In this document: positions 1 to 64,000 of the stretch, piece after piece
How the letters are laid out: every line of letters starts with the position of its first letter
Numbering within the stretch: the stretch's first letter is position 1
NCBI GenBank assembly: GCA_963813715.1
Contig: CAWFAK010000007.1
Location: forward strand, 320,001 to 384,000
Length of the DNA: 64,000 bases
Source of the DNA: an uncultured Planctomycetaceae bacterium
GTDB lineage: Bacteria > Planctomycetota > Planctomycetia > Planctomycetales > Planctomycetaceae
Reading direction: 5' to 3'
Translations under genes and position numbers: made by a program
Notes under the pieces: generated by a model
The model's input: only the letters and a program-made list of their open reading frames with translations
What the model was told of the DNA's origin: nothing
Databases searched by the model: none

Positions 1-327
1 TGGTCGCCCCCGGTGGGTCGGCCCAGGACCTCAACGACTCCATCGACGGCCAGATGCTGAGCGGCGAGCGACTGGTGCCGCAGACGACGTCCCACCGTCC
101 GCAAGATTCGGCACAGAGTTCTCCGTGCCGATCTTTTTCATCCAGGGAGATGAGGACTTCACCACTCCGACGTCGCTGGCGGCGAGTATCTCGAAACCAT
201 CAAGGCGCCCCGCAAGGCATTCGTGCCGATTCCGGGAGGGCATTTTGCCGTATTCATCCACGCCGACCGGTTTCTGGCGGAGCTCGTGAAACAAGTGCGC
301 CCCCTAGCGGTGCGGATCAAAAACTGA
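1..327 (+). CDS. 3' end of an alpha/beta-fold hydrolase (partial, frameshifted)
   Basis: Reconstructed reading ...FSVPIFFIQGDEDFTTP...KAFVPIPGGHFAVF...RIKN*. It has the QGxxD acid motif and the GH catalytic His motif. TGA at 325-327. Confidence 0.7.
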
Positions 328-629
328 TCTTGGCCGAATCGCTCTTTTGTGGCTGAATAGGGATAGGCGACCTGCGGCTCAGCGATGTCGCTGCGCGCCG
401 GCATTGCGCGTGGGACCGCACATTGGGTCGGGATAGAATTGTCCGAGCCCCCCGTGTGAACGGAGGGAGATGATCGATAGTCCCGGATTCGGTGCACGTC
501 AACCGGAGCACGGGACGGGACAGAAAGATTGGGACGGGATTGATTGGGACGGCAGCGCACGGGTCGGGACACCGAGGTTGGGACGGGATACGACGATCTC
601 CCGCGTCAGACCGGACCGGTCAATCGTTT

Positions 630-725
630 GCCGGTGGTGGGGATCCCTTTTTCACTAAGCGGGACAAGGAATCCCCAACAGCCGGGACGGGACTCGGGGA
701 CGGGACGGGACACGTTGTTTCACCG
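630..725 (+). repeat. ~95 bp GGGAC-rich repeat unit, copy 1
   Basis: Aligns by eye with 2168-2261 with about 10 differences. Contains a GGGATCC...GGA(A)TCCC hairpin and ends in GGGACGGGACACGTTGTTTCA. Confidence 0.85.
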
Positions 726-776
726 GGCTTTTGCCGCGAAAACGTGAGCGGCCGGTTCCGTAGGGCGAGCTGCCAG

Positions 777-2127
777 TGTATAGACCGGACACATAGGTAA
801 CAGTCGTTCGGACACATAGGTAACACTTTTTGTAGGCTGAGGTCTTCCTTTCCAGGAGGGAGACGGATGCCGTGGCAGGAGTGTGACGTTGTGTCGATGC
901 GGGAAGAGTTTTGCCGTTTGGCGTCGTCGCCAATTCGAAGGTCGCTGTGCTGTGCAGGCGGTTTGGGATTTCGCGGAAGACGGGTTACAAGTGGTTAGGC
1001 CGAGTTCGGTTGGGCGAACCGTGCGTGGATCGTTCGCGTCGTCCTCGGCATTTTCGCGAGCCGACGAGCGCGGCCATTGAGGCGGAGGTGCTGGAGCTGC
1101 GGGATCGGCACCCGGTTTGGGGAGGTCGCAAGCTGCGAGCCCGTCTGTTGGCCCTGGGGCGTCAAGCGGTCCCGGCCGCCAGCACGATCACGGCGATTTT
1201 GCGTCGTCATGGTCGCATCGAGCAGGAGGAGTCACTTCGGCGTGCCCCCGTGCAGCGGTTCGAGCGGGAGGTGCCCAACGAGCTGTGGCAGATGGATTTC
1301 AAGGGCGATTTCCGCATGGTCGACGGTCGTCGCTGCCACCCGTTGACGATCACAGACGATCACTCGCGCTACTCCTTGGGGCTGCGGGCCTGTTTGAACC
1401 AGCGATCCGAGACCGTTCGGGAGAGTCTGCAGGGCGTCTTTCGACGTTACGGCCTTCCCTGGTCGATGTTGATGGACAACGGGACGCCCTGGGCGGTCAC
1501 CCACCGTCGCGGAGGTTACACGAAGCTGTCGGTCTGGTTGTTGCGACACAACATTCGCGTGATCCATGGCCGCCCTTACCACCCCGAGACGCAAGGGAAG
1601 GAAGAGCGATTTCACCGCACGCTGCAGGCGGAAGTGTTGCGCGGCCGGGCCTTCGCGAACTCTGGGGAGGTGCAGCGGGAGTTCGATCGTTGGCGTCAGA
1701 CGTATAACCACGAGCGTCCTCACGAGGCCTTGGGGCTGAGAGTGCCTGGTAGTCGTTACGTGGTCAGCCGACGTGAGTTTCCGGAGCATCTTCCGCCGAT
1801 CGAATACGACGAGGGAGACGAAGTCCGCAAGGTGAATCCCGTGGGGCAACTGAGTTTTCGAGGACAAGTGATCAAGATCAGCGAGGCGTTCTCGGGCGAA
1901 GCCGTCGCTCTTCGGCCGACGACGACCGAGGGAGTCTGGCAGGTGTTTTATTGCTGGCAGAAGATTGCCCGCATTGATCTGCGAGACCGGAACGCGGAGG
2001 GGACGTGATTTTCCGACGCGAGGAAGGCAAAGCCTGCATTCGCTACGCTCACGCAGCCTTTGCCTTCCCCGCCAAACCTGTTACCCATGTGTCCGAACAC
2101 TTGTCACCCATGTGTCCGGTCTCAACA
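777..2127 (+). mobile_element. IS481-family insertion sequence (1351 bp)
   Basis: TGT...ACA ends. ~49-bp imperfect terminal inverted repeats (777-825 and 2079-2127), each with two GGACACAT(A/G)GGT(A/G)ACA-like subrepeats. Direct repeat CTGCCAG at 770-776 and 2128-2134. Confidence 0.93.
867..2008 (+). CDS. IS481-family DDE transposase (one frameshift near 920)
   Basis: GGAGG RBS, then MPWQECDVVSMREEF. HTH LCRRFGISRKTGYKW. rve core WQMDFKG, DDHSRY, MDNG, PETQGKEERFHRT, YNHERPHEAL. Confidence 0.93.
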
Positions 2128-2167
2128 CTGCCAGCTTGCCCGCTTCGTTGCCGGTGAAGGGATCCCC

Positions 2168-2261
2168 GCCGGTGGTAGGGATCCGTTTTCACTAAGGGGG
2201 AAAAGGATCCCCAGCAGCCGGAACGGGACTCGAGGACGGGACGGGACACGTTGTTTCATCG
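2168..2261 (+). repeat. ~95 bp GGGAC-rich repeat unit, copy 2
   Basis: Near-identical to 630-725. Confidence 0.85.
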
Positions 2262-2332
2262 AGAAATGCCCGAAGAAATTGGCCGTCACCCCTGGCCACA
2301 CCCAGCGTTCTCGGCGCAATGAGCGAAAGGCT

Positions 2333-2379
2333 CCCCCTCACCCCCCGGCCCCTCTCGCGCGCAGCGGGGGAGAGGGGAG
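2333..2379. repeat. CCCCTCACCCC...CCCCTCTC/GAGAGGGG REP-like palindrome
   Basis: Inverted repeat 2349-2356 / 2370-2377 preceded by CCCCTCACCCC, a common intergenic repeat type. Confidence 0.7.
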
Positions 2380-2400
2380 AAGGCGAATCAGATCGAAGAC

Positions 2401-2469
2401 CACTGGCGGGCAAGCCGCCAGTGCCACCCGTTTCGCACCCACTGGCGGGCGAGCCGCCAGTGCCACCCG
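2401..2469. repeat. Two tandem 30-bp REP-like palindromes CACTGGCGGGC(A/G)AGCCGCCAGTGCCACCCG
   Basis: Copies at 2401-2430 and 2440-2469 differ at 1 nt. Each forms a CACTGGCGG/CCGCCAGTG stem. Confidence 0.85.
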
Positions 2470-2478
2470 CCGCGGGAT

Positions 2479-4155
2479 CTAGCGTGCCATCGAATCCCGG
2501 TCTGGCCGCCCCGGGTCCAGGGGCATTGCCCCTGGGGGCCCGCGTCTGGGACGCGGTGGCCGATTGCGGACTTGGGCTACGCCCCAGTAGCCGCCGATGA
2601 GGTGGGGGAACTTGCCGGGGGTCACGTGGTAGTGCCAGCCGCGGGCTTCGTCGTGGTGGACGTTGAAGGCGTTGAGCGGGTTCTTGGTTGAATCCTTGGC
2701 CAGCTCGCCGGCCGACTCGTAGGGGCCGTAGATTGGAAAGCCGTCGAAGGCGAAGCCGATCAGCGGCGAGTGGGCGGTGCCGTCGTCGGTCCAGGGCGAT
2801 TTCACGCACGCCGGGTACTTGTGGTAGTGGTACTCGAAGCCGGGACTCGGGTGGCCGCAGCAGCGGTCGAGCCGCCAGATCGCTTCAACCGAGTCGGCGT
2901 CGAACGGGTTGAAGAAGATCACGCCGTTCGTGGCGATGCCGATCGGGCCGCCGGGGAGGGCCCGGTTTTCGTTGTGCGGGTCGATGGCGACGTGGTTCGG
3001 ATTGACCTGCGGCTCGAGCGGAATTCGCCAGACCTGCCGCTGCTCCTGAATGTAGTTGGGATTGCCGTCGAGCGCCCGCCAGCGATCGGGAAAGACGGCC
3101 GTCGGATGGTTCGGCAAGTTGTGCGACCGCACGATCAATTCGGTCTTGGTGAACTCGAGCGTGACGTTGTCCGGCACCAGGCGGTCTTTGGTGACGAGCT
3201 TGCCCTCCAGGTCGAGCCAGCCCTTCCGCAGCCAGGCCTGCATGTTGTCGGCAAACGGCGCCTCGAACCGATCGGTGCGGTAATAGAGCCGGTCGGCGTT
3301 GGAGAAATCGAAATGGGTCGGCGGCGCGGCTGACCGGCTGTGGGCTGCATGCTCGGCGTCGGTCCCGCGCGGATCGTAGTACCAGCGGCCGCCCAGCGGA
3401 ATCAGCGAGTCGGCCGCCGGCTCGGGGAGCTGCGACTCGTTCTTGGCCTTCGATTCGTTCTTTGCCTTCATGCGGGCGACGTAATCGTCCGGATCGGGAA
3501 TGCGGACCAGCTCGAATTCGTTGATCCAGAACTCGGCCTGCTTCGACTTGCCGCTGCCGTGCCCGAAGCCGGCCGTCAGCTCGAGCGTATCGACCTCGGG
3601 GAACGGCGTGCGAAAGACCAGCTCGTAACTTTGCCAGGTTCCGACACCCAGCCGAGCGTTCGTTTGCGAATCGCGAAAGTCTTCACGCTCCTTTTCGACC
3701 TGGGGATAAATCCACTTCTTGATCGAGTCGAGCGAATTGGTGCCGCCGTCGCGAAAGAATTCGACCTTGAGATACAGATCGTCGCGCTGGACGTGAAAGC
3801 CGTCCTGCGCCAGGCCACGGATGCGAAAGCGGTACCAGCGGCCGCCGGTGGCGGAGATATTCGTCACCGTCTCCCGCACCGAGCCGGAGCGCAGATGTCC
3901 TTTCGCGCCATCCGCGCTCGCGAGGAATCGCACTCCGCGTCCGGCCTGCTCGGAGTGCGCGTCCGGGAAGGCACCGTAGACCGCGTCGCCTTCGACTGTG
4001 AAGCTCTTCGACGCCGTTCCCTTTTCGTCGAACCGCGGATGAGCGTTGATTGCCCGGTCGTGCATCGGTGCCGCCAGGGCAGATGGCAGCAGGATGCACG
4101 CCGAGACAATCAACGACAAGGCAATCAACGACAAGGAGCACGCCCGCACGATCAC
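2479..4155 (-). CDS. Secreted YHYH-domain protein
   Basis: N-terminal signal peptide. GPIGIATNGVIFFNP, LDRCCGHP, YHYH, HSPLIGFAFDGFPIYGPY and WHYH motifs. Confidence 0.9.
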   Translation of the reverse strand: MIVRACSLSLIALSLIVSACILLPSALAAPMHDRAINAHPRFDEKGTASKSFTVEGDAVYGAFPDAHSEQAGRGVRFLASADGAKGHLRSGSVRETVTNISATGGRWYRFRIRGLAQDGFHVQRDDLYLKVEFFRDGGTNSLDSIKKWIYPQVEKEREDFRDSQTNARLGVGTWQSYELVFRTPFPEVDTLELTAGFGHGSGKSKQAEFWINEFELVRIPDPDDYVARMKAKNESKAKNESQLPEPAADSLIPLGGRWYYDPRGTDAEHAAHSRSAAPPTHFDFSNADRLYYRTDRFEAPFADNMQAWLRKGWLDLEGKLVTKDRLVPDNVTLEFTKTELIVRSHNLPNHPTAVFPDRWRALDGNPNYIQEQRQVWRIPLEPQVNPNHVAIDPHNENRALPGGPIGIATNGVIFFNPFDADSVEAIWRLDRCCGHPSPGFEYHYHKYPACVKSPWTDDGTAHSPLIGFAFDGFPIYGPYESAGELAKDSTKNPLNAFNVHHDEARGWHYHVTPGKFPHLIGGYWGVAQVRNRPPRPRRGPPGAMPLDPGRPDRDSMAR

Positions 4156-4212
4156 CGTTTCACTCCGGAAGTCGATGCCAATAACAGCGCCGGACTTGCT
4201 CGCCGGGCGATC

Positions 4213-5033
4213 TTACTCTGGTGCCGGACGGTCGGGACGTTGGGGACGATTCGAGTCGCCGTCCTGCGGTCCGCCACCCGGGCCGCCATCGCCGCCCGGG
4301 CCGCCGGGGCCACCAGGTCCGCCCGGACCGCCGCCCGGGCCACCCGCGCCGCCGCGTCCGCCCCGAGCGCCGCGTGGCGCATGTCGAATAAAGTCCTTTG
4401 CGAACTTGGTCAACTCGGCTCGGCTGAGCTTGCCGTCGCCGTCGGCATCGAAGGACATCGCGTGCGCGACGAGTCCGTCCACGGTCGGCGGTCCGCCTTG
4501 GCGTCCGCCGCGACCGCGACGACCACCCTGCCCCCCATTACCGGGTCCACCGCCACCCGGGCCACCCGGCCCACCTGCGCCGTCCGGACCGCCGGGGCCG
4601 GCACCGCCCGGTCCGCCGCGATCTTCTCCAGGCCCGCCGCCGGGACCATCCGGTGGTCCGCCCGGTCCGCCTTCGGCCTGCGGGCCGCGCCCGAATTGTC
4701 CGCCGCGACGACCGCCTCCGGACCGCCGGGTCCGCCCTGGGGATGCAATTCGTCCTCGGTCAGCTTGCCGTCGCCGTTCTTGTCGAGCTTCTTGAGCGCG
4801 GCCGGTGCATTGGCGATTTCTTCGGCCGAAAGCTCGCCGTCGTGATTCGTATCCAAAACTTCCATCAGCGGATTGCGGGGCGGGCCACGACGGCGTCCTC
4901 CGCCCCCCTCATCGGGCGGACCCTGACGCTCGTTGTCGTCACCGCCTCGCGGCGGGCCCTCCGGCGGCTGCGCGACGACGGCCGCCGCGCCCAAAACGCA
5001 GAGCACTCCAACCAGCCAAAACGTGCGACGCAT
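4213..5033 (-). CDS. Secreted EF-hand protein with Gly/Pro-rich linkers (frameshifted)
   Basis: Signal peptide. EF-hand loops DTNHDGELSAEE, DKNGDGKLTEDE and DADGDGKLSRAE, split across ORFs 4410-5033 and 4213-4482. Confidence 0.8.
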
Positions 5034-5078
5034 GAGGTTTCTCCGAAAGCGTGCGTCCGCGGGGACGTGGCACGAAGC

Positions 5079-6416
5079 TCACTTTCCCGCGGCAACGCAA
5101 TAGAGGGCCAGGTTCGACCGCAAAAACAACTCGTTGTTACTGATTGCCGGCGTGGCGTTGAAGTCGGTGTCGTCGGCAGGAAACCGGTTCTGAGCGACGA
5201 TCTTGAACTCGGGCTTTGCCGGCAGCACGAGCGTGCCGTCCCAGCGGGTCACCGCCAGGATTTTGTCGCCGGCCAAAACGGGCGACGCATAAACGGGGCG
5301 TCCCCCCGTCTGCAATCCGGGCACCCGCTGCCGATACTTCACCTCGCCGGAGTTGGCATCCATGCACCAGGCCAGCCCCCGGTCGTCGACCCAATACAAA
5401 TGACTGTCGTAGAGCAAGGGCGTCGAGACGTAGGAACTGTTGCGGCTCGTCCAGAGGACGTTCGACGCGGTGACGTCTCCCTTCCCTCCCGCGCGAATGG
5501 CACAACTTCCCGACGAACGCACGCCGCCGAAGACGAAGACCCGGTCACCATCAACGACGGGACTCGGACAGATGTTGCCGATCAGCTGCGTCTCGACGCG
5601 CCAGCGAAGCTTGCCACGATTCGGATCGAGCCCCCACACCTCGCCGGGCACGGCAAGCACCAGGTCGCTCTTGCCTCCCTTGGTGACGAGGGCCGGCGTG
5701 TCGTAGGCCAGTTCGAGCAGCTTGGCCTCGCTCTTCCAGAGCTGCTTGCCCGTCCGCTTATCGAACGCGCGGAGCGAATTGCTCTCTTCGGAGGCGTTCA
5801 CGATCAGGGCGTCGTCGCACAGGATCAGGCTGGCGGCCGAGCCCCAGCGGCGATCGCTCGACTCGTTGCCGACATGCGCACTCCACAGCTTCTTCCCCTC
5901 GAGGTCGAAGGCAAACACGCCCGACTTGCCGAAAAAGACGTACACGCGCTCGCCGTCGCTCGTCGGCGTGTTGCTGGCGTAGCCGTGCTCGGTGAGGTAG
6001 CCGTTGAAGTCGTCCTCGGGCGAACCGCCGTCGATCATGCGGGTCCACTGGATCTGTCCCGTCTGGCGATCGACACAGACCAGGTGTCGCCGCAACCCGT
6101 CGACGCGGCCCGCTCCGCGCTCGCCCGTGCCGTAGCCGGAGTAGCACGTGACGAAGACGCGCGAGCCGACGACGATCGGGCTGGACGACCCAAATCCTGG
6201 CAGTTTGGCCTTCCAGCGCAGGTTCTCCGATTCGCTCCAAGTCGTCGGCAGGTGAGAGTCGCTGATTCCCGAGCCGTTGGGACCGCGAAACCGCAACCAA
6301 TCGTCGCCGCGAACCGAGCCAACCCCGGCAAACAGGGCAATCGACGCCAGCGCGGCCCAGCCGGCCAACCCTGCGGCACCCACCCTGGTTCGGCTATGAT
6401 TAACGGGATTCATCAT
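5079..6416 (-). CDS. PQQ-binding-like beta-propeller repeat protein (BamB-like)
   Basis: Signal peptide, DWLRFRGPNGSG, SSPIV, YASPV and ATPAI motifs typical of the planctomycete family. Confidence 0.9.
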   Translation of the reverse strand: MMNPVNHSRTRVGAAGLAGWAALASIALFAGVGSVRGDDWLRFRGPNGSGISDSHLPTTWSESENLRWKAKLPGFGSSSPIVVGSRVFVTCYSGYGTGERGAGRVDGLRRHLVCVDRQTGQIQWTRMIDGGSPEDDFNGYLTEHGYASNTPTSDGERVYVFFGKSGVFAFDLEGKKLWSAHVGNESSDRRWGSAASLILCDDALIVNASEESNSLRAFDKRTGKQLWKSEAKLLELAYDTPALVTKGGKSDLVLAVPGEVWGLDPNRGKLRWRVETQLIGNICPSPVVDGDRVFVFGGVRSSGSCAIRAGGKGDVTASNVLWTSRNSSYVSTPLLYDSHLYWVDDRGLAWCMDANSGEVKYRQRVPGLQTGGRPVYASPVLAGDKILAVTRWDGTLVLPAKPEFKIVAQNRFPADDTDFNATPAISNNELFLRSNLALYCVAAGK

Positions 6417-6593
6417 TGTCCGCAGTCTGTTGTGCGTGGCGATCGATTCAAGGGAAGTAACGGAAACCGGTCGACCGCGTCCACGCCCCGCGACGAAGTG
6501 TGTGCCGATTCCGCCGAAAAAGGACGCTGGACGCCGCTTTTCGGCAGGGTTGTGGAGAACGGCAGTCGTTTCTCGTTAAAGAACAGGTGAGTG

Positions 6594-7259
6594 ATGACGG
6601 GCAGACCCTCGGCGCCGGCTGACGAGCAAGCGCTCGTGCTTCGCCTGCGAGAGGGCGACCCGGAGGCGTTGGCCGAGCTGTTCAGCCTGCATCGGGAGCG
6701 GATTTGGCGGATGATCCGTTTCCGCATGGACCGCCGGCTGGTCCGCCCGAATTGACCCCGACGACGTTTTGCAGGAATCGTTCCTTGCCGCCCGGCGCGG
6801 ATCGACAACTTTCTGGCCGAGCCGCACGGCTCGTTCTTCGTCTGGTTGCGGCTGATCGCCCTGCAAACGTTGTTCGACCAGCATCGCCACCATATCGGGG
6901 CCGAGATGCGAAACGCCGGGCGGGACGTGCAACTGGGCGACCGGCCCGACTCGGCCAACACGTCGCTCTGCCTGGCCGCCCAACTGGCCGGAACGATCAC
7001 GTCTCCCAGCGAGGCGGTCGCCGGACTCGAAATGATGCAGCGGCTGGAGCAGGCGATCCGCACGATGGCCGCCCTCGATCAGGAAATCATCGCCATGCGG
7101 CACTTCGAGGATTTGACCAACATCGAGTCGGCCGAGGCCCTGGGCATCAGCCCGACGGCGGCCAGCAACCGCTACGTGCGGGCCATCGCGCGGCTCAAGG
7201 AAATCCTCACGTCGTTCGGCGAGTCCAACTTCGGCGTTCCGGGCAAAAAGTCGTCTTAG
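6594..7259 (+). CDS. ECF sigma-70 factor, planctomycete type (frameshifted)
   Basis: Reconstructed GDPEALAELFSLHRERIWRMIRFRMDRRL..DPDDVLQE..FFVWLRLIA (region 2) and DQEIIAMRHFEDLTNIESAEALGIS (region 4). Confidence 0.88.
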
Positions 7260-7267
7260 GTCCGAGC

Positions 7268-10200
7268 ATGCTCGCCCCCCAACCCGACAGCAATCCGCTC
7301 GAAGCGCTCGCCGCCGACTTCATGGAGCGCCAGCGGCGGGGCGAAATGCCGTCCGTCGAAGAGTACGCGGCCGATCATCCCGAGCTGGCGGACGAAATCC
7401 GCGACTTGTTTCCGACGATCGCTGCGCTGGAGAAAGTGCGGGCGGGCCAGGAAAGCGAAGATTCGCGACGACCGCCCGGCGCGACGCGGCTACAACGCCT
7501 GGGCGACTTCCGCATCCTGCGAGAGATCGGCCGCGGCGGCATGGGCATCGTCTACGAGGCCATGCAGGAGTCGCTTGGCCGTCGCGTGGCGGTGAAAGTG
7601 CTGGCTCGTCACTCGCGGCTCGACGATTCGCACCGCCGGCGATTCCTCCGCGAAGCGCGGACGGCCGGCCGCCTGCACCATACGAACATCGTGCCGATTC
7701 TGGGCGTCGGCGAGCAGGACGGCCTCGACTATTTCGTGATGCAATATATCGAGGGGGTGGGGCTCGACTCAGTCATCGGCCGGCTCCGGAGAACGAGCGG
7801 CACGAATCCTGAGTCGCTGCGGCTCTCGTCGTATTGGCAAGCAGGCGATACCGACGGCAGAATCTCGGCACCGACGCAGCGAGTCGAATCCGTCGCCAAA
7901 GCCGCGTCCGGCAATGGTGTCGCAAACAAAGCGGCAACCAGCGCGGACTTCAGTCTCTCTGACGACGCCGTGCCGCCGACCCCGGGCTCGCAGCCGCAGT
8001 TGGCTGACAACGCGCCGCCGGCCGTCGGTTCGGGGAGTGGTTCCCAGCTCGCCGGGACGCAGCCGTTGCGGCAAATCTGTCGCACGTATTGGCAGGACGT
8101 GGCCTTTGTCGGCCTGCAGGTGGCGCAGGCCCTCGAATATGCGCACAGCCAGGGAACGTTGCATCGCGACGTGAAGCCGGGCAATTTGTTGCTCGACGCC
8201 CAGGGCACAACCTGGGTGGCCGACTTCGGACTGGCCAAAGCCACCGATCAGGATGTCGTCAGCCGCACGGGGGACGTTCTGGGCACCCTGCTCTACATGG
8301 CTCCGGAACAGTGGCGGGGAACGGCCGACGCCCGCAGCGACATCTACAGCCTGGGCGTGACGCTCTACGAGTTGGCGACGCTGCGCGTGCCGCTGCAAGT
8401 TCACGACCGGGTGAAGTCGCTGGGCCGAGTGAGCCCGACCTCGGCCATCACGGCTCCGCGAAAGCTCTGTCCGTCGCTGCCGGTCGACCTGGAAACGATC
8501 GTGATGAAGGCGATGGCCGAAGAGCCCGCACACCGCTATCAAACAGCCGGCGAACTGGCGGCCGATCTCGCGCGATTCCTGCAGGACCAACCGATTTCCG
8601 TCAGCCGGCCCAGCGTGTGGGAACGCTGGCGGCGCTGGCGGCGGCGGAACCCGGCCGCTGCCTACTTTTCGACGGCCGCAGCGGCACTGCTGATCCTCGT
8701 CGTCGTCGTGACGTCGGTCGCCTACGTGAAGACGCGCGTGGCGCTGGCCGACGCCTCGCAAGCCAACGAGGCGCGGGGCCACGCCCTCGCCAACGAAAAG
8801 CTCGAGCGCGAGCGGGCCGAGTCGATGCTCACGACATCGCTGGCCGCCCTCGACAATGTCTTCGATCGGCTTGTTCCGGATCAACGCGACCAGGGGCGTG
8901 CCCTGACTGTCGCCGGCCAGGACCAGCCCACGCCGACGGCCGCCGCATCTCCGGAATCGGCCGCGCTGCTCGAAGAGCTGCTCAAAGTTTACGATCAGCT
9001 CGCGGCAGGACAGACCACGCAGGCGCGGCTCGGCGTCGAGTCGGCGCGAGCCACTCGACGGATCGGCGACATCTACACGCGGCTGGGTGACCTGCCCCGC
9101 GCCGACACCGCCTATCAACAGTCGATCGACAAATACCAGGCGCTGGCGGCCGGCGGGACCGATCCCAAACTCCAGCTCGAAATCGCGCGGTTGCACAACG
9201 ATCTCGGCGCGATCTACGACCGCCAACGAACGAAGGAGAAGTCTCGCCGCGAGTTCACGATGGCCCTCTCGATTCTCCAGCCGCAACTGGCCAGCCCGTC
9301 CTCGGCGGCCGAACGGTTCGAGGCGGCACGGACACACTTCCTGCTGGGACGCGGGTCCGACCCGCAAGGCGAACCGGAACCCCCCAAGGGCGGACCGCAT
9401 CACCATCCCGGTGACGGTCCGCCGCACCATCCTGGTGACGATGGACCGCCCGGTGAGCATCACCGCCCGCCGCCCGGCGAACCTGGCGACGGTCCTCACG
9501 GTGATGGCCCTCCGGATCACGGGCCGCCTGATGACGGACTGCGCGGTGACGGCCCACCTGGTGACAGGCCGCCGGGCGACTGGGACGGCGGACCACCGCC
9601 GGATGATGGTCCGCGTCGCCGTCCGGGGCATCGTCCGCCGCCGCGTGACGGACGTCCCGACGCTCCACCCGACGACGATCCCGGACCGCCGCCCGAGGAA
9701 CGAGGCGAAGGCCCGGATCGATCGCACAACCGACATCACGATGCACCGCCGCCGCGCAAGGCCGACGCGAAGGAACTCGGCTTGGCCATCGGTTTGCTCG
9801 ATCCGCTCATCAAGAGCGATCCGCGGAATCCGGCGTATCGTTACCTGCTTGCCCAGTGTTACCGGGAGCAGGCCGATCCTCGCGCGGCTTCGTCGAGCGA
9901 AGTCGACAAGGCGGAGCAGTTGCTGACCGCGCTCGTCAAAGAACATCCGGATGTGGCCGATTACCACTTCGCGCTGGCCGACACATACGCCATGTCGGAT
10001 ATTCGCTCGCTCTACCCCAAGGACTTTCCGCAGGCCGAGAAGAACTTGCGGGCGGCGCTCGACCAAAGCACCGCGCTCGTCGATCGCAATCCCTACGCGA
10101 CCGACTATGCCGCGCTGCACGTGCACATTCTGCACAAACTGGCGGGCATCTTGCGGCAAAGCCCTCCCGAGCGTGCCGGCTCACCAACCACCGTCGACGA

Positions 10201-10630
10201 GATCGGCCGACTTTACCAGGAAGCCGTTCGTCGACAGGCGAGCCTCGTGCAGCGATTCCCCGGCAACCTCGGTTACCTGTTCTGGCTTGGGAAAATCCGC
10301 ATGTCGCTCGGCGAGTTCTGGCTCGAACGCCACAATCCGCAGGAAGCCCGCAAAGTCTTCGAGACGGCCATCGCCGATGTCACCCCGGCCTACACGGGCA
10401 AAATCGCGACAGGTCTGCTCGGCGACGTGTTGCGGAGTCTCTACGATCGGCTGGGCGAATCGCTCCAGGATCTGGGCGATGAACCCGGATCCCGCACAGC
10501 CCACGAAAAAGCCCGAAAGATCGGCCCACCCGGTCACGGCCCTGGCGAGGGACCCGGTCCTGGCGGCGACCATTTTGGGCCGCCCGGCCACCGTCGTGGA
10601 CCGCCTCCCCCGCCCAACGGCGAAGGATGA
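7268..10630 (+). CDS. Membrane Ser/Thr protein kinase with TPR-like C-terminal region
   Basis: IGRGGMGIVY, VAVK, HRDVKPGN, DFG and YMAPE motifs. TM segment LLILVVVVTSVAYV. The likely start is the ATG at 7268, 8 nt after the sigma stop. Confidence 0.92.
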   Translation: MLAPQPDSNPLEALAADFMERQRRGEMPSVEEYAADHPELADEIRDLFPTIAALEKVRAGQESEDSRRPPGATRLQRLGDFRILREIGRGGMGIVYEAMQESLGRRVAVKVLARHSRLDDSHRRRFLREARTAGRLHHTNIVPILGVGEQDGLDYFVMQYIEGVGLDSVIGRLRRTSGTNPESLRLSSYWQAGDTDGRISAPTQRVESVAKAASGNGVANKAATSADFSLSDDAVPPTPGSQPQLADNAPPAVGSGSGSQLAGTQPLRQICRTYWQDVAFVGLQVAQALEYAHSQGTLHRDVKPGNLLLDAQGTTWVADFGLAKATDQDVVSRTGDVLGTLLYMAPEQWRGTADARSDIYSLGVTLYELATLRVPLQVHDRVKSLGRVSPTSAITAPRKLCPSLPVDLETIVMKAMAEEPAHRYQTAGELAADLARFLQDQPISVSRPSVWERWRRWRRRNPAAAYFSTAAAALLILVVVVTSVAYVKTRVALADASQANEARGHALANEKLERERAESMLTTSLAALDNVFDRLVPDQRDQGRALTVAGQDQPTPTAAASPESAALLEELLKVYDQLAAGQTTQARLGVESARATRRIGDIYTRLGDLPRADTAYQQSIDKYQALAAGGTDPKLQLEIARLHNDLGAIYDRQRTKEKSRREFTMALSILQPQLASPSSAAERFEAARTHFLLGRGSDPQGEPEPPKGGPHHHPGDGPPHHPGDDGPPGEHHRPPPGEPGDGPHGDGPPDHGPPDDGLRGDGPPGDRPPGDWDGGPPPDDGPRRRPGHRPPPRDGRPDAPPDDDPGPPPEERGEGPDRSHNRHHDAPPPRKADAKELGLAIGLLDPLIKSDPRNPAYRYLLAQCYREQADPRAASSSEVDKAEQLLTALVKEHPDVADYHFALADTYAMSDIRSLYPKDFPQAEKNLRAALDQSTALVDRNPYATDYAALHVHILHKLAGILRQSPPERAGSPTTVDEIGRLYQEAVRRQASLVQRFPGNLGYLFWLGKIRMSLGEFWLERHNPQEARKVFETAIADVTPAYTGKIATGLLGDVLRSLYDRLGESLQDLGDEPGSRTAHEKARKIGPPGHGPGEGPGPGGDHFGPPGHRRGPPPPPNGEG

Positions 10631-10674
10631 CTGCGACGGATAACGTCCGAGCCATAACACGCCGCACGCGGTCG

Positions 10675-12808
10675 CTACGGATGCCTTGCGTGGGCCGCGT
10701 CGCCCATGATGTGCGCTCGAATGATCTCGATCTTAAAGCTGCGCAGGAGCGGGCCGGGAAGCATTTTGTCAGCGTTCACGATCGTCCCATCCGGTCCGAC
10801 TAGCAAATAGCTCGGGAAGGAGTTGACGCCGCACTCGTGAAGGTAAGCATTCAACGTGCGGCCGTCCGCCTGGTCGATGGCGATCGGCACGGCCATCGAG
10901 GAGGACTCGACATATTTGCGAATCGCGTCCGGCTCGACCGAATTGTCGTGCACGCCGATCACCGTCAACCCGTGGTCCTTGTAGAGTTCGTAGGCGAGTC
11001 GCACCGACGGATAGTCTTGGTGACAGAAGTGGCACCACGTCGTCCAAAAATCGAGCAACACATATCGGCCGCGGAAATCGGCCAGTTTTCCGGTGCCCTG
11101 CGGCACGTTGAGCCATAACCGGCAATCGAGCTCCGGAGCCAGTCCGGCGTGGATCGAGCTATGGGCGAGGCCGCCAGTCGAACCCTTGGCTTCCCAATCG
11201 CGCCACTCTTTGGCGACTTCGTCCAACTGCCGTTCGTAGGGCTCGGGTTCGAGCTTAAGCGTGATGTTCGTCAGGCTCTCGGGCCGATCGAGATGGACTT
11301 CCGTCCGCGCCCCGAGCGGCTCGTAAGCATGAAAGGCGACGACTGGATGGACGTAGACCCGTTTGCCATGCTCGCCCGTCGGCATCACTGACGGTTGCAA
11401 CTCGAAGCGGCCCTGCGCGTCCGTCAGCGTGGGATTTTCCCAGCGGAGCTGAGGACCGCGGAACCGCACGACTGTGTGGGAGGCCGGACGCCCTTCGGGC
11501 CCGACCACGCGCCCGCTCACTTTCGGCGTGGGATGCAAGCGGATGTTGCGGACACTGGCCGGCCCCGGAGCCTTGATCGAAACCTGGATCCATTGAGGGT
11601 CGCAGGTGAAATTGTCCTTGTAGCACGTGACCCGCGCCAGCCCGGTCGCCAGTTGCAGCGAGTACGTGCCGTCCTTGTCGGTCCTCTTGGAATCGGCGTA
11701 GACCCACTGCAGGGCGGACTTGCCGGCTGCGTCGGGAGCGCTCGTCCCCAGGACTTCGCCCACCACAACCTCGTCGGCCACCGGTTTGCCAGAGGGGTCT
11801 TCGAGCACGCGGCCCTGCGCGATGACTTTGCGATGCATCTTGAAGGTGTACGTGTCATTCGTTCCCGGCCCGATCGCAAAGCTCTCGTGGTGCGCATCGG
11901 CCGTCACTCGAGGCACGATCAAGTGCTCCTCGTGCGTCAACGTCAGCAAGCTGTAGTTGCCCGGTTCGACGGTCAGGCGGGCGACACCCTCTTTGTCGAA
12001 CGCCAGCGCGAAGTCGACGTACGTGGACGGCCGGCCGAACGGCACACGATCGAGCCGCAGCCTCGGCGGGGCGGTTGGAGGAATCTGGTCCGCCGGCTCG
12101 AGTCGCAGGGTGAGCTTTACGCCCGGACGCAGGACCGCGTCGACCTTGGTTTTCGGCTTCACGATCACGCCGCTCAGTTGCGCTTGCACGAAGTCGGGAT
12201 GTTCGACGACGAACGCGAGCGAGGCGTGTTGCGGCAACGCCGGCAGTTCCACGCGCCCGGCTTGATCGCTGGCGGGAACGTCCAGGTTGAACCGGGAGTC
12301 CTCGAATCGCCGCGATTCAAAGAAGAACGAGCCGTTCGCATCTTGCTGCTCGACCGACACGACGCGGGCGCCAGACACGGGCTTGCCGTCGGGAGTGCGC
12401 ACCAGGACAGCCAGCGTGCCGGGCCGGCTCAGCGAGATGTCCGCTGCGGTCAGATCGCCGTCTCTGCAACTTCACGAGACGATAAGCCCGCGCGAACCCG
12501 GGAGCCAGCACCGCGAAGACGTACGCCCGCACGGCCAGGTTCTCGAAGCCGTAGGCCCCATCCGCGCCGGTCTTGACGGTTCCCCGCCCCGTTTCCGGCT
12601 GGCCGCTGGCGTCCCGCGCGAACAGGCAAACTTCGGCCCCCGCCACCGCCTTGCCGTCGCTGTTCAGCACCCGTCCGGCTACTCGCCGCGTCGCCTGAGA
12701 ATCGTGGCCGCCGGCCCGTTGCCCCTGGGCGGCACACGGCCGCGAAAGGGCGAAAACCGTCAGAACGAGACCGATGCCGGCAACCAGCGCGATGCGGAGC
12801 GTCTGCAT
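10675..12808 (-). CDS. Secreted protein with carboxypeptidase-regulatory-like repeats and a TlpA/redoxin domain (frameshifted)
   Basis: Signal peptide MQTLRIALVAGIG. Repeated GRVxxxxGKPVxGA / TDxxGxF units. C-terminal GRYVLLDFWTTWCHFC. Confidence 0.82.
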
Positions 12809-13100
12809 GAAATGCGCCTTTCGCAAGAGACCGTCTCTGCCACGGCCGTCGGTCGAAATCCTGCCCCAAATGGAGTTGCGAGACAAGAATTTTCGTCTAC
12901 GAGACGCCCCGCCGGTGGCGTAAAAGCGAAACTCCTCCCGAGAGCCCCCGCAGAACGCCGCCGCGGCCGCTCGTGAATCTGGATTCGCCTCGCCGGGTGA
13001 ACGATAATCGCACGAGCGCTTCGCCGGTTTCGCCCGCCTTCAACCTCTCTTCGACTGCGGAACCCCCAGTTCGAGTGTTGCCCGTTCGACCGTCCCGGCG

Positions 13101-15637
13101 TTGATCGTTCTCAAGGACCGCAGTTTGACCAAACGTTCCCGCAAAGCGCCGCGCGTCGTCCCGCCGCCAGCCGTCGCCGAGCCTGTCCAAATTCCGGAAA
13201 TTCAGGGCGCAGCATCGGCCGCCTGGACGCGGCGTTGGCCCGGGTGGCTGACCCTGTGGGCCGGTTGGCTCGTGCCGCAATTGGTGCTCTTGGGCCCCGC
13301 CTTGATCGGTCGCACCGTCGATCTGCCGGTCGACCTGCTGACCACTCCCCATACGTACGTTCCCAATCCGTCCGAGTACGCGGGCGTTCTGCGGCACGGC
13401 CGCGAGCTGTTCGACATGGTTTTGCTCTATCCGGAGGCGCGCGAATTCTCCGCGAAGGAACTGCGGGCCGGGCGCTTGCCCCTGTGGCAGCCCGCGAACT
13501 TTGCGGGAGCGCCCTTTGCGTTTTGGCCCAAATACTCGCCGTTCGAGCTGCTTTACTACGCGGCGCCGTACCCGGTTACGCTGGCCTGGATGGCCATCGT
13601 GCAGGCGATCACGGTCGGACTGGGAATGTGGCTCTTGCTCTCGCGCTCGTTTCGGCTCGGTTACTGGCCCGCGGCTCTGGCGAGCTGGTGCGCGCCGCTG
13701 ACTGGCTACGTGACGGTCTGGCACGGATCACTCCCTTTGGGGCCCGTGCTCTGGTTGCCCTGGTCGCTCTGGGCAGTGCACAGCGCCGTGAAAAATCCTG
13801 CCGGACTGGGCGGATTGTGGGTGGCCCTGATCACAGGACTGATGTTGCTCACCGGCCATCCGGGCGTCGGCGGCCTCGTGCTGCTGACGACCGGGCTCTA
13901 TTTCGTTTGGATGCTGGCCGACGACTTCCTGTTTGGAGACCTTCCCGTCCGTCAGCATTGGCGACTCGCCGCATGGCGGGTGGCGGTTGTCGCCGCGGGC
14001 TGGTTGATCGGCTTCCTGATCGGCACACCTTATCTGCTCCCGCTCTTGGAATACGGCCGCACCGGCTATCGGATAAACGTCCGCTCGAGCGGGTACGAGG
14101 AGCGGCCGCCCGAAGGTCTCGAGGGAATCCCCGCCATCTTCTGGCCGGAAGTCAATGGCGACGAAACGCACGCAACGACGACGCGGATCACAGGCCGATC
14201 AAGCTTGATCGAGGGAGCATCCGCGGGATACGCGGGCCTGCTGGCCGCGCTGTGGCTGGCGCCGCTGGCCTGGCGTCATCGACGGCTGCGATCACTGACG
14301 GTCTTCCTCGCGCTTTTGACTCTTGTGTCCTTGGGCTGGACGCTCAACGTGCCGGGCATCATCCATCTGCTGGCGCCGGATGGATGCGCCCGCTGGCGTC
14401 TTTGTCGTTCAACCGCTGGGTCTTTGCCGCGGGCGACGCCATCTTAATCCTCGCCGCCATCGGGCTCGATTCGTTGCTCGCCAGCGTGCCGGAGTTTCGA
14501 TGGAGGTGGCGCTTCCCCCCGCTGCTCTGCGCCTGCTTTGGTTGTTGGTGCCTTTATCGATTCGTCACTCTGTCGCCCGTGCACACGCGGCAAGGATTCG
14601 CGACCGTCTTTTTGTTGGGGGCCGCCATGGCCTTGGCGGGGATCGCCGGCTGGGCAACCACGTTTTCCCGCCGACCGCGTATCGGCTGGCTGCGGATCGG
14701 CCTGATCGGACTGCTCCCTCTGGAGCTGTTTTGGTTCGCCTGGACCGAGCGGCGGCAAGCCGACATCTCGCTCAATTTTCCGCCCATTGCCGTGCTCGAC
14801 AAACTGACCACGCTGCCGCCGGGACGTACTTGGGGCATCGCCTCCTTCGAGCCGAATCTCAATCAGACCTTGGGCCTGGAGGACATTCGTGGCTACGACG
14901 GCGTCGACCCGGGAAATTTTATCAGCCTGTTCGAGCTGGCCGTGGATCGGAAACGGACGATGTTTTTCTTTTACGCGCGGACGCAAGTCGCGATTCCCGC
15001 CGCCGCGTACACCGATCAGGGATTGCGGCTGCATCCCGTCTCCGACCTGCTCAACGTCCGGTACCTGATCTATCGCAGCCGCCCGCCCGTGTCGCTGCCG
15101 GTCGTGCTGCACGAGGACGACTATTGGATTGCGGAAAACGTGCGGGCGCTCCCCCGGGCTTACGTGCCGCGTTCGGTCCGTGTCGTCCGGGACGACCACG
15201 AAGCACTTACCCAGATGGCTTCATATGACTTCGATCCCCGCCAGACCGCCTTCGTGTCCGATGATTTGCGGCTGCCTCCCAACATGCAGGGACTGGCGAG
15301 CGTCCAATACCCGAGCCCGTCGCGGGCCGAGATCGATGCGTCGATGCAAACCGACGGGCTGGTGCTCGTCTCCGACCTGTGGGATGGCGGCTGGCGCGCG
15401 GAACTCGACGGCGCGGAGTGTCCGATTTACCGCGTCGACATCGCGCTCCGCGGATTCCACGTGCCGGCGGGGAAACATCGCATCGTCTGCACGTACGAAC
15501 CGCTCAGTGTGTGGGCCGGCTTTCGGGCGGCGGCCGGCGGACTCTTGCTGCTCGTCCTGTGGGCGGTTTGGAAGCGCCGCACGAGCATTCAGAATCGCTT
15601 CGCGCGATTCGGTCGTGCCCGAGCACAGAATGCGTGA
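13101..15637 (+). CDS. YfhO-like multi-pass membrane glycosyltransferase (frameshift near 14380)
   Basis: GRLPLWQPANFAGAP motif and many TM helices. C-terminal GLVLVSDLWDGGWRAELDG...RGFHVPAGKHRIVCTYEP. Confidence 0.8.
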
Positions 15638-15652
15638 ACGGCCGTCACTCGA

Positions 15653-16186
15653 TCAGGAATCGCCGTCGACGCCGACGACCGGGCTGCGTCGCTCCATCAA
15701 AATCGTGTCCCGCCAAACACCGCGGAGTCTGCCGATGCGCTCGCGTCGCCCGATCTCGCGGAAACCGCAAGCCTGTTGCAGCCGGAGGCTAGCGTCATTT
15801 TCCGCGAACGTGGCCCCCTGGAGCGTCCAAATGCCGCGCCGTTCCGACTCGGCAATCGCGGCCAGCAACAGTTCGCGACCAATACGTTGGCTGCGATGAT
15901 CGGCCGCAACATACACGCTGACTTCCGCGACGCCGGCATAGCAAGCACGCCGGGACACGGGACAGAGCGCAGCCCAGCCGACGATCCGAGCGTCCAGCCG
16001 CGCCACGAGGCGCGCGAACGGATGATGGGCGGCATCCCATTCGTCCCAAGTCGGCGGATCGACCTCGAACGTCGCCTGGCCGGAGGCAATGCCGTCGACA
16101 TAAATCGCCCGCACCAACTCCCAATCGGCCGGCGCCATCTCGGCGATCTCGAGGCTGGCAGAATGTTCCCGCACTCGATCTCTCAC
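15653..16186 (-). CDS. GNAT N-acetyltransferase (phosphinothricin/YncA-like)
   Basis: IYxDGIASGQATFE, EVSVYV, GIWTLQG, ENDASLRL and WRD motifs. Confidence 0.9.
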   Translation of the reverse strand: MRDRVREHSASLEIAEMAPADWELVRAIYVDGIASGQATFEVDPPTWDEWDAAHHPFARLVARLDARIVGWAALCPVSRRACYAGVAEVSVYVAADHRSQRIGRELLLAAIAESERRGIWTLQGATFAENDASLRLQQACGFREIGRRERIGRLRGVWRDTILMERRSPVVGVDGDS

Positions 16187-16219
16187 ACGTCAGAGGGAGC
16201 CTCGTCCGCCCGCGATCCG

Positions 16220-17694
16220 TCAGAACTGCATATAGAGAACGGGGGGCGGTTCCTGCTGAAAGGCCCACTGAACGAAGAACATCCCGGCCACGAACGCGCA
16301 TTGGGCACAGAGAATCGTGGAGAGCAATCCGTTCCGCTCTCCCAGCCACCGACCCGCTCGCTCGAAAAACGAGCCCGCGGCGTCCGATTTCCAAAGCGCC
16401 GTCAACAGCACGGCCGCCGCGACGAGCACGAGCGCCGGTCCCTGCCACGAATACCTCGAGACGGCCGCGGGCAGATTCGCGAGACACGTGCCGAGCGCGC
16501 TGAGAATGCTCAGGGCATGATCGACGTCGTTGGCAAAAAAGAGCTGGCAGACGCAGACGTAATGCAGCGTGATGACGATCGCGACCAGCCGCACCGTCTT
16601 GTCTTTAAGGTAGGCGCGCAGTCGTTGATGGCCGATGGTTGCCCGCAGGACGTCGCCGTAAGCCCGCGTCGCCGCCGCTCCCAGGCCGTTGAGCACGCCG
16701 AACATCACAAAGGCGTCAGTCGTGCCGTGCCAGACGCCGGCGACGAAGAGCGCAAGAACAAGAGCGCGTAACTCCACGAGCGGGCTCCCCGCGGGAAGGC
16801 GGTGGCCGCCGCCTTATAGCTCGACATGAAGACGTAATCGCGAATCCAGTGCGTCAGCGTGATGTGCCAGCGGTCCCAAAAGTCCAAAACGTTGCGGGAG
16901 AGCCACGGCCGGTTGAAATTCTCCGGCAGCCGAAAGCCGAGCAGCCCGCCGGCGCCGATCACGATGTCCGTATACCCCGAAAAATTGAAATACAGGTAGA
17001 CGGGATAGGCGTAAAAGGCGATCAGCACGGACCCCAACGTCGGCGTCGTCCACAATCCGCCATAACTTTTGAGGGCCGTTTCGACGTAAGCCCCCAACAG
17101 GCCCACCTTGATCATTCCGGTCAGGATGCGGATCCAGTAAAGCAGGCTTTCGCGAGTCTCGCTCGGCTGCAGATCCATCTCCTCCCAGTATTTCAGGAAG
17201 TCGTTATAGCGCTGAATCGGGCCGGCCGTGATCGTGAAAAATGAAAGCTGGTAATTGAGATAGCGCCACAGATTGAACGGCGCCAATTGCCCCTGCCACT
17301 GGTCGATCAGCATGTGGATGAATTTGAAGGTCATGTAGGACAGGCCGACCAGCTCGGCCTTGTGCAGCCGCATGTCCAAGGCGAGCGGGAAGGGAATGAA
17401 GGCGGCCAACAACGTGTATCGCTTGACGTAGAGGTAGAGCAAGAGCACCAGCGACACCGCCGCCGTCACAATCCAGCCGCGACTTTGTGCCCGCACGAGT
17501 GCCAGGGCGCCGTAGGTTATCCCCAGGAAGAAGACAAACCAGATCCAACTGCGGAGGTCCGGCACGAGCGGGATGAGGAACATCAGGCTCACGCAGGCCA
17601 GCACGATTTGGCGCAAGCGTTTGCCGGGTGCCAGGTGAAAGACGATCACCGCCGCGCCGCAAAAGAACAGGAAACCCAGGGAGCAGACCGCCAT
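16220..17694 (-). CDS. MBOAT family O-acyltransferase (DltB/AlgI-like; frameshift near 16760)
   Basis: GLSYMTFK, AGPIQR, FSGYTDIVIG, ENFNRP, FWDRWHITL and catalytic GVWHG. Confidence 0.9.
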
Positions 17695-17703
17695 TGCGCG
17701 TTC

Positions 17704-17958
17704 TCAACCGGCTTGAAGTTTGCTTTCGATCAGCCGGACAAAGGAGCCGATATTCTGATCAGGCTCTTTCAATCGCGACATTTCCGCGGTCGCGAACTTG
17801 ATGCCCAAAGCCCGCTCGATAGCAATCAAGAGGTCGATGTGCGTCACCGAGTCCCAGCCCTCGACGTCGGCCGCAGTCATGTCGTCCCGCAGGACGATGG
17901 TCGGGTCGTCGAAGACTTGGCGAAAGATTTCCTGCAGCTCGGCACGAACGTCACGCAC
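17704..17958 (-). CDS. Acyl carrier protein
   Basis: 84 aa and acidic, with the GWDSVTH phosphopantetheine motif. Overlaps the FkbH stop. Confidence 0.92.
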   Translation of the reverse strand: MRDVRAELQEIFRQVFDDPTIVLRDDMTAADVEGWDSVTHIDLLIAIERALGIKFATAEMSRLKEPDQNIGSFVRLIESKLQAG

Positions 17959-19902
17959 GGGATTCGTCCCTCTCGATAAAGTGCGGCAGCGGAGCCGCGG
18001 CCGCCACGTCGAGTTCCCAAAAGGTCGACGCTCCGTCCGAACCGGCCGGCGAAAACCCGAGCTTCGCGTAATGGTCGGCGACGAGCCCGTTCTTGGCCGT
18101 CGGGATATAGGTCCCCAACAGACGATTGCATCCGGCGGCGCGGCACAAATCCACCAATTCGTTGCGGGCGAACTGCTCCACGCCCCGCTGCAGCACCCGG
18201 CAGCTCATGATCCAGGTGTCGATCGCCAGAGCGTCTGCTTGTTTTCGCAGGAGAATCACGCTGATCAGTCCGTTGTCGCCCAATTCGTCGCGGAGGCTGA
18301 ACGTTCGCGTCTGCCATTCGGAATTCTCGACCAGGCCGCGGACTTCCGACAGCGTGTAACGCCGCGTCGTCAGGTTGAACTGGTTCGACTTGTTGACCAG
18401 CTGCGTCGAGCGTTCGATGTTCAAGTCGTTGATCAGCTCAACCTTCATCTTCATGTGCAGCGAGGCGAGAAACGATTCCAGGTCGGTGCGCCGGCCGCCA
18501 GCTCCTTGCGCCGCGTGTTCTCGAAATAATAGCGGGCCCGGGCCGAATCCTCTTGCGTGAACGACGTCGTCTCAAAATAGCGATGACGGGCCACGCGCCG
18601 CGATGTAACCCGACGGATCCTCGGGCAAATCGGGCACCGCGACTTGCGGCACAAAGCGGCGGACGAGCGCCCGCTCGGCCGGATTGTCGTCGACAAACAC
18701 GATCGAATCGAGCCCCAGCTCCAGCTGGTCGGCGATGGTGCGGAGGTTGTCCGCCTTGTTGTTCCAATTGGCGACGAACGCCGAGATGTCGGCCAGGTGC
18801 AGTACCATGTCGGCCCGCTTCTCGAAGGGCTCGCGCGCCTTCTCAGGATCGTTCTTGGAACATACAGCCAGCACGATGCCTCGCTGCGAAAGCTCCTTCG
18901 CGTAGCGCTGAAACGCGAGAAACGCTTCACCTTCGCCCGAGCCCTGCCCGAACTTGATGCCGCCGGGCCCCAGGTCGCCGACGACGCCGCCCCACAGCGT
19001 GTTGTCCAGATCGAGGGCCAGAACTTTCTTGCTGCGCCCCAGCATGGCTCTCAGCTGCGAGACGACGCTGTGGGCATAGCCGGGCAGGCACTCGGCCCCG
19101 CACGGCATTTTGAACTCGTGATAAAACCGCGGATCGAACCAGCCCGCCGCCCCCGCCTCGGCCGCGAGCGATTGAGATCGTGCATCACGACGAACGCGGG
19201 CGCCGCCTCGGCCAGCGAGCGATTGAGCCGGGCCAGATAATTTTCGCGGGCCGCCGGATGCCGCAGCGTGTAATGCCCCAGGATGCGATCAAACGGAATG
19301 TCGAAGTTGTTCTGGATCAGCGTCGCGTTCCAGCGGGAGCGGGCCGTCTCCCAAAGCTGCAGCCAATCGGACAGCTCCGTTTCGGCGAATTGCTCGACCG
19401 CGGCCGCGTCGGCTTCGAGCGGCGGCACGCGGGTGAGATCGCGAGCTCCCGTCGCCACAAAGACGATTTCCGGTCCGAACTGATCTAGTCCCGAGCCGGG
19501 CGTCAAAATCTCCTGGCGAAAGAGCCCGTACTCGGCTTCGTAGATCTCGGCCGCGATCCCCTCGTGCGCGAGAAAGAGTTCGATCAGTTGACGCAGCTGA
19601 ATCGTCGTCGGGCCGCCCAAAATCGCCAGTCGAACGACTCGACCGGTGCTCGTGCCCGCGTTCGTCGCCGCGCCCGTCCCCGCGTTCGGCCCGTTCACGT
19701 AGCGCCGCAGCTTCATCAGCGACGAGTAATCCAGCAAGGGGCTCACGGCGCGGGCTGCCCAGCCACGCGCCGCGTCGGGATCTTCCTGCTGACTGACGGC
19801 TTTGAGGGCCCCGACGAAATCAGCGAAACGCGGCCGGCGAGCCGGCGCGTCGAGCTGCAAATACGAGTGAAGCGTTTCCTGATCGTGCTGCGAGGCGGTC
19901 AA
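17951..19902 (-). CDS. FkbH-like HAD-IIIC glyceryl transferase/phosphatase (several frameshifts)
   Basis: KVLALDLDNTLWGGVVG, CSKND, FVDDNPAER, KSNQFNLTT and MSCRV motifs across ORFs 19051-19902, 18572-19108 and 17951-18454. Confidence 0.9.
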
Positions 19903-20147
19903 CGGGGACGTTCCAGCGTTGTCGACTTGGCAAGCCCGCGACGAACGGATGGGGGTCAGCGCGACAGAATCTTGCCGGATGGGAGCTCAGAATCGATCCT
20001 AAGCCGGCGAAATGGCAAGGTCAATCGCCGCGCCCGAGGACTAACTCGTGTCGCCCGGTGCGTTCCAGCAAGTAATTGGCGAGCGAGATCTCCCGTTAGC
20101 GCATCCTGCCGGATTGGCTACAGTTTGCCCCCGCAACGGAGGCGGCC

Positions 20148-21275
20148 GTGCTCGCGTCATCTTATGTTCGGCGGATGCCCTGGTTCGTCCTGATTTGGGC
20201 CTGCGCCCTCTCGGCGATGGGCTTGGCGGCAATTGCCCGCGGCGACGAACTGGCCGGCGGTGGACAGCTCTGGTCGCGGCAGTTGGAGTGGATTCTGCTC
20301 TCGGCCTGTGCGCTCTTCGCGGCCACGCTGCCACACTATCGGCTGCTTCGGCACGTTTGCTATCCGCTTTTTGGCGGTTGCCTGGTCCTGCTCGTCGCCG
20401 TCTTTCTGACGCAACCCCGCAACGGTGCGCAGCGTTGGATCCCGTTCGGGCCGATCGCCTTTCAGCCGTCGGAGCTGACGAAGCTGGCCTTCATCGTGGC
20501 GCTCGCCGCTTACCTGGTCCATCAGCGCAGCTACCGCGAGTTGAAGGGGCTGCTCGTGCCGTTCGTGATCGCCCTGGTGCCGGTCGGCCTGATCCTCCGC
20601 GAGCCCGACCTGGGAACGTCGCTGGTCTTTTTGCCGGTGCTCTTTGCCATGCTGTTTGCAGCCGGAGCCCGCGTGCGGCACCTGGTCTTCGTCGTGCTCT
20701 TGGCCATTCCCGTCCTGCCGATGATGTGGATGGGAATGAGCGCCGAGCAGAAGTCGCGAATCGTGACATTGTTCGTGCAGCGCGACGGCGGCCCGGCCCC
20801 CACCGGCGACGGGTATCACCTGCACCAGTCCAAGCAGGTGATCTCGCTCGGCGGCGTGCGTGGCAGCCAATTCAACGGCGCGACGATCGACGATCCGCAA
20901 GCCTATCACCTGCCCGCATCGCGGACCGATTTTGTCTATTGCCTGGTCGGCGAACGGTTCGGATTGATCGGCTCGTGCACGACGTTGCTGCTCTACTTGG
21001 CGCTGTTCGCGGCCGGACTGCGGATCGCCGCTGGCACGCGCGAACCGTTTGGACGCTTGCTGGCCGTCGGTGTGATTACGTTGATCGCCACGCAGACGAT
21101 CATCAACACCGGCATGACCGTCGGCCTGATGCCGGTCACCGGGATCACGCTGCCACTCATCAGCCACGGCGGCTCGAGCCTGATTACCACGGCCGTCGCC
21201 CTGGGCCTCTTGCTCAACGTGGGCCTGCGGCCGGGTTACGAAGTGGCCGGCGCGCCGTTTCGATTTGCCGAGTGA
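20148..21275 (+). CDS. rodA: FtsW/RodA/SpoVE (SEDS) family protein
   Basis: GAQRW, QPSELTK, EPDLGT, LPASRTDF and PVTGITLPLISHGGSS motifs. Confidence 0.88.
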   Translation: MLASSYVRRMPWFVLIWACALSAMGLAAIARGDELAGGGQLWSRQLEWILLSACALFAATLPHYRLLRHVCYPLFGGCLVLLVAVFLTQPRNGAQRWIPFGPIAFQPSELTKLAFIVALAAYLVHQRSYRELKGLLVPFVIALVPVGLILREPDLGTSLVFLPVLFAMLFAAGARVRHLVFVVLLAIPVLPMMWMGMSAEQKSRIVTLFVQRDGGPAPTGDGYHLHQSKQVISLGGVRGSQFNGATIDDPQAYHLPASRTDFVYCLVGERFGLIGSCTTLLLYLALFAAGLRIAAGTREPFGRLLAVGVITLIATQTIINTGMTVGLMPVTGITLPLISHGGSSLITTAVALGLLLNVGLRPGYEVAGAPFRFAE

Positions 21276-21297
21276 CTCACTTTGCCGAGTGAACCGA

Positions 21298-22455
21298 CTA
21301 GTCCGCGCCGGCCATCAAATCTGCCAGCGACTGGAGTAACCCAGTCGCGTCACCACGGTCCGCCTCCGCGAGCGCCATCTTCAAGAGCGCGATGTGCCGT
21401 TCGGTGAGCGGGATTAACGAGTCGGGCGGCGGGACACGGGGCACAAGTCTCTGCGAAATCGCCGCGACCAGCGCGTCGACGCCCGCGCCCGTCTTCGCAG
21501 AAACGCGAATCCACCTTTCAGTTTCATCTGGCTGCCAATGGTCGTCTCCTTCGTACACCGGAAGGTCGCACTTGTGAGCGACAACGATGGCCGGTCGATG
21601 CTCGGCGAGAATCGCTCGGTCGGCGGCCGAGGCGGGTTGGCTGATGTCGACCAGCACCACCGCCAAGTCGGCCGTCTCGAGCGTCTGCCGCGCCCGCTCG
21701 ATTCCCGCCGACTCCAGCGGATCGGCACTCGCCCGCAGGCCGGCGGTGTCGGAAACTTCGATCGGCCAACCGTCGATGGCCGTCTGCGCACTCACGACGT
21801 CGCGCGTCGTCCCGGGCTGATCGAAAACGACGCATCGCGTGTAACCTAAGATTGCGTTGATCAAGCTCGATTTGCCGACGTTCGGCCGTCCGGCCAGCAC
21901 CACGCTCCACGGCCGCGTGAGATGCAGACCGAAATCCTCCCACGCCAGCCACTCGCGGATGCGAGCAGCCGCGGCCGGAAGGTTGGCCGGCGCCGCGGTG
22001 ATGACATCTCGCACTGCTGATTCAAAAAGGCCGTTCGCCTGCTCCCACAGAATGGCCGCCGTTGGCAACGTCGTCGCGCGGCAAAGTTCGCCCATGATTT
22101 CCGCCCGCAGCGGTGATTCCGTCTGCTGCAAAAATTCGGGCCACGCGACCACCCGGCAACCGGCAGCGGCAAGATCCCGGAGGATCCGCCGGGAAGCCGC
22201 CTCGCCGCCATGACAATGGATCTCGAGCGTCGCGTCATCCAGTGCGCAGAGCACGATTTCTTCAGACGGTTCGCTCCCCCAATGACCAAAGACGATGCGG
22301 CCGACGGATTGCGAACTCAGCGGCCGTCCGTTCGCGGCCCGAAAGGGCCACACGTCGGCGACCGGACGCGACGCCCCAAGAAGCGACACGCGGATCGTGG
22401 CAATCGCGCCGCGTCCGATGGGGGTCAAGAGGGCGGCCAGCGGCGGGCCGTTCAC
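21298..22455 (-). CDS. mnmE: MnmE/TrmE-like GTPase (short form)
   Basis: TPxGRGAIATIR, EIHCHGG, GRPNVGKSSL, GTTRD, DTAG, HKCD and SAK motifs. The GTG start overlaps the coaX TGA. Confidence 0.8.
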   Translation of the reverse strand: MNGPPLAALLTPIGRGAIATIRVSLLGASRPVADVWPFRAANGRPLSSQSVGRIVFGHWGSEPSEEIVLCALDDATLEIHCHGGEAASRRILRDLAAAGCRVVAWPEFLQQTESPLRAEIMGELCRATTLPTAAILWEQANGLFESAVRDVITAAPANLPAAAARIREWLAWEDFGLHLTRPWSVVLAGRPNVGKSSLINAILGYTRCVVFDQPGTTRDVVSAQTAIDGWPIEVSDTAGLRASADPLESAGIERARQTLETADLAVVLVDISQPASAADRAILAEHRPAIVVAHKCDLPVYEGDDHWQPDETERWIRVSAKTGAGVDALVAAISQRLVPRVPPPDSLIPLTERHIALLKMALAEADRGDATGLLQSLADLMAGAD

Positions 22456-23255
22456 GGATGCGTTTCCAACTGCGTCGCGGCGACGACGGCCAGGCCTTGC
22501 AGCGAAAGTTGGGGCTTCCACAACGCGCCGGGCAAGTGATCGGTGAGCAGCGACGCGCCGCCACCGGTCAGGAGCAAGAACGGCTCGGACGACCAGCGTC
22601 GGCTGAGCCGCTCGGTCAGCTCCTTGATCGCTCCCACCTGCCCCCACAGCAGGCCGCTCCGCAGGGCTTCGCGCGTCCCCTGCCCCAGCGGCTCGTGCGA
22701 TTCCTCGACCAGCTCATCGACCGAGATATAGGGAAGCAGCTCGGTGTATTGATGCAGGGCCCGCGCACACAACTCGAACCCCGGCAGAATCGCGCCGCCT
22801 TCGAAAGCTCCGTCGGCCGAGATGGCGTCAACGCACGTCGCTGTCCCCGTGTCGATGACGAGCGCCGGTCGCCCGGGCGGACGAATCACATTGCAGGCCA
22901 CCGCCTTGAGGATGCGGTCCATGCCGGCGTTCTTGGGCGCTGTCGGCCGAATCGAGCTGGGGATCCGCGACAGTTCGTTGACGGTCGTTGGCGCCGGCCA
23001 TTCCGGCGGCCAGCCTTCGATCAGGCCGGCAATCCCATTCGGATGACTGCCCGAAAAATAACCACGCACGACCGTGTCGCACGGTAGCGACAACCGCTCG
23101 CGGACGATCTCCCACGCGACCGATTGTCCGTGCGGCACGGCGAGCTGGGCGCAGCACTCGGGAAGCAAGCCCGGCGTCGAAACGCTGGCGGACAAAAACA
23201 GGCCGAACTTTGTGCGGCTGTTGCCGACGTCCACGCAGAGCACGGGATCGCTCAT
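22452..23255 (-). CDS. coaX: Type III pantothenate kinase
   Basis: VDVGNSRTK, GMDR, IDTGTATCVD, GGAILPG and LTGG motifs. Confidence 0.93.
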   Translation of the reverse strand: MSDPVLCVDVGNSRTKFGLFLSASVSTPGLLPECCAQLAVPHGQSVAWEIVRERLSLPCDTVVRGYFSGSHPNGIAGLIEGWPPEWPAPTTVNELSRIPSSIRPTAPKNAGMDRILKAVACNVIRPPGRPALVIDTGTATCVDAISADGAFEGGAILPGFELCARALHQYTELLPYISVDELVEESHEPLGQGTREALRSGLLWGQVGAIKELTERLSRRWSSEPFLLLTGGGASLLTDHLPGALWKPQLSLQGLAVVAATQLETHP

Positions 23256-23268
23256 CGACGCTCCCGAA

Positions 23269-24441
23269 TCAAGAGACGGGCGCCGCCAGCCGTTCGCGGA
23301 TTTGCGCGTTCACCACTTGCCCGTCCCGCGTGATCAGCGTGTCCCGCACGATCTCGTCCTGGGTGTCGATCGCCGGCAGCCCGTTCTTCTTCAGCAGCGT
23401 GAGGAAGGCCGTGACGTTCCGCGAAAACATCTGGCTGGCGTGATGAGCCACCGTCGCCGGCAGATTCACCGGTCCGAGGATGACGACCCCGCCGACCTCG
23501 ATCGTCTCTCCGGCCCGCGTCGCCTCGCAATTGCCGCCGCGTTCCGCCGCCAGGTCGACGATCACCGAGCCGGGAGTCATTCCGACCAGCATATCGTTGG
23601 TAATCAGCACGGGGGCGCGCTTTCCGGGAACGGCGGCAGTCGTGATGACGACGTCGCTCTCGCCGACGACTTTGGCCATCGCCGCTTGCTGACGCTTATA
23701 AAAGTCCTGGTCCATCGCCCGGGCGTAGCCCCCCTGCCCTTCGGCCGATTCGAGACCGAAGTCGACCGGCTTGCCGCCGACGCTTTGAATTTGCTCGCGG
23801 GCCGCGGGACGCACGTCGTACCCGTAGACGATGGCCCCGAGCCGCCGCGCCGTCGCGATGGCCTGCAAGCCCGCCACGCCCGCGCCAACGACGAAGACCC
23901 TCGCGGGCGTCAGCGTGCCGGCCGCCGTCATCATCATGGGGAACATCCGCGGCGAGGCTTCAGCCGCCAGCAGCACCGCCTTGTAACCGGCCACCGTCGC
24001 CATCGACGACAAAACATCCATCGACTGCGCCCGCGTGATGCGGGGCAATAGCTCCAAGGCAAATGTCGTGACGCGCCGCTCGGCCAGCGCCGCAATCGGC
24101 CGCGGATCGGACAGTGGATCACAGAGCGCAACCAGGATTCGATTTTCCCGCAGGCTCTCGCCGACGGCAAACGGTTCCTGGGGATCCGCGGCGCCCGCGC
24201 GGACGTGAACGATGACCTCGGCCGCGGCGAGCTCGGCGCGATCGGCAGCGATCCGCGCCCCTTGCTGAGTGTATTGCGCGTCGAGAAAGCCGGCGTGCAG
24301 CCCGGCGTTGGTCTCGACCAGGACTTCAAAGCCGGCCTTCTTCAGGCTGCGCACGTCCGCGGGGACGATGGCCACCCGCCGCTCTTGGGCCGACGTCTCC
24401 TTGGGAACGCCGACGGTCAGCGAGGAAGTGTCGGAAGGCAT
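23269..24441 (-). CDS. pntA: NAD(P) transhydrogenase alpha subunit, domain I
   Basis: ERRVA, PRITRAQSMDVLSSM, GAGVAGLQAIATA, GGYA and DLAAERGGNCE motifs. Confidence 0.93.
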   Translation of the reverse strand: MPSDTSSLTVGVPKETSAQERRVAIVPADVRSLKKAGFEVLVETNAGLHAGFLDAQYTQQGARIAADRAELAAAEVIVHVRAGAADPQEPFAVGESLRENRILVALCDPLSDPRPIAALAERRVTTFALELLPRITRAQSMDVLSSMATVAGYKAVLLAAEASPRMFPMMMTAAGTLTPARVFVVGAGVAGLQAIATARRLGAIVYGYDVRPAAREQIQSVGGKPVDFGLESAEGQGGYARAMDQDFYKRQQAAMAKVVGESDVVITTAAVPGKRAPVLITNDMLVGMTPGSVIVDLAAERGGNCEATRAGETIEVGGVVILGPVNLPATVAHHASQMFSRNVTAFLTLLKKNGLPAIDTQDEIVRDTLITRDGQVVNAQIRERLAAPVS

Positions 24442-24515
24442 GCGCTCGGGTCGTCCATCAATGGGGGCTGCACGGTTCGCTCAATCTTATAGCCAAAGGT
24501 CGGTGCTCCCGACAG

Positions 24516-25444
24516 TCACCCCGCGGTCGCCGTTGCGGCCGTCCAATTGGCCAGCGGCAACGTCAGCCAGAGCACGTAGGCGATCGGCCCGGCGTAGACG
24601 ACGCTGTCGGTCAGATCGATCAGGCCGCCGAACCCGGGCATCAGCGCGGCCGCGTCTTTTTTGCCGAGATCGCGCTTGATCAACGACTCGCACAGATCGC
24701 CGACGAGGCCGGCAATCGCCACGATCACGCCGTAAAGAACGCAGACCAGCCAATCGCCGCCCGTCCAGCTCCCGCCGAACAAACGCGGTGCGTACTGCAG
24801 CCAGGCCCACGCCCCCAACCCGCCGACGACGACCGCGCCCACCGCGCCGGCCCAGGTCTTGCCCGGGCTCAACAGCGGCGACATTTTGCGTCGGCCAAAC
24901 AAACGCCCAAAGGTGTAGGCCCCGGTGTCGCCGCATTTGGCCGCGACGATCAGCGATCCCAGCACGTAGTAGCCTCGCGACTGTTCGACGGCACCCGTGC
25001 GCTCAGCCCGATCCACCGGAGCCGCACCGTCAGGCACAAGAGCAGACCGGCGTACGCGACAATGAGCAATTCGGCGCCGAGCGTCTCCATCCGACTGCCG
25101 GGAGCCCGGTAGCGAAACGCGTTCGACGCCAATAGCCACACCAAAGCCAGCCCGAAAACGACCGCCGAATCAAAACCGGCGCCGGCGACGGACTCGAGCC
25201 CGGCGATGTGCGGCAACCACGCCGACGCCACGACGATTCCCGCCAGCGCCGCCGTTTGGGGAAAACTCGGCGCGAACGAGCGCGTGCGAAACAGGTTGAC
25301 CAATTCCCACGCCGAGCGGACCGCGATCAAGAGCCCGAGACAAAGGAGCGCCGGCGCGGAGGGGCCGAGGCGGGCATCGAGGTAGAACAGGCCGACGAAG
25401 GCCGGGATCAGCACGGCCGAGACCAGGAGTCGCCAAGCCAGCAT
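24516..25444 (-). CDS. cdsA: Phosphatidate cytidylyltransferase (frameshifted)
   Basis: DTGAYTFG, SPGKTWAG, GDLCESLIKR, KD and PGFGGLID motifs. Lies directly after uppS. Confidence 0.9.
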
Positions 25445-25450
25445 TCCCGG

Positions 25451-26305
25451 TCAGTCCTTCAGCCCGCCGAAGCGGCGGTCGCGCACGGCAAAATCACGCA
25501 GCGCCTGGATCAGCTCTTTGCGGCGAAAGTCGGGCCAGCAGGTTTCGGTCACCCATAACTCCGCATAGCTGATCTGCCACAGCAGAAAATTGCTGACGCG
25601 CATTTCACCCGCCGTGCGAATCACGAGATCCGGATCGACGATGCCGGCCGTATACAGATGCGAGCTCATGACCTCTTCGGTGACTTCATCGGGATCCATC
25701 TGGCCGCATTCGACCTTACGGGCAATCTCGCGGACCGCGTCGACAATTTCCGACCGCGCGCCGTAGTTGAGCGCCAGGCACAAACCCATCCCCGTGTTGG
25801 GTCGGCTGAACTCGATGGTGCGGTCGACCTCCGCCAGCACGCCCTTGCCCAGTCCGTCGCGCCGCCCGATGGTGGTGAAGCGGATCTGCTGACGCATGAT
25901 CTCGGATCGTTCCTCGATCACGTATTGCTCGAGCAGGTGCATCAGCAGGCTCAGTTCGTGCCGCGGACGCTTCCAGTTCTCGCTGCTGAAGCAATAAAGC
26001 GTCAGCTGTTCGATGCCCAGGCGGCAGCACTCTTCCACGAGCAGCCGCACGCTTTTTACGCCGCGGCGATGCCCCTCGATGCGCGGCAGGCCGCGGGAGT
26101 TGGCCCAACGGCCGTTCCCGTCCATGATGACCGCGATGTGGCGCGGGAGGCGGTTGGGATGCAGCCCCTCCGCGGCAAGCTCGTCGGTCGTATAGGTCGT
26201 TAAGGTCGGCACGGGCGGCGCTTCGGTGGCAGACAGCGGATCGTCGATCCCCTTATTTTGCGCAGAAGCAAAGGGCTCGCCAAGACCACCACGCCGCGGG
26301 ATCAA
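25451..26305 (-). CDS. uppS: Isoprenyl (undecaprenyl-diphosphate) synthase; true start probably somewhat downstream
   Basis: HIAVIMDGNGRWA, FSSENWKRP, LNYG and RTAGEMRVSNFLLWQISYAE motifs. Confidence 0.95.
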   Translation of the reverse strand: MIPRRGGLGEPFASAQNKGIDDPLSATEAPPVPTLTTYTTDELAAEGLHPNRLPRHIAVIMDGNGRWANSRGLPRIEGHRRGVKSVRLLVEECCRLGIEQLTLYCFSSENWKRPRHELSLLMHLLEQYVIEERSEIMRQQIRFTTIGRRDGLGKGVLAEVDRTIEFSRPNTGMGLCLALNYGARSEIVDAVREIARKVECGQMDPDEVTEEVMSSHLYTAGIVDPDLVIRTAGEMRVSNFLLWQISYAELWVTETCWPDFRRKELIQALRDFAVRDRRFGGLKD

Positions 26306-26376
26306 CGCAGCCGTTTCGTAACCGGCACAATCCCGCTGAAACCAGCCGAAAACCGTCTGTTTTCAGCAGCCGGGCG

Positions 26377-26616
26377 TTATTGCAAGAGGAGCGGCTCAGC
26401 AGCCTGCGGCTCGGAGGCCTGCGCGTCGGCGACGAGTTCTTCCTGGTCGTCTTCTTGAGCGTCGTCCCAGTAGAGCGTTTGTTCCCAATATTGCGGATCG
26501 TGCTTCGGGGAGGAGATGGCCAACCGCACAAAGTTTTTGCAAATGTCCAATACCGTCACGTGAATGTCGCTGCCGATTACCAAGCTCTCGTTCACTCGAC
26601 GGGTAATCATTTGCAT
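26377..26616 (-). CDS. CsrA-like carbon storage regulator paralog
   Basis: MITRRVNESLVIGSDIHVTVLDI....VRLAISSP matches the CsrA N-terminal fold. Confidence 0.78.
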   Translation of the reverse strand: MQMITRRVNESLVIGSDIHVTVLDICKNFVRLAISSPKHDPQYWEQTLYWDDAQEDDQEELVADAQASEPQAAEPLLLQ

Positions 26617-26928
26617 TGGGCCGCCTCTTGATTTCTGAATGGCCTTAGGGGAACCTGAAACCGCTCACGACAGCTCAAAAACAAATCGGCGACGTTCGCC
26701 GCACGAAACGAACGGTCACACAAAACAAAAAAAGAGACGAGCGCCGAGCCATCGACCCGCGCTGCCACTTGTCGACACGACTTGTAAAATTTTGAGACTG
26801 CGCTGTGACGGCGTCATTCTGCCGTGCGCTCGCAACGAGAACAAGCACCAACTAGCAGCTTTTTTTTTAATGAACGAAGCCGCGCATCGCCACTTGACAA
26901 TTCACATCAATCCGATTCCGAACTCATC

Positions 26929-27931
26929 ATGAAGCTCTTGGTATTTCCACCAGTCGACGACGAACGACTCGCGCAGATCGTGAACGCCGCCGGCGCAATG
27001 TCGGTCGTCAACGCAGAGGACGACGCCGACGCGCTCGCTCAGATCGTCGACGCCGACGCGTTCTTCGGCAAGATCACGCCGGCGCTGCTCGCGCGCGCCA
27101 GTCGGCTCCGCTGGGTGCAGTCGCCGACGGCGAGCCTCGAGCATTACCTGTTCGATGAGCTGGTCGCGCACCCCTGCGTGCTGAGCAACATGCGGGGCCT
27201 GTTCTCCGACGTCATCGCCGATCACGTGATGGGCTTCGTGCTCTCCTTCGCGCGGAACCTGCATCTCTATCGCGACCGGCAGCAGCGGCATCGATGGGAG
27301 CCGATCGGCGGCGAAGTCGGCCGCTCCGATTTCCTTTACGGCCCTGCCTTCGTCAGCGAGATCGATCGCCGGCACCTGCACCTTTCCGACTGTACGCTGG
27401 GCGTGGTCGGCGTCGGCAACATCGGGGCGGAAATCTGCCGGCGGGCCGCCGCCTTCGGCATGAAAATCCTCGGCGTCGACCCGCGTTGCCGCAGCGTTCC
27501 CGGCGTTTTGGCCGAAGTTTGGCCGTCGGATCGGCTGTTCGATCTGCTGCGCCAGAGCGACTTTGTGGTGATCGCCGCCCCGCACACGCCGGAAACCGTC
27601 AAGCTCTTCCGCCGCGATAAATTCGAGGCGATGAAGCCGACGGCCTACCTGATCAACATCGGCCGCGGGGCGATCGTCGATCTGGCCGACCTCGTGGCCG
27701 CTCTGCGAAGCCGGACGAATCGCGGGGGCCGCGCTCGACGTCTTCGAAACCGAGCCGCTGCCGCCCGATTCGCCCCTCTGGTCGATGCCCAACGTGATCA
27801 TCACGCCGCACATTGCGGCTGCGTCGACCCACATCGCCGAGCGGCATCTGCAGACGCTGCTGGAAAACATACGCCGCTTCGTCGCCGGACAACCGCCGCT
27901 GACGCTGGTCGACAAGCGGCAGTGGTTCTGA
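26929..27931 (+). CDS. D-isomer-specific 2-hydroxyacid dehydrogenase (frameshift near 27715)
   Basis: [22 protein letters not shown], then in the shifted frame [10 protein letters not shown] and ITPHIA. Confidence 0.9.
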
Positions 27932-27943
27932 CAAGTCCGGACT

Positions 27944-28676
27944 TCAGCCGCGGCCGAGGTAGGTCTGGTCGCGCGGCAGTACGATCGCTTCGAGGAAGTT
28001 GACGTCGTCGGGGAGCGTGACCATCGAGAGCGCCGCTTGCGCGACGGTCTCGGTCTCCATCATCGGCTCGTTATTTACGGGGACCCGCGGGTCGGAACGC
28101 CACTCGACGCGGATGTTACCCGGATGGAGGCAACTGCACAGGATGTTGTGCGGCCGGCCGTCGAGGGCCGTGGCATTGGTCAGCCCCCACAGCCCGAACT
28201 TCGCCGACGTGTAAGGCGCGCTCCCCTCGCGCGGCCGCTGCGCCGAGATCGAACCGATATTCAGAATGCGACCGCCCCCCTGTGGCACCATGATGCGAAA
28301 CGCGGCCCGGCTGCAGAGAAATGCGCCCGTCAGGCACGCGCCGATCACGTTGTTCCAATTGGCCAGCGTCAACTGGTCGATTCGCCCCGCGTCGAAGTTG
28401 CCCGCATTGTTCACCAGGATGTCGACGCGGCCGAAGCGTTCCATCACGTCTTGGAAAAACTTTTCGACGGCCGCTTCCTGCCCCACGTCGACCGGCCGAT
28501 CCAGCACGTCGACGCCCCTTGCCCGCAGCTCATCGGCGGTGGCCGTCAGCTTGGCCGCGTTTCGCGCACAGAGGGCAAGCCGTGCCCCCTCGGCCGCGAA
28601 CAGTTTGGCAATTCCCTTGCCGAGCCCCTGATTTCCCCCGGTGATGACGGCGACTTTTCCTTCGAGTCGGACGCAT
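27944..28676 (-). CDS. SDR family oxidoreductase
   Basis: TGGNQGLG, NNAG and YTSAK motifs. The GAGGGA-ATG at 28676 is out of frame with the body (probable indel). Confidence 0.9.
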
Positions 28677-28827
28677 AGTTGTCCCTCGCTGTATGAGCTG
28701 ATTTCTGGTGCCGTTAAGCCGCGCGATCGAGCGACCGGCGGGCTTTTGCGAAAAATCTTGCCAACCGAAAAATCGGCCCTGATTGACGCCGTTTTGCGCT
28801 CGAACTGCAAGGCTCAGCGAGCGAAAC

Positions 28828-29792
28828 TCAGCCGGCGGCCAGGATCTCGGGGAGCCGACTCAAATCGAGATTTCCGCCCGACACGATGGCGACCACCGTT
28901 TTTCCGGCCCACCGCTCGCGCGTCTTGATCGCACCGGCCAGAGCGGCCGCGCCGGCACCCTCAGCGATGTTGTGCGTCTGCTCGAGAATCAGGCGGCAGG
29001 CGCGACGCAGCTCGTCGTCGCTGACCAGCACCACGTCGTCGAGCACGCTCCGCATCAGCTCGAGCGTGAGGTTGGCGGGACGGCGCGTCGCCACGCCCTC
29101 GGCCCACGTGGCCGCTTCTGCCGTCTCCTGCCACTGCCCCGTTTTCCAGGACTGGCTGACGGCGCTCGCTCCCTCGGCCTGCACGCCGATGACTTTCGTG
29201 TTTGGCCCCCGCGCCGCGCGACAATCCCCGCGCCGCACACGCCGCTCCCCAGGCCGATCGCCACGAAGATCACGTCCGGTGGCTCGGGAAGCCGGTCGAA
29301 GATTTCGACGCCCATCGAGCCGACGCCGGCGATCAGTTTCGGCTCGTTGGCCGAATGCACGTAGCGGCCGCCGCGGGGCGCCACCATCTTTTCGAGATAG
29401 TCGCGGGCTTCGTCGAAGTCGCGGCCGTGCTCGATCAACTCGGCCCCGAAGAGACGAATGGCCCGATTCTTTCCCGGGTTATTGCCTTCTGGAACGACGA
29501 TCGTGCAGCGAACCCCGAAACGCCGGGCCGCGAACGCCAGCGACTGCCCATGATTGCCCGTCGAGCAGCCGATGATGCCCGCCTCCCGCTCCGCCGGCGA
29601 AAGCGTGCTCACGAGATTGATTCCGCCGCGGACTTTGAACGCGCCGGTCGGTTGGTGATTCTCGTGCTTGAGATACAACCGGCAGCCGAGCAACTCGGAA
29701 AGCCCCGGCCACTCGAGCAGCGCAGTCGGTGTGAGGGCCGCGTGAACTCGCGGCAACGCCTCGACGACGTCGGCGTACGTGACGGAAGGCAT
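28828..29792 (-). CDS. PLP-dependent threonine/serine dehydratase family protein (frameshift near 29215)
   Basis: KHENHQPTGAFKVRG, STGNHGQ, GLGSG, EGAGAA and SGGN motifs. Confidence 0.9.
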
Positions 29793-29989
29793 GCGAACTC
29801 TTTGCTCGGGGGAGGGACAACTGCCTCGCGAATCCGCAGCGCGAACAGCCAGGCCGAACTCGACCGGCCTGCGCCGAGTCTCCCGCTTTCCGACCGGCGT
29901 TTCAATTGCCAGTCGGGGGAGGGATCGCAATCGCCGGCCGCGTCCGGATTCGACAACCAGACACGCGTCCCGCACCGAGGTTCGCCCGC

Positions 29990-31448
29990 TTACGCCGCGC
30001 CGAAATAATTCTCGGCGGCTTCGTCGATGTATTCGACCTTCAACTCGAGCGGCACGCCGCAGAAGTCGCAGTGATGCCGCACCTGGGCCAGAATGTCGCG
30101 GACGTGGCAATAGCGGAAATGGCGGTCCATCGAGCGGAAATAGGTCTCGATCAGGTGTTCGAGCACCGTCTCGTCGGGCCGAATCCCCATTTTCACGCAG
30201 CTCTCGTTGAAGAGCTGGCGAAACTCGATCTCCGACGGACCGCGGACGTCGATCTTGTACGGGATGCGGCGGAGAAAGGCCTCGTCGACCAGGCCCTTGG
30301 GGTCGAGGTTCGTGGAAAAAACGACCAGCTGATCGAACGGAGCCTGCAGCTTCTTGCCGCTCGGCAGGCTGAGGTAGTCGTACCGCCGCTCGAGCGGCAC
30401 GATCCACCGGTTCAAAAGCTGATCGACCGAGATCCGCTGGCGACCGAAGTCGTCGATGACCAGCGTGCCGCAGTTGCTCTTGATCTGCAGCGGCGCTTCG
30501 AGAATGCCGAGCGCCCGGTTCGGTTGGACTTCCAAGTGCTCCATCGTCAGTTCGCCGCCAACGACCACCGTCGGCCGCGTGATGCAGACCCAGCGGTGGT
30601 CGATCTGCCGCAGCTTTTCGTCGTCGCCGATCTGGCTCATCGGCAGCGCGTTGTGCACGCACGGATCGTACACGCGGATGATTTCCCCGTCACAATCGAT
30701 GGCTCGCGGAATCCAGATCGTATCGCCGTAGGCCGCCGTCAGCCGCTCGGCGATGCTGGTCTTGCCATTGCCGGGCGCTCCGTAAATGAACATGGCCCTG
30801 GCTTCGACAAGCGCCTTGCCGATGCGGATGCACAGCGGTGTCGGCACCGATAGGTCGCTCAAAGCAGCTTGCACCTGCGGCAGCGTGATCCGCGTGCGGG
30901 TCATCGACTGAGCGCCCACGGCCGCGACATAATCGGCAAACGGCACGGGAGCCGCGCCGAAGTAGGTCGACCGCTCGTTGCACTGCTTGGCCGCCTCGAT
31001 CCCCTTGTTGGTGATCGAATACTCGTAGTCCGACACCGAGGAGTTTCGCACAATCACAATCCGTTGCGACGTCTTCAGCCCCTGAAACATCGCCTGCAGG
31101 ATGCCAAAGGGGAGACGCAGCTGCTCCGCGATGTCCCGCCCCGACTGTACGCCCCGCCGGAACAAAAACTTGAGGATCAAATCCTCGACCTCGGTCTCCG
31201 TGAGGCCGGCGTCCTCTAGCGATTTGGGTGCTGCGGGCACGAAGTTCTCCAGACGGGTCGACATGACCCGCGGGTTCAACGCGCGGAGCCTCGACCGGCG
31301 AGGCCGCCCGCGGCGCGCGACGCCGTTCGACTGGTCGCGGCTGCGGCTCGCCGAAGATCGAATCCAAGAGCGACACCTTGGGCGCGTCGACCTCGGGCAA
31401 CACGGTTCCCTCGACGGACGATCCGGAACCAACGCTGGATTGAGCCAT
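29990..31448 (-). CDS. AAA+ ATPase with N-terminal winged-helix-like region (family often annotated as Flp-pilus-associated)
   Basis: Walker A GAPGNGKT, APLQIKSNCGTLVIDDFGRQ, NRWIVPLE, FSTNL and DEAFLRRI. Probable frameshift in the first ~30 codons. Confidence 0.85.
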
Positions 31449-31872
31449 GGACAAACTCGTTGTGCTTGAGGACGCGCGTAGATTAGGGACGCAGGACACC
31501 AATGCGAATTCCCAGCGAGTTAGCCGGCGTCAATTCGCGGGGCGATCCGAGTTCCCCCTTCTGTCAGGAGATTTCGTACGCGCAAGGCACTGTAAAAATG
31601 GGCCGGGAAACGCGCCATGCAACGGCAAAAGATGCACGCCCTGTAACAAAGGCTGAGTTGGTCGGCTCCGTTTTCAGCAAATCCGCGCCAAACGGTCTAT
31701 CCGGTCGAGTCATTTCGACGCGCGGGCCACTCAGCCGGCTTTCAGTCGCCGCAGCTCGGCATCATCCGCCGCAGGTCGACGCCCTGCTCTGCAAACCCCC
31801 GCTCGGCCGGGGCAAAACCACTGGAAGCAAATCCATCCACGAAGTATGATTCGTGCGACGCTGGCGTCACTC

Positions 31873-31959
31873 GGAGAGGTGACAGAGTGGCCGATCGTGC
31901 TGGTCTCGAAAACCAGTGTGCATGCAAGTGCACCGTGGGTTCGAATCCCACCCTCTCCG
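31873..31959 (+). tRNA. tRNA-Ser(CGA)
   Basis: Acceptor stem GGAGAGG/CCTCTCC, anticodon arm CTGGT-CT-CGA-AA-ACCAG, long variable arm, T arm GTGGG-TTCGAAT-CCCAC. CCA not encoded. Confidence 0.97.
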
Positions 31960-31972
31960 CTGCTCAAAGAAC

Positions 31973-31998
31973 AGCCATCGAAAGTCGATGGCTTTTTT
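31973..31998 (+). terminator. Intrinsic terminator downstream of tRNA-Ser
   Basis: AGCCATCGA-AAG-TCGATGGCT followed by a T run. Confidence 0.85.
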
Positions 31999-32333
31999 CA
32001 TTTTGAGTGATTGGCTTCATGGCCACGGCAAGGCCGCGCTCTGCGAGGCAAAATTCTACGGACTGCACGACCGGAAGAATCCCGCAAATGCCGCGCTGAA
32101 TGTGTATCGCGCCCCGGAATATCTCTGCGGCTCCTCTGCGACCGGCTACACGGACTACCCGACTCTTTCGCAAAGTGACCGGACTCAGGAGACGAGCAAC
32201 GTCCAGTAACGCGGTGCGATGCCCTTTTTTTTGGGGCATCGACTCCTGTTTCGAAACGGTGCCAATTCGACTCCCGGACACATCAGCGTTCCGCGTCTCG
32301 GGACAGAAGACTAAGCGAGCGGATTTGCGTGCA

Positions 32334-33101
32334 TCAACGCGCGTTGGCGGGTTGCTCGTAGTGGGCGAGAAAAGCGCGCGGCTGCGGCAGGTCGTTCCGA
32401 ATCGCCAGCGCCTGCTTGAATTCCGCTTCGGCCTCGGCCTGGCGCTGGTGGGCTGCCAGGATTACGCCGACGTTCGAGTGGGCGGCTGCCGGACCTAGGA
32501 CTTTGGCGAACGCTTCATAACTCTCTCGAAACCGTTCCTGTTCGCCGAGTGCCAGCCCCAAATTCACCCAGGCGCGTTCGTGCTCCGGCGATTGGGCGAT
32601 CGCTTTGCGGAATTCTTCCTCGGCCTGGCGCCACTCGCGGCGGCGGTAATAGAAATAGCCGAAGTCGTTGCGCAAGTCGGCGTCATGCGGCGCGAGCTCC
32701 AGCGCCTTGCGATACTCCGTGAGGGCCCGCGTGTCATTGCCCTGCTGGTCGTAAAGCACGGCCAAAAAGCGACTGACTTGCTGGTCTCTTGGGTTCAGCT
32801 GACGCGCCCGCTCGTAAAGCAGGATCGCTTCCTGGGCGTCGCCGTGCGCTTGCAGCTCTTTGGCCGTCGCCAGACAAGCCTCGGCCGCCTGCTTCGGCGG
32901 CAGTGTATCGGCTGGCGGCGACGCGGCGCCGGTCGGTTCGCTCGGCGCGGGATCGGCGAGACTCGCGGACGAGAGGACAGGCGCGGCGCATCCGCTCAAA
33001 CCGCCGAGAACAATCAAGCCGGCCACGCAGAGGGCAATCGAGCATGGCTTGCCCTTCACGTTCGCCTTGTTTCGTGCTGAACCAATCACGTCAGTGCTCA
33101 A
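32334..33101 (-). CDS. TPR lipoprotein (TadD/pilotin-like)
   Basis: Lipobox LSGC and several TPR repeats. Last gene of the tad operon. Confidence 0.8.
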   Translation of the reverse strand: MSTDVIGSARNKANVKGKPCSIALCVAGLIVLGGLSGCAAPVLSSASLADPAPSEPTGAASPPADTLPPKQAAEACLATAKELQAHGDAQEAILLYERARQLNPRDQQVSRFLAVLYDQQGNDTRALTEYRKALELAPHDADLRNDFGYFYYRRREWRQAEEEFRKAIAQSPEHERAWVNLGLALGEQERFRESYEAFAKVLGPAAAHSNVGVILAAHQRQAEAEAEFKQALAIRNDLPQPRAFLAHYEQPANAR

Positions 33102-33149
33102 GATGAATGCTCAATCTGAAGGCTCAATCTGACAGTTCAACCTAACAGC

Positions 33150-33773
33150 TCAATACATTCCCATTCCGCCGCCGCCTCCGCCGACGCCTCCGCCCACACC
33201 GCCACCGAAGGATGTTCCCGCGCCAAAGCCGGCGCTGCTTGCTCCGTAGCCACCGCCACCACCGGGTGCGAGGCCTGGCGAGGCGGGTGAGCGATTGCCC
33301 AGACGGACAGCCTCAGTGCCTTGAAGGCCCTCGGCTTCGGAGTATCCCAGAATGACGCGTCGTTCGGGGTCGGGCGCTCCCAGCGTCGCGAGATCGGCGA
33401 TCACCCGCTGCTTCCGCAGTTCGTCCAGTTTCGTATCAGTCGATTTTTCGACGATGACTGGAAATGGCACGCCGCCCAACTGCTGCGCGATCGCGTCGAC
33501 GTGCCGACGACCATCGGGGCCTAAGTGATCGCCTCCCTCGAACCATTCATATTGGTAGATCACGAACTTGTCTTGTTCGGCACGAAGCTTCTGCGCGGTC
33601 TGCCATTGGCAGGAATAAGTGCCCGGCGGCTGCGGAATGGCCCCTGGTGGGATGTCCGCGCAGCGATCCGTTGGGCAGACCCATCCGGTTTCGTGGCATC
33701 CGGCCGCCAGCACGATTGCGAGCAGGATCGTCAGCCAAGCGGATGACTGCATCGTTGAGTGAAGATTTCGCAT
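33150..33773 (-). CDS. Lipoprotein in tad operon (positional equivalent of CpaD/RcpB)
   Basis: Lipobox LAAGC and a Gly-rich tail. Follows the secretin. Confidence 0.6.
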   Translation of the reverse strand: MRNLHSTMQSSAWLTILLAIVLAAGCHETGWVCPTDRCADIPPGAIPQPPGTYSCQWQTAQKLRAEQDKFVIYQYEWFEGGDHLGPDGRRHVDAIAQQLGGVPFPVIVEKSTDTKLDELRKQRVIADLATLGAPDPERRVILGYSEAEGLQGTEAVRLGNRSPASPGLAPGGGGGYGASSAGFGAGTSFGGGVGGGVGGGGGGMGMY

Positions 33774-33781
33774 GGCTCCCC

Positions 33782-35987
33782 CTATTGTCCGTTCCATTGG
33801 GGCGCCGACATCGCCGGCGACGGGTTCGACTGGGGGGCCATCACGGGCTGCGGCAACTGGGTGCGACCGGTCGTGGAGATTTCGTCGGGAACGGGAACCG
33901 GCTCGATGCCCGGCACCGGACCGCAGGCGCCGCCCTGCGGACAACAGTTAAACGTCTGGCCGTGAGCGCCGATGATGAAAATGTCGTCGCAATGTTCGTA
34001 GCGTTTCTGCCGCGCACAATCGGTGCGAACCGAACTGCGGTAGTCGTAGCTGCGGCGGCTCTCCAACCGATTGAGCAGGTAGAACTCGACGTCTCCTGGC
34101 TCGAACACGTCGGCGCCTGGGAGCTGCGGCGTCGCGCAGGTTTGTAGCGGATGGACCAATTCGGGCGTAACGAGAATCACGATTTCTTGCTCGCCATGAG
34201 ACGATTGGTTCTCGCCCGCGAGCGGCCCCAGTAAGGGCAAGTCGCCGAAGAACGGCACTCGGGCCGTCGTGGCGCCGAGCGTGGTCTGTGTCAGCCCGGC
34301 GACGGCGAACGTCTGTCCGCCGCGTAGCTCGACCGTCGTCTGGAATGTGCGAGAGTTGAGACCAGGAACGCTGGTCCCGGCCGTGCCGGAGCCCGCGCCG
34401 ATGGTGGCGCCCAATCCCGGGTTGAGCGTGCTCACCGTCGCCCCGACCTGCAGCCGCACTCGGTCGCGGTCGGTAATGAACGGAATGAATTGCATCTGCA
34501 CGCCGAAGGGAATGAAGGCGACGCCTTGTGACGTCGCGCCGAAGGCGACGGCCGCTGCCGGCACCGGGAACTCGCCGCCCGCCTGGAATTGGGCCCGTTG
34601 ACCGTTGAGGGCCACAACATTCTGCTCGGCCAGCGACCGGGCGAGATTGAGATTTCGCAGAGCTTGGATGGCCAGCGTGACTTTGCCGTTGTCGATGATG
34701 GCGGGCAGGTTGCCGCCGATCAGCTGGGCCGTCGTGCCCATTCCGGTCACGGTTGTGGGGATCAGGCCGCCGGTCGTGTTGGAGAAGACTGCCGTCCCGG
34801 CGGCATTGAGGACGCTGAAATCGAGCCCGATGCTGCGAGCCGCCGTGCGGCTGACCTCGGCGACCGTCACGCGAAGCATCACTTGCTGCTCGCCGGGAAC
34901 GCGGAGCAGGTTGACGACGTTCCGGTTCACATCCCGCAGCAGAAAATTCTCGAGACCTTGCTCCGGCAAGTTTCCGTTCAAGTCCGGCACGGCCGTCACG
35001 TTAATGTTGCCGACGGGAATCTCCGCCGCACTGCGTTCCCGCTCTTGCGATCGCGATCCGCCGGGAGCGTTGGCGGAAACGACGCGGAGGATGTTGGCCG
35101 CATCGACAATATCTTTTGCCTCACCGCTGACGACCAGCTTGTCGCCCAAGAGCGCGAGGTGAACGACGCTGTTGGGGAAGGCCTTGTTGATCTCCTTTTC
35201 GAGCGCCTTGTAGACGCGCGTCCAAGCGCTCCTTTTGCTCCGGATCGGGAATGACGCGCACGAGATAGCTCAGCACCCGCGTCTGCCCCGTGGCGGCATC
35301 GTTGAACCACAGATTCAACACGCTGCTGCCGACCTGGTGGCCGGTGATCGAAAGCTCGGTGGGCGTGATGATCGTGTCGGACACGATCCTCGGATCGGCA
35401 ATCTGGGTGCGCAGCGGTGCTTGCTTGAGCACCAGCACGCGGGGCCGTCCGACGACGAGGTCCAGCGTGTTTTCCGGATCGATCGTCCCGGCCACGAACT
35501 CTTTGAATCGGTCAAGCGTCGCGGCCGAAGGACGCGGCGTCGCGCCCGAGGCTCCCAGCAAAGGAAGTCGCACTTGGCTCGGGTCAAAGGCGCCGGGCTG
35601 TGTGGCAGCCCCCTCCGCCGCACCCGGCATTGAGGGATTGGGGAGGACCGAACCGGGCTGAGTGATCGTTGGAGGAACGGACGGCGCCGGCTGATTCGCG
35701 TCGAGCTGGCTCACCGCGGCGAAAGGCGCGGATTGCGAGGGCGCCGGGGGGATCGGCTGCGGCTGAAAGGGGAGCGGAGAGGCCGCCGCGCCACGCGTTG
35801 AACCGGGGACAGCGGCAATTGTCGAGTTTGCCCCGCTCGAAGACCCCCAACCTTGCTGGCCGAGGGTCGTCGACGAGCCCGCGAACGCGCCCCAAACCCC
35901 GACAAGCGTTGCCCCGAGCAGCGCGTGACGCAATGCCCCGGAGGCACGATGCGGGAAATCAATTGTTCGTCGAAGTAGGTTTCGCAC
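33782..35987 (-). CDS. cpaC: Tad secretin RcpA/CpaC (frameshifted)
   Basis: QIADPRIV...G.S.LNLW N-domain, QQVMLRVTVAEVSR, AGGEFPVP, TTVELRGGQT, VPFFGDLPLLG and VILVTPELV. Confidence 0.9.
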
Positions 35988-36187
35988 CGAGACGCCTGAC
36001 CAAATGGACTTGGGGAAGTCCCCCCGATTTGGCACTTGAGCCAAACTGTTGCTGCGTCGTGCGCCCGCGCCTGCGCGGGACCGCCCGGGTTGGTCAGACC
36101 GATGCAAGTAGACAAAGTATCGACCGGATAAGCGGGCGAACTTTTGCCGGTTTTGATGACATTTCCGATTGCGTCGTGGCGCCGACT

Positions 36188-36581
36188 CTAAGCCAGGAAG
36201 CGCACCGACTTCGGAAGTGGCCGACCCGTCGGACTTCGCGCGAAGCTGTGTCCCCGGGTCGAATTGTGGGCCGGGCGCGGCCATTTCCAGCACCGCGTGC
36301 GTGCCTCGCGGCGCGACAACTGCCCGCCAGGGTCGAACCCCTCGACGGACGGCAAGCACGCCGCCACTCTTGTCCAGCATGGCGAGATCGAGGGGAAACC
36401 GCAGGAAGCACGTATGGATCGAACCGCACGGAACGAGCAGCAGGCCACTTCCGACTTCGGGGGCCCGCCGGAACTGCCAGCCGACGAACCGCGACCAAAA
36501 GCGGTCGGCGATGTCGCAGTTTGCGACAACCACTCGACCCGTCGCGGCGTCGACGAGTTGCCACTCGCCTCGCGCGGTCAC
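36188..36581 (-). CDS. DUF192 domain protein
   Basis: ADRFWSRFVG, PCGSIHTCFLRFPLD and VLEM motifs. The end is inferred after a probable frameshift. Confidence 0.75.
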
Positions 36582-37506
36582 AGCGAGCGCCGTATGCTGA
36601 ACTGATCAGCCAGCCGGAAGAGGTCGTAGAACGCGGGCCCGAGCGTGAACAGGATGATCCCCGGCAAGAAGCAGATCACCAGTGGAAACAAGAGCTTCAC
36701 GGGCAAGGCCATCGAGAATTCCAGCGCTTTCTCCCGTCGGCGTTGCCGCAGGTCTTCGGCCTGGCTGCGCAGCACATCCGCGATGCCGGAGCCGATTTGC
36801 TCAGCTTGAACGAGAGCCGAGACCAAAATCGTGACGGAAGTCACATCGAGCCGCCTGGCGATGCGACGCAGGCATTCGACGCGAGGCCGACCGGCGAGCA
36901 CTTCGGCTTGGAACGTGCGGAATTCCTGCACGAGCGCGCGGTCGGGCGGGTTCGACCCGAGAATTCGATCGAGAGCCGCGTCAAATCCCAGCCCGGCCTC
37001 GGCCAGCGTCGCCAACAACTCGAGCGTGACTGGCAGGTCGCGTTCGACCTGGAGGACGCGAAGGCGGCGGACTCGGCGCACGAAGACCATCGGAATAAAC
37101 GCCACGAACAGCATCGCCAGATACGGGGCGATCAAGACGACGGGGTGCGCCAAGTTCTCGAATCCGCCCGGAATTTCTGCAATCGCCCGGTCGGCGGTCG
37201 CGAGCAATCCGCTTGCCCACGCGAAATATCCGAGCGTCCCACCAATCCCGAAGGCCACGAGGGTCGCAGCCACGAATCCGGCAACGGCGCCGGCGCGGCG
37301 GAAACCCGCGAATGCTAACCATTTCGTCAGAAATCCAGGGGTTGCCCGGACCGCAGCCATCGGTGGAGCGTCACCGGCATCGGACTGAAACAGGCGTCGC
37401 TGCACCTGCTGGCGCGCCGCAAAGTGTCGCACCAAGAGCGCAATCAGCACCAGCGCCACGAGCCAGGCCAGCGTTAATCCGTAAGTCAACACCGTGACAC
37501 TTCCAT
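36578..37506 (-). CDS. tadC: Tad inner-membrane platform TadC (T2SSF domain)
   Basis: LPVTLELLATLAEAGLGFDAAL, QAEQIG and KLLFPLVICFLP. Start uncertain (37492-37506). Confidence 0.88.
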
Positions 37507-37518
37507 CGTGTTCGCGTG

Positions 37519-38385
37519 TTAGATCTTGCTGCGGGTGATCGAGGCGGACCAGGCGATGCCGACCGCCTGCAGCAACACCGCGGCGGCCACGCACCAACTG
37601 CCAACCTCGGTGGATAAGAAACCGATCATTCGGGGCGGGTCGTTGCTCCACATCAAGAGCGCGATGAAATAGGTGATGCCCATCACCGCGAAAATCGACA
37701 CCCGGGCCTGCGTGCTCATTGCCCGCATCCGGCGCGAGAGCTCGATGCGGTCGCGGATTGTGCGGCCAACCGTGGCCAGCGTCGGAGCCAGACTGCCGCC
37801 GACCTCCCAATGCACCGACAGTGCCGAGCAGAAGAGCAAAAACGTCTCGAGCGGCACGCGCTCGGTCAGGCTACGGAAAACGGTCTGCGGGTCGTCGCCG
37901 AAATGGATCCGCCCCGTGACTTCGTCGAGCTGCTCGCGGAGTGGCGGCCGGGACTCTTGCACCGCGCTCTCCAGCGCTTTCGTCAATCCGGCTCCGGCGC
38001 GGAGCGCCCCGACCATCAAGTCAATCGCGTCGGCCAGCTGCACTTCGATTTTTTGGACACGGCGTTCGGCCAGCATCGCTTCAATCTGCCATCCTAAGAG
38101 GCCGACGACGAGCCCGGCCGTCGCGCTATAAACAGGCCTGAGTCCGACCGCGAGCCAGAGCCCGCCGGCCACTCCCGCACCGATAAGCCAGGGGATTTCG
38201 TAGTAGCGGCGCGAGAACGGACGCGCCTGACGCAGCTCGATCGCCTCACCGTCGGCTTCGCTGGCCGCGGCAAATGCCTGGTCGAGACGCCGCCGGGAAA
38301 TGTTCTGCCGCCGGGCGTCAAGCCAGAGGTAAAAGATCGCCGCGGCAGCGGCGAGGAAGATGAGTGTCGAAAATGCCTCAGCCAT
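37519..38385 (-). CDS. tadB: Tad inner-membrane platform TadB
   Basis: QLADAIDLMVGALRAG, EVGGSLA and IRDRI motifs. Confidence 0.9.
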   Translation of the reverse strand: MAEAFSTLIFLAAAAAIFYLWLDARRQNISRRRLDQAFAAASEADGEAIELRQARPFSRRYYEIPWLIGAGVAGGLWLAVGLRPVYSATAGLVVGLLGWQIEAMLAERRVQKIEVQLADAIDLMVGALRAGAGLTKALESAVQESRPPLREQLDEVTGRIHFGDDPQTVFRSLTERVPLETFLLFCSALSVHWEVGGSLAPTLATVGRTIRDRIELSRRMRAMSTQARVSIFAVMGITYFIALLMWSNDPPRMIGFLSTEVGSWCVAAAVLLQAVGIAWSASITRSKI

Positions 38386-39832
38386 CGGTTCGCACGCGCG
38401 GCTTTTGAAAGATTTCCAGGGGAACGGGAATGTCGCGCTCGCGCAGGTCCTCCACAAAACGGGGCAGGATGCCGGTCGCCACAAATTCCCCCGCGACGCT
38501 CTTGCCGCGGCGGCCCCGCCGCTCGAAGCGGAAGACGTCTTGCATCTGAGGCGTGGGCCCCTCCATGCCGGTGATTTCCGCGATCGTTTCGACGCGACGG
38601 ACGCCGTCCTCATAGCGTCGCACGTGCACGACGAGATTGAGCGCCGAGACAACCTGCTCGCGAATGGCCCTCGAGGGAAGGTCGAGTCCCGCCATCGAGA
38701 CCATGGTTTCCAAGCGGGCAAGTGCGTCACGCGGACTGTTGGAGTGAATCGTCGTCAAGCTGCCGTCGTGGCCGGTGTTCATCGCCTGCAGCATGTCGAG
38801 GGCTTCACCGCCGCGGACTTCGCCGACGATGATGCGGTCAGGGCGCATACGCAGGGCGTTGATCACCAAGTCGCGAGCCGTGATGCGGCCCCGGCCTTCG
38901 ACATTCGGAGGCCGCGTCTCCATCCGGACGACGTGTTCCTGATCGAGCATCAACTCGGCCGCGTCCTCGATGGTGACCACGCGCTCGTTGTTGGGCACCG
39001 CTTCAGCGACCGCGCCGAGGAATGTCGATTTCCCGGCCCCGGTGCCGCCCGAGATCAACAGGTTCTTGCGGAGCCGCACGGCAAATTGCAAACACGTCAA
39101 CATGTCCGGAGAAAACATCCCAAGCTGCATCAGGTCGTCGCAACGAAGCCGGCGCCGACCGAAGCGGCGAATCGAAAGCGTCGGGCCGTCGAGTGTCACG
39201 GGCGGAAGCGTGGCGTTCACGCGGCTTCCGTCGGCCAATCGCGCGTCGACCATCGGCGACGTTTCATCGATCCGCCGCCCGACTCGGGCCGCGATTCGCT
39301 GGATGATCCGCACGAGGTGATCGGTATCCCGAAAGCGGACTGCCGTTTGCTCGAGCTTACCGAACCGCTCGATGTAAACCTGGTCGTAGCGGTTGACGAG
39401 AATGTCGGTCACCGCTGGATCGGCCATCAACGGCGCGAGCGGTCCGACCCCGAGCGTCTCCTCCAAGAGGTCGTCGGCGAGTCCGCGGCGCTCGGCCTCA
39501 TTCAGTGGGACGTCTTCGGTCGCCAGCACGCGTTCGACGAACGCTCGGACCTCGGTCTCCAGGTCGGCTTCGCTCGCCCCCAGCAAGCCGCGCTCGTTGA
39601 TCTCATCCAGTAGGCGCTGGTGCAGCTCACCCTTGACCGAGAGGTGCTCCGCATAACCGGACCGTAAGGGGGGCGGCTCGGCGCGGACCGGCTCTCGAGC
39701 CGCGGTGGTCCCGGGGCGCTCGACCTTGATCCGCGACTTGGGGACGATATGCGTCGCGCGTGTTAACACAAGCCGCGACCGCACGCGAGCCTCGGTCTCG
39801 GTCGGTGCTGTCGGCTCTTCGTCAGGCGTCAT
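38378..39832 (-). CDS. cpaF: Tad assembly ATPase TadA/CpaF
   Basis: [31 protein letters not shown] and AMNTGHDGS motifs. Confidence 0.96.
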
Positions 39833-39844
39833 ACGGAATTCCCA

Positions 39845-41054
39845 TCACGCGTGCGGCTCGGACTCGGCCGTGTCGCCGCGCGCCGCTTTGCCGTTAAGTT
39901 CCGGCGAAGTGATCGAGAGCACCTCGTCGACAATTTCATTCAGCCGGGTGGCGCAGCGCGAGAGGGCCCATCCTCGTCCGACATACGGACGACCGAGGTT
40001 CGCGGCCGCGATTAGCCCGCGGCTATAGGGCACAACATGGTCGACGTCGCGACCGAGCCTGAGGGCGACGTCGCTGGGCTTCAGGCAGCCGCTGTGCCGC
40101 ACGTAGCGGTTGATGACGATGCGTTGTCGGTTTCGCGGGAAGCCGACGGCATCGAGCAGCGTCAGGAGTTTCGCAATTCCCAGGAGGGTCGGCACTACGT
40201 TCTCCAGCACAACGTAGGCCTGATCGCACGAATCGACGACGGCCATCGCCACGCCGTCAAACATCGGGAAGGTGTCGACAATCACGTAGTCGTAGGCTCG
40301 CCGCGACAGAGTCAGCACGCGCGAGATCAGATCGTCATCGACCTCGGCCGCGACCATAGCGTCCGGAGGAGCGGCCAAGAGATGCAGCCCCGACGAATGG
40401 GGCGTGGCGAGTTGACGAATGAGCATCTCGTCGAGCCGATCCCGCTCGCGGGCCGCGTCTGTCAGGGTGAGCGCCGGTTCCAGGTCCAGCAGCGCCGCGC
40501 ATACCCCCATCTGCAGCGACGTGTCCACTAACAGCACCCGCTCCGGATAGCGACGTGCCAGCCCGAGCGCAGTGTTAACCGCCAGCGTCGACTTGCCGAC
40601 GCCTCCTTTGTTACTGATAAAAGTCACGACCTTGCCCCAACGAGCGGGTCCGCTCGCCGCTTGGCGCCGGAAGCGCTCGATCAGCTGTCCCAGATCAACC
40701 GCGGAAATCGGACGGCGCAGAAAATCCCGAACGCCCAACCGCAGGGCTTCGATCAACAGGGCGCTTTCCGAGACGTCGTGTCCGAATAGTTCGGGGCGAA
40801 ACGCGGCCGCCGCGAGTGTCTCGGGCGAGACGGCGGCGATATCGGTCACGACGGCCTTCAGTCGCGACGAGATCCGAACCCATTTCAAGAATCGCCAGTT
40901 GCGGCCGCCGGCTCCGCGCGAGCTCGACGGCTTGCCGCGCGTCGGTCGCGCGGAGCAGCACCAGCCCCTCGGCCTGCGACCCCAGCGCCGCCTCGCACTC
41001 CGAGGTCACCTGGGGATCGGTGCCGACGATCAGAATTTGGAAAGGGCCGGGCAT
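39845..41054 (-). CDS. cpaE: CpaE/TadZ (receiver-like + ParA/MinD ATPase; frameshift near 40870)
   Basis: Degenerate receiver domain at the N-terminus, deviant Walker A KGGVGKS, and YDYVIVD. Confidence 0.88.
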
Positions 41055-41060
41055 TGGACT

Positions 41061-42610
41061 TTAGGGCTCGAAGTTCGGACCGAGATAGTGATTGGCGAGT
41101 GCTGGGGACAACAGGGACGCGGTCAGACCGACGTTTTCGTCGAAGAGTTGCTGAATGGTCGCCTGCCCAGCCAGTTGCAGCGCCTGTGGCAGAGCGGCGC
41201 ACGAGCGACGCGGAGGCATTCTCCGCGGCAATCCGATCGGCGGGCGCATTCTGGACGGTGTTCCACGGGGCAGTCAGTGACAACTGGCCCGTCGTGTAGG
41301 TCCACTGCACGAAGCCAAAGCCCACGATCGTCCGGGGCGTCGTCCCGATCGTGTCGTAAATCGGCACGTAAACATATAAGGTCGGCGCGACGCTCAGGGA
41401 CGAATCGCTGCCCGCTCCCGTATAAGTCTGGCCAACTGTCGTGAGCTGGCTGAAATTGGCGCCGACGATGCCTGCTTCCGTCGCGTTTGTGTTTGCGGTT
41501 CCGATGGGCGGCGCGAGGTTCGAGGTAATGACACCGGTAGCCGGGTTGACCGTTGCGGTATCGGTCCCGTTACTTGCGTTCGTCGCGTTGTTGAGACTGG
41601 CCCAATAGGTCGCCGTCAGCCCAAAGGGGGCGACGCCGCGAATCCCGTTCGTCGAATCCACGGCCCCGACCGACAACACGTGGCCAATTGTCGTCGTGGG
41701 CGTGCTCCCCGCCTGCGGTCGCAAGGGAATCGTACCGGCCGCGGCGATTGCCGTCGCGCGAACGGTAATACCCGACTCGACCGTCAAGCCACCGGTGCTC
41801 GACGAGCGGGCGAGCATTGAACCTCGGCCGAAGAGGAAGGTGATGGCCGGTCCGTTCGATGCCGTGCCGGTCGACGCCATGAAATCCTCGTTCGAACGCC
41901 TTAGTCGAGCGAGAAATCCTGTCTGAGTCGCGCGTACCGGTCACAGAACCCGGAGTAAAATCGCGGCGCGAGTAGTCGCTGCTTTCGTCGGCGGTCGCCG
42001 TCGGCGCATCGTAGGACGCATTCCAACCGTAGGCGCCGGACACCAGGTCCCCGTTGGGCGTGTTCGTCGTGTTGGGCTGCAGCGTCGGCTTGTAAACCGG
42101 CGGCCCCTCGGACGGCAGAGTGATCATGCCGGACAACTGATCGCCCATTGTGTTGGTGACCGAGGCGACGGGACCCGCCCCAAATTTCTGCAAGTCGCCG
42201 TTGGCCGGATTGAGATCGTCGTCGAAAGTGACGCGACACCAGGTTGCTCGCGGCGAAGCGTCGTGCGCCGTCGATCCAGGTCTGCCACGCGGGATTGGTT
42301 GGGTCGTACGGCGTGTTGGGTTGGGGGCCAACCTGATTGGTGAGAGCCTGCGGCAGGTTGGGGGGGGTGGTCCCATTCGGTCGCCAGGCTGCCGGCAGGT
42401 CGTCCCGGAAGCGCAGTCCATCGCGAGCGGCGCTATCTGCCGCGGTCTGCATTTGCATTTGAGTCAGCCGCGCCACGCCCATGTCGGCGACGAGCCCCGC
42501 GATGGCAAACGCCGCGAAGAGAAAGAACGCGAAAAAGACGAGCACGTTGCCGCGTCGTGCGCGGCAGTGCGGACGACCGTCGGTTTAAGTCGGTTGGGTG
42601 TGGTCGGCAT
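41061..42610 (-). CDS. TadG-like large pseudopilin (multiple frameshifts)
   Basis: RRGNVLVFFAFFLFAAFAIAGLVADMG...QMQTAADSAA, followed by a Thr/Gly/Asn-rich extracellular region. Confidence 0.75.
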
Positions 42611-42618
42611 CGCTGAGA

Positions 42619-43638
42619 TCACTGGCCTTTGGCTCCCGTCAGGTTGTCCCAAAGGGACCCGCCCGATTTTCGTGCGCTCTTAGCGAACGGCTGCACGGGC
42701 CTCGCCGCGGTGTGGCGAGAATAGTCGGGGAGCACGACTGATTCGCGCTTGTCGCCCGAGATCGCATCGATTGTGGCGATGTTCGCCAGCGGGTTGGATT
42801 CGACAGTTGCGATGCCCGGATCACCGGGCTGACCCGACCGCACCACGCAACTGATCGCGACGTCGGTGCTCAGCGCCTCTTGAATCGGCGCCACTTCTGC
42901 CGGATCGACAGCGATGACGACTTCCTCGACCGGCACCTTCTTGACAAACGATCCCTGACTGAGCGTGCGGGAGGTAATCGACTTGTCATGCTGAGTGAAT
43001 TCAATCAGGACGGCATTCTTGGCGAGCACCCGCACACGGGCCAGTTTTTCCATCTGGGCGATTTGCGTCTGCTGCATCAAGCCCTTCGACAGATTCCCGC
43101 TGCCCCTGGGCGCTTCGACGGGGACTGTGGCAGTCAGGTCGATGCGGTCTTGCTGCTCGAGGCCGGCGATGCCCTGAATCTTCGTGCGCTCGAGTGTCAA
43201 TGAGACCTTTCCCGGAGGAATCGCTCCGGACATGCCCGCCCGCGTCCCCTTCGGGAAGAAATCGCGCTCCGTGAAGAGGTATCGCGGGCCCTTGTCGTGG
43301 TTCAGCACGCGGCCGATCACCTCGTTCGTACTGAGCATGGCTTCCTTGGGGATTTCGCCCTCCGGGACCGGGACGAAGGCCCATTTCCCGGTTCTGGGAT
43401 CGATCAGATGGTCGCGCGTGATCTTCGTGTAAGCAGGGATCTTGGTCCAGCTGGCCAGAACCGGCACGTGACCCGGAGGAAGCTGGTCGCGATGAGAAAA
43501 CCAGGCTACGGGATCGACCTTTCCAAACGCCCAGAGCGTGCCCACGGTCCCTGCGGCAGCTAGCGGGACGAACAAACAGATCAACACGACGACAATCCAG
43601 CGCGAGGAACGCTGCGCGCGGGAGCGGGCGTAGGGCAT
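42619..43638 (-). CDS. cpaB: CpaB/RcpC-like SAF-domain protein
   Basis: N-terminal TM, SAF-like IPAYTKITRDHL...VIGRVL, IPPGK, G.....DRIDL. Located in the tad operon. Confidence 0.78.
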   Translation of the reverse strand: MPYARSRAQRSSRWIVVVLICLFVPLAAAGTVGTLWAFGKVDPVAWFSHRDQLPPGHVPVLASWTKIPAYTKITRDHLIDPRTGKWAFVPVPEGEIPKEAMLSTNEVIGRVLNHDKGPRYLFTERDFFPKGTRAGMSGAIPPGKVSLTLERTKIQGIAGLEQQDRIDLTATVPVEAPRGSGNLSKGLMQQTQIAQMEKLARVRVLAKNAVLIEFTQHDKSITSRTLSQGSFVKKVPVEEVVIAVDPAEVAPIQEALSTDVAISCVVRSGQPGDPGIATVESNPLANIATIDAISGDKRESVVLPDYSRHTAARPVQPFAKSARKSGGSLWDNLTGAKGQ

Positions 43639-43707
43639 GGTTCACCTCTTACGACGTGATCGAGCAAAAGTGGATTTGATCAAGATGGGAATTCATTGTT
43701 TGGCGCG

Positions 43708-44703
43708 TCAGGGACCAAAAACCTCGCGACGGATCACCGCCTGCGCGGACATGACGCGGCGAAAGGGCCGCACGGTTTGCAGGTAAAGCCCCATTTCGCC
43801 CATCCCGTAAGTGCCGCCGTACGGACCGGCGTAAGCGGCGCCCCCTTGGTTGTCGGGGGGCGGCGGATCGGGCGCGACGGGCGTGCCGCCTCCCGGAATC
43901 GCGTTCGTCGCCGTCACACCTGCGTCGTCGGCGAGCATGGGACTGCCGGCGGTCGGCTCCGCTTCGCCGTTGGCATCCAGCGCGGCCGGTTGATAGCCGG
44001 CCATCGTCGCAGCCTGAAACGGATAATTCAGCCGGACGGCAACCACCCCTCCGGGCATTCCGGACGGAGGCGTCGAGGCGACGCTGAAGGCTCCGTTGCC
44101 ATTGGAATCGGTGATCTCTTCCAAGACCGCGTGCCACTCGATCGTCTCCGGCCCCACGCCGGACGGGCTGACGACGAGCGGAACGGCCACCGTAAAGCCG
44201 CTGTAGCCGGGCTTGGGGGTTGTGGAAGTGCTCGTGATCAGGGCGCCGGGATAGCGCAAGAGCGGAACGCCGCCGACTGTGTCGGAAATCATCATCGGCA
44301 AGAGCGCCTGGTTCACCGACGGCAGCGTAATCCCTTGGGCGGCGAAGAAGTCGAAGATCGACTGGCCCGACTGCATGGCGCTGAGGTTGATCGCCAGATA
44401 ATTCGGATCGTAGACGCCGTCGATCACCTGCTGGTTGGCGAGTGCGTCGGCGAACGTGGCGGTCGAGGGCAACGGCACGCGGGACAATTCGCGGGCCGCC
44501 ACGTCGACCGCGGTTTGCAGCGTTTGCGTCCCGGTGAAGAGCCGACCGAATTCGACGATGGCCACGACAAGCAGGTAGATCACAAGGAAGATGAGCGCGA
44601 ACTCGAGCACAGCCTGGCCGCGGCGCCGAGTCGATTTCGCGTGTGCTTTGGCCACGCCGGTTTTTGGCAACCGGCGTGACGGCTCTTCACAACACCGACG
44701 CAT
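43708..44703 (-). CDS. TadE-like pseudopilin (long)
   Basis: RRRG|QAVLEFAL...EFGR...AARE motif. Confidence 0.85.
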   Translation of the reverse strand: MRRCCEEPSRRLPKTGVAKAHAKSTRRRGQAVLEFALIFLVIYLLVVAIVEFGRLFTGTQTLQTAVDVAARELSRVPLPSTATFADALANQQVIDGVYDPNYLAINLSAMQSGQSIFDFFAAQGITLPSVNQALLPMMISDTVGGVPLLRYPGALITSTSTTPKPGYSGFTVAVPLVVSPSGVGPETIEWHAVLEEITDSNGNGAFSVASTPPSGMPGGVVAVRLNYPFQAATMAGYQPAALDANGEAEPTAGSPMLADDAGVTATNAIPGGGTPVAPDPPPPDNQGGAAYAGPYGGTYGMGEMGLYLQTVRPFRRVMSAQAVIRREVFGP

Positions 44704-45115
44704 GATGCCAAAACTCCAAACGGACCAGGTAAGCCAAGAGACCGATTGCGATGGCGGGGACGTAGGCCAGATCGCGACGCCCGCGAATCACCGCGACGAG
44801 CGCCAGCACACCTCCCGATAGCGCGACCCAAAAGAGGGCCGACAAGAGCGCGAGCGGGCCGAGGGCCGCGCCCAGCGCGACAACAAGCTTGACGTCGCCG
44901 CCGCCGAAGCCGCCGAGAGCATAAAGCGGAAGCGTCAGCGCGAGGCCGAGCCCGGCTCCTAGCGCAAGTCCCGCCCACGTGACCTCCGTGAAGCCGGCCG
45001 CGATCGCCGCGACCGCGCAAACGACGAGCGCGGCCCCGATCCAGTCGGGCACCTCGCGCCGTCGCAGGTCGTAAACGGTGGCGACCAGGGTCAGTCCGAT
45101 CGCGATGAAAATCAT
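44687..45115 (-). CDS. cpaA: Prepilin peptidase TadV/CpaA (peptidase A24)
   Basis: YDLRRREVPD and GGGDVKL catalytic Asp motifs, and YVPAIA. Confidence 0.92.
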   Translation of the reverse strand: MIFIAIGLTLVATVYDLRRREVPDWIGAALVVCAVAAIAAGFTEVTWAGLALGAGLGLALTLPLYALGGFGGGDVKLVVALGAALGPLALLSALFWVALSGGVLALVAVIRGRRDLAYVPAIAIGLLAYLVRLEFWHHASVL

Positions 45116-45209
45116 GGTGTTGCTTGGGTTGCAGATGCGGTCACGTCGCGGAGACTCCCTGCGCCGACGGAGGCGCAGGGAGCCCGGTCAGGACGCGAAG
45201 GGGGTTACG

Positions 45210-45572
45210 TCATTGCGACTCGATAATCGTGCCACCGAGTCCGTTCGTCGCGTTGGGCGATTGCGCACCGTAGAGGTTGGTGCCGAGCCGATCCGTGCCG
45301 TCGTTGGCGAGGATCCCGACCGTGCTGACCTCGATCGCCTTGCCGGTCAGTCCGCCCGAAGTGTCGGTTTCAATCAAGTGGCCGCTGGTAATCGGGTTGT
45401 TGTCATCCTGATGAGCACCGGGCAGCAGGACGGCAGCCGCGTCCATCAGATCCGAGGTCTTGTGGCCGAGCAAGGAAATGCCAACCAGTGACACGATAGC
45501 GATGCCGGAGACGAGTAGGGCGTACTCAACGAGCCCCTGACCTTTGCGATCACGTGCGAGTCTGCGAAACAT
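45210..45572 (-). CDS. flp: Flp family type IV pilin with C-terminal extension
   Basis: MFRRLARDRKG|QGLVEYALL, the Flp G|xxxxEY motif, then a hydrophobic helix. First structural gene of the operon. Confidence 0.88.
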   Translation of the reverse strand: MFRRLARDRKGQGLVEYALLVSGIAIVSLVGISLLGHKTSDLMDAAAVLLPGAHQDDNNPITSGHLIETDTSGGLTGKAIEVSTVGILANDGTDRLGTNLYGAQSPNATNGLGGTIIESQ

Positions 45573-45916
45573 GAGAGCACCTTTCGAGGGAAAAGGAACC
45601 AAGGATGCAGGAAGAAGAACTAGGACGCGGATATCGTTAAAACCGTCTCGCCTCCGCCGCGATTTCGGCGCGGGGCTGCGGTCTGACCAACCATTCGCCT
45701 CGCGCTAGGCGCACACGGAGACGAGAACGGCGTTGCAGCAATGGTCTCGGTACGCGGCCGTTGATGAGTCAGTCGACGCAGACCGAAGCGACGACTAGCT
45801 GCCGGAGGCGGGGAGTCCCCTGAATCTCCGGATCCCACTCAATTCGCGCAACAGCAATCGCAATTGATCTGCGCGAAGCAACGAACCTTCAGTGGGTGTG
45901 CCGCGACAAGAGAGCG

Positions 45917-46285
45917 TCAGGCGCAGGGAGGCGGACGCGGACCCGCAATGCCGAGGGCAAAGACTGCCACGATCGGCGGGAAGAAATGCGGCGGCGCGGG
46001 TACGACGGCTTGAGTCAGCTCGCTGCCGGCGATGGTCGCCGCAATCTGACCTTGCGCCTGGAACTGGCAAATCGGGCAAGTGTCGGCATCGTGGGCATAG
46101 TCGACAGCGTCCGCCCGAAGGGCAGTCGACGGATCACTGGCCGGCACTGCCTCAGAGGCGATGGCACGCACCGCATGCTCGTGCTCGCAGCCCAACAGCT
46201 CATGCAGGCCCGGCCCCAACAGCATCATCCCCGTGTAGAGGACGAGCATGCCGGCTACGAAAGCTCGTTTCGGGCGAACCAGCAT
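45917..46285 (-). CDS. DUF2946/CruR-like leader protein (TM, His-rich, CxxC, C-terminal RPPP)
   Basis: Hydrophobic N-terminus, LHELLGCEHEH, HDADTCPICQF, C-terminus GIAGPRPPPCA*. Confidence 0.78.
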   Translation of the reverse strand: MLVRPKRAFVAGMLVLYTGMMLLGPGLHELLGCEHEHAVRAIASEAVPASDPSTALRADAVDYAHDADTCPICQFQAQGQIAATIAGSELTQAVVPAPPHFFPPIVAVFALGIAGPRPPPCA

Positions 46286-46330
46286 CGGGCAGAATCCACC
46301 AAAAATGCCGCGGCGCAACTCAATCGCAAG

Positions 46331-46345
46331 CGCAACTAAGTTGCG
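46331..46345. promoter_or_regulatory. Palindromic operator CGCAAC-TAA-GTTGCG (candidate Fur-family box)
   Basis: Perfect 6-3-6 inverted repeat abutting the -10 box, nested in a wider AATCGCAA/TTGCGATT repeat. A Fur-family gene is divergent from it. Confidence 0.7.
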
Positions 46346-46374
46346 ATTATGGAAACACTCCTTTGCGTTGTCAA
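46346..46374 (-). promoter_or_regulatory. sigma70-type promoter TTGACA-N17-CATAAT driving the leader-tad operon
   Basis: Minus strand -35 TTGACA (46374-46369), 17-nt spacer, -10 CATAAT (46351-46346). Confidence 0.85.
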
Positions 46375-46571
46375 CGAGATTCGGGGACGGTCTCGATCAA
46401 TTTGTCGCAAGTTTTTCTGGAGCAATCTTGCGGCAAATTCATCGAAAGTGCCAAGGCGAGCGCCGTTTGCTAAACTGCATGGCGACCAACCATTCGAAGA
46501 CCTGCCTCCGCGAGCGATCACCGACCGTCCGCGGGTAGCCGGGCCTTCGCCGTTCGACAAAAAGCGGTCTC

Positions 46572-47015
46572 ATGACATCCACCAAAGCCAGTGGTGAGCG
46601 CGAGGCGCTGTGCGCTCGCATGCAGGAATTCGGTCTCCGCTGTACGGCCGCGCGGCTCGCGGTCCTGGGAGAATTGCAACGCTCGACGAGTCCGCAGAGC
46701 CACGCGGACATCGCCCGAGCGCTCGCCCCTTTGGAACTCGACCGCGCGACGGTTTATCGCAATTTGATGGAGCTGAGCGAATCCGGCCTCGTGTCGCGAC
46801 TCGACTTGGGCGACCACATCTGGCGATTTGAGCTGCGGAAAAACGGCCAGGGCGACCTGGCCGAACACGCCCATTTTCTCTGCACCGAGTGTGGTCAGGT
46901 CTCCTGCCTCGACGGCGTCGAAATTCGTGTCACTCCGACCCCGCGGCGCAAACGCTCGTCGCTCGGCAACGTCACCGAAATCCTGCTCAAGGGCCGGTGC
47001 GTGCGTTGCTCCTAA
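46572..47015 (+). CDS. Fur-family metalloregulator (Zur/Fur/Nur-like)
   Basis: LRCTAARLAVL, DRATVYRNL, EHAHFLCTECG and C-terminal CVRC. Confidence 0.93.
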   Translation: MTSTKASGEREALCARMQEFGLRCTAARLAVLGELQRSTSPQSHADIARALAPLELDRATVYRNLMELSESGLVSRLDLGDHIWRFELRKNGQGDLAEHAHFLCTECGQVSCLDGVEIRVTPTPRRKRSSLGNVTEILLKGRCVRCS

Positions 47016-47228
47016 GGAGCACGTCAGCAGTTGGTTGGCCAATGCTGCTCAGCGATCGCAGCCTTCGATGACGTTGGATTTTCCCGAATTGATCCGAATC
47101 TGAATCTCAATCCAGATTCGACCTTTGTCAGAATCCCTGCTCCGGGATCTCGGCGGCAGCCGAATCTGCCTCAGCCGCGAATCAAGCGACTCGAGCAGCC
47201 GAAAGTTTCCGATTGACGCCGGCCAAGA

Positions 47229-48593
47229 TTACCACCGGAGAATTACGTCCGTGGCGACTGTGAACAGGCTGTGCTTGTCCTCGAAAGGACGGGAGTCTGC
47301 GTTGTAGTCGTAACGCAATTCCGGCCGCACGACGATCCACTTCCAAGGCTTGAACGACAAGCCCGCGGTCAAGTCGGTGTAAAGGCCGGCGAAGCCGGTG
47401 CGTTGCCCCTGCTCGTCGTCAAAGAATTCCAGTCGCGTGGTGCCGCTCAGCCGCGGCGAGAACTCGTAGATCAAATAGTTCGGGAAGCCGATCCAAGTGG
47501 CCGTGCCAATGTTGGGAACGTCGGTCGTCAGGCCGAACAGGCTCTCGAAGTTGTACGTCAGCTTATTGCTGAATTTGTGCGTGTAGACCAGATCGAGCAC
47601 CTCGGGGTTGTCGTGATTGTAGGCTTGTAGGTAGCGACCCGAACCGAGAATCACGTTGAACAACACGCTGTCGTTTTGATCCTTTGAGGTCCATTTCACG
47701 CTGCCGATGAACGTCGGGGTGGCCGCTGGATCGATGAAGACGTCGCTGCCCGTCACGAGCCCGGCCTGCAGGGTCCAAGCGTCGGAGAGCTTGGTCGTCG
47801 TCAAAATGCCGGTGTGCGTAAACGGATCGTACAGGTCGGTGTAGGCGTGTGAGAACAGGGGCGTGTTGATCGTGTCGGTCGTCTCCACGCCATACTGCGA
47901 AAAGAAGTGCCCAATCTTCACATCCATGCCTTGGGCGATGCTGGGAAAATAGGCCTCCCCATAGAACTGGATCGGGTCGATTCCGTAGAGGTTCGGACCG
48001 CCGTGATCGTCAGTGAGCTGTCCGCTGAAGAGTCCTCGCGCCAGCGTGAACCGATAGTCTGATCCAGGCAGAATGGTGTCGGACCGGAAGCCAAAACTCG
48101 AGTCACTGCTGTTCGTATCAACGGGCTGATCGATGCGCAACCAGTTTTGATCGAGCAAGAAGTTGTTTGCCAGATAGTTGAAACCCAGAGGCAAATTGAT
48201 GCTGCGGTCCGTGCTGCCGGTAAAGGACATATCGGTCCAGCCGTAGATCTGGATCCGGTTGTCGGCGAGAAACGAGCCAAGCGAGGTTCCCCGGAGGGAG
48301 CGCATCAAGAGCCATTCGTCCGTGGCGGGTTCGGCAGGCGGAGCGGAGGTTGGTGCGTCGGGATTTGCAGGCGCTTGGGCCTGAAGTGACGCGACCGCCG
48401 ACTCCAGCGAAATCTGCGTTACCGGAAGCGCCGAATCGCTTTGATCCGATCCGCCGTCGCGATCCTCGGCCGGCAAGAGCCTGGGTCCGCAGGCCAGCCA
48501 GGCGCCGAGAAGAGCGCGCAGGATGAGACGGCGCACGGCCGGTCGATCATGACGGCTTTGAAACACAACGAAGATATCGGTTGCCCGCTGCAC
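47229..48593 (-). CDS. Outer-membrane beta-barrel porin (DUF1597/BBP2-like)
   Basis: Signal region, IYGW, DVKIGHF, PFTHTG and RPELRYD motifs, terminal aromatic W. Confidence 0.82.
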   Translation of the reverse strand: MQRATDIFVVFQSRHDRPAVRRLILRALLGAWLACGPRLLPAEDRDGGSDQSDSALPVTQISLESAVASLQAQAPANPDAPTSAPPAEPATDEWLLMRSLRGTSLGSFLADNRIQIYGWTDMSFTGSTDRSINLPLGFNYLANNFLLDQNWLRIDQPVDTNSSDSSFGFRSDTILPGSDYRFTLARGLFSGQLTDDHGGPNLYGIDPIQFYGEAYFPSIAQGMDVKIGHFFSQYGVETTDTINTPLFSHAYTDLYDPFTHTGILTTTKLSDAWTLQAGLVTGSDVFIDPAATPTFIGSVKWTSKDQNDSVLFNVILGSGRYLQAYNHDNPEVLDLVYTHKFSNKLTYNFESLFGLTTDVPNIGTATWIGFPNYLIYEFSPRLSGTTRLEFFDDEQGQRTGFAGLYTDLTAGLSFKPWKWIVVRPELRYDYNADSRPFEDKHSLFTVATDVILRW

Positions 48594-48904
48594 GCCGCCC
48601 CACCATGCGGAGCAACGATTGACGGCTCTTGGCGAGCCTTTGACCGGTCCAACGGCCCTCGGGTCAGCGCAATCGTCATAACCGGAGCATCTTTAAAAGC
48701 CTTCGGACGTTCGTGAGAACGACCAGGGGCCGCAATCGCAGTCACTCGACAAGACTAGCTCCATTTGCAGTCGTCACGGACCCGCCCAAATGACGACTTT
48801 TCGACAATTGGCGGGTTTTCGGCAAACCCTCCTGGAACGTGCCCCCGGGGCCTTATTAGTCTGACCTTTATCGCCCGAAAGCGCCGCAACTTGCGGACGA
48901 TGCA

Positions 48905-50401
48905 TTGAGCCCGGTTGTTGCGCGACAGGAGGCCCTTGTGGCTGGCCCGCCAATTACGCAATCAGTGACTTCCACTTCGGCAGCCGCGCCAGCGGGTGCA
49001 GCCCCGGCCCCGCCCGCCAAAACAGAGACGCCGCCGGGAGAAACCGCCGGAAAAAAGAACCCCAGGCGGTTTTGGTCCATCGTGCTGGTCTCCGTTCTGG
49101 GGGTCATCGCGATTGCGTTTCTCGCTCGATGGGCCATTGGTCGAGCGACCTCTTCGATCACGGACGACGCGTTCATTGAGGCGCATATCGTCAACGTCGC
49201 GCCGCAGTCGGTGTCCGGAGACCTCGTCCGTAACCTCGTCGAAGAAAATGACCGAGTCGAGCAGGGACAACTGCTTGCTGAGATCGATCCTGTCCCCTAT
49301 CGCGACCAGGTCGAGCTGGCGCGCAGCAAGCTGGACGGTGCAGAGGCGGAATTGCGGCGTCAGCAAGCCGCGCTCGACCGTCTCAAGCAGGAAGTCCCAA
49401 TTCAAATCGAGATTTCCCGGCGCTCGCACGCGGCGGCCCAAGCGGACCAGGCCCGAGCGAAGGAGGCTCTCAAGCTCACGATCGACAGCGTCGAGAAAGG
49501 CGTCGAGGAAGCCCAGGCCGGTCTGGCCGCGGCAAAGGCGGATCTGGTTTTGGCGGAGCAGGAGTACACAAGGTTCTCGACGCTGTACAAGCAGGACGCG
49601 GTGCCGTTGCGGCGCTCCCAAGAGGTGACGCGTTCGAAAGACGCTGCAGAAGCACAGCGCAACTTGGCGGCAGCGAAACTCGCCAAGGCGGAGGCCGAGC
49701 GGACACAAATCGAAGTCGCGAAACGCACCTTAGAGGCTGCTGAAAAAACAACTCTGAAGGCGGCAAGCGGAGTTGACCTCGCTGAGACCGGCAACGCTCA
49801 GATCCGAGAAATGGAACTTCTGACGGCTCTCAAGAAAGAGGACGTTAAAGAGGCACAGCGGGCGCTGATTTCCGCCGAGGACCAGCTCAAGTACACGCAA
49901 ATTCATGCTCCGTTTCCTGGCATCATCGTGAAGCTCTACCGTCACCTCGGTGATTTTGCATCGGCCGGCGTCCCGATTCTCAGCATGTACAACCCCGACC
50001 TCATGTATGTGACCGCGAACTTGGAAGAGACGCGGCTGCGCGGGGTGGCACCTGGAAATGCGGTTGAGCTCCAAATCGACGCCTTCGCCGAACCGTTCCG
50101 GGGCCGAGTCGTTTGGATCGACAAATCGACCGGAGCGGAGTTCTCGCTGATGCCGCGGAACGTCGTTTCGGGCGAGTTCACAAAAGTCGTGCAACGCGTG
50201 CCGGTGCGAATTCAGATCGAAAAGGACGATCGCTGGCCCAATCTGCAGGCGGGGCTTTCGGTCCGAGCGATCATCAGCCACGGGGCGGGCGACCCGGAAT
50301 GGGCGAAACGCGCCGCTGGTGAGATGTCGGACCTCGAAACTCGCTTCAACCGGAGTCAGAACGACCAGATCCCGGCTGCACCGTCTGGCGCGCAACGATG
50401 A
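48905..50401 (+). CDS. HlyD/EmrA-type membrane fusion protein
   Basis: TM helix, TDDAFI, IHAPFPG, ANLEET and GEFTKVVQRVPVRI. Confidence 0.92.
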   Translation: MSPVVARQEALVAGPPITQSVTSTSAAAPAGAAPAPPAKTETPPGETAGKKNPRRFWSIVLVSVLGVIAIAFLARWAIGRATSSITDDAFIEAHIVNVAPQSVSGDLVRNLVEENDRVEQGQLLAEIDPVPYRDQVELARSKLDGAEAELRRQQAALDRLKQEVPIQIEISRRSHAAAQADQARAKEALKLTIDSVEKGVEEAQAGLAAAKADLVLAEQEYTRFSTLYKQDAVPLRRSQEVTRSKDAAEAQRNLAAAKLAKAEAERTQIEVAKRTLEAAEKTTLKAASGVDLAETGNAQIREMELLTALKKEDVKEAQRALISAEDQLKYTQIHAPFPGIIVKLYRHLGDFASAGVPILSMYNPDLMYVTANLEETRLRGVAPGNAVELQIDAFAEPFRGRVVWIDKSTGAEFSLMPRNVVSGEFTKVVQRVPVRIQIEKDDRWPNLQAGLSVRAIISHGAGDPEWAKRAAGEMSDLETRFNRSQNDQIPAAPSGAQR

Positions 50402-51988
50402 GTCAGGTCAAGACGATCACGTCGCAGTCCCCCGCAGTCGCACAATCCGAACCGACTCCCGCGGACAGAGCGGCTTGGCTCGCCGCTCTCGCGGTTGTCC
50501 CGATCCTGGCCACCGTTTACCAGACCCTGGTCCTCACGGACGTGACCTCCGACGTCATCCGCAAAGGCATCGAGGGTGACAAGTACGCCATGATTTGGAC
50601 AGACGTCTGCTGGGGAGTGGCAACTTTGTACGGGGTCTTCGCTGGTCTTTGGGCCATGCCCCGATTCGGCGCACGGATCATGCTGCAAATCGGATTGGTT
50701 TGGTTTGCAGTCGGCAACCTTCTCTGCGGAGCAGCGCTCGACGTCACGTCGCTATCGGTCGCGAAACTCGTCGAAGGCATTGGCAAGGGCCTGGTGATCA
50801 TCCTCTGTCGCGCAACACTCTATCGCCAGTTTGATCGCATGGTGATCGTGGCGATTGGCTTTTACGGAATCGTCGCCTATGCCACCCGGCCCACCACACC
50901 CCTCGTGACGGCGCTGATCAACGACGCGTTTTCCTGGCGCTGGATTTTTTGGGTCAACATCCCCTTCGCCCTCTTGGCGATCCCTCTGGTGCGACGGTTC
51001 ATTCGACCCGATCGTCCGCCGCGACCAATCCTACTGCACATCGACTGGATCGCTGTCACTTTGTTGACGGGCTGGGCTGTTAGTCTCGCATTCTGCTTCG
51101 GCTGGTACCGGAAATGGGGCGGGTGGTCGTCGAATGAATTCACGATTGTTGCCGTGCTTGACCTCGTGATACCGGCCATTCTGGCCGCTTGGGTCGCTGG
51201 CGGGATCAGTGCCGACGAGCACCTCCGCAGAATTGTCCGCGTTCGGGTTTACGTGTTAGCCATGTGCTGTCGCATGCTCCTGTTAGTACAGCTTTTGGCA
51301 GGCATGACCTTAATGGCGAGTTATCTCGTCGAGCTGCGCGACTATCCCCGTGTGGTCGCCGGGTGGATCCTCGCTTCGGCGACGATCATGATGGTAGTCT
51401 CGACTTTCTTGACGACCTATTTTCATCAACGGTCGCTCCGGCATTTTTGGCTCTTCGTGGGAATCGTCGGCTGCGCCGCGTGCTTGTGGTGGATGGCTTC
51501 GGTCGACAATTTCACGAGCAAGGAACGCATCGCCCTCATGATGGCCTGCTGGGGGCTGTTTTTGGGTCTGCTGCCGCCGAGCTTCCTTCAGGACGAAGTC
51601 GAGGCGCTGGATCGCCGCGATGCACTTTATGCCGGTGCGCTCGCGGTCGTCGCTTTGATCGTTCCAATCATCGTGATTCCGACGATGACGAGCACGATCG
51701 TCTCTGCATGGACCGATCGGGCGGCCGACGCGCAGCGGCTGAACCTGCACGAGAATAGCCCGGCAGTTCATGATTCCTCTGCACGGGTAGCCGACTACTA
51801 CCACCAACGGGGAGTCGAAGGCCCCGAACTCTCGCAGAGACACTTCCACGGTTTTGGGAGCATTCGTGAAGACGGAAGCCGTGGCCATGGGGATTCAGCG
51901 CGGCCTGCAGTTCCTGAGCCTCGTTGTCGGTGGGATTGGCTTGTGCGTAGGGGGCTTGCTGGTCTGGCCGCGTAAGAGTGCGGCTTAA
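50398..51988 (+). CDS. MFS efflux transporter, EmrB/DHA2-like (frameshift near 51840)
   Basis: Multi-TM with SWRWIFWVNIP. ATGA overlap with the EmrA-like gene. Confidence 0.85.
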
Positions 51989-52036
51989 AGCCGGGCGTCC
52001 GGCGGTGAGCTTGGGTGGATGAAAGGACGACTTCAA

Positions 52037-52552
52037 ATGCCCGACGTCGGCCATTTGTGGGCTGTCGGATTCGACGACGTCTCTGGTGCGGATCGAGTCT
52101 GCGGTCAGATCGTTAAGCTCGCCGAACGGCATTGCCTGGTCCTTACAGACTGGACCGTGGCGGTGCGGTACCGCGACGGATCGTTCACCGTCGGCGGTGA
52201 GCCACTGCTGCAACCCAGCTGGCATGGCCGCCTGGCCAACTTCTTCGCCAGCCTGGCATTGGGCGCGCCGCCACTGACAAGTGCGGCGGTCGGAGCTTTT
52301 ACGAGTGGCGCCCAGACGGATACTGGCATCAGCGACGACTTCGTCGGACAAGTCAAGGAGCTCATGAAGCCGGGGACTTCGGCTCTGTTCGTTGTCGACG
52401 CGGCAGCGGATTTGAACGCGATTCTCGAGGGAATTCGAGGTCTGGGCGGGACGGTGCTGAAGACCAACGTCGACTTGGACCGCGCTCGGCTGATTCAGGC
52501 GACACTTGCGGGCTCTTCCGGCCACCAGCAAAACGACTCAAAGCCCGGCTGA
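52037..52552 (+). CDS. DUF1269 domain protein
   Basis: DTGISDDFV..VKELMKPGTSALF and GGTVLKTN motifs. Confidence 0.85.
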   Translation: MPDVGHLWAVGFDDVSGADRVCGQIVKLAERHCLVLTDWTVAVRYRDGSFTVGGEPLLQPSWHGRLANFFASLALGAPPLTSAAVGAFTSGAQTDTGISDDFVGQVKELMKPGTSALFVVDAAADLNAILEGIRGLGGTVLKTNVDLDRARLIQATLAGSSGHQQNDSKPG

Positions 52553-52633
52553 GATGCCGCGAAGCGCCCGTCGAAACGGAAGCTGGGCCGACACAGTGCG
52601 CGATCGGATCGCGAAACCGGCTTCGCCGAAGGC

Positions 52634-54245
52634 CTAGCGACTGTTCCGTTCCGTGTTTTGCCCCATCACGTAGTCGAGTCGGGCTCGCGCCGTCAAATAC
52701 TCGTAGGTCGAGTTGAGATAATCTTGCTCGGCGCGCGTGAGAGCCGTCTCTGCGTCGGTTATCTCCGTGGGGGTTGCGTCACCCTGTGCGGCTCTTGCTT
52801 TGACCAGTCGATAGTTTTCCCGTGCTTGCGTGACGGCCGGCTTCGCAAGGTCGATGGCCCGGAACGAGGTGATCGACTGTTGGTAGGCTTCGACGGTTTG
52901 GAAACTGATCGTGTCGGCGATGGAATCGGCAAGCGCCATGGCGGCGCGCGTTTTGGAATCGGCGACCCGCAGCTCGCCCACGCGCCGACCTCCCTCGAAC
53001 AGGCCCCATTCCAATTTGATGAAGCCCAGGCCCAGGCCAACATTGGCTCGCGGTGTCGCCTGCTCGAAATTAATGTAATCCCCCTCGGCGAAAATCTTCG
53101 GCAGGAAGTCGGCCTTCGCGACGCGCGATCCCTCATGAGCCACTTGCACGCTGGTGCGCGCGACGTCCAGTTCCCGTCGTTGTGACGCGGCTGCCTGCAA
53201 GCACTCGCCAAGTGAGCTCGGTGGTGGCGGAATCTCGCCAACTTCCATGACCGCGGTCGGAGAGGTCACATTCACTCCCATCGCCAGGTTGAGCGCCGCA
53301 ACCGCGATGTCGACGGCGCCGTCGGTGCTTTCTAGTTGCCGCTGGCTTTGAGCCAACTGCACTTCTGCCCGCAGGACCTGTTCGCGCTCGATGACGCCCC
53401 CTTTTTCGAGCTTGCGCCACGCCGAGATCGTCGTCGGCTCGGCGGACGGCGTCTTGGGCGATTCGTCGCAGCGCCATCGTCTGCAAAACCTTGTAATAGG
53501 CGACGGTAACTTCATTGGCCACGGTCTGATAAGCGCGATCGGTCTGCAATCGCGCAATCTCGACGCCCAATTCGGCCTGGCAGTAGCGGCCCGAGCGGCG
53601 TCCGAAATCGCAAATCAACCACTGCATCCTGACTTCGGCCAGACCATAACCCGATGCCAAATCGAGCCCAATGGGCACGACGGCTCCGGGAGGCAAGAAG
53701 CTGAATGACTGCGACTGTCCGTTCACATCGAGATCGAAGCCACCTCCCGAGATCCCCCCGGAAAGCGTCGGGAGGTACGGAGCAAACGCAACATCCGCGT
53801 GGCCTTGGGCCTCATCGATGCTCTCGAGAAAGACTCGCAGCCGGGGTTGCATCCGGAAGGACGTCTCGATCGCCTCTGACAGACTCATTTTCCCGACTTG
53901 CCCCGGTTCTGTTGCAACTGAACCGGTCGCAGCAGGCATTGGAGGCAGAGCCGCAGAGCCATCGCGGGACGACGCGACCGGCGGCTCAGAACTTCCAGGC
54001 TGCGAGCTATCCGTGGCGGAGGCGGGAATAACGGTCTGCGACGCGCGTTCGGATACAGCCTCAGCCGGATGCGTGCCCTTGTTCGCGACCTCTGGATTGG
54101 ACGGCGTCGCGCGAGCAGAGTCGGCCGTACTGACCCCTGGCGAGCAGATTCGCTCAGCGAGGTGATCTTGCGGACGGCTCTCCGGAGAGGCGCAGCCGGC
54201 TGCGAAAACAGCGGCAAACGCGAATCGGATGAGCTTGGCCGACAT
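52634..54245 (-). CDS. TolC-family outer-membrane efflux lipoprotein (frameshift near 53420)
   Basis: Lipobox FAAGC, MSLSEAIE, PYLP, DFG, AYY and W.LFEGG repeats. Confidence 0.88.
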
Positions 54246-54398
54246 CCGTCGTCACTCACGGGGCTCGCTGTCCCGCGAGTTGCCAACCGTGCCGTGAGCC
54301 CCCCCAGAACCGGTTGTATCGACTATATCGGATACGCGGGGGATGAACCTGAAGCGGAACCCAGGAGGTCACACAGCTTGGCGGGTCAATTCCCTAGG

Positions 54399-54931
54399 GA
54401 AACGAAGTGTCCCGACCCACCGCACCACCGGCCAGCCTTTTTCCACCTCCCGCCCCATCCTGCCCAGCATCCCTGCCATGGAGAGCACCGTATCCGGGCC
54501 AAAAACGCCGTGGTTTCTCCGTAAAACAAACTTGTCCCGTCCCGCAGTCCCGTCCCACTCTTCCCACCCACGCGCCAGGACCCGGGCGAGCCGATCCGCC
54601 GCGGCGGATCAGCTGTCGGGTGCTTCCGGTATGCTCCCGAGCGTTTTCCCGGGCGTTTCTCGGTGAAACAGCGTGTCCCGTCCCATCCCAATCAATCCCG
54701 TCCCGATTGCCGGGGCCTGATCGCCACTCAACGGATCGACACTGACCGGTGGGACTCTCGTCGATGGGTCCATCCCCCTTATATCAAATGTGAGAGACCC
54801 GTCCCGGCGGGACAACTTTAGGAGGACCCGGCGGGACAACTTGTCCCGGCGCACCGGGGATCTTTTTCTCCCTAGTCGAGTCGGGTGAGGGTGATCGTGT
54901 CCCACTCAACTTTGGACATTGGACTTTGGAC
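54399..54931 (-). repeat. GTCCC/GGGAC-rich non-coding repeat region related to 531-725 and 2168-2261
   Basis: 54686-54704 is the exact reverse complement of 531-549. 54656-54684 and 54514-54556 are reverse copies of the GGGACGGGACA..TGTTT..C.GAGAAA motif. Confidence 0.75.
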
Positions 54932-55204
54932 TGTCTGTGCCCTCCGCGCGCACGAAACCGCTCGCGCCGAGATCCGCTCTCTCCATTCAGCCACAAAAAC
55001 GAGAGGCGTCCAAGATCAGTTTCCGCGGAATCCCGGGATCTGACGGCGCGGTTGACTCACAGGAACGCAAGCGGAGCGGGGATCCAGAAGAAGGGTCGAT
55101 CTTCGCTGTTCAGTGAAAAAGGAGTGAGTTTCTACGAAATGCCATCGGAGCAAACGCGACTCCCCGGTCCCCTAGCTAGGCGCAATAGTCGGGGGATGGC
55201 GCGT

Positions 55205-57628
55205 TCATTGGGGGCCGGATTTCGCCCCTTTTTCGAGCAGCATCTTCTCGAGTTGCACATTATGGTTCTGGCGAGCGATTTCGAGCGGCGTCCGTTTGGG
55301 ATTGCCCCCGGCCAAATTCACGTTCGCGCCGCGGTCGATCAGCAGCTTTGCCATACAGTCGCGTCCAAACCACGCGGCAAAGATGAGTGCTGTAGCGCCC
55401 TTGTCGAGGCTCGCGTCGTTGTCGTTGCGAATGTTGACATCGCAACCCGCATCAAGCAATTGTTTGACGATGTTTCGATAATCGCGTGCCGCCGCCACGT
55501 GCAAAGCAGGAAATCCATCGAAACTTTTTGAGTTTGCGAGCGTGCGATTCTGTTTCAGCAGGCGGGCAACTTCGACTTCGTCGCCAATTGCCGCCACGGT
55601 GAACATGTCGAGGCGTGCGCCGTGTTGCCGTAAGAAGTTGATTTCGTTGATGATTAACGCGTTGATCTCACTGACGTCCGCCGGATCGGACTTTGCAGCA
55701 TCGGCATCGGAAATCAATTCGAGGACGCGAGCCGCTTTTTGCAGAGCTGTCGCGCCGTTTTCGGAATAATTCGGATCAGCCCCCGCTCGGATGAGCGTGT
55801 TGAGTATCGGTACCTGCCAGCGTTCCGGCGAGCCGTGGTCCGGGTCGTATTGCGGTTCGGCAACTTTCAACAGGCAGCGGCACAACAACCGTGAGCGCAT
55901 GGCGCGATCTCCCGCCTGAAACTTGGGATGTTGCACGATCGCCGCGACATTGTCGCTCATGAAGGAAGACGCAGCGACGTCTAGGGGCGTGGGATCGGGC
56001 GGTGGACCATAGGTTTCCACATCCGATTTCCCAGTTGCAAAGACGTCGAGGCCCTTGTCGATCAGCAGTTGGATTGTGCCGGGCGTCCCGTACTCGGCTG
56101 CGTAATGCAATGCGGTCGGATTGTCGCAATGCGTTGGCCGAAGGAAGTCGTCGCTCCCCCCGTCTTGCTGGATATATCGCCGGTTCAGGTTCGCGCCGTG
56201 CGCGATGAGCAGCTGAACGACCTGTGGGTGCGCGACGGCATGCGCCATGACCGGATATCCACCGCCGCCAGCGAAATCGTCAACGTCGAAATGATATTGC
56301 TCGATTAACAAGCGGCAGATTTCGACACGGCCGACCGACGCGGCAAGCCTGAGCGGGTTTTTCCAATCGCCTCCGACCGCCGACCGCGGCGATTGATCCA
56401 TCAGCGTTTTGACCCGATTCACGTCATTTAAGTGGATTGCCGCGAACAGGTCGTAGTCCGCGCCGGCCTTGATGTACAGGTCCGCCAGTGCTCGGCATTC
56501 GCGTCGCCGTTCAGCAGAGCGGGCCTGCCCGCCATTCTTCGGGGTTGGCGAACAGCCCCCAGCCCGACGTTGTGTTGCCCGTCAGAGCCGCGCTCGAATG
56601 GTACGAATTGTGGACGCAGCTGTGTGCGGCATCATGCAGCATGGCTTGCAGGACGATGCGACCGCGCCTCCCGCGAATCAGCTCCGGTTTTTTCTCAAGA
56701 AGAAGCGCAACGATCTCCGGATCATGCGCGATCTGCAGCGGCGTCCACTGGTTGTTGTCGGCCGCATTGACGTCGGCGCCATGTTCCAAAAGCCATTTCG
56801 CGACGTCCTTGGCTCCTTCAAAGATCGCGGTGTTGAGCAGAGTTCCGTACTTGTCGTCGCGCTTTGAGACCCAGAACGGATCGGCTTTGAGGATGCGAAA
56901 CGCCTTAGCCGCGAAACCGCGGGACAAGTAATAATGCGGCGAACGCTGTCCCTTCTGAATTCGCACCTCGACGCTTTCGCTACGAATCGCGCCTGTCCAA
57001 TAGTCCGACTCCGATCGATTTGCTGCGGACTCCAATCGCGCAACGATCGAGAACCGATGACCGTTTGCCGGCTGCGGTACGTCAGTCCAGCCTTGCCAGC
57101 TTTCCTGGCAATCGTTCAGCAGGACGTCATAGTCCTGCGTCTGGTGCGGATAGATTTGAAGCGTCCCTGTCCACCACCATGGCTTCCTTCGGGTCTTTTT
57201 CGCCGCCTGCGGGTTTGAGTCGTTCAGCGGAGTTCTGCGAATGATGTACTTGTGACCGGAGTCCAAATCGGTCAGCTCAAAGGACAGTTGGCACCAGCCG
57301 CGCTTTGAGTCGGGGTCCCAGACTTTGATCGGCTGAAGGGTCAGGTTGGTCAGCGAGACGTAAAAGACCTCGTCGAAATTCAATGCATTGCGTTTTTCTT
57401 CGTCGTCGCCGATTTCGAGTTTGATCGCCAGCGGCTTGTCTGGCCGAATCGCTGGAGCTCGCGCGGCGCGGAGGCGCAAGGGTCCGGCGCCTTCGGGACC
57501 GGAGCAGGCGGAGACCGCTGCACAGCCGGCTGCGACGCGCGGCCTTGTGCGATCAGTCCATCACCGGGACGCGCCGCGATGAGCAACAGCACTAAGGCAG
57601 TCCGTGCGACTGGCACGAGGTGGCACAT
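55205..57628 (-). CDS. Secreted ankyrin-repeat protein (several frameshifts)
   Basis: Signal peptide MCHLVPVARTALVLLL. Repeats LLEHGADVNA, TALHYAA, LLDAGCDVN and LIDRGANVN across ORFs 56511-57479 and 55205-56422. Confidence 0.8.
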
Positions 57629-57851
57629 GCATCGCCCCTCAGTTGGCTCCCTGCGTGGCGAATACGAAGCAAGAAAGCAGCTTCTCACTGTCGCACAAAC
57701 CCCAATTCCCCGCAAACTCGGCTCTTCACCCTGCACGGCGGGGGATGAACTTGAAACGGAAACCAGGATGTGACTGACCTTAACGCGCGAACTCTTGAAG
57801 CCCGGTTCGGCGGGCAAGCTGGGACGTTGGCGAGTTGGACCAGATCGAGGA

Positions 57852-58292
57852 CTAACGTGCGAGCTCATGGAGTTCCGCGCGGCAGGCGGCGCTGAAGTCC
57901 AGCAGAGGATCGAAATGGTCGACCTCGAACGTGGCACGGATTTGATCCACCGACAAGTTCGGCTTGGAATACAAATCGACGAATCGATGGCAGCACTCTT
58001 CCGCAGCGGTCAGGACCGTTTGGGAGGAAAGAAGTCGGATGCAACTCAGTTTGGCATACATTTGCACAAACTTATCCGGTCGGTCCAAGGAATTGCTGAG
58101 GGCGTCGATGACAGAGTTCGACGCCTCCTTGATAAATTCCTCATACAGCAATTCACGTCGGCGCAGCTCCTCCACCGCGCGTTCGCGAATGAACTGGCTT
58201 CGCTGCGTCATCCACGTCGTGAACATCGAGCCAGAGGCTCCGGCGAGCGACCCAAGGAGGGCGGCCATGGCCGTGATTATCGAAGAGTCCAT
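57852..58292 (-). CDS. Hypothetical protein with N-terminal TM helix
   Basis: 146-aa ORF with protein-like composition, a hydrophobic N-terminus and a helical body. Confidence 0.7.
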   Translation of the reverse strand: MDSSIITAMAALLGSLAGASGSMFTTWMTQRSQFIRERAVEELRRRELLYEEFIKEASNSVIDALSNSLDRPDKFVQMYAKLSCIRLLSSQTVLTAAEECCHRFVDLYSKPNLSVDQIRATFEVDHFDPLLDFSAACRAELHELAR

Positions 58293-58431
58293 CGCACCGG
58301 CTTTTTTTCAGTTGCCTGTCGTCAAGATCCGCTGTCGATTACGCACGTGCCTTCAATCTTAGCGGCGATCCTAATCGGGGGCAGTGCCGCGTCGGAGCGG
58401 CACCCGCCACGCCTGGCACAGGCGGCCTGCA

Positions 58432-58501
58432 CGATCGTGCTGGTCTCGAAAACCAGTGTGCAAGCAAGTGCACCGTGGGTTCGAATCCCACCCTCTCCGC
58501 T
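58432..58501 (+). repeat. 3' fragment of tRNA-Ser (attR-like)
   Basis: 69/70 identity to 31892-31961. Lacks the 5' acceptor strand and D-arm. Confidence 0.92.
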
Positions 58502-58540
58502 CACAATTGAACGCTTTTCTGATCTCATAACGGCGCCGCA

Positions 58541-58630
58541 ACCTGAGCCGAGAATCGCGTTCAACAGCACGCTGTCCTTCTGATCCTTGGAAGTACATGT
58601 CACGCTGCCGGTGAACGTCGGCGTGTCCGC
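58541..58630 (-). pseudogene. ~90-bp remnant of a paralog of the porin at 47229-48593
   Basis: TPTFTGSVTCTSKDQKDSVLLNAILGSG vs TPTFIGSVKWTSKDQNDSVLFNVILGSG (47637-47726). Confidence 0.85.
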
Positions 58631-58647
58631 ATCAGTCGGCTCGATGC

Positions 58648-60271
58648 CTAAGGCTCGAGCGAAAAGTCGGCTGACGGAACGTGCCGCGGGTATTCCCAGC
58701 GGCCGACGTTGTCGCGGACCCATTCGTAGTAGAACCGGACGCCGCGGTCGGTGGGGCCGGTGCCGTGGCCGCCCATTTCGCCGTGCGGAGCCGTTCCGCT
58801 GTAGTTCGTGATCCCTTGCACGAACGCCGAGTCAAACAGGAAAGCCGCGTTAGGCGCGGCGAGATACTTGCGGCAATCAGCGTAGACCGCGTCGCGGCTC
58901 GACTGGTTGAAAATGCCGTCGTTCTGAAAATAGTCTTCGCGCGTCGGCTCGACGTTCACGACAAAGCCCTGCTTCGGAATCGGCATGCCCTTCCGGATGA
59001 TGCGGACGTCCATCGTCGGGTCGAACTCGCCGGTCCCGGATTTCCCATGTGTGCCGAGGCCCACGGGAATATGCGGTGCAATGGCCTTGAACCAACCGAT
59101 CATCATCGCCCGCTTCCGGGCGCCGTCCGGCTCGCGCAGCAGCAGCTTGTTGGCATTCACGGGATCGTTGAATTCGTCGAGCAGGTTGACGAAGACATTT
59201 CTTAGCCGTTTCTCGGTCACGAAGCGGGCGGTCTCCTCGATGGCGGTCCGCATGGCCGCGTCGTCGTAAAACTCCTGATCCTTGGGCGGCGTGAGCACGC
59301 CGATCATCACCACCATTCCCCGTTTGTCGGCCTCACGAATGAACGACTCGGCGCGGCGGGCGACCTCGGGCAGTAACGTGCCGTGCCGGGTAAAGCCGTT
59401 CAAGGCCGCGTCCTTGCTGGGGAAACCGACGTTGACTCCCTGGAGGTAGGCGCCGACGAAATTGATTCCGTGGGCGTTCATATTGTCGAAGTTGCGAATG
59501 TAGCGCTCGGTGACCGCGTCGCTAACAAACGCGTTCCCGCATCGGAGCCCCCAGAGGTCGACTTCGCGGCCTCCCAGGAATGGCCGCTCGCCCCGGATTT
59601 CAAAGGTCCTTGTCTCCCGCAGCAGTTCAGGCGGCTTCGGCGTCAACGAAGGCGCCGGTGCTTTGCAGATCGTCGAAATACGATTGACTGTCGGACTTCG
59701 TCCACAGGCCGATTCGCCCGTACCCGCGAATCGAATCGTCCTCAAGGTCGATGTTGATCCGGTCATCGAACGTGCTGTGAATCTTGCTCCCCTTCATCGT
59801 CAGGTGCAGCGTGTGCCAGTTCGAGTCGCCGGGAGCTTTGACGCTGGCGAGCTGCGAACGCTTGCCGTCGAGCACCTTGTAGACGCGGAAAGAATCCTCC
59901 AGCGGGTTGTACCTCGTCAGATAGTAACTCTTCGCATTCTTCACGCGCCAGATAATGCCACCACCCTGGTCGACGAATCCTTTGACAGCCTTCACCCGCA
60001 CGCTGACGTCGACGTCGGCATAGAGCACGTCGGTGCGAATGATCACGTTGAAGACGGCGTCTTCGTTCCGTGCCGTCTGCGCCAGCACGTGGTTCCCACC
60101 GTCGTCGATGACCGTCCAGGCGCCGATGGCCGAACGAAACCCCGACGGCGGATGACCGACGGCGTCCGATTGGAAATCCCATTGGCGACCCGCGGCTTCG
60201 TCTTGCCCCGACCCCGCGCCGGCAAAACCGATGAGAATCATCGCCGTCAAAATCGTGGTCAGGAGGCGCAT
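58648..60271 (-). CDS. Secreted protein: DUF1080/ConA-like domain plus glycoside-hydrolase-like TIM barrel (frameshift near 59660)
   Basis: Signal peptide. DQGGGIIWR, YNPLED and GRIGLWTKSDSQSYFDDL, then WGLRCGNA, HGINF, EADKRGMVV and NVFVNLLDE. Confidence 0.7.
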
Positions 60272-60411
60272 ACGTCTCTTTCTAGGGCTCTTTTTCAATA
60301 TCGAGCGGCAAAGCTCTGCCAGGGACGCGGTTCGAGTCGGATTTCGTCTGTGAATCCCCGCGTGAATCTCCAACCGGTGACGACCGAAATGAATCCGATC
60401 GAGCGGCGATT

Positions 60412-61231
60412 TCAGCTCGCTTGCCCGGACGGGATTCTGCGGCTTGATGGCCGCGACCAGGCGGGTCGCGGTCCAGGGGCCGATGCCGTACCAGAAGCGA
60501 ACACCCAGCGATCGGCGGTCGGTGATCGTCAGGCCGCTCGCTGCCAGCTCTTTGGCGTACGTGCGCGTGTAGCGGATGTCGGCGATTGCCAGCTTGCCCC
60601 CCAGCTTGAGCACGCGGGCGGCTTCGCGGAGCGCCTTCGCGCGTTCGCCCGCGCCGGACACGTTGTGAATCGCCAGCGAGCTGACCACGACGTCAAAAGA
60701 GCCGTCGTCGAAGGGCAACTGACGCATGTCGGCCGTGCGCAGCTCGATCCGGTCGGTCACGCCCTCGAGCTCCGCGTTGCGGCGGGTGACGGACTCGGCA
60801 TTGCCCGATTGATCCGTAGCGCTCCAGACGTCGACGCCGACAGCCCGGCCGCGTGGCAGTCGCTGGGCCGCCATCAATAGCACCGCACCGCGGCCGCACC
60901 CGATGTCGAGCAGCCGCTCGTCGCCCTCGAGCTCGAGACGATCGAGCAGCTCGGCCCAAACGGCGAACTTACCCACTCGAGTCGTGTAAACGAAAGATCC
61001 TGCGTTGAGCAGCAGCCAGAGGCCGCCGATGCCCATCGCCACAATCGGAACCCAATGCGGTGCCTCCCCGTCTCCCTCGCTGTGCGAGAGCCGCCATAGG
61101 CACAGCGCGAGCAGGCACACGCCGCCCAGAGCCATCAAGATCGGAGCGTACGGGGCATCGATGCCGTAGGCGCCGCGGCGCGGTGGATGGGGAGGAGTCG
61201 AGGACCGGGAGCCACCAGGCACGCTCATCAT
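60412..61231 (-). CDS. Class I SAM-dependent methyltransferase with N-terminal TM helices
   Basis: YGIDAP, LLDIGCGRG, ADMRQLPFDDGSFDVVVSSLAIH and RVLK.GG. The stop is inferred. Confidence 0.85.
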
Positions 61232-61296
61232 TGAATCTCCCCTGAGAGCCTCCACCGGCGGCACCAGCTCGCCGCCGGTCGGATCGCTCGCGCCGT

Positions 61297-62735
61297 TCAG
61301 AACAGCTCGGTGATCGCTTCGCCGTCGTCGAGGAGTTGGAACGGTCGGTTTTGTCCGTCGACCGCCGTGAGCTCGTGGAGCCCCATCGCGCGATAGACGG
61401 TCTTCGCCACGTGCGCGGGGGTGACCGGCTTATCGGCCGGGTACTCGGCCAGGCGGTCGCTGGAACCGTAGGTCTGACCGCCGCGAATGCCGCCGCCGGC
61501 GAGCACGTCGGTCAGGCAGTGCGTCCAGTGGTCGCGACCGGCTCCGATGGTCGAATTGCTGCGGACGTCGCCGATCTTCGGCTTGCGTCCCATTTCGCTC
61601 GTGACCATCAACAGCGTCGAATCGAGCAGACCGCGGGCCGACAAGTCTTCGATCAACGCGGAAAAACAGCGATCGAATTCGGGGAGCAGGTTTTCCTTCA
61701 GGCAACGGAAATTGTTGCCGTGCGTATCCCAGCCGCCACCGCTGAGACATTTCTTCGAGACCAGTTCGTCCTCCTCCGACCAGAAGACGGTGATAAACGG
61801 CACTCCCACCTCGACGAGTCGGCGGGCCGCGAGCAGGCTCATCGCGTTGACGGTACGGCCATACCGACCGATCGTGGCCGCCGATTCGGACTCGATGTCG
61901 AAGGCCTTGAGCGTTTGCGACGACGTCAACAGCGTCAGCGCCCGGTCATTCTGCGTCGACCACGAATGGACCTTCGCGAAGGTGTCGAGATCGCGGCGGG
62001 CCGCATCGAGTCCCGCGAGCAGTTGCTCTCGTGAAAAAAGCCGGCGCGACGGCACGTCGCTCGACAGCGCCAGGTCGGGCGCCGGAAGTGCGTGGGGTGC
62101 TGGCGATCGCCGAGCACGTAGAGCGGATCGTATTGCACGCCCAGCTTGCCCGCGAATTGTCCGGGCCGCGTGTACGGAGCCTGGCTCGGTTTCCACGGGA
62201 GGGTGACGGCGTTGGGCATGCCACTTCGCGGCGGTTTTTTCGCCGCGACGACGCAGCCCATGTAGGGCCAGTCGTCCGCGAACGGCGTGCGATTGTTGCC
62301 GAGCGAGAGGAACGACGGGTCGGGGACGTGCCCTGTCAGATTGTGATAGTAGCCCGCGTGATGATCGTTGGTGTTGACGGTGCCGTCGATCGAGTTGACC
62401 AGCGCGAGGTGGTGCGCCTGCTTCGCCAAGAGCGGCAGGTGCTCGCACAACGTCACGCCGGGGGCCGAAGTCGCGATCGGCTGAAATTCCCCCCGGTACT
62501 CGAGCGGGGCCGCGGGCTTCATGTCCCAGGTATCAATGTGCGAGATGCCGCCGCAAAGAAAGAAGAGAATCGTCGAGCGGGCCGTTCCCCCCTCTTGGCG
62601 AGTTTGGGCAGCGGCGCTGGGGGCGGCCGACAACAGCCGCGATCCGCCGGCAATGCCCGCGAGTCCGGTTGCCGAGGCGACGAGAAATTGTCGTCGAGGC
62701 GTTTTCAGCGAGAGTTGATGCGGGTCCGACTTCAT
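61297..62735 (-). CDS. DUF1501 domain protein with Tat-like signal (frameshift near 62085)
   Basis: RRQFL, GGISHIDTWDMKP, LAARRLVEVGV, WDTH, EMGRKP and GRDHW motifs. Confidence 0.92.
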
Positions 62736-62861
62736 GCTCCGCGATTCTCCAACGGGCGAGCACACGCCCAGCGACCCAACGTCGCATCAACAAACGTTAA
62801 CGCATCGGACCACTGGCGACAAACAGACGCGTGTCCTGCGCGACCGTGCGGAACTTCAGAG

Positions 62862-62957
62862 GATCCCTCGCTCACGCTTCGGGTTAGTGGAAGACACCTC
62901 GCTGACGCTTCGGATTGGGGAGCCATCTTTACTAACCCGAAGCGTCAGCGAGGGATC
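62862..62957. repeat. Cluster of planctomycete-type REP elements (CCTCGCT(C/G)ACGCTTCGG)
   Basis: 27-bp inverted pair at 62862-62888 / 62931-62957 (1 mismatch), plus a third copy at 62897-62916. Confidence 0.88.
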
Positions 62958-62997
62958 TTCGCTTCGTTCGGCAGGGATCCTCGCTTCGTTCGTTGAC

Positions 62998-64000
62998 TCA
63001 TTTTCCCGACGACGCCCGCCTTTGTGCCAAGGTCTGTGCGAGCTCCTGCTGCACGCCCGCGTCATCCGGGGCGATTTTGCTCAGAGTTTCCAGCCGACGG
63101 ATCGCGTCGTCATAGCGACCCAGGCCGCGGAGCGCCTGCGCCGCCGCCAAATCGCAGGCATACAATCGCGGATCGAGTTCCAGTCCGTGCTCAGCGTACG
63201 CAAGCCCCTGGGCGAAGTCGCCCGTCTTCACGCACAAAGCAGCCAGCCTCAGATAGGCCATAGGATTGTCCGCGTCGAGTTGCTGCGCGCGTTCAAAATG
63301 ACGGCGGGCTTCGCGGTAGTCTCCGCGGTCACTCAGGATGCGGGCGATGCCGTTCTGCGCTTCGACCAGCTCGGGATCGAGAGCAGCGGCGATGCGGTAT
63401 TCCGCATACGCTTCTTCCTTTCGGCCCAGGACCTCATACGCGTAGGCCAGGTCGGTGTGCGCGGACGCGTCGGGTGCGCCAACGCGGATTGCCGCTTGCA
63501 ACTCGGTTACGGCCTCCCCGGGGGCGTTGTCATCCAAGAGCGCGGTTCCGAGGTAGACGCGGATCGCCCGAATTATCGGCCGTGCACGACTGCGCATGAC
63601 GCATGAGGGTCACACTATCGTGCCAGTAGCTCACCTGGGCGAAGGTTAAGCACGCGAGCAACCCGAGCCACGCGAGGCCGGCCAGCGGCAGCGCCCGCTG
63701 GAGAACGAATCCCGCCGGCGCAGCTCCGCCCCCAGCCAGACGACGGCCAGGCAGACTCCGATCAACGGAAAATACGTGTAACGATCGGCCATTTGCTGAC
63801 CCCCGATCTGCACCAGGCCGATCATCGGCACGAGCGTGCCCAGGTACCAAAACCATCCCACGAACAAGAATGGATAACGGCGGATGAAAGCCAGGGTCGC
63901 TGCCGTGACGGCCGTCAGGAACAAAACGGCGAGTGCCAGACTCGTCCAAGGGATGTCGAAACCCGGGTGGGGATAATAGACCGCAAGGTCAACGGGATAG
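62998..64000 (-). CDS. 3' part of a membrane TPR protein (TMTC-like; partial, frameshifted)
   Basis: GWFWYLGTLVPMIG, ADRYTYFP and QVSYWHDS motifs followed by TPR repeats. Confidence 0.85.

Follow-up and report, generated by a model that had tools for sequence, protein, structure and literature searches.

The locus described here lies within a 64,000-nt stretch of DNA (the window, to whose positions all coordinates refer) from a soil planctomycete with a 7.49-Mb genome, and consists of a Fur-family gene, a divergent promoter with an adjoining palindrome, a small leader ORF and a Tad/Flp pilus operon (Table 1). All listed elements are on the minus strand with the sole exception of fur. Every part listed in an earlier note on this DNA (the Fur-family gene, promoter, palindrome, first ORF and pilus genes) is present upon annotation; each gene that it named was found, and one further ORF (40885-41880) was absent from its list. 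Tad/Flp (type IVc) pilus loci include Caulobacter cpa and Aggregatibacter tad, and the operon resembles these in encoding a Flp-type pilin, an A24 peptidase, TadE/TadG, CpaB, CpaE, CpaF, TadB, TadC, a secretin and a TPR protein. It differs from them in its DUF192 fusion, the extra 331-aa ORF, an arrest-peptide-type leader in first position and the unusually long mature part (~109 aa) of the pilin, which follows a K-G/QGLVEY processing motif; flp is conserved in congeners. The starts of TadB and TadC are uncertain because their longest ORFs overlap, and the 264-aa ORF at 33150-33944 matched no family in Pfam or NCBIfam.

Table 1. Features of the fur, leader and tad locus, in window coordinates
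Feature	Position	Strand	Basis
TPR protein, TadD/PilW-like, last gene of operon	32334-33101	-	TPR families; TIGR02521 88.9 bits, under cut-off
Possible lipoprotein, 264 aa, lipobox-like ..LAAGC past hydrophobic stretch	33150-33944	-	sequence alone
Secretin, CpaC/RcpA type	33782-35149	-	PF00263 122.5 bits
DUF192 + pilus-formation N-terminal domain	35121-36581	-	PF02643 34.8 bits; PF13629 44.1 bits
TadC, T2SSF platform	36578-37810	-	PF00482 57 bits
TadB, T2SSF platform	37519-38730	-	PF00482 62.2 bits
CpaF/TadA secretion ATPase	38378-39832	-	T2SSE 208.9 bits; TIGR03819 346.9 bits
CpaE/TadZ-type ParA/MinD-like ATPase	39845-40888	-	AAA_31 63.1 bits
Additional ORF, 331 aa	40885-41880	-	no Pfam/NCBIfam match; tblastn 48-96% identity in congeners
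Tad/TadG-like pseudopilin	41901-42545	-	PF13400 30.4 bits
CpaB/RcpC-like	42619-43638	-	TIGR03177 44.2 bits (cut-off 71); PF16976 20.7 bits (cut-off 28.8)
TadE-like pseudopilin, 331 aa	43708-44703	-	PF07811 39.5 bits
Prepilin peptidase, CpaA/TadV type	44687-45115	-	Peptidase_A24 61.8 bits
Flp pilin, 120 aa	45210-45572	-	Flp_Fap 16.1 bits (cut-off 32.2); Class_IIIsignal weak
Structured element, ~95 nt, leader-flp spacer	45637-45731	-	16-bp closing helix + two inner helices
13-mer CGAATGGTTGGTC, second copy, inside structured element	45685-45697	-	sequence match
C>G composition bubble, possible Rho-utilisation region	45885-46030	-	sliding 78-nt windows
Leader ORF, 122 aa + stop, candidate arrest peptide	45917-46285	-	divergent DUF2946 (CruR/CutF-like)
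RPPP codons, candidate arrest motif	45926-45937	-	43 residues past CPIC, 2 before stop
CPIC codons, candidate metal-binding CxxC	46067-46078	-	invariant in 20-sequence and 22-leader alignments
Perfect 7-1-7 palindrome CGCAACTtAGTTGCG, candidate Fur-family operator	46331-46345		abuts -10
Sigma70-like promoter TTGACA-17-CATAAT, leader/tad transcript	46346-46374	-	11/12 matches
13-mer CGAATGGTTGGTC, first copy, fur-leader spacer	46484-46496	-	exactly two copies genome-wide
Fur-family metalloregulator gene, 147 aa	46572-47015	+	PF01475 51.7 bits (cut-off 23.1)

The leader promoter is the only sigma70-like site within 45000-47300 (shuffled sequence gave 0.4 +/- 0.6), and its -35 and -10 elements are unchanged in all eight loci of the genus. 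In Zur and Fur regulons the gene for the repressor diverges from a promoter that carries a 7-1-7 inverted repeat at -10/+1. The same arrangement is present here, and homologs of the regulator lie beside box-bearing ZIP genes. The box, generalised as (T/C)GCAACTnAGTTGC(A/G), has a higher GC content than classical Fur/Zur boxes. With its centre left free, the CGCAACTtAGTTGCG 15-mer occurs just twice in the genome. The palindrome is kept in congeners that have fur and is degenerate in G003, which lacks a Fur ortholog, and in one congener (G008) a box lies on each side of fur. Directly after a -10, it also stands upstream of a second DUF2946-like leader that heads an operon on another contig (C9) of the same genome; leaders in Pirellulales, G038 and G012 are likewise preceded by it, as are ZIP genes adjoining Fur homologs in two other genera, where it lies in their promoter regions. 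From this pattern, in which conservation tracks fur and the box recurs at leader and ZIP promoters, the palindrome appears to act as operator for the Fur-family protein encoded divergently, as had been proposed. The generalised box showed no genome-wide enrichment, the ZIP genes of the host genome are without it, and around Fur homologs in other genera it was found within 1.5 kb in only 3 of 14 loci. Unlike in Zur/Fur regulons, the clear predicted targets in the host genome are leader-headed operons rather than transporters.

The regulator itself contains two CxxC pairs (C104/C107 and C143/C146). It reached the cut-off of no NCBIfam equivalog, and its NCBIfam and PDB matches single out no subtype; because the palindrome precedes ZIP genes beside its homologs in two other genera, it is probably Zur-like. 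Across 11 congeners, the Fur ortholog and the leader are both present in six and both missing from four, in which no TadE ortholog was found either. Presence and absence are thus shared genus-wide by Fur, leader and tad, with G003, which has the leader without a Fur ortholog, as the exception. The synteny of fur, leader and flp-tad extends beyond a single contig, but at the level of the genus it partly reflects inheritance of one island.

The leader frame is open over 45917-46318, and the conserved start is an ATG at 46285, giving 122 residues. A basic n-region is followed by a hydrophobic segment, resembling a signal anchor, then by LHELLGCEHEH, CPIC at residues 70-73 and RPPP at residues 117-120, and the protein ends in ...GPRPPPCA. 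It is found in 7 of the 11 congeners (48-92% identity) and has 25 database homologs. Alignments were made of 20 sequences and of 22 diverse leaders; in the former, the hydrophobic N-terminus, LH..GC, D.CPICQF and PR(P/G)PP plus two residues are invariant, and the 43-residue spacer from CPIC to RPPP has no indels. A profile search retrieved 217 relatives, 148 of them listed, and among those listed RxPP lies within 15 aa of the C-terminus in 139, at a distance from CxxC of 43 residues in 115 and 44 in 18. RPPP is a rare variant (2/148 among the matches listed), and some congeners have RGPP in its place. The Pfam DUF2946 model does not match the leader itself at any threshold, including E = 10. 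Scanning 74 of the 148 listed relatives, however, returned DUF2946 as the sole family (27/74 at E <= 0.01; 8/74 at or above the cut-off), and aligning the leader family with those eight by hhalign gave 99.8% and E = 1.5e-28 over 116 columns, the eight having themselves been retrieved with the leader profile. Judged by its sequence, the leader falls at profile level within the DUF2946 (CruR/CutF) family of arrest peptides, as a branch that has diverged. The earlier assignment to a CruR-like DUF2946 protein thus holds for profile homology, the CxxC, the fixed spacer and RxPP, and fails for a direct Pfam match.

CruR (Bp2923) of Bordetella pertussis is a DUF2946 upstream ORF with a CXXC and a RAPP three residues from its end, spaced 45 +/- 1-2 residues apart; a C>G bubble is described at the 3' end of cruR, 162 nt separate it from bfrG, and complementation in trans failed (Roy et al. 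2022, PMC9426467). The locus shares with cruR a small first cistron with an export-like N-terminus, a CxxC, a spacer of ~45 residues (43 here), an R-x-P-P ending two to three residues from the stop, a long gap to the next gene, a C>G bubble and profile-level homology. The bubble spans the 3' third of our leader and the initial ~30 nt of the spacer, where C minus G reaches +0.17. Our leader differs from CruR in having RPPP (in some congeners RGPP) where CruR has RAPP, in the missing Pfam match, in a ~345-nt spacer with a conserved structured element as against 162 nt, in an output that is a pilus operon of 14 genes and not a TonB-dependent transporter, in a context that points to zinc rather than copper and in a putative dedicated Fur-family operator on its promoter. 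The second characterised member, CutF of Rhodobacter capsulatus, stalls on GPPPRL, and its cysteines form a disulfide in the proposed model (Ozturk et al. 2023, PMC9973294; preprint 10.1101/2025.02.05.636593). Like CutF, the leader belongs to DUF2946, has a Cys motif and carries three consecutive prolines near its C-terminus (GPPPRL versus GPRPPPCA), and we count as a likeness that CutF acts only in cis as first gene. CutF, on the other hand, has CxxxC and a short stem-loop that occludes the following gene's ribosome-binding site, whereas CPIC and a ~345-nt gap are found here; because the stall site would lie ~345 nt from the flp start, far beyond the reach of systems that unmask a ribosome-binding site, direct unmasking is unlikely. 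The leader is also similar to RAPP/RGPP arrest peptides such as ApdA, ApdP and SecM-like proteins, a group of small proteins, secretory or membrane-located, that have a C-terminal RxPP and a same-strand gene downstream, and for which diverse downstream functions have been proposed (Fujiwara et al. 2025, PMC12992588). The main text of that RAPP mutagenesis paper is free of RPPP, and no pilus, pilin or Flp product appears there or in nine of ten supplementary files, some of them covered in part.

In 29 other planctomycetal leader loci, the next gene encodes a DUF1559 prepilin in eight, ZnuA in four, and a TonB receptor and an ArsP permease in one each; one leader locus (L029) contains type IV prepilins and a T2SSE ATPase. 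Among the assignable partners of these leaders in Planctomycetota, prepilin-type genes are therefore the most frequent (8/29 loci), and the pilus does not stand alone in filling the slot that the earlier note ascribed to metal transporters.

We lean, on balance, toward a reading in which a two-part switch that responds to metal, made up of a Fur-family repressor and an arrest leader, governs expression of the tad/flp operon. One strong sigma70-type promoter would start transcription, its start region being occupied by the palindrome, the putative operator of the divergently encoded repressor; since this repressor is probably Zur-like and zinc-responsive, transcription would be expected under metal scarcity. 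The nascent leader would be targeted to the membrane by its N-terminus and bind metal through its invariant His and CxxC residues, and the ribosome could stall at the C-terminal R-P-P-P, two codons ahead of the stop. Whether or not it is stalled would decide transcription and translation onward, across a C-rich rut-like stretch and then the spacer with its structured RNA element, into flp and 13 further genes. The layout of the locus, the homology of the leader, the conservation seen and the way in which box, regulator and leader go together are observations; that the Fur-family protein represses, that the ribosome arrests, that metal is bound, which metal this is and in which direction the system responds are what we infer from them. 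A Cys/His-rich leader at the head of a Tad/Flp operon beside a Fur-type regulator suggests that pilus output is tied to the supply of a metal, probably zinc. Two-layer metal control of the operon is supported comparatively, by the Fur box and the leader, and the context (ZIP genes, ZnuA) points to zinc rather than to the copper of CruR; the earlier reading of the locus as a whole is partly supported.

That reading depends on the leader and flp forming a single unit, as the earlier note held. A consensus scan found no promoter-like site in the spacer before flp, and contig X1 from an RNA library covers 45035-46522, bridging leader to flp, while a second (X3) runs from the element to flp. X1 is weak evidence of co-transcription: it is unstranded, has a depth of 4.5 and reaches past the predicted promoter by ~150 nt on its upstream side, which makes DNA carry-over or other transcripts possible sources. 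The spacer element is near-invariant in all eight loci of the genus, and its consensus fold has 34 pairs, four with compensatory double changes. A covariance model gave one match per genome, only in the eight leader-bearing genomes; the element belongs to no Rfam family, and its fold is little better than that of shuffled sequences (z = -1.77). This conserved, RNA-like structure had been overlooked in the earlier note.

Alternatively, the leader and the pilus genes could be separate units, with the Fur-family protein controlling only the leader, a small Cys/His membrane protein, and with the spacer element acting as a terminator and/or as a promoter of flp outside the sigma70 consensus together with regulator sites such as the 13-mer. 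We regard this as unlikely. The ~345-nt spacer would suit it, and the stable, long helix is followed by UUUU in five of eight genomes and so could end the leader transcript, but the U-run varies (CUUC in two) and the helices carry compensatory changes. A promoter of flp could have escaped the consensus scan, since planctomycete promoters are poorly known; the absence of a promoter-like site and the bridging contigs X1 and X3 nonetheless speak against one. The two CGAATGGTTGGTC copies in the genome share one orientation, both at the tad locus, and the first is conserved only where fur adjoins; because that copy is upstream of the leader promoter, outside the leader RNA, a DNA site fits better than an RNA motif, which favours such regulator sites. 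Against separate units stand also G010, in which leader and element precede a different prepilin gene, and the same-strand gene that consistently follows leader relatives elsewhere.

Distinctly less probable is that the arrest leader senses export or membrane-insertion capacity, or the periplasmic thiol/disulfide state, rather than metal, and licenses prepilin synthesis according to Sec/SRP or oxidative-folding capacity. Its signal-anchor-like N-terminus, the membrane insertion of Flp, type IV and DUF1559 prepilins alike, the disulfide of the CutF model and the monitoring of Sec/YidC components by classical RAPP peptides (PMC12992588) would all be in keeping with such a sensor. Invariant His residues accompany the CxxC, however, and paralogs of the C8/C9 type are very rich in His and Cys; a Fur-family box would co-regulate the leader unit, genes for ZnuA, a TonB receptor and an ArsP-type permease follow related leaders, and copper is what the two characterised members of the family respond to (PMC9426467, PMC9973294).

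Its conservation at the protein level and the failure of the Pfam DUF2946 model would be compatible with a leader ORF that has no regulatory role through its prolines and just opens the operon as its first structural gene, coding for an ordinary small membrane protein that binds metal, or for a chaperone or accessory protein of the pilus. We consider this very unlikely given an invariant R-x-P-P, 1-7 residues from the stop and at a fixed distance from CxxC, in 139 of the 148 listed relatives and the reported strong avoidance of RxPP in bacterial proteomes outside small C-terminal regulatory peptides (PMC12992588). The fixed architecture of the leader ahead of varying downstream genes (pilus, DUF1559, ZnuA, TonB receptor) fits a portable regulatory cassette.

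A Fur-family gene, a divergent promoter and a leader ORF stand at the head of the tad/flp operon, and the pilus genes follow in one co-directional row (see table), in DNA whose GC content is ~0.59-0.68 in 2-kb windows. Pfam and NCBIfam searches and a promoter scan recovered the gene row, the divergent Fur-family gene, the promoter and the palindrome that an earlier note on this DNA had described from the sequence; the tad genes that it listed are all there, together with one more ORF that its list lacked. The A24 peptidase, TadE/G, CpaE, CpaF/TadA, both T2SSF proteins, the secretin and the TPR protein score above their Pfam cut-offs, and CpaB is the sole tad component of that set below its cut-offs. 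The pilin shows a K-G/QGLVEY motif of the G/XXXXEY processing type, its Flp_Fap match being weak (16.1 bits vs a cut-off of 32.2). TTGACA-17-CATAAT is the only sigma70-like site within 45000-47300 (0.4 +/- 0.6 in shuffled sequence), and no promoter of this type was found there for flp itself. Parts of the window occur in seven metatranscriptome runs. A 1489-nt contig from one of them (X1) corresponds to 45035-46522 and takes in the 5′ end of cpaA, flp, the spacer, the leader, the promoter and ~150 nt more, and a 274-nt contig from another (X3) joins the structured element in the spacer to the start of flp. Both contigs are compatible with co-transcription of leader and flp, with the reservation that they are unstranded, of low depth and possibly derived from DNA carry-over; the contigs of runs X2-X4 are short and patchy, and stretches that they leave uncovered are uninformative. 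A rival view, of leader and pilus genes as separate transcription units, is considered less likely.

Principal features of the fur-leader-tad region
Feature	Position	Strand	Remarks
Fur-family gene	46572-47015		divergent from leader; PF01475, 51.7 bits vs cut-off 23.1, plus HTH matches
sigma70-like promoter, TTGACA-17-CATAAT	46374..46346	-	11/12 positions match
Perfect 7-1-7 palindrome, CGCAACTtAGTTGCG	46331-46345		directly 3′ of -10
Co-directional gene row	46285 down to 32334	-	from codon-position GC, Pfam and NCBIfam
Operon order, first part		-	122-aa Cys/His ORF (leader), Flp-type pilin, A24 prepilin peptidase, TadE-like, CpaB-like, Tad/TadG-like
Operon order, middle		-	unassigned 331-aa ORF, CpaE, CpaF/TadA, two T2SSF proteins
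Operon order, end		-	DUF192 + pilus-N-domain protein, secretin, possible lipoprotein, TPR protein
Structured element, ~95 nt	45637-45731		in leader-flp spacer
tRNA-Ser (CGA)	31873-31960		abuts distal operon end, just past last tad gene

The leader is a candidate arrest peptide, a divergent member of the DUF2946 (CruR/CutF-type) family in which the curated model fails and profile homology, the CxxC motif, the C-terminal RxPP and the spacing between the two are present. The protein gave no match to PF11162 at E <= 10 (gathering score 23.7 bits), a six-frame genome scan with the same model gave none at the leader locus, and Pfam and NCBIfam scans of the leader returned nothing usable; its 25 database homologs are all unnamed and none has a Pfam domain. 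The DUF2946 assignment of the earlier note does not hold as a Pfam call, and it stands as profile homology. Among 1.84 billion representatives, a search with the leader profile brought up 217 relatives. Of the 148 listed, 74 were compared with Pfam; DUF2946 was the sole family that came up, with E <= 0.01 in 27 of the 74 and a score at or above the cut-off in 8, and hhalign aligned the leader family with these 8 proteins at 99.8% probability (E = 1.5e-28), the 8 having themselves come from the leader-profile search. RxPP lies within 15 residues of the end in 139 of the 148 (RAPP 85, RGPP 50, RPPP 2), and in these 139 the spacing from CxxC to RxPP is 43 residues in 115 cases and 44 in 18. The leader has RPPP, a variant of RAPP, at residues 117-120 of 122, so that the motif named in the earlier note is there but not terminal: C-A stands between it and the stop. 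As a protein the leader is kept in 7 of 11 congeners (48-92% identity), which carry RPPP or RGPP.

Conservation singles out the same residues. Across 20 aligned homologs, the start Met, a hydrophobic N-terminal segment, LH..GC, D.CPICQF and PR(P/G)PP followed by two residues are invariant, and the spacing from CPIC to R is 43 residues without a single indel, against about 45 (+/- 1-2) in the criteria used for CruR. In a second alignment, of 22 diverse planctomycetal leaders, one His, two Cys and R-x-P-P are invariant and a second His nearly so; CPIC (residues 70-73) is unchanged in both. The N-terminus, a possible export signal, combines a basic n-region (R4, K6, R7) with a hydrophobic stretch of ~20 residues, as judged from the sequence and its hydropathy profile. 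Two rival readings, of the leader as an export or redox monitor and of the leader as an ordinary membrane protein, are considered unlikely. CutF is described as stalling on GPPPRL in the accessible text of its reports (PMC9973294; preprint 10.1101/2025.02.05.636593), and the main text of the RAPP survey (PMC12992588), where it was accessible, contains no test of arrest competence for RPPP, which is a rare variant.

The spacer that separates the leader stop (45917) from the flp ATG (45572) is ~345 nt long. A C>G bubble takes in the leader's last third, runs ~30 nt into this spacer and resembles the rut region of cruR as described in the accessible text of Roy et al. 2022 (PMC9426467). Further downstream, the structured element is almost invariant in all eight loci of the genus, exceeding the leader protein in conservation. 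Its fold has a closing helix of 16 bp and two inner helices (34 pairs), with 4 compensatory double changes and very few broken pairs. A covariance model of the element found one match per genome, at 110-126 bits, in the 8 leader-bearing genomes alone when 101 relatives were searched, and three further matches scored 23-30 bits; Rfam gave no match at E <= 1 on 44500-47500. The idea of a classical intrinsic terminator is weakened by a U-run that varies among the genomes and by a fold z-score of just -1.77, and an antiterminator pairing of the RPPP codons with the 3′ arm of the element, seen by eye, was discarded because the complementarity is gone in congeners with RGPP codons. The 13-mer CGAATGGTTGGTC has only two copies in the 7.49-Mb genome, both at this locus, one in the fur-leader spacer (46484-46496) and one in the core of the element (45685-45697). 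Similar motifs occur in the spacer of another leader unit of the same genome, on contig C8 (GTGAATGGTCAGATCGGCCGCA), and 5′ in the leaders at L041 and L042 in other genomes (GCGACTGGTCGG(C/A)CGC). The 13-mer could be a second protein-binding site; as a sigma54-type site, judged by eye, it has a GG-to-GC spacing one base too long.

The palindrome behaves as a candidate operator of the Fur-family protein, a reading drawn from its position and conservation. Promoter and palindrome are kept throughout the genus. A Fur ortholog and the leader occur together in six congeners, and the fur/leader/flp-tad synteny is not unique to this contig; both are missing from four, and the leader stands alone in G003, the only genome in which the palindrome has decayed. 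A pair of IS3-like transposase ORFs (10709-11856 of L014) lies upstream, next to the tad leader of G003, which has lost fur, and in a further congener, G010, a DUF1559 gene takes the place of tad (L019); both arrangements point to recombination among loci headed by such leaders. The genome that holds the window has two further leader-like ORFs, on contigs C9 and C8. In the C9 unit (~245222-245690; 7223-7690 of L049), the leader, a 131-aa ORF very rich in His and Cys (..HALHDH..CFAC..RGPPA-stop), has AAATAAT and TGCAACTcAGTTGCA upstream, so that both the box and its position match those at the tad leader. Behind it come a DUF58-like gene, then a transglutaminase gene and, farther on, a MoxR-like gene, and its counterparts in G008 and G280 likewise have DUF58-type, transglutaminase and MoxR genes. 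The fur gene of G008 has a box on both flanks, one divergent and one before the C9-type leader.

Outside the genus, the box recurs before leaders and beside fur homologs. A Pirellulales locus (L030) reads TTGACG-17-TATTCT-aaa-TGCAACTtGGTTGCA before its leader, another (L029) has the box with one mismatch, and the box is also found 5′ of leaders in G038 and G012. In two other genera, Fur homologs of 47-49% identity adjoin ZIP transporter genes (91 and 81.7 bits) with the palindrome TGCAA(C/G)-N3-(A/G)TTGCA in their promoter region, one of them opposite an HMA P-type ATPase gene; in all, 3 of 14 Fur-homolog loci of other genera have a box within 1.5 kb. The exact core palindrome has 4 copies in the window's genome, and its neighbours other than the two leader promoters were transposase-like or unremarkable in a genome-wide scan. 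The sole other exact copy of the 15-mer (CGCAACTgAGTTGCG) lies amid transposase-like ORFs at ~112700 of contig C15, with nothing identified downstream; a relaxed box was not enriched genome-wide relative to shuffles, and the ZIP genes of this genome do not have the full box. A PDB sequence search matched the protein to Fur and PerR at E ~1e-8 and does not separate Fur, PerR and Zur; the Zur equivalog NF008646 scored 17.5 bits vs a cut-off of 167, and none of the Fur, PerR, Irr or Zur equivalogs came near its cut-off. The regulator is probably Zur-like, a reading taken solely from genomic context. An inverted repeat with 22-nt arms at 46393-46445, just 5′ of the -35 (86% complementary, 9-nt gap), was set aside as an operator, as only the window and G002, the closest relative, have it and the other congeners do not conserve it. 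In G356, a unit of leader and DUF1559 gene (L041) has a canonical Fur-box-like palindrome (TGATTATCGATAATCA) ~50 nt 5′ of the leader start, overlapping the -10, suggesting that different lineages may put different Fur-family boxes on such leaders.

Two layers of control, Fur-family repression and leader arrest, may precede tad/flp, a model that we consider somewhat favoured and in which we infer everything from repressor binding onward. A metal-loaded Fur-family protein on the palindrome would block the single promoter. Once it was released, the leader would be translated and the ribosome would pause at R-P-P-P, at which point the His and CxxC residues of the nascent chain would be outside the tunnel. 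The paused ribosome, sitting on the C-rich 3′ end, would then decide whether transcription escapes termination in the spacer, be it dependent on Rho or on structure, and the outcome would set the expression of flp and the machinery genes. With the stall site this far from flp, direct unmasking of the ribosome-binding site is unlikely. In the accessible text of the respective papers, metal releases the arrest of CruR and turns its genes off (PMC9426467), and metal induces the arrest of CutF and turns its genes on (PMC9973294; preprint 10.1101/2025.02.05.636593); the leader could respond in either way, as its sequence does not discriminate between them.

What related leaders precede elsewhere bears on the output of the system. 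The search for related loci in genome contigs returned mainly the genus itself and two Pirellulales loci. With a narrow leader profile, relatives were found in 8 of 401 sampled Planctomycetota genomes, and with a broader one in 56 of the 401 (38 of 288 genera). For the best 29 loci in other genomes, we took, of the same-strand ORFs that begin no more than 700 nt past the leader, the longest and compared it with Pfam. This next gene encoded a DUF1559 protein with an N-terminal methylation (prepilin) motif at eight loci, ZnuA at four, and a TonB-dependent receptor, an ArsP permease and a DUF58 protein at one each; at the remaining 14 no family exceeded its cut-off, one product being DUF58-like by motif and ~10 secreted and coiled-coil-like. 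DUF1559 is a huge family (Pfam name SBP_bac_10), with 57 matches in the 7.49-Mb genome, an estimated one gene in about a hundred, so that 8 of 29 is far above chance, with the proviso that related genomes are not independent. Two loci not counted among the 29 are L029, where three type IV prepilin-like genes occur with a gene for a T2SSE ATPase, and L030, with a gene whose N-terminus is DUF1559-like and prepilin-like (by sequence only) and at which the contig ends. The C8 unit (49582-51726; L048), with no box seen upstream, consists of the leader (..CFAC..CRGPPGAC-stop) and, behind it, genes for a DUF1559 prepilin and for a membrane protein of 112 aa, a gene pair that also follows the tad-type leader in G010. 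These prepilin cases tie the leader family to pilin-type proteins well past this contig, and the ZnuA, TonB-receptor and permease cases tie it to metal uptake in the phylum, zinc being the best guess. Several leaders before the coiled-coil-like genes end in IRPPP plus seven residues: at six loci in genomes of family f40 (L109, L110, L114-L116, L118), leaders ending ..FTIRPPP + 7 each precede a conserved, Pfam-less secreted protein of this kind. These proteins make up a further class of output, also uncharacterised, behind leaders of the RPPP variant.

The interpretation in the earlier note, a metal-controlled pilus, is partly supported and partly sharpened by the zinc-type context, the family-wide prepilin link and the additional RNA-like element. 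A much broader proposal, which we put forward tentatively and think rather unlikely to hold in full, is that Planctomycetes have repurposed metal-sensing DUF2946-type arrest peptides and a Zur-like repressor (the TGCAACTnAGTTGCA box) for prepilin-type surface proteins, namely Tad/Flp pili in this genus and type IV pilin clusters, above all DUF1559. These would serve in a response to starvation for zinc or another metal, for metal capture or attachment to metal-bearing surfaces, with the structured RNA as an attenuator that reads the stalled ribosome.

DUF2946 arrest-peptide leaders are a recently found mode of copper sensing and, to our knowledge, have so far been linked to transporters and detoxification enzymes in Proteobacteria. 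In the present case the leader is likewise a first gene, but of a Tad pilus operon and not of a metal-homeostasis operon. If confirmed, the system would place the DUF2946 arrest mechanism in a different phylum and probably with a different metal, give it a new output class (a whole pilus machine and prepilin-type proteins), and stack an arrest peptide upon a classical Fur-family operator. It would also offer a first concrete handle on the control of planctomycete pili and on the role of the DUF1559 prepilin-like proteins, of which each genome has dozens. Two candidates, a regulator box and a cis-acting RNA element, are now defined and open to study in cultured relatives. In the accessible text, the usual partners of CruR are TonB-dependent transporters and PepSY_TM genes, with "a few" homologs in Planctomycetes and no pilin or pilus words (PMC9426467), and CutF neighbours are metal efflux, TonB-like, PCuAC and HupE/UreJ genes, "PILIN" being used just in a figure legend, for a class of signal peptides (PMC9973294). 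The accessible portions of the CruR and CutF supplementary text have no pilin, DUF1559 or Flp entries, and their neighbour tables may hold such cases; those of the RAPP survey and its supplements (PMC12992588) have no pilus, pilin or Flp products, a table entry being possible. Literature searches combining tad/Flp with Fur or Zur, arrest peptide with pilin, and DUF1559 with prepilin found no such system in the text they covered, in keeping with the earlier note, whose author knew of no tad locus with this arrangement. The regulatory principle, a DUF2946 arrest leader and a Fur-family box, is already known; new are the pilus/prepilin output, the probable new metal, the box sequence and the added lineage-specific structured element.

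The four congeners without leader and Fur have no detectable ortholog of the operon's TadE (genome completeness 65-96%), so Fur, leader and tad come and go as a single accessory module. This presence/absence pattern and the tRNA-Ser gene suggest that the fur-leader-tad block is island-like. In G010 the leader and element are followed by a DUF1559 prepilin gene and not by flp, which indicates that the leader-element unit is a portable cassette placed before pilin-type genes. Just past the tRNA, a 480-aa ORF (29990-31432, minus strand) has weak STAND-NTPase/AAA_16 matches below their cut-offs, and on the other side a gene for a BBP2 (OmpL-like) beta-barrel porin (47229-48593, minus strand; 168.6 bits) is convergent with fur.
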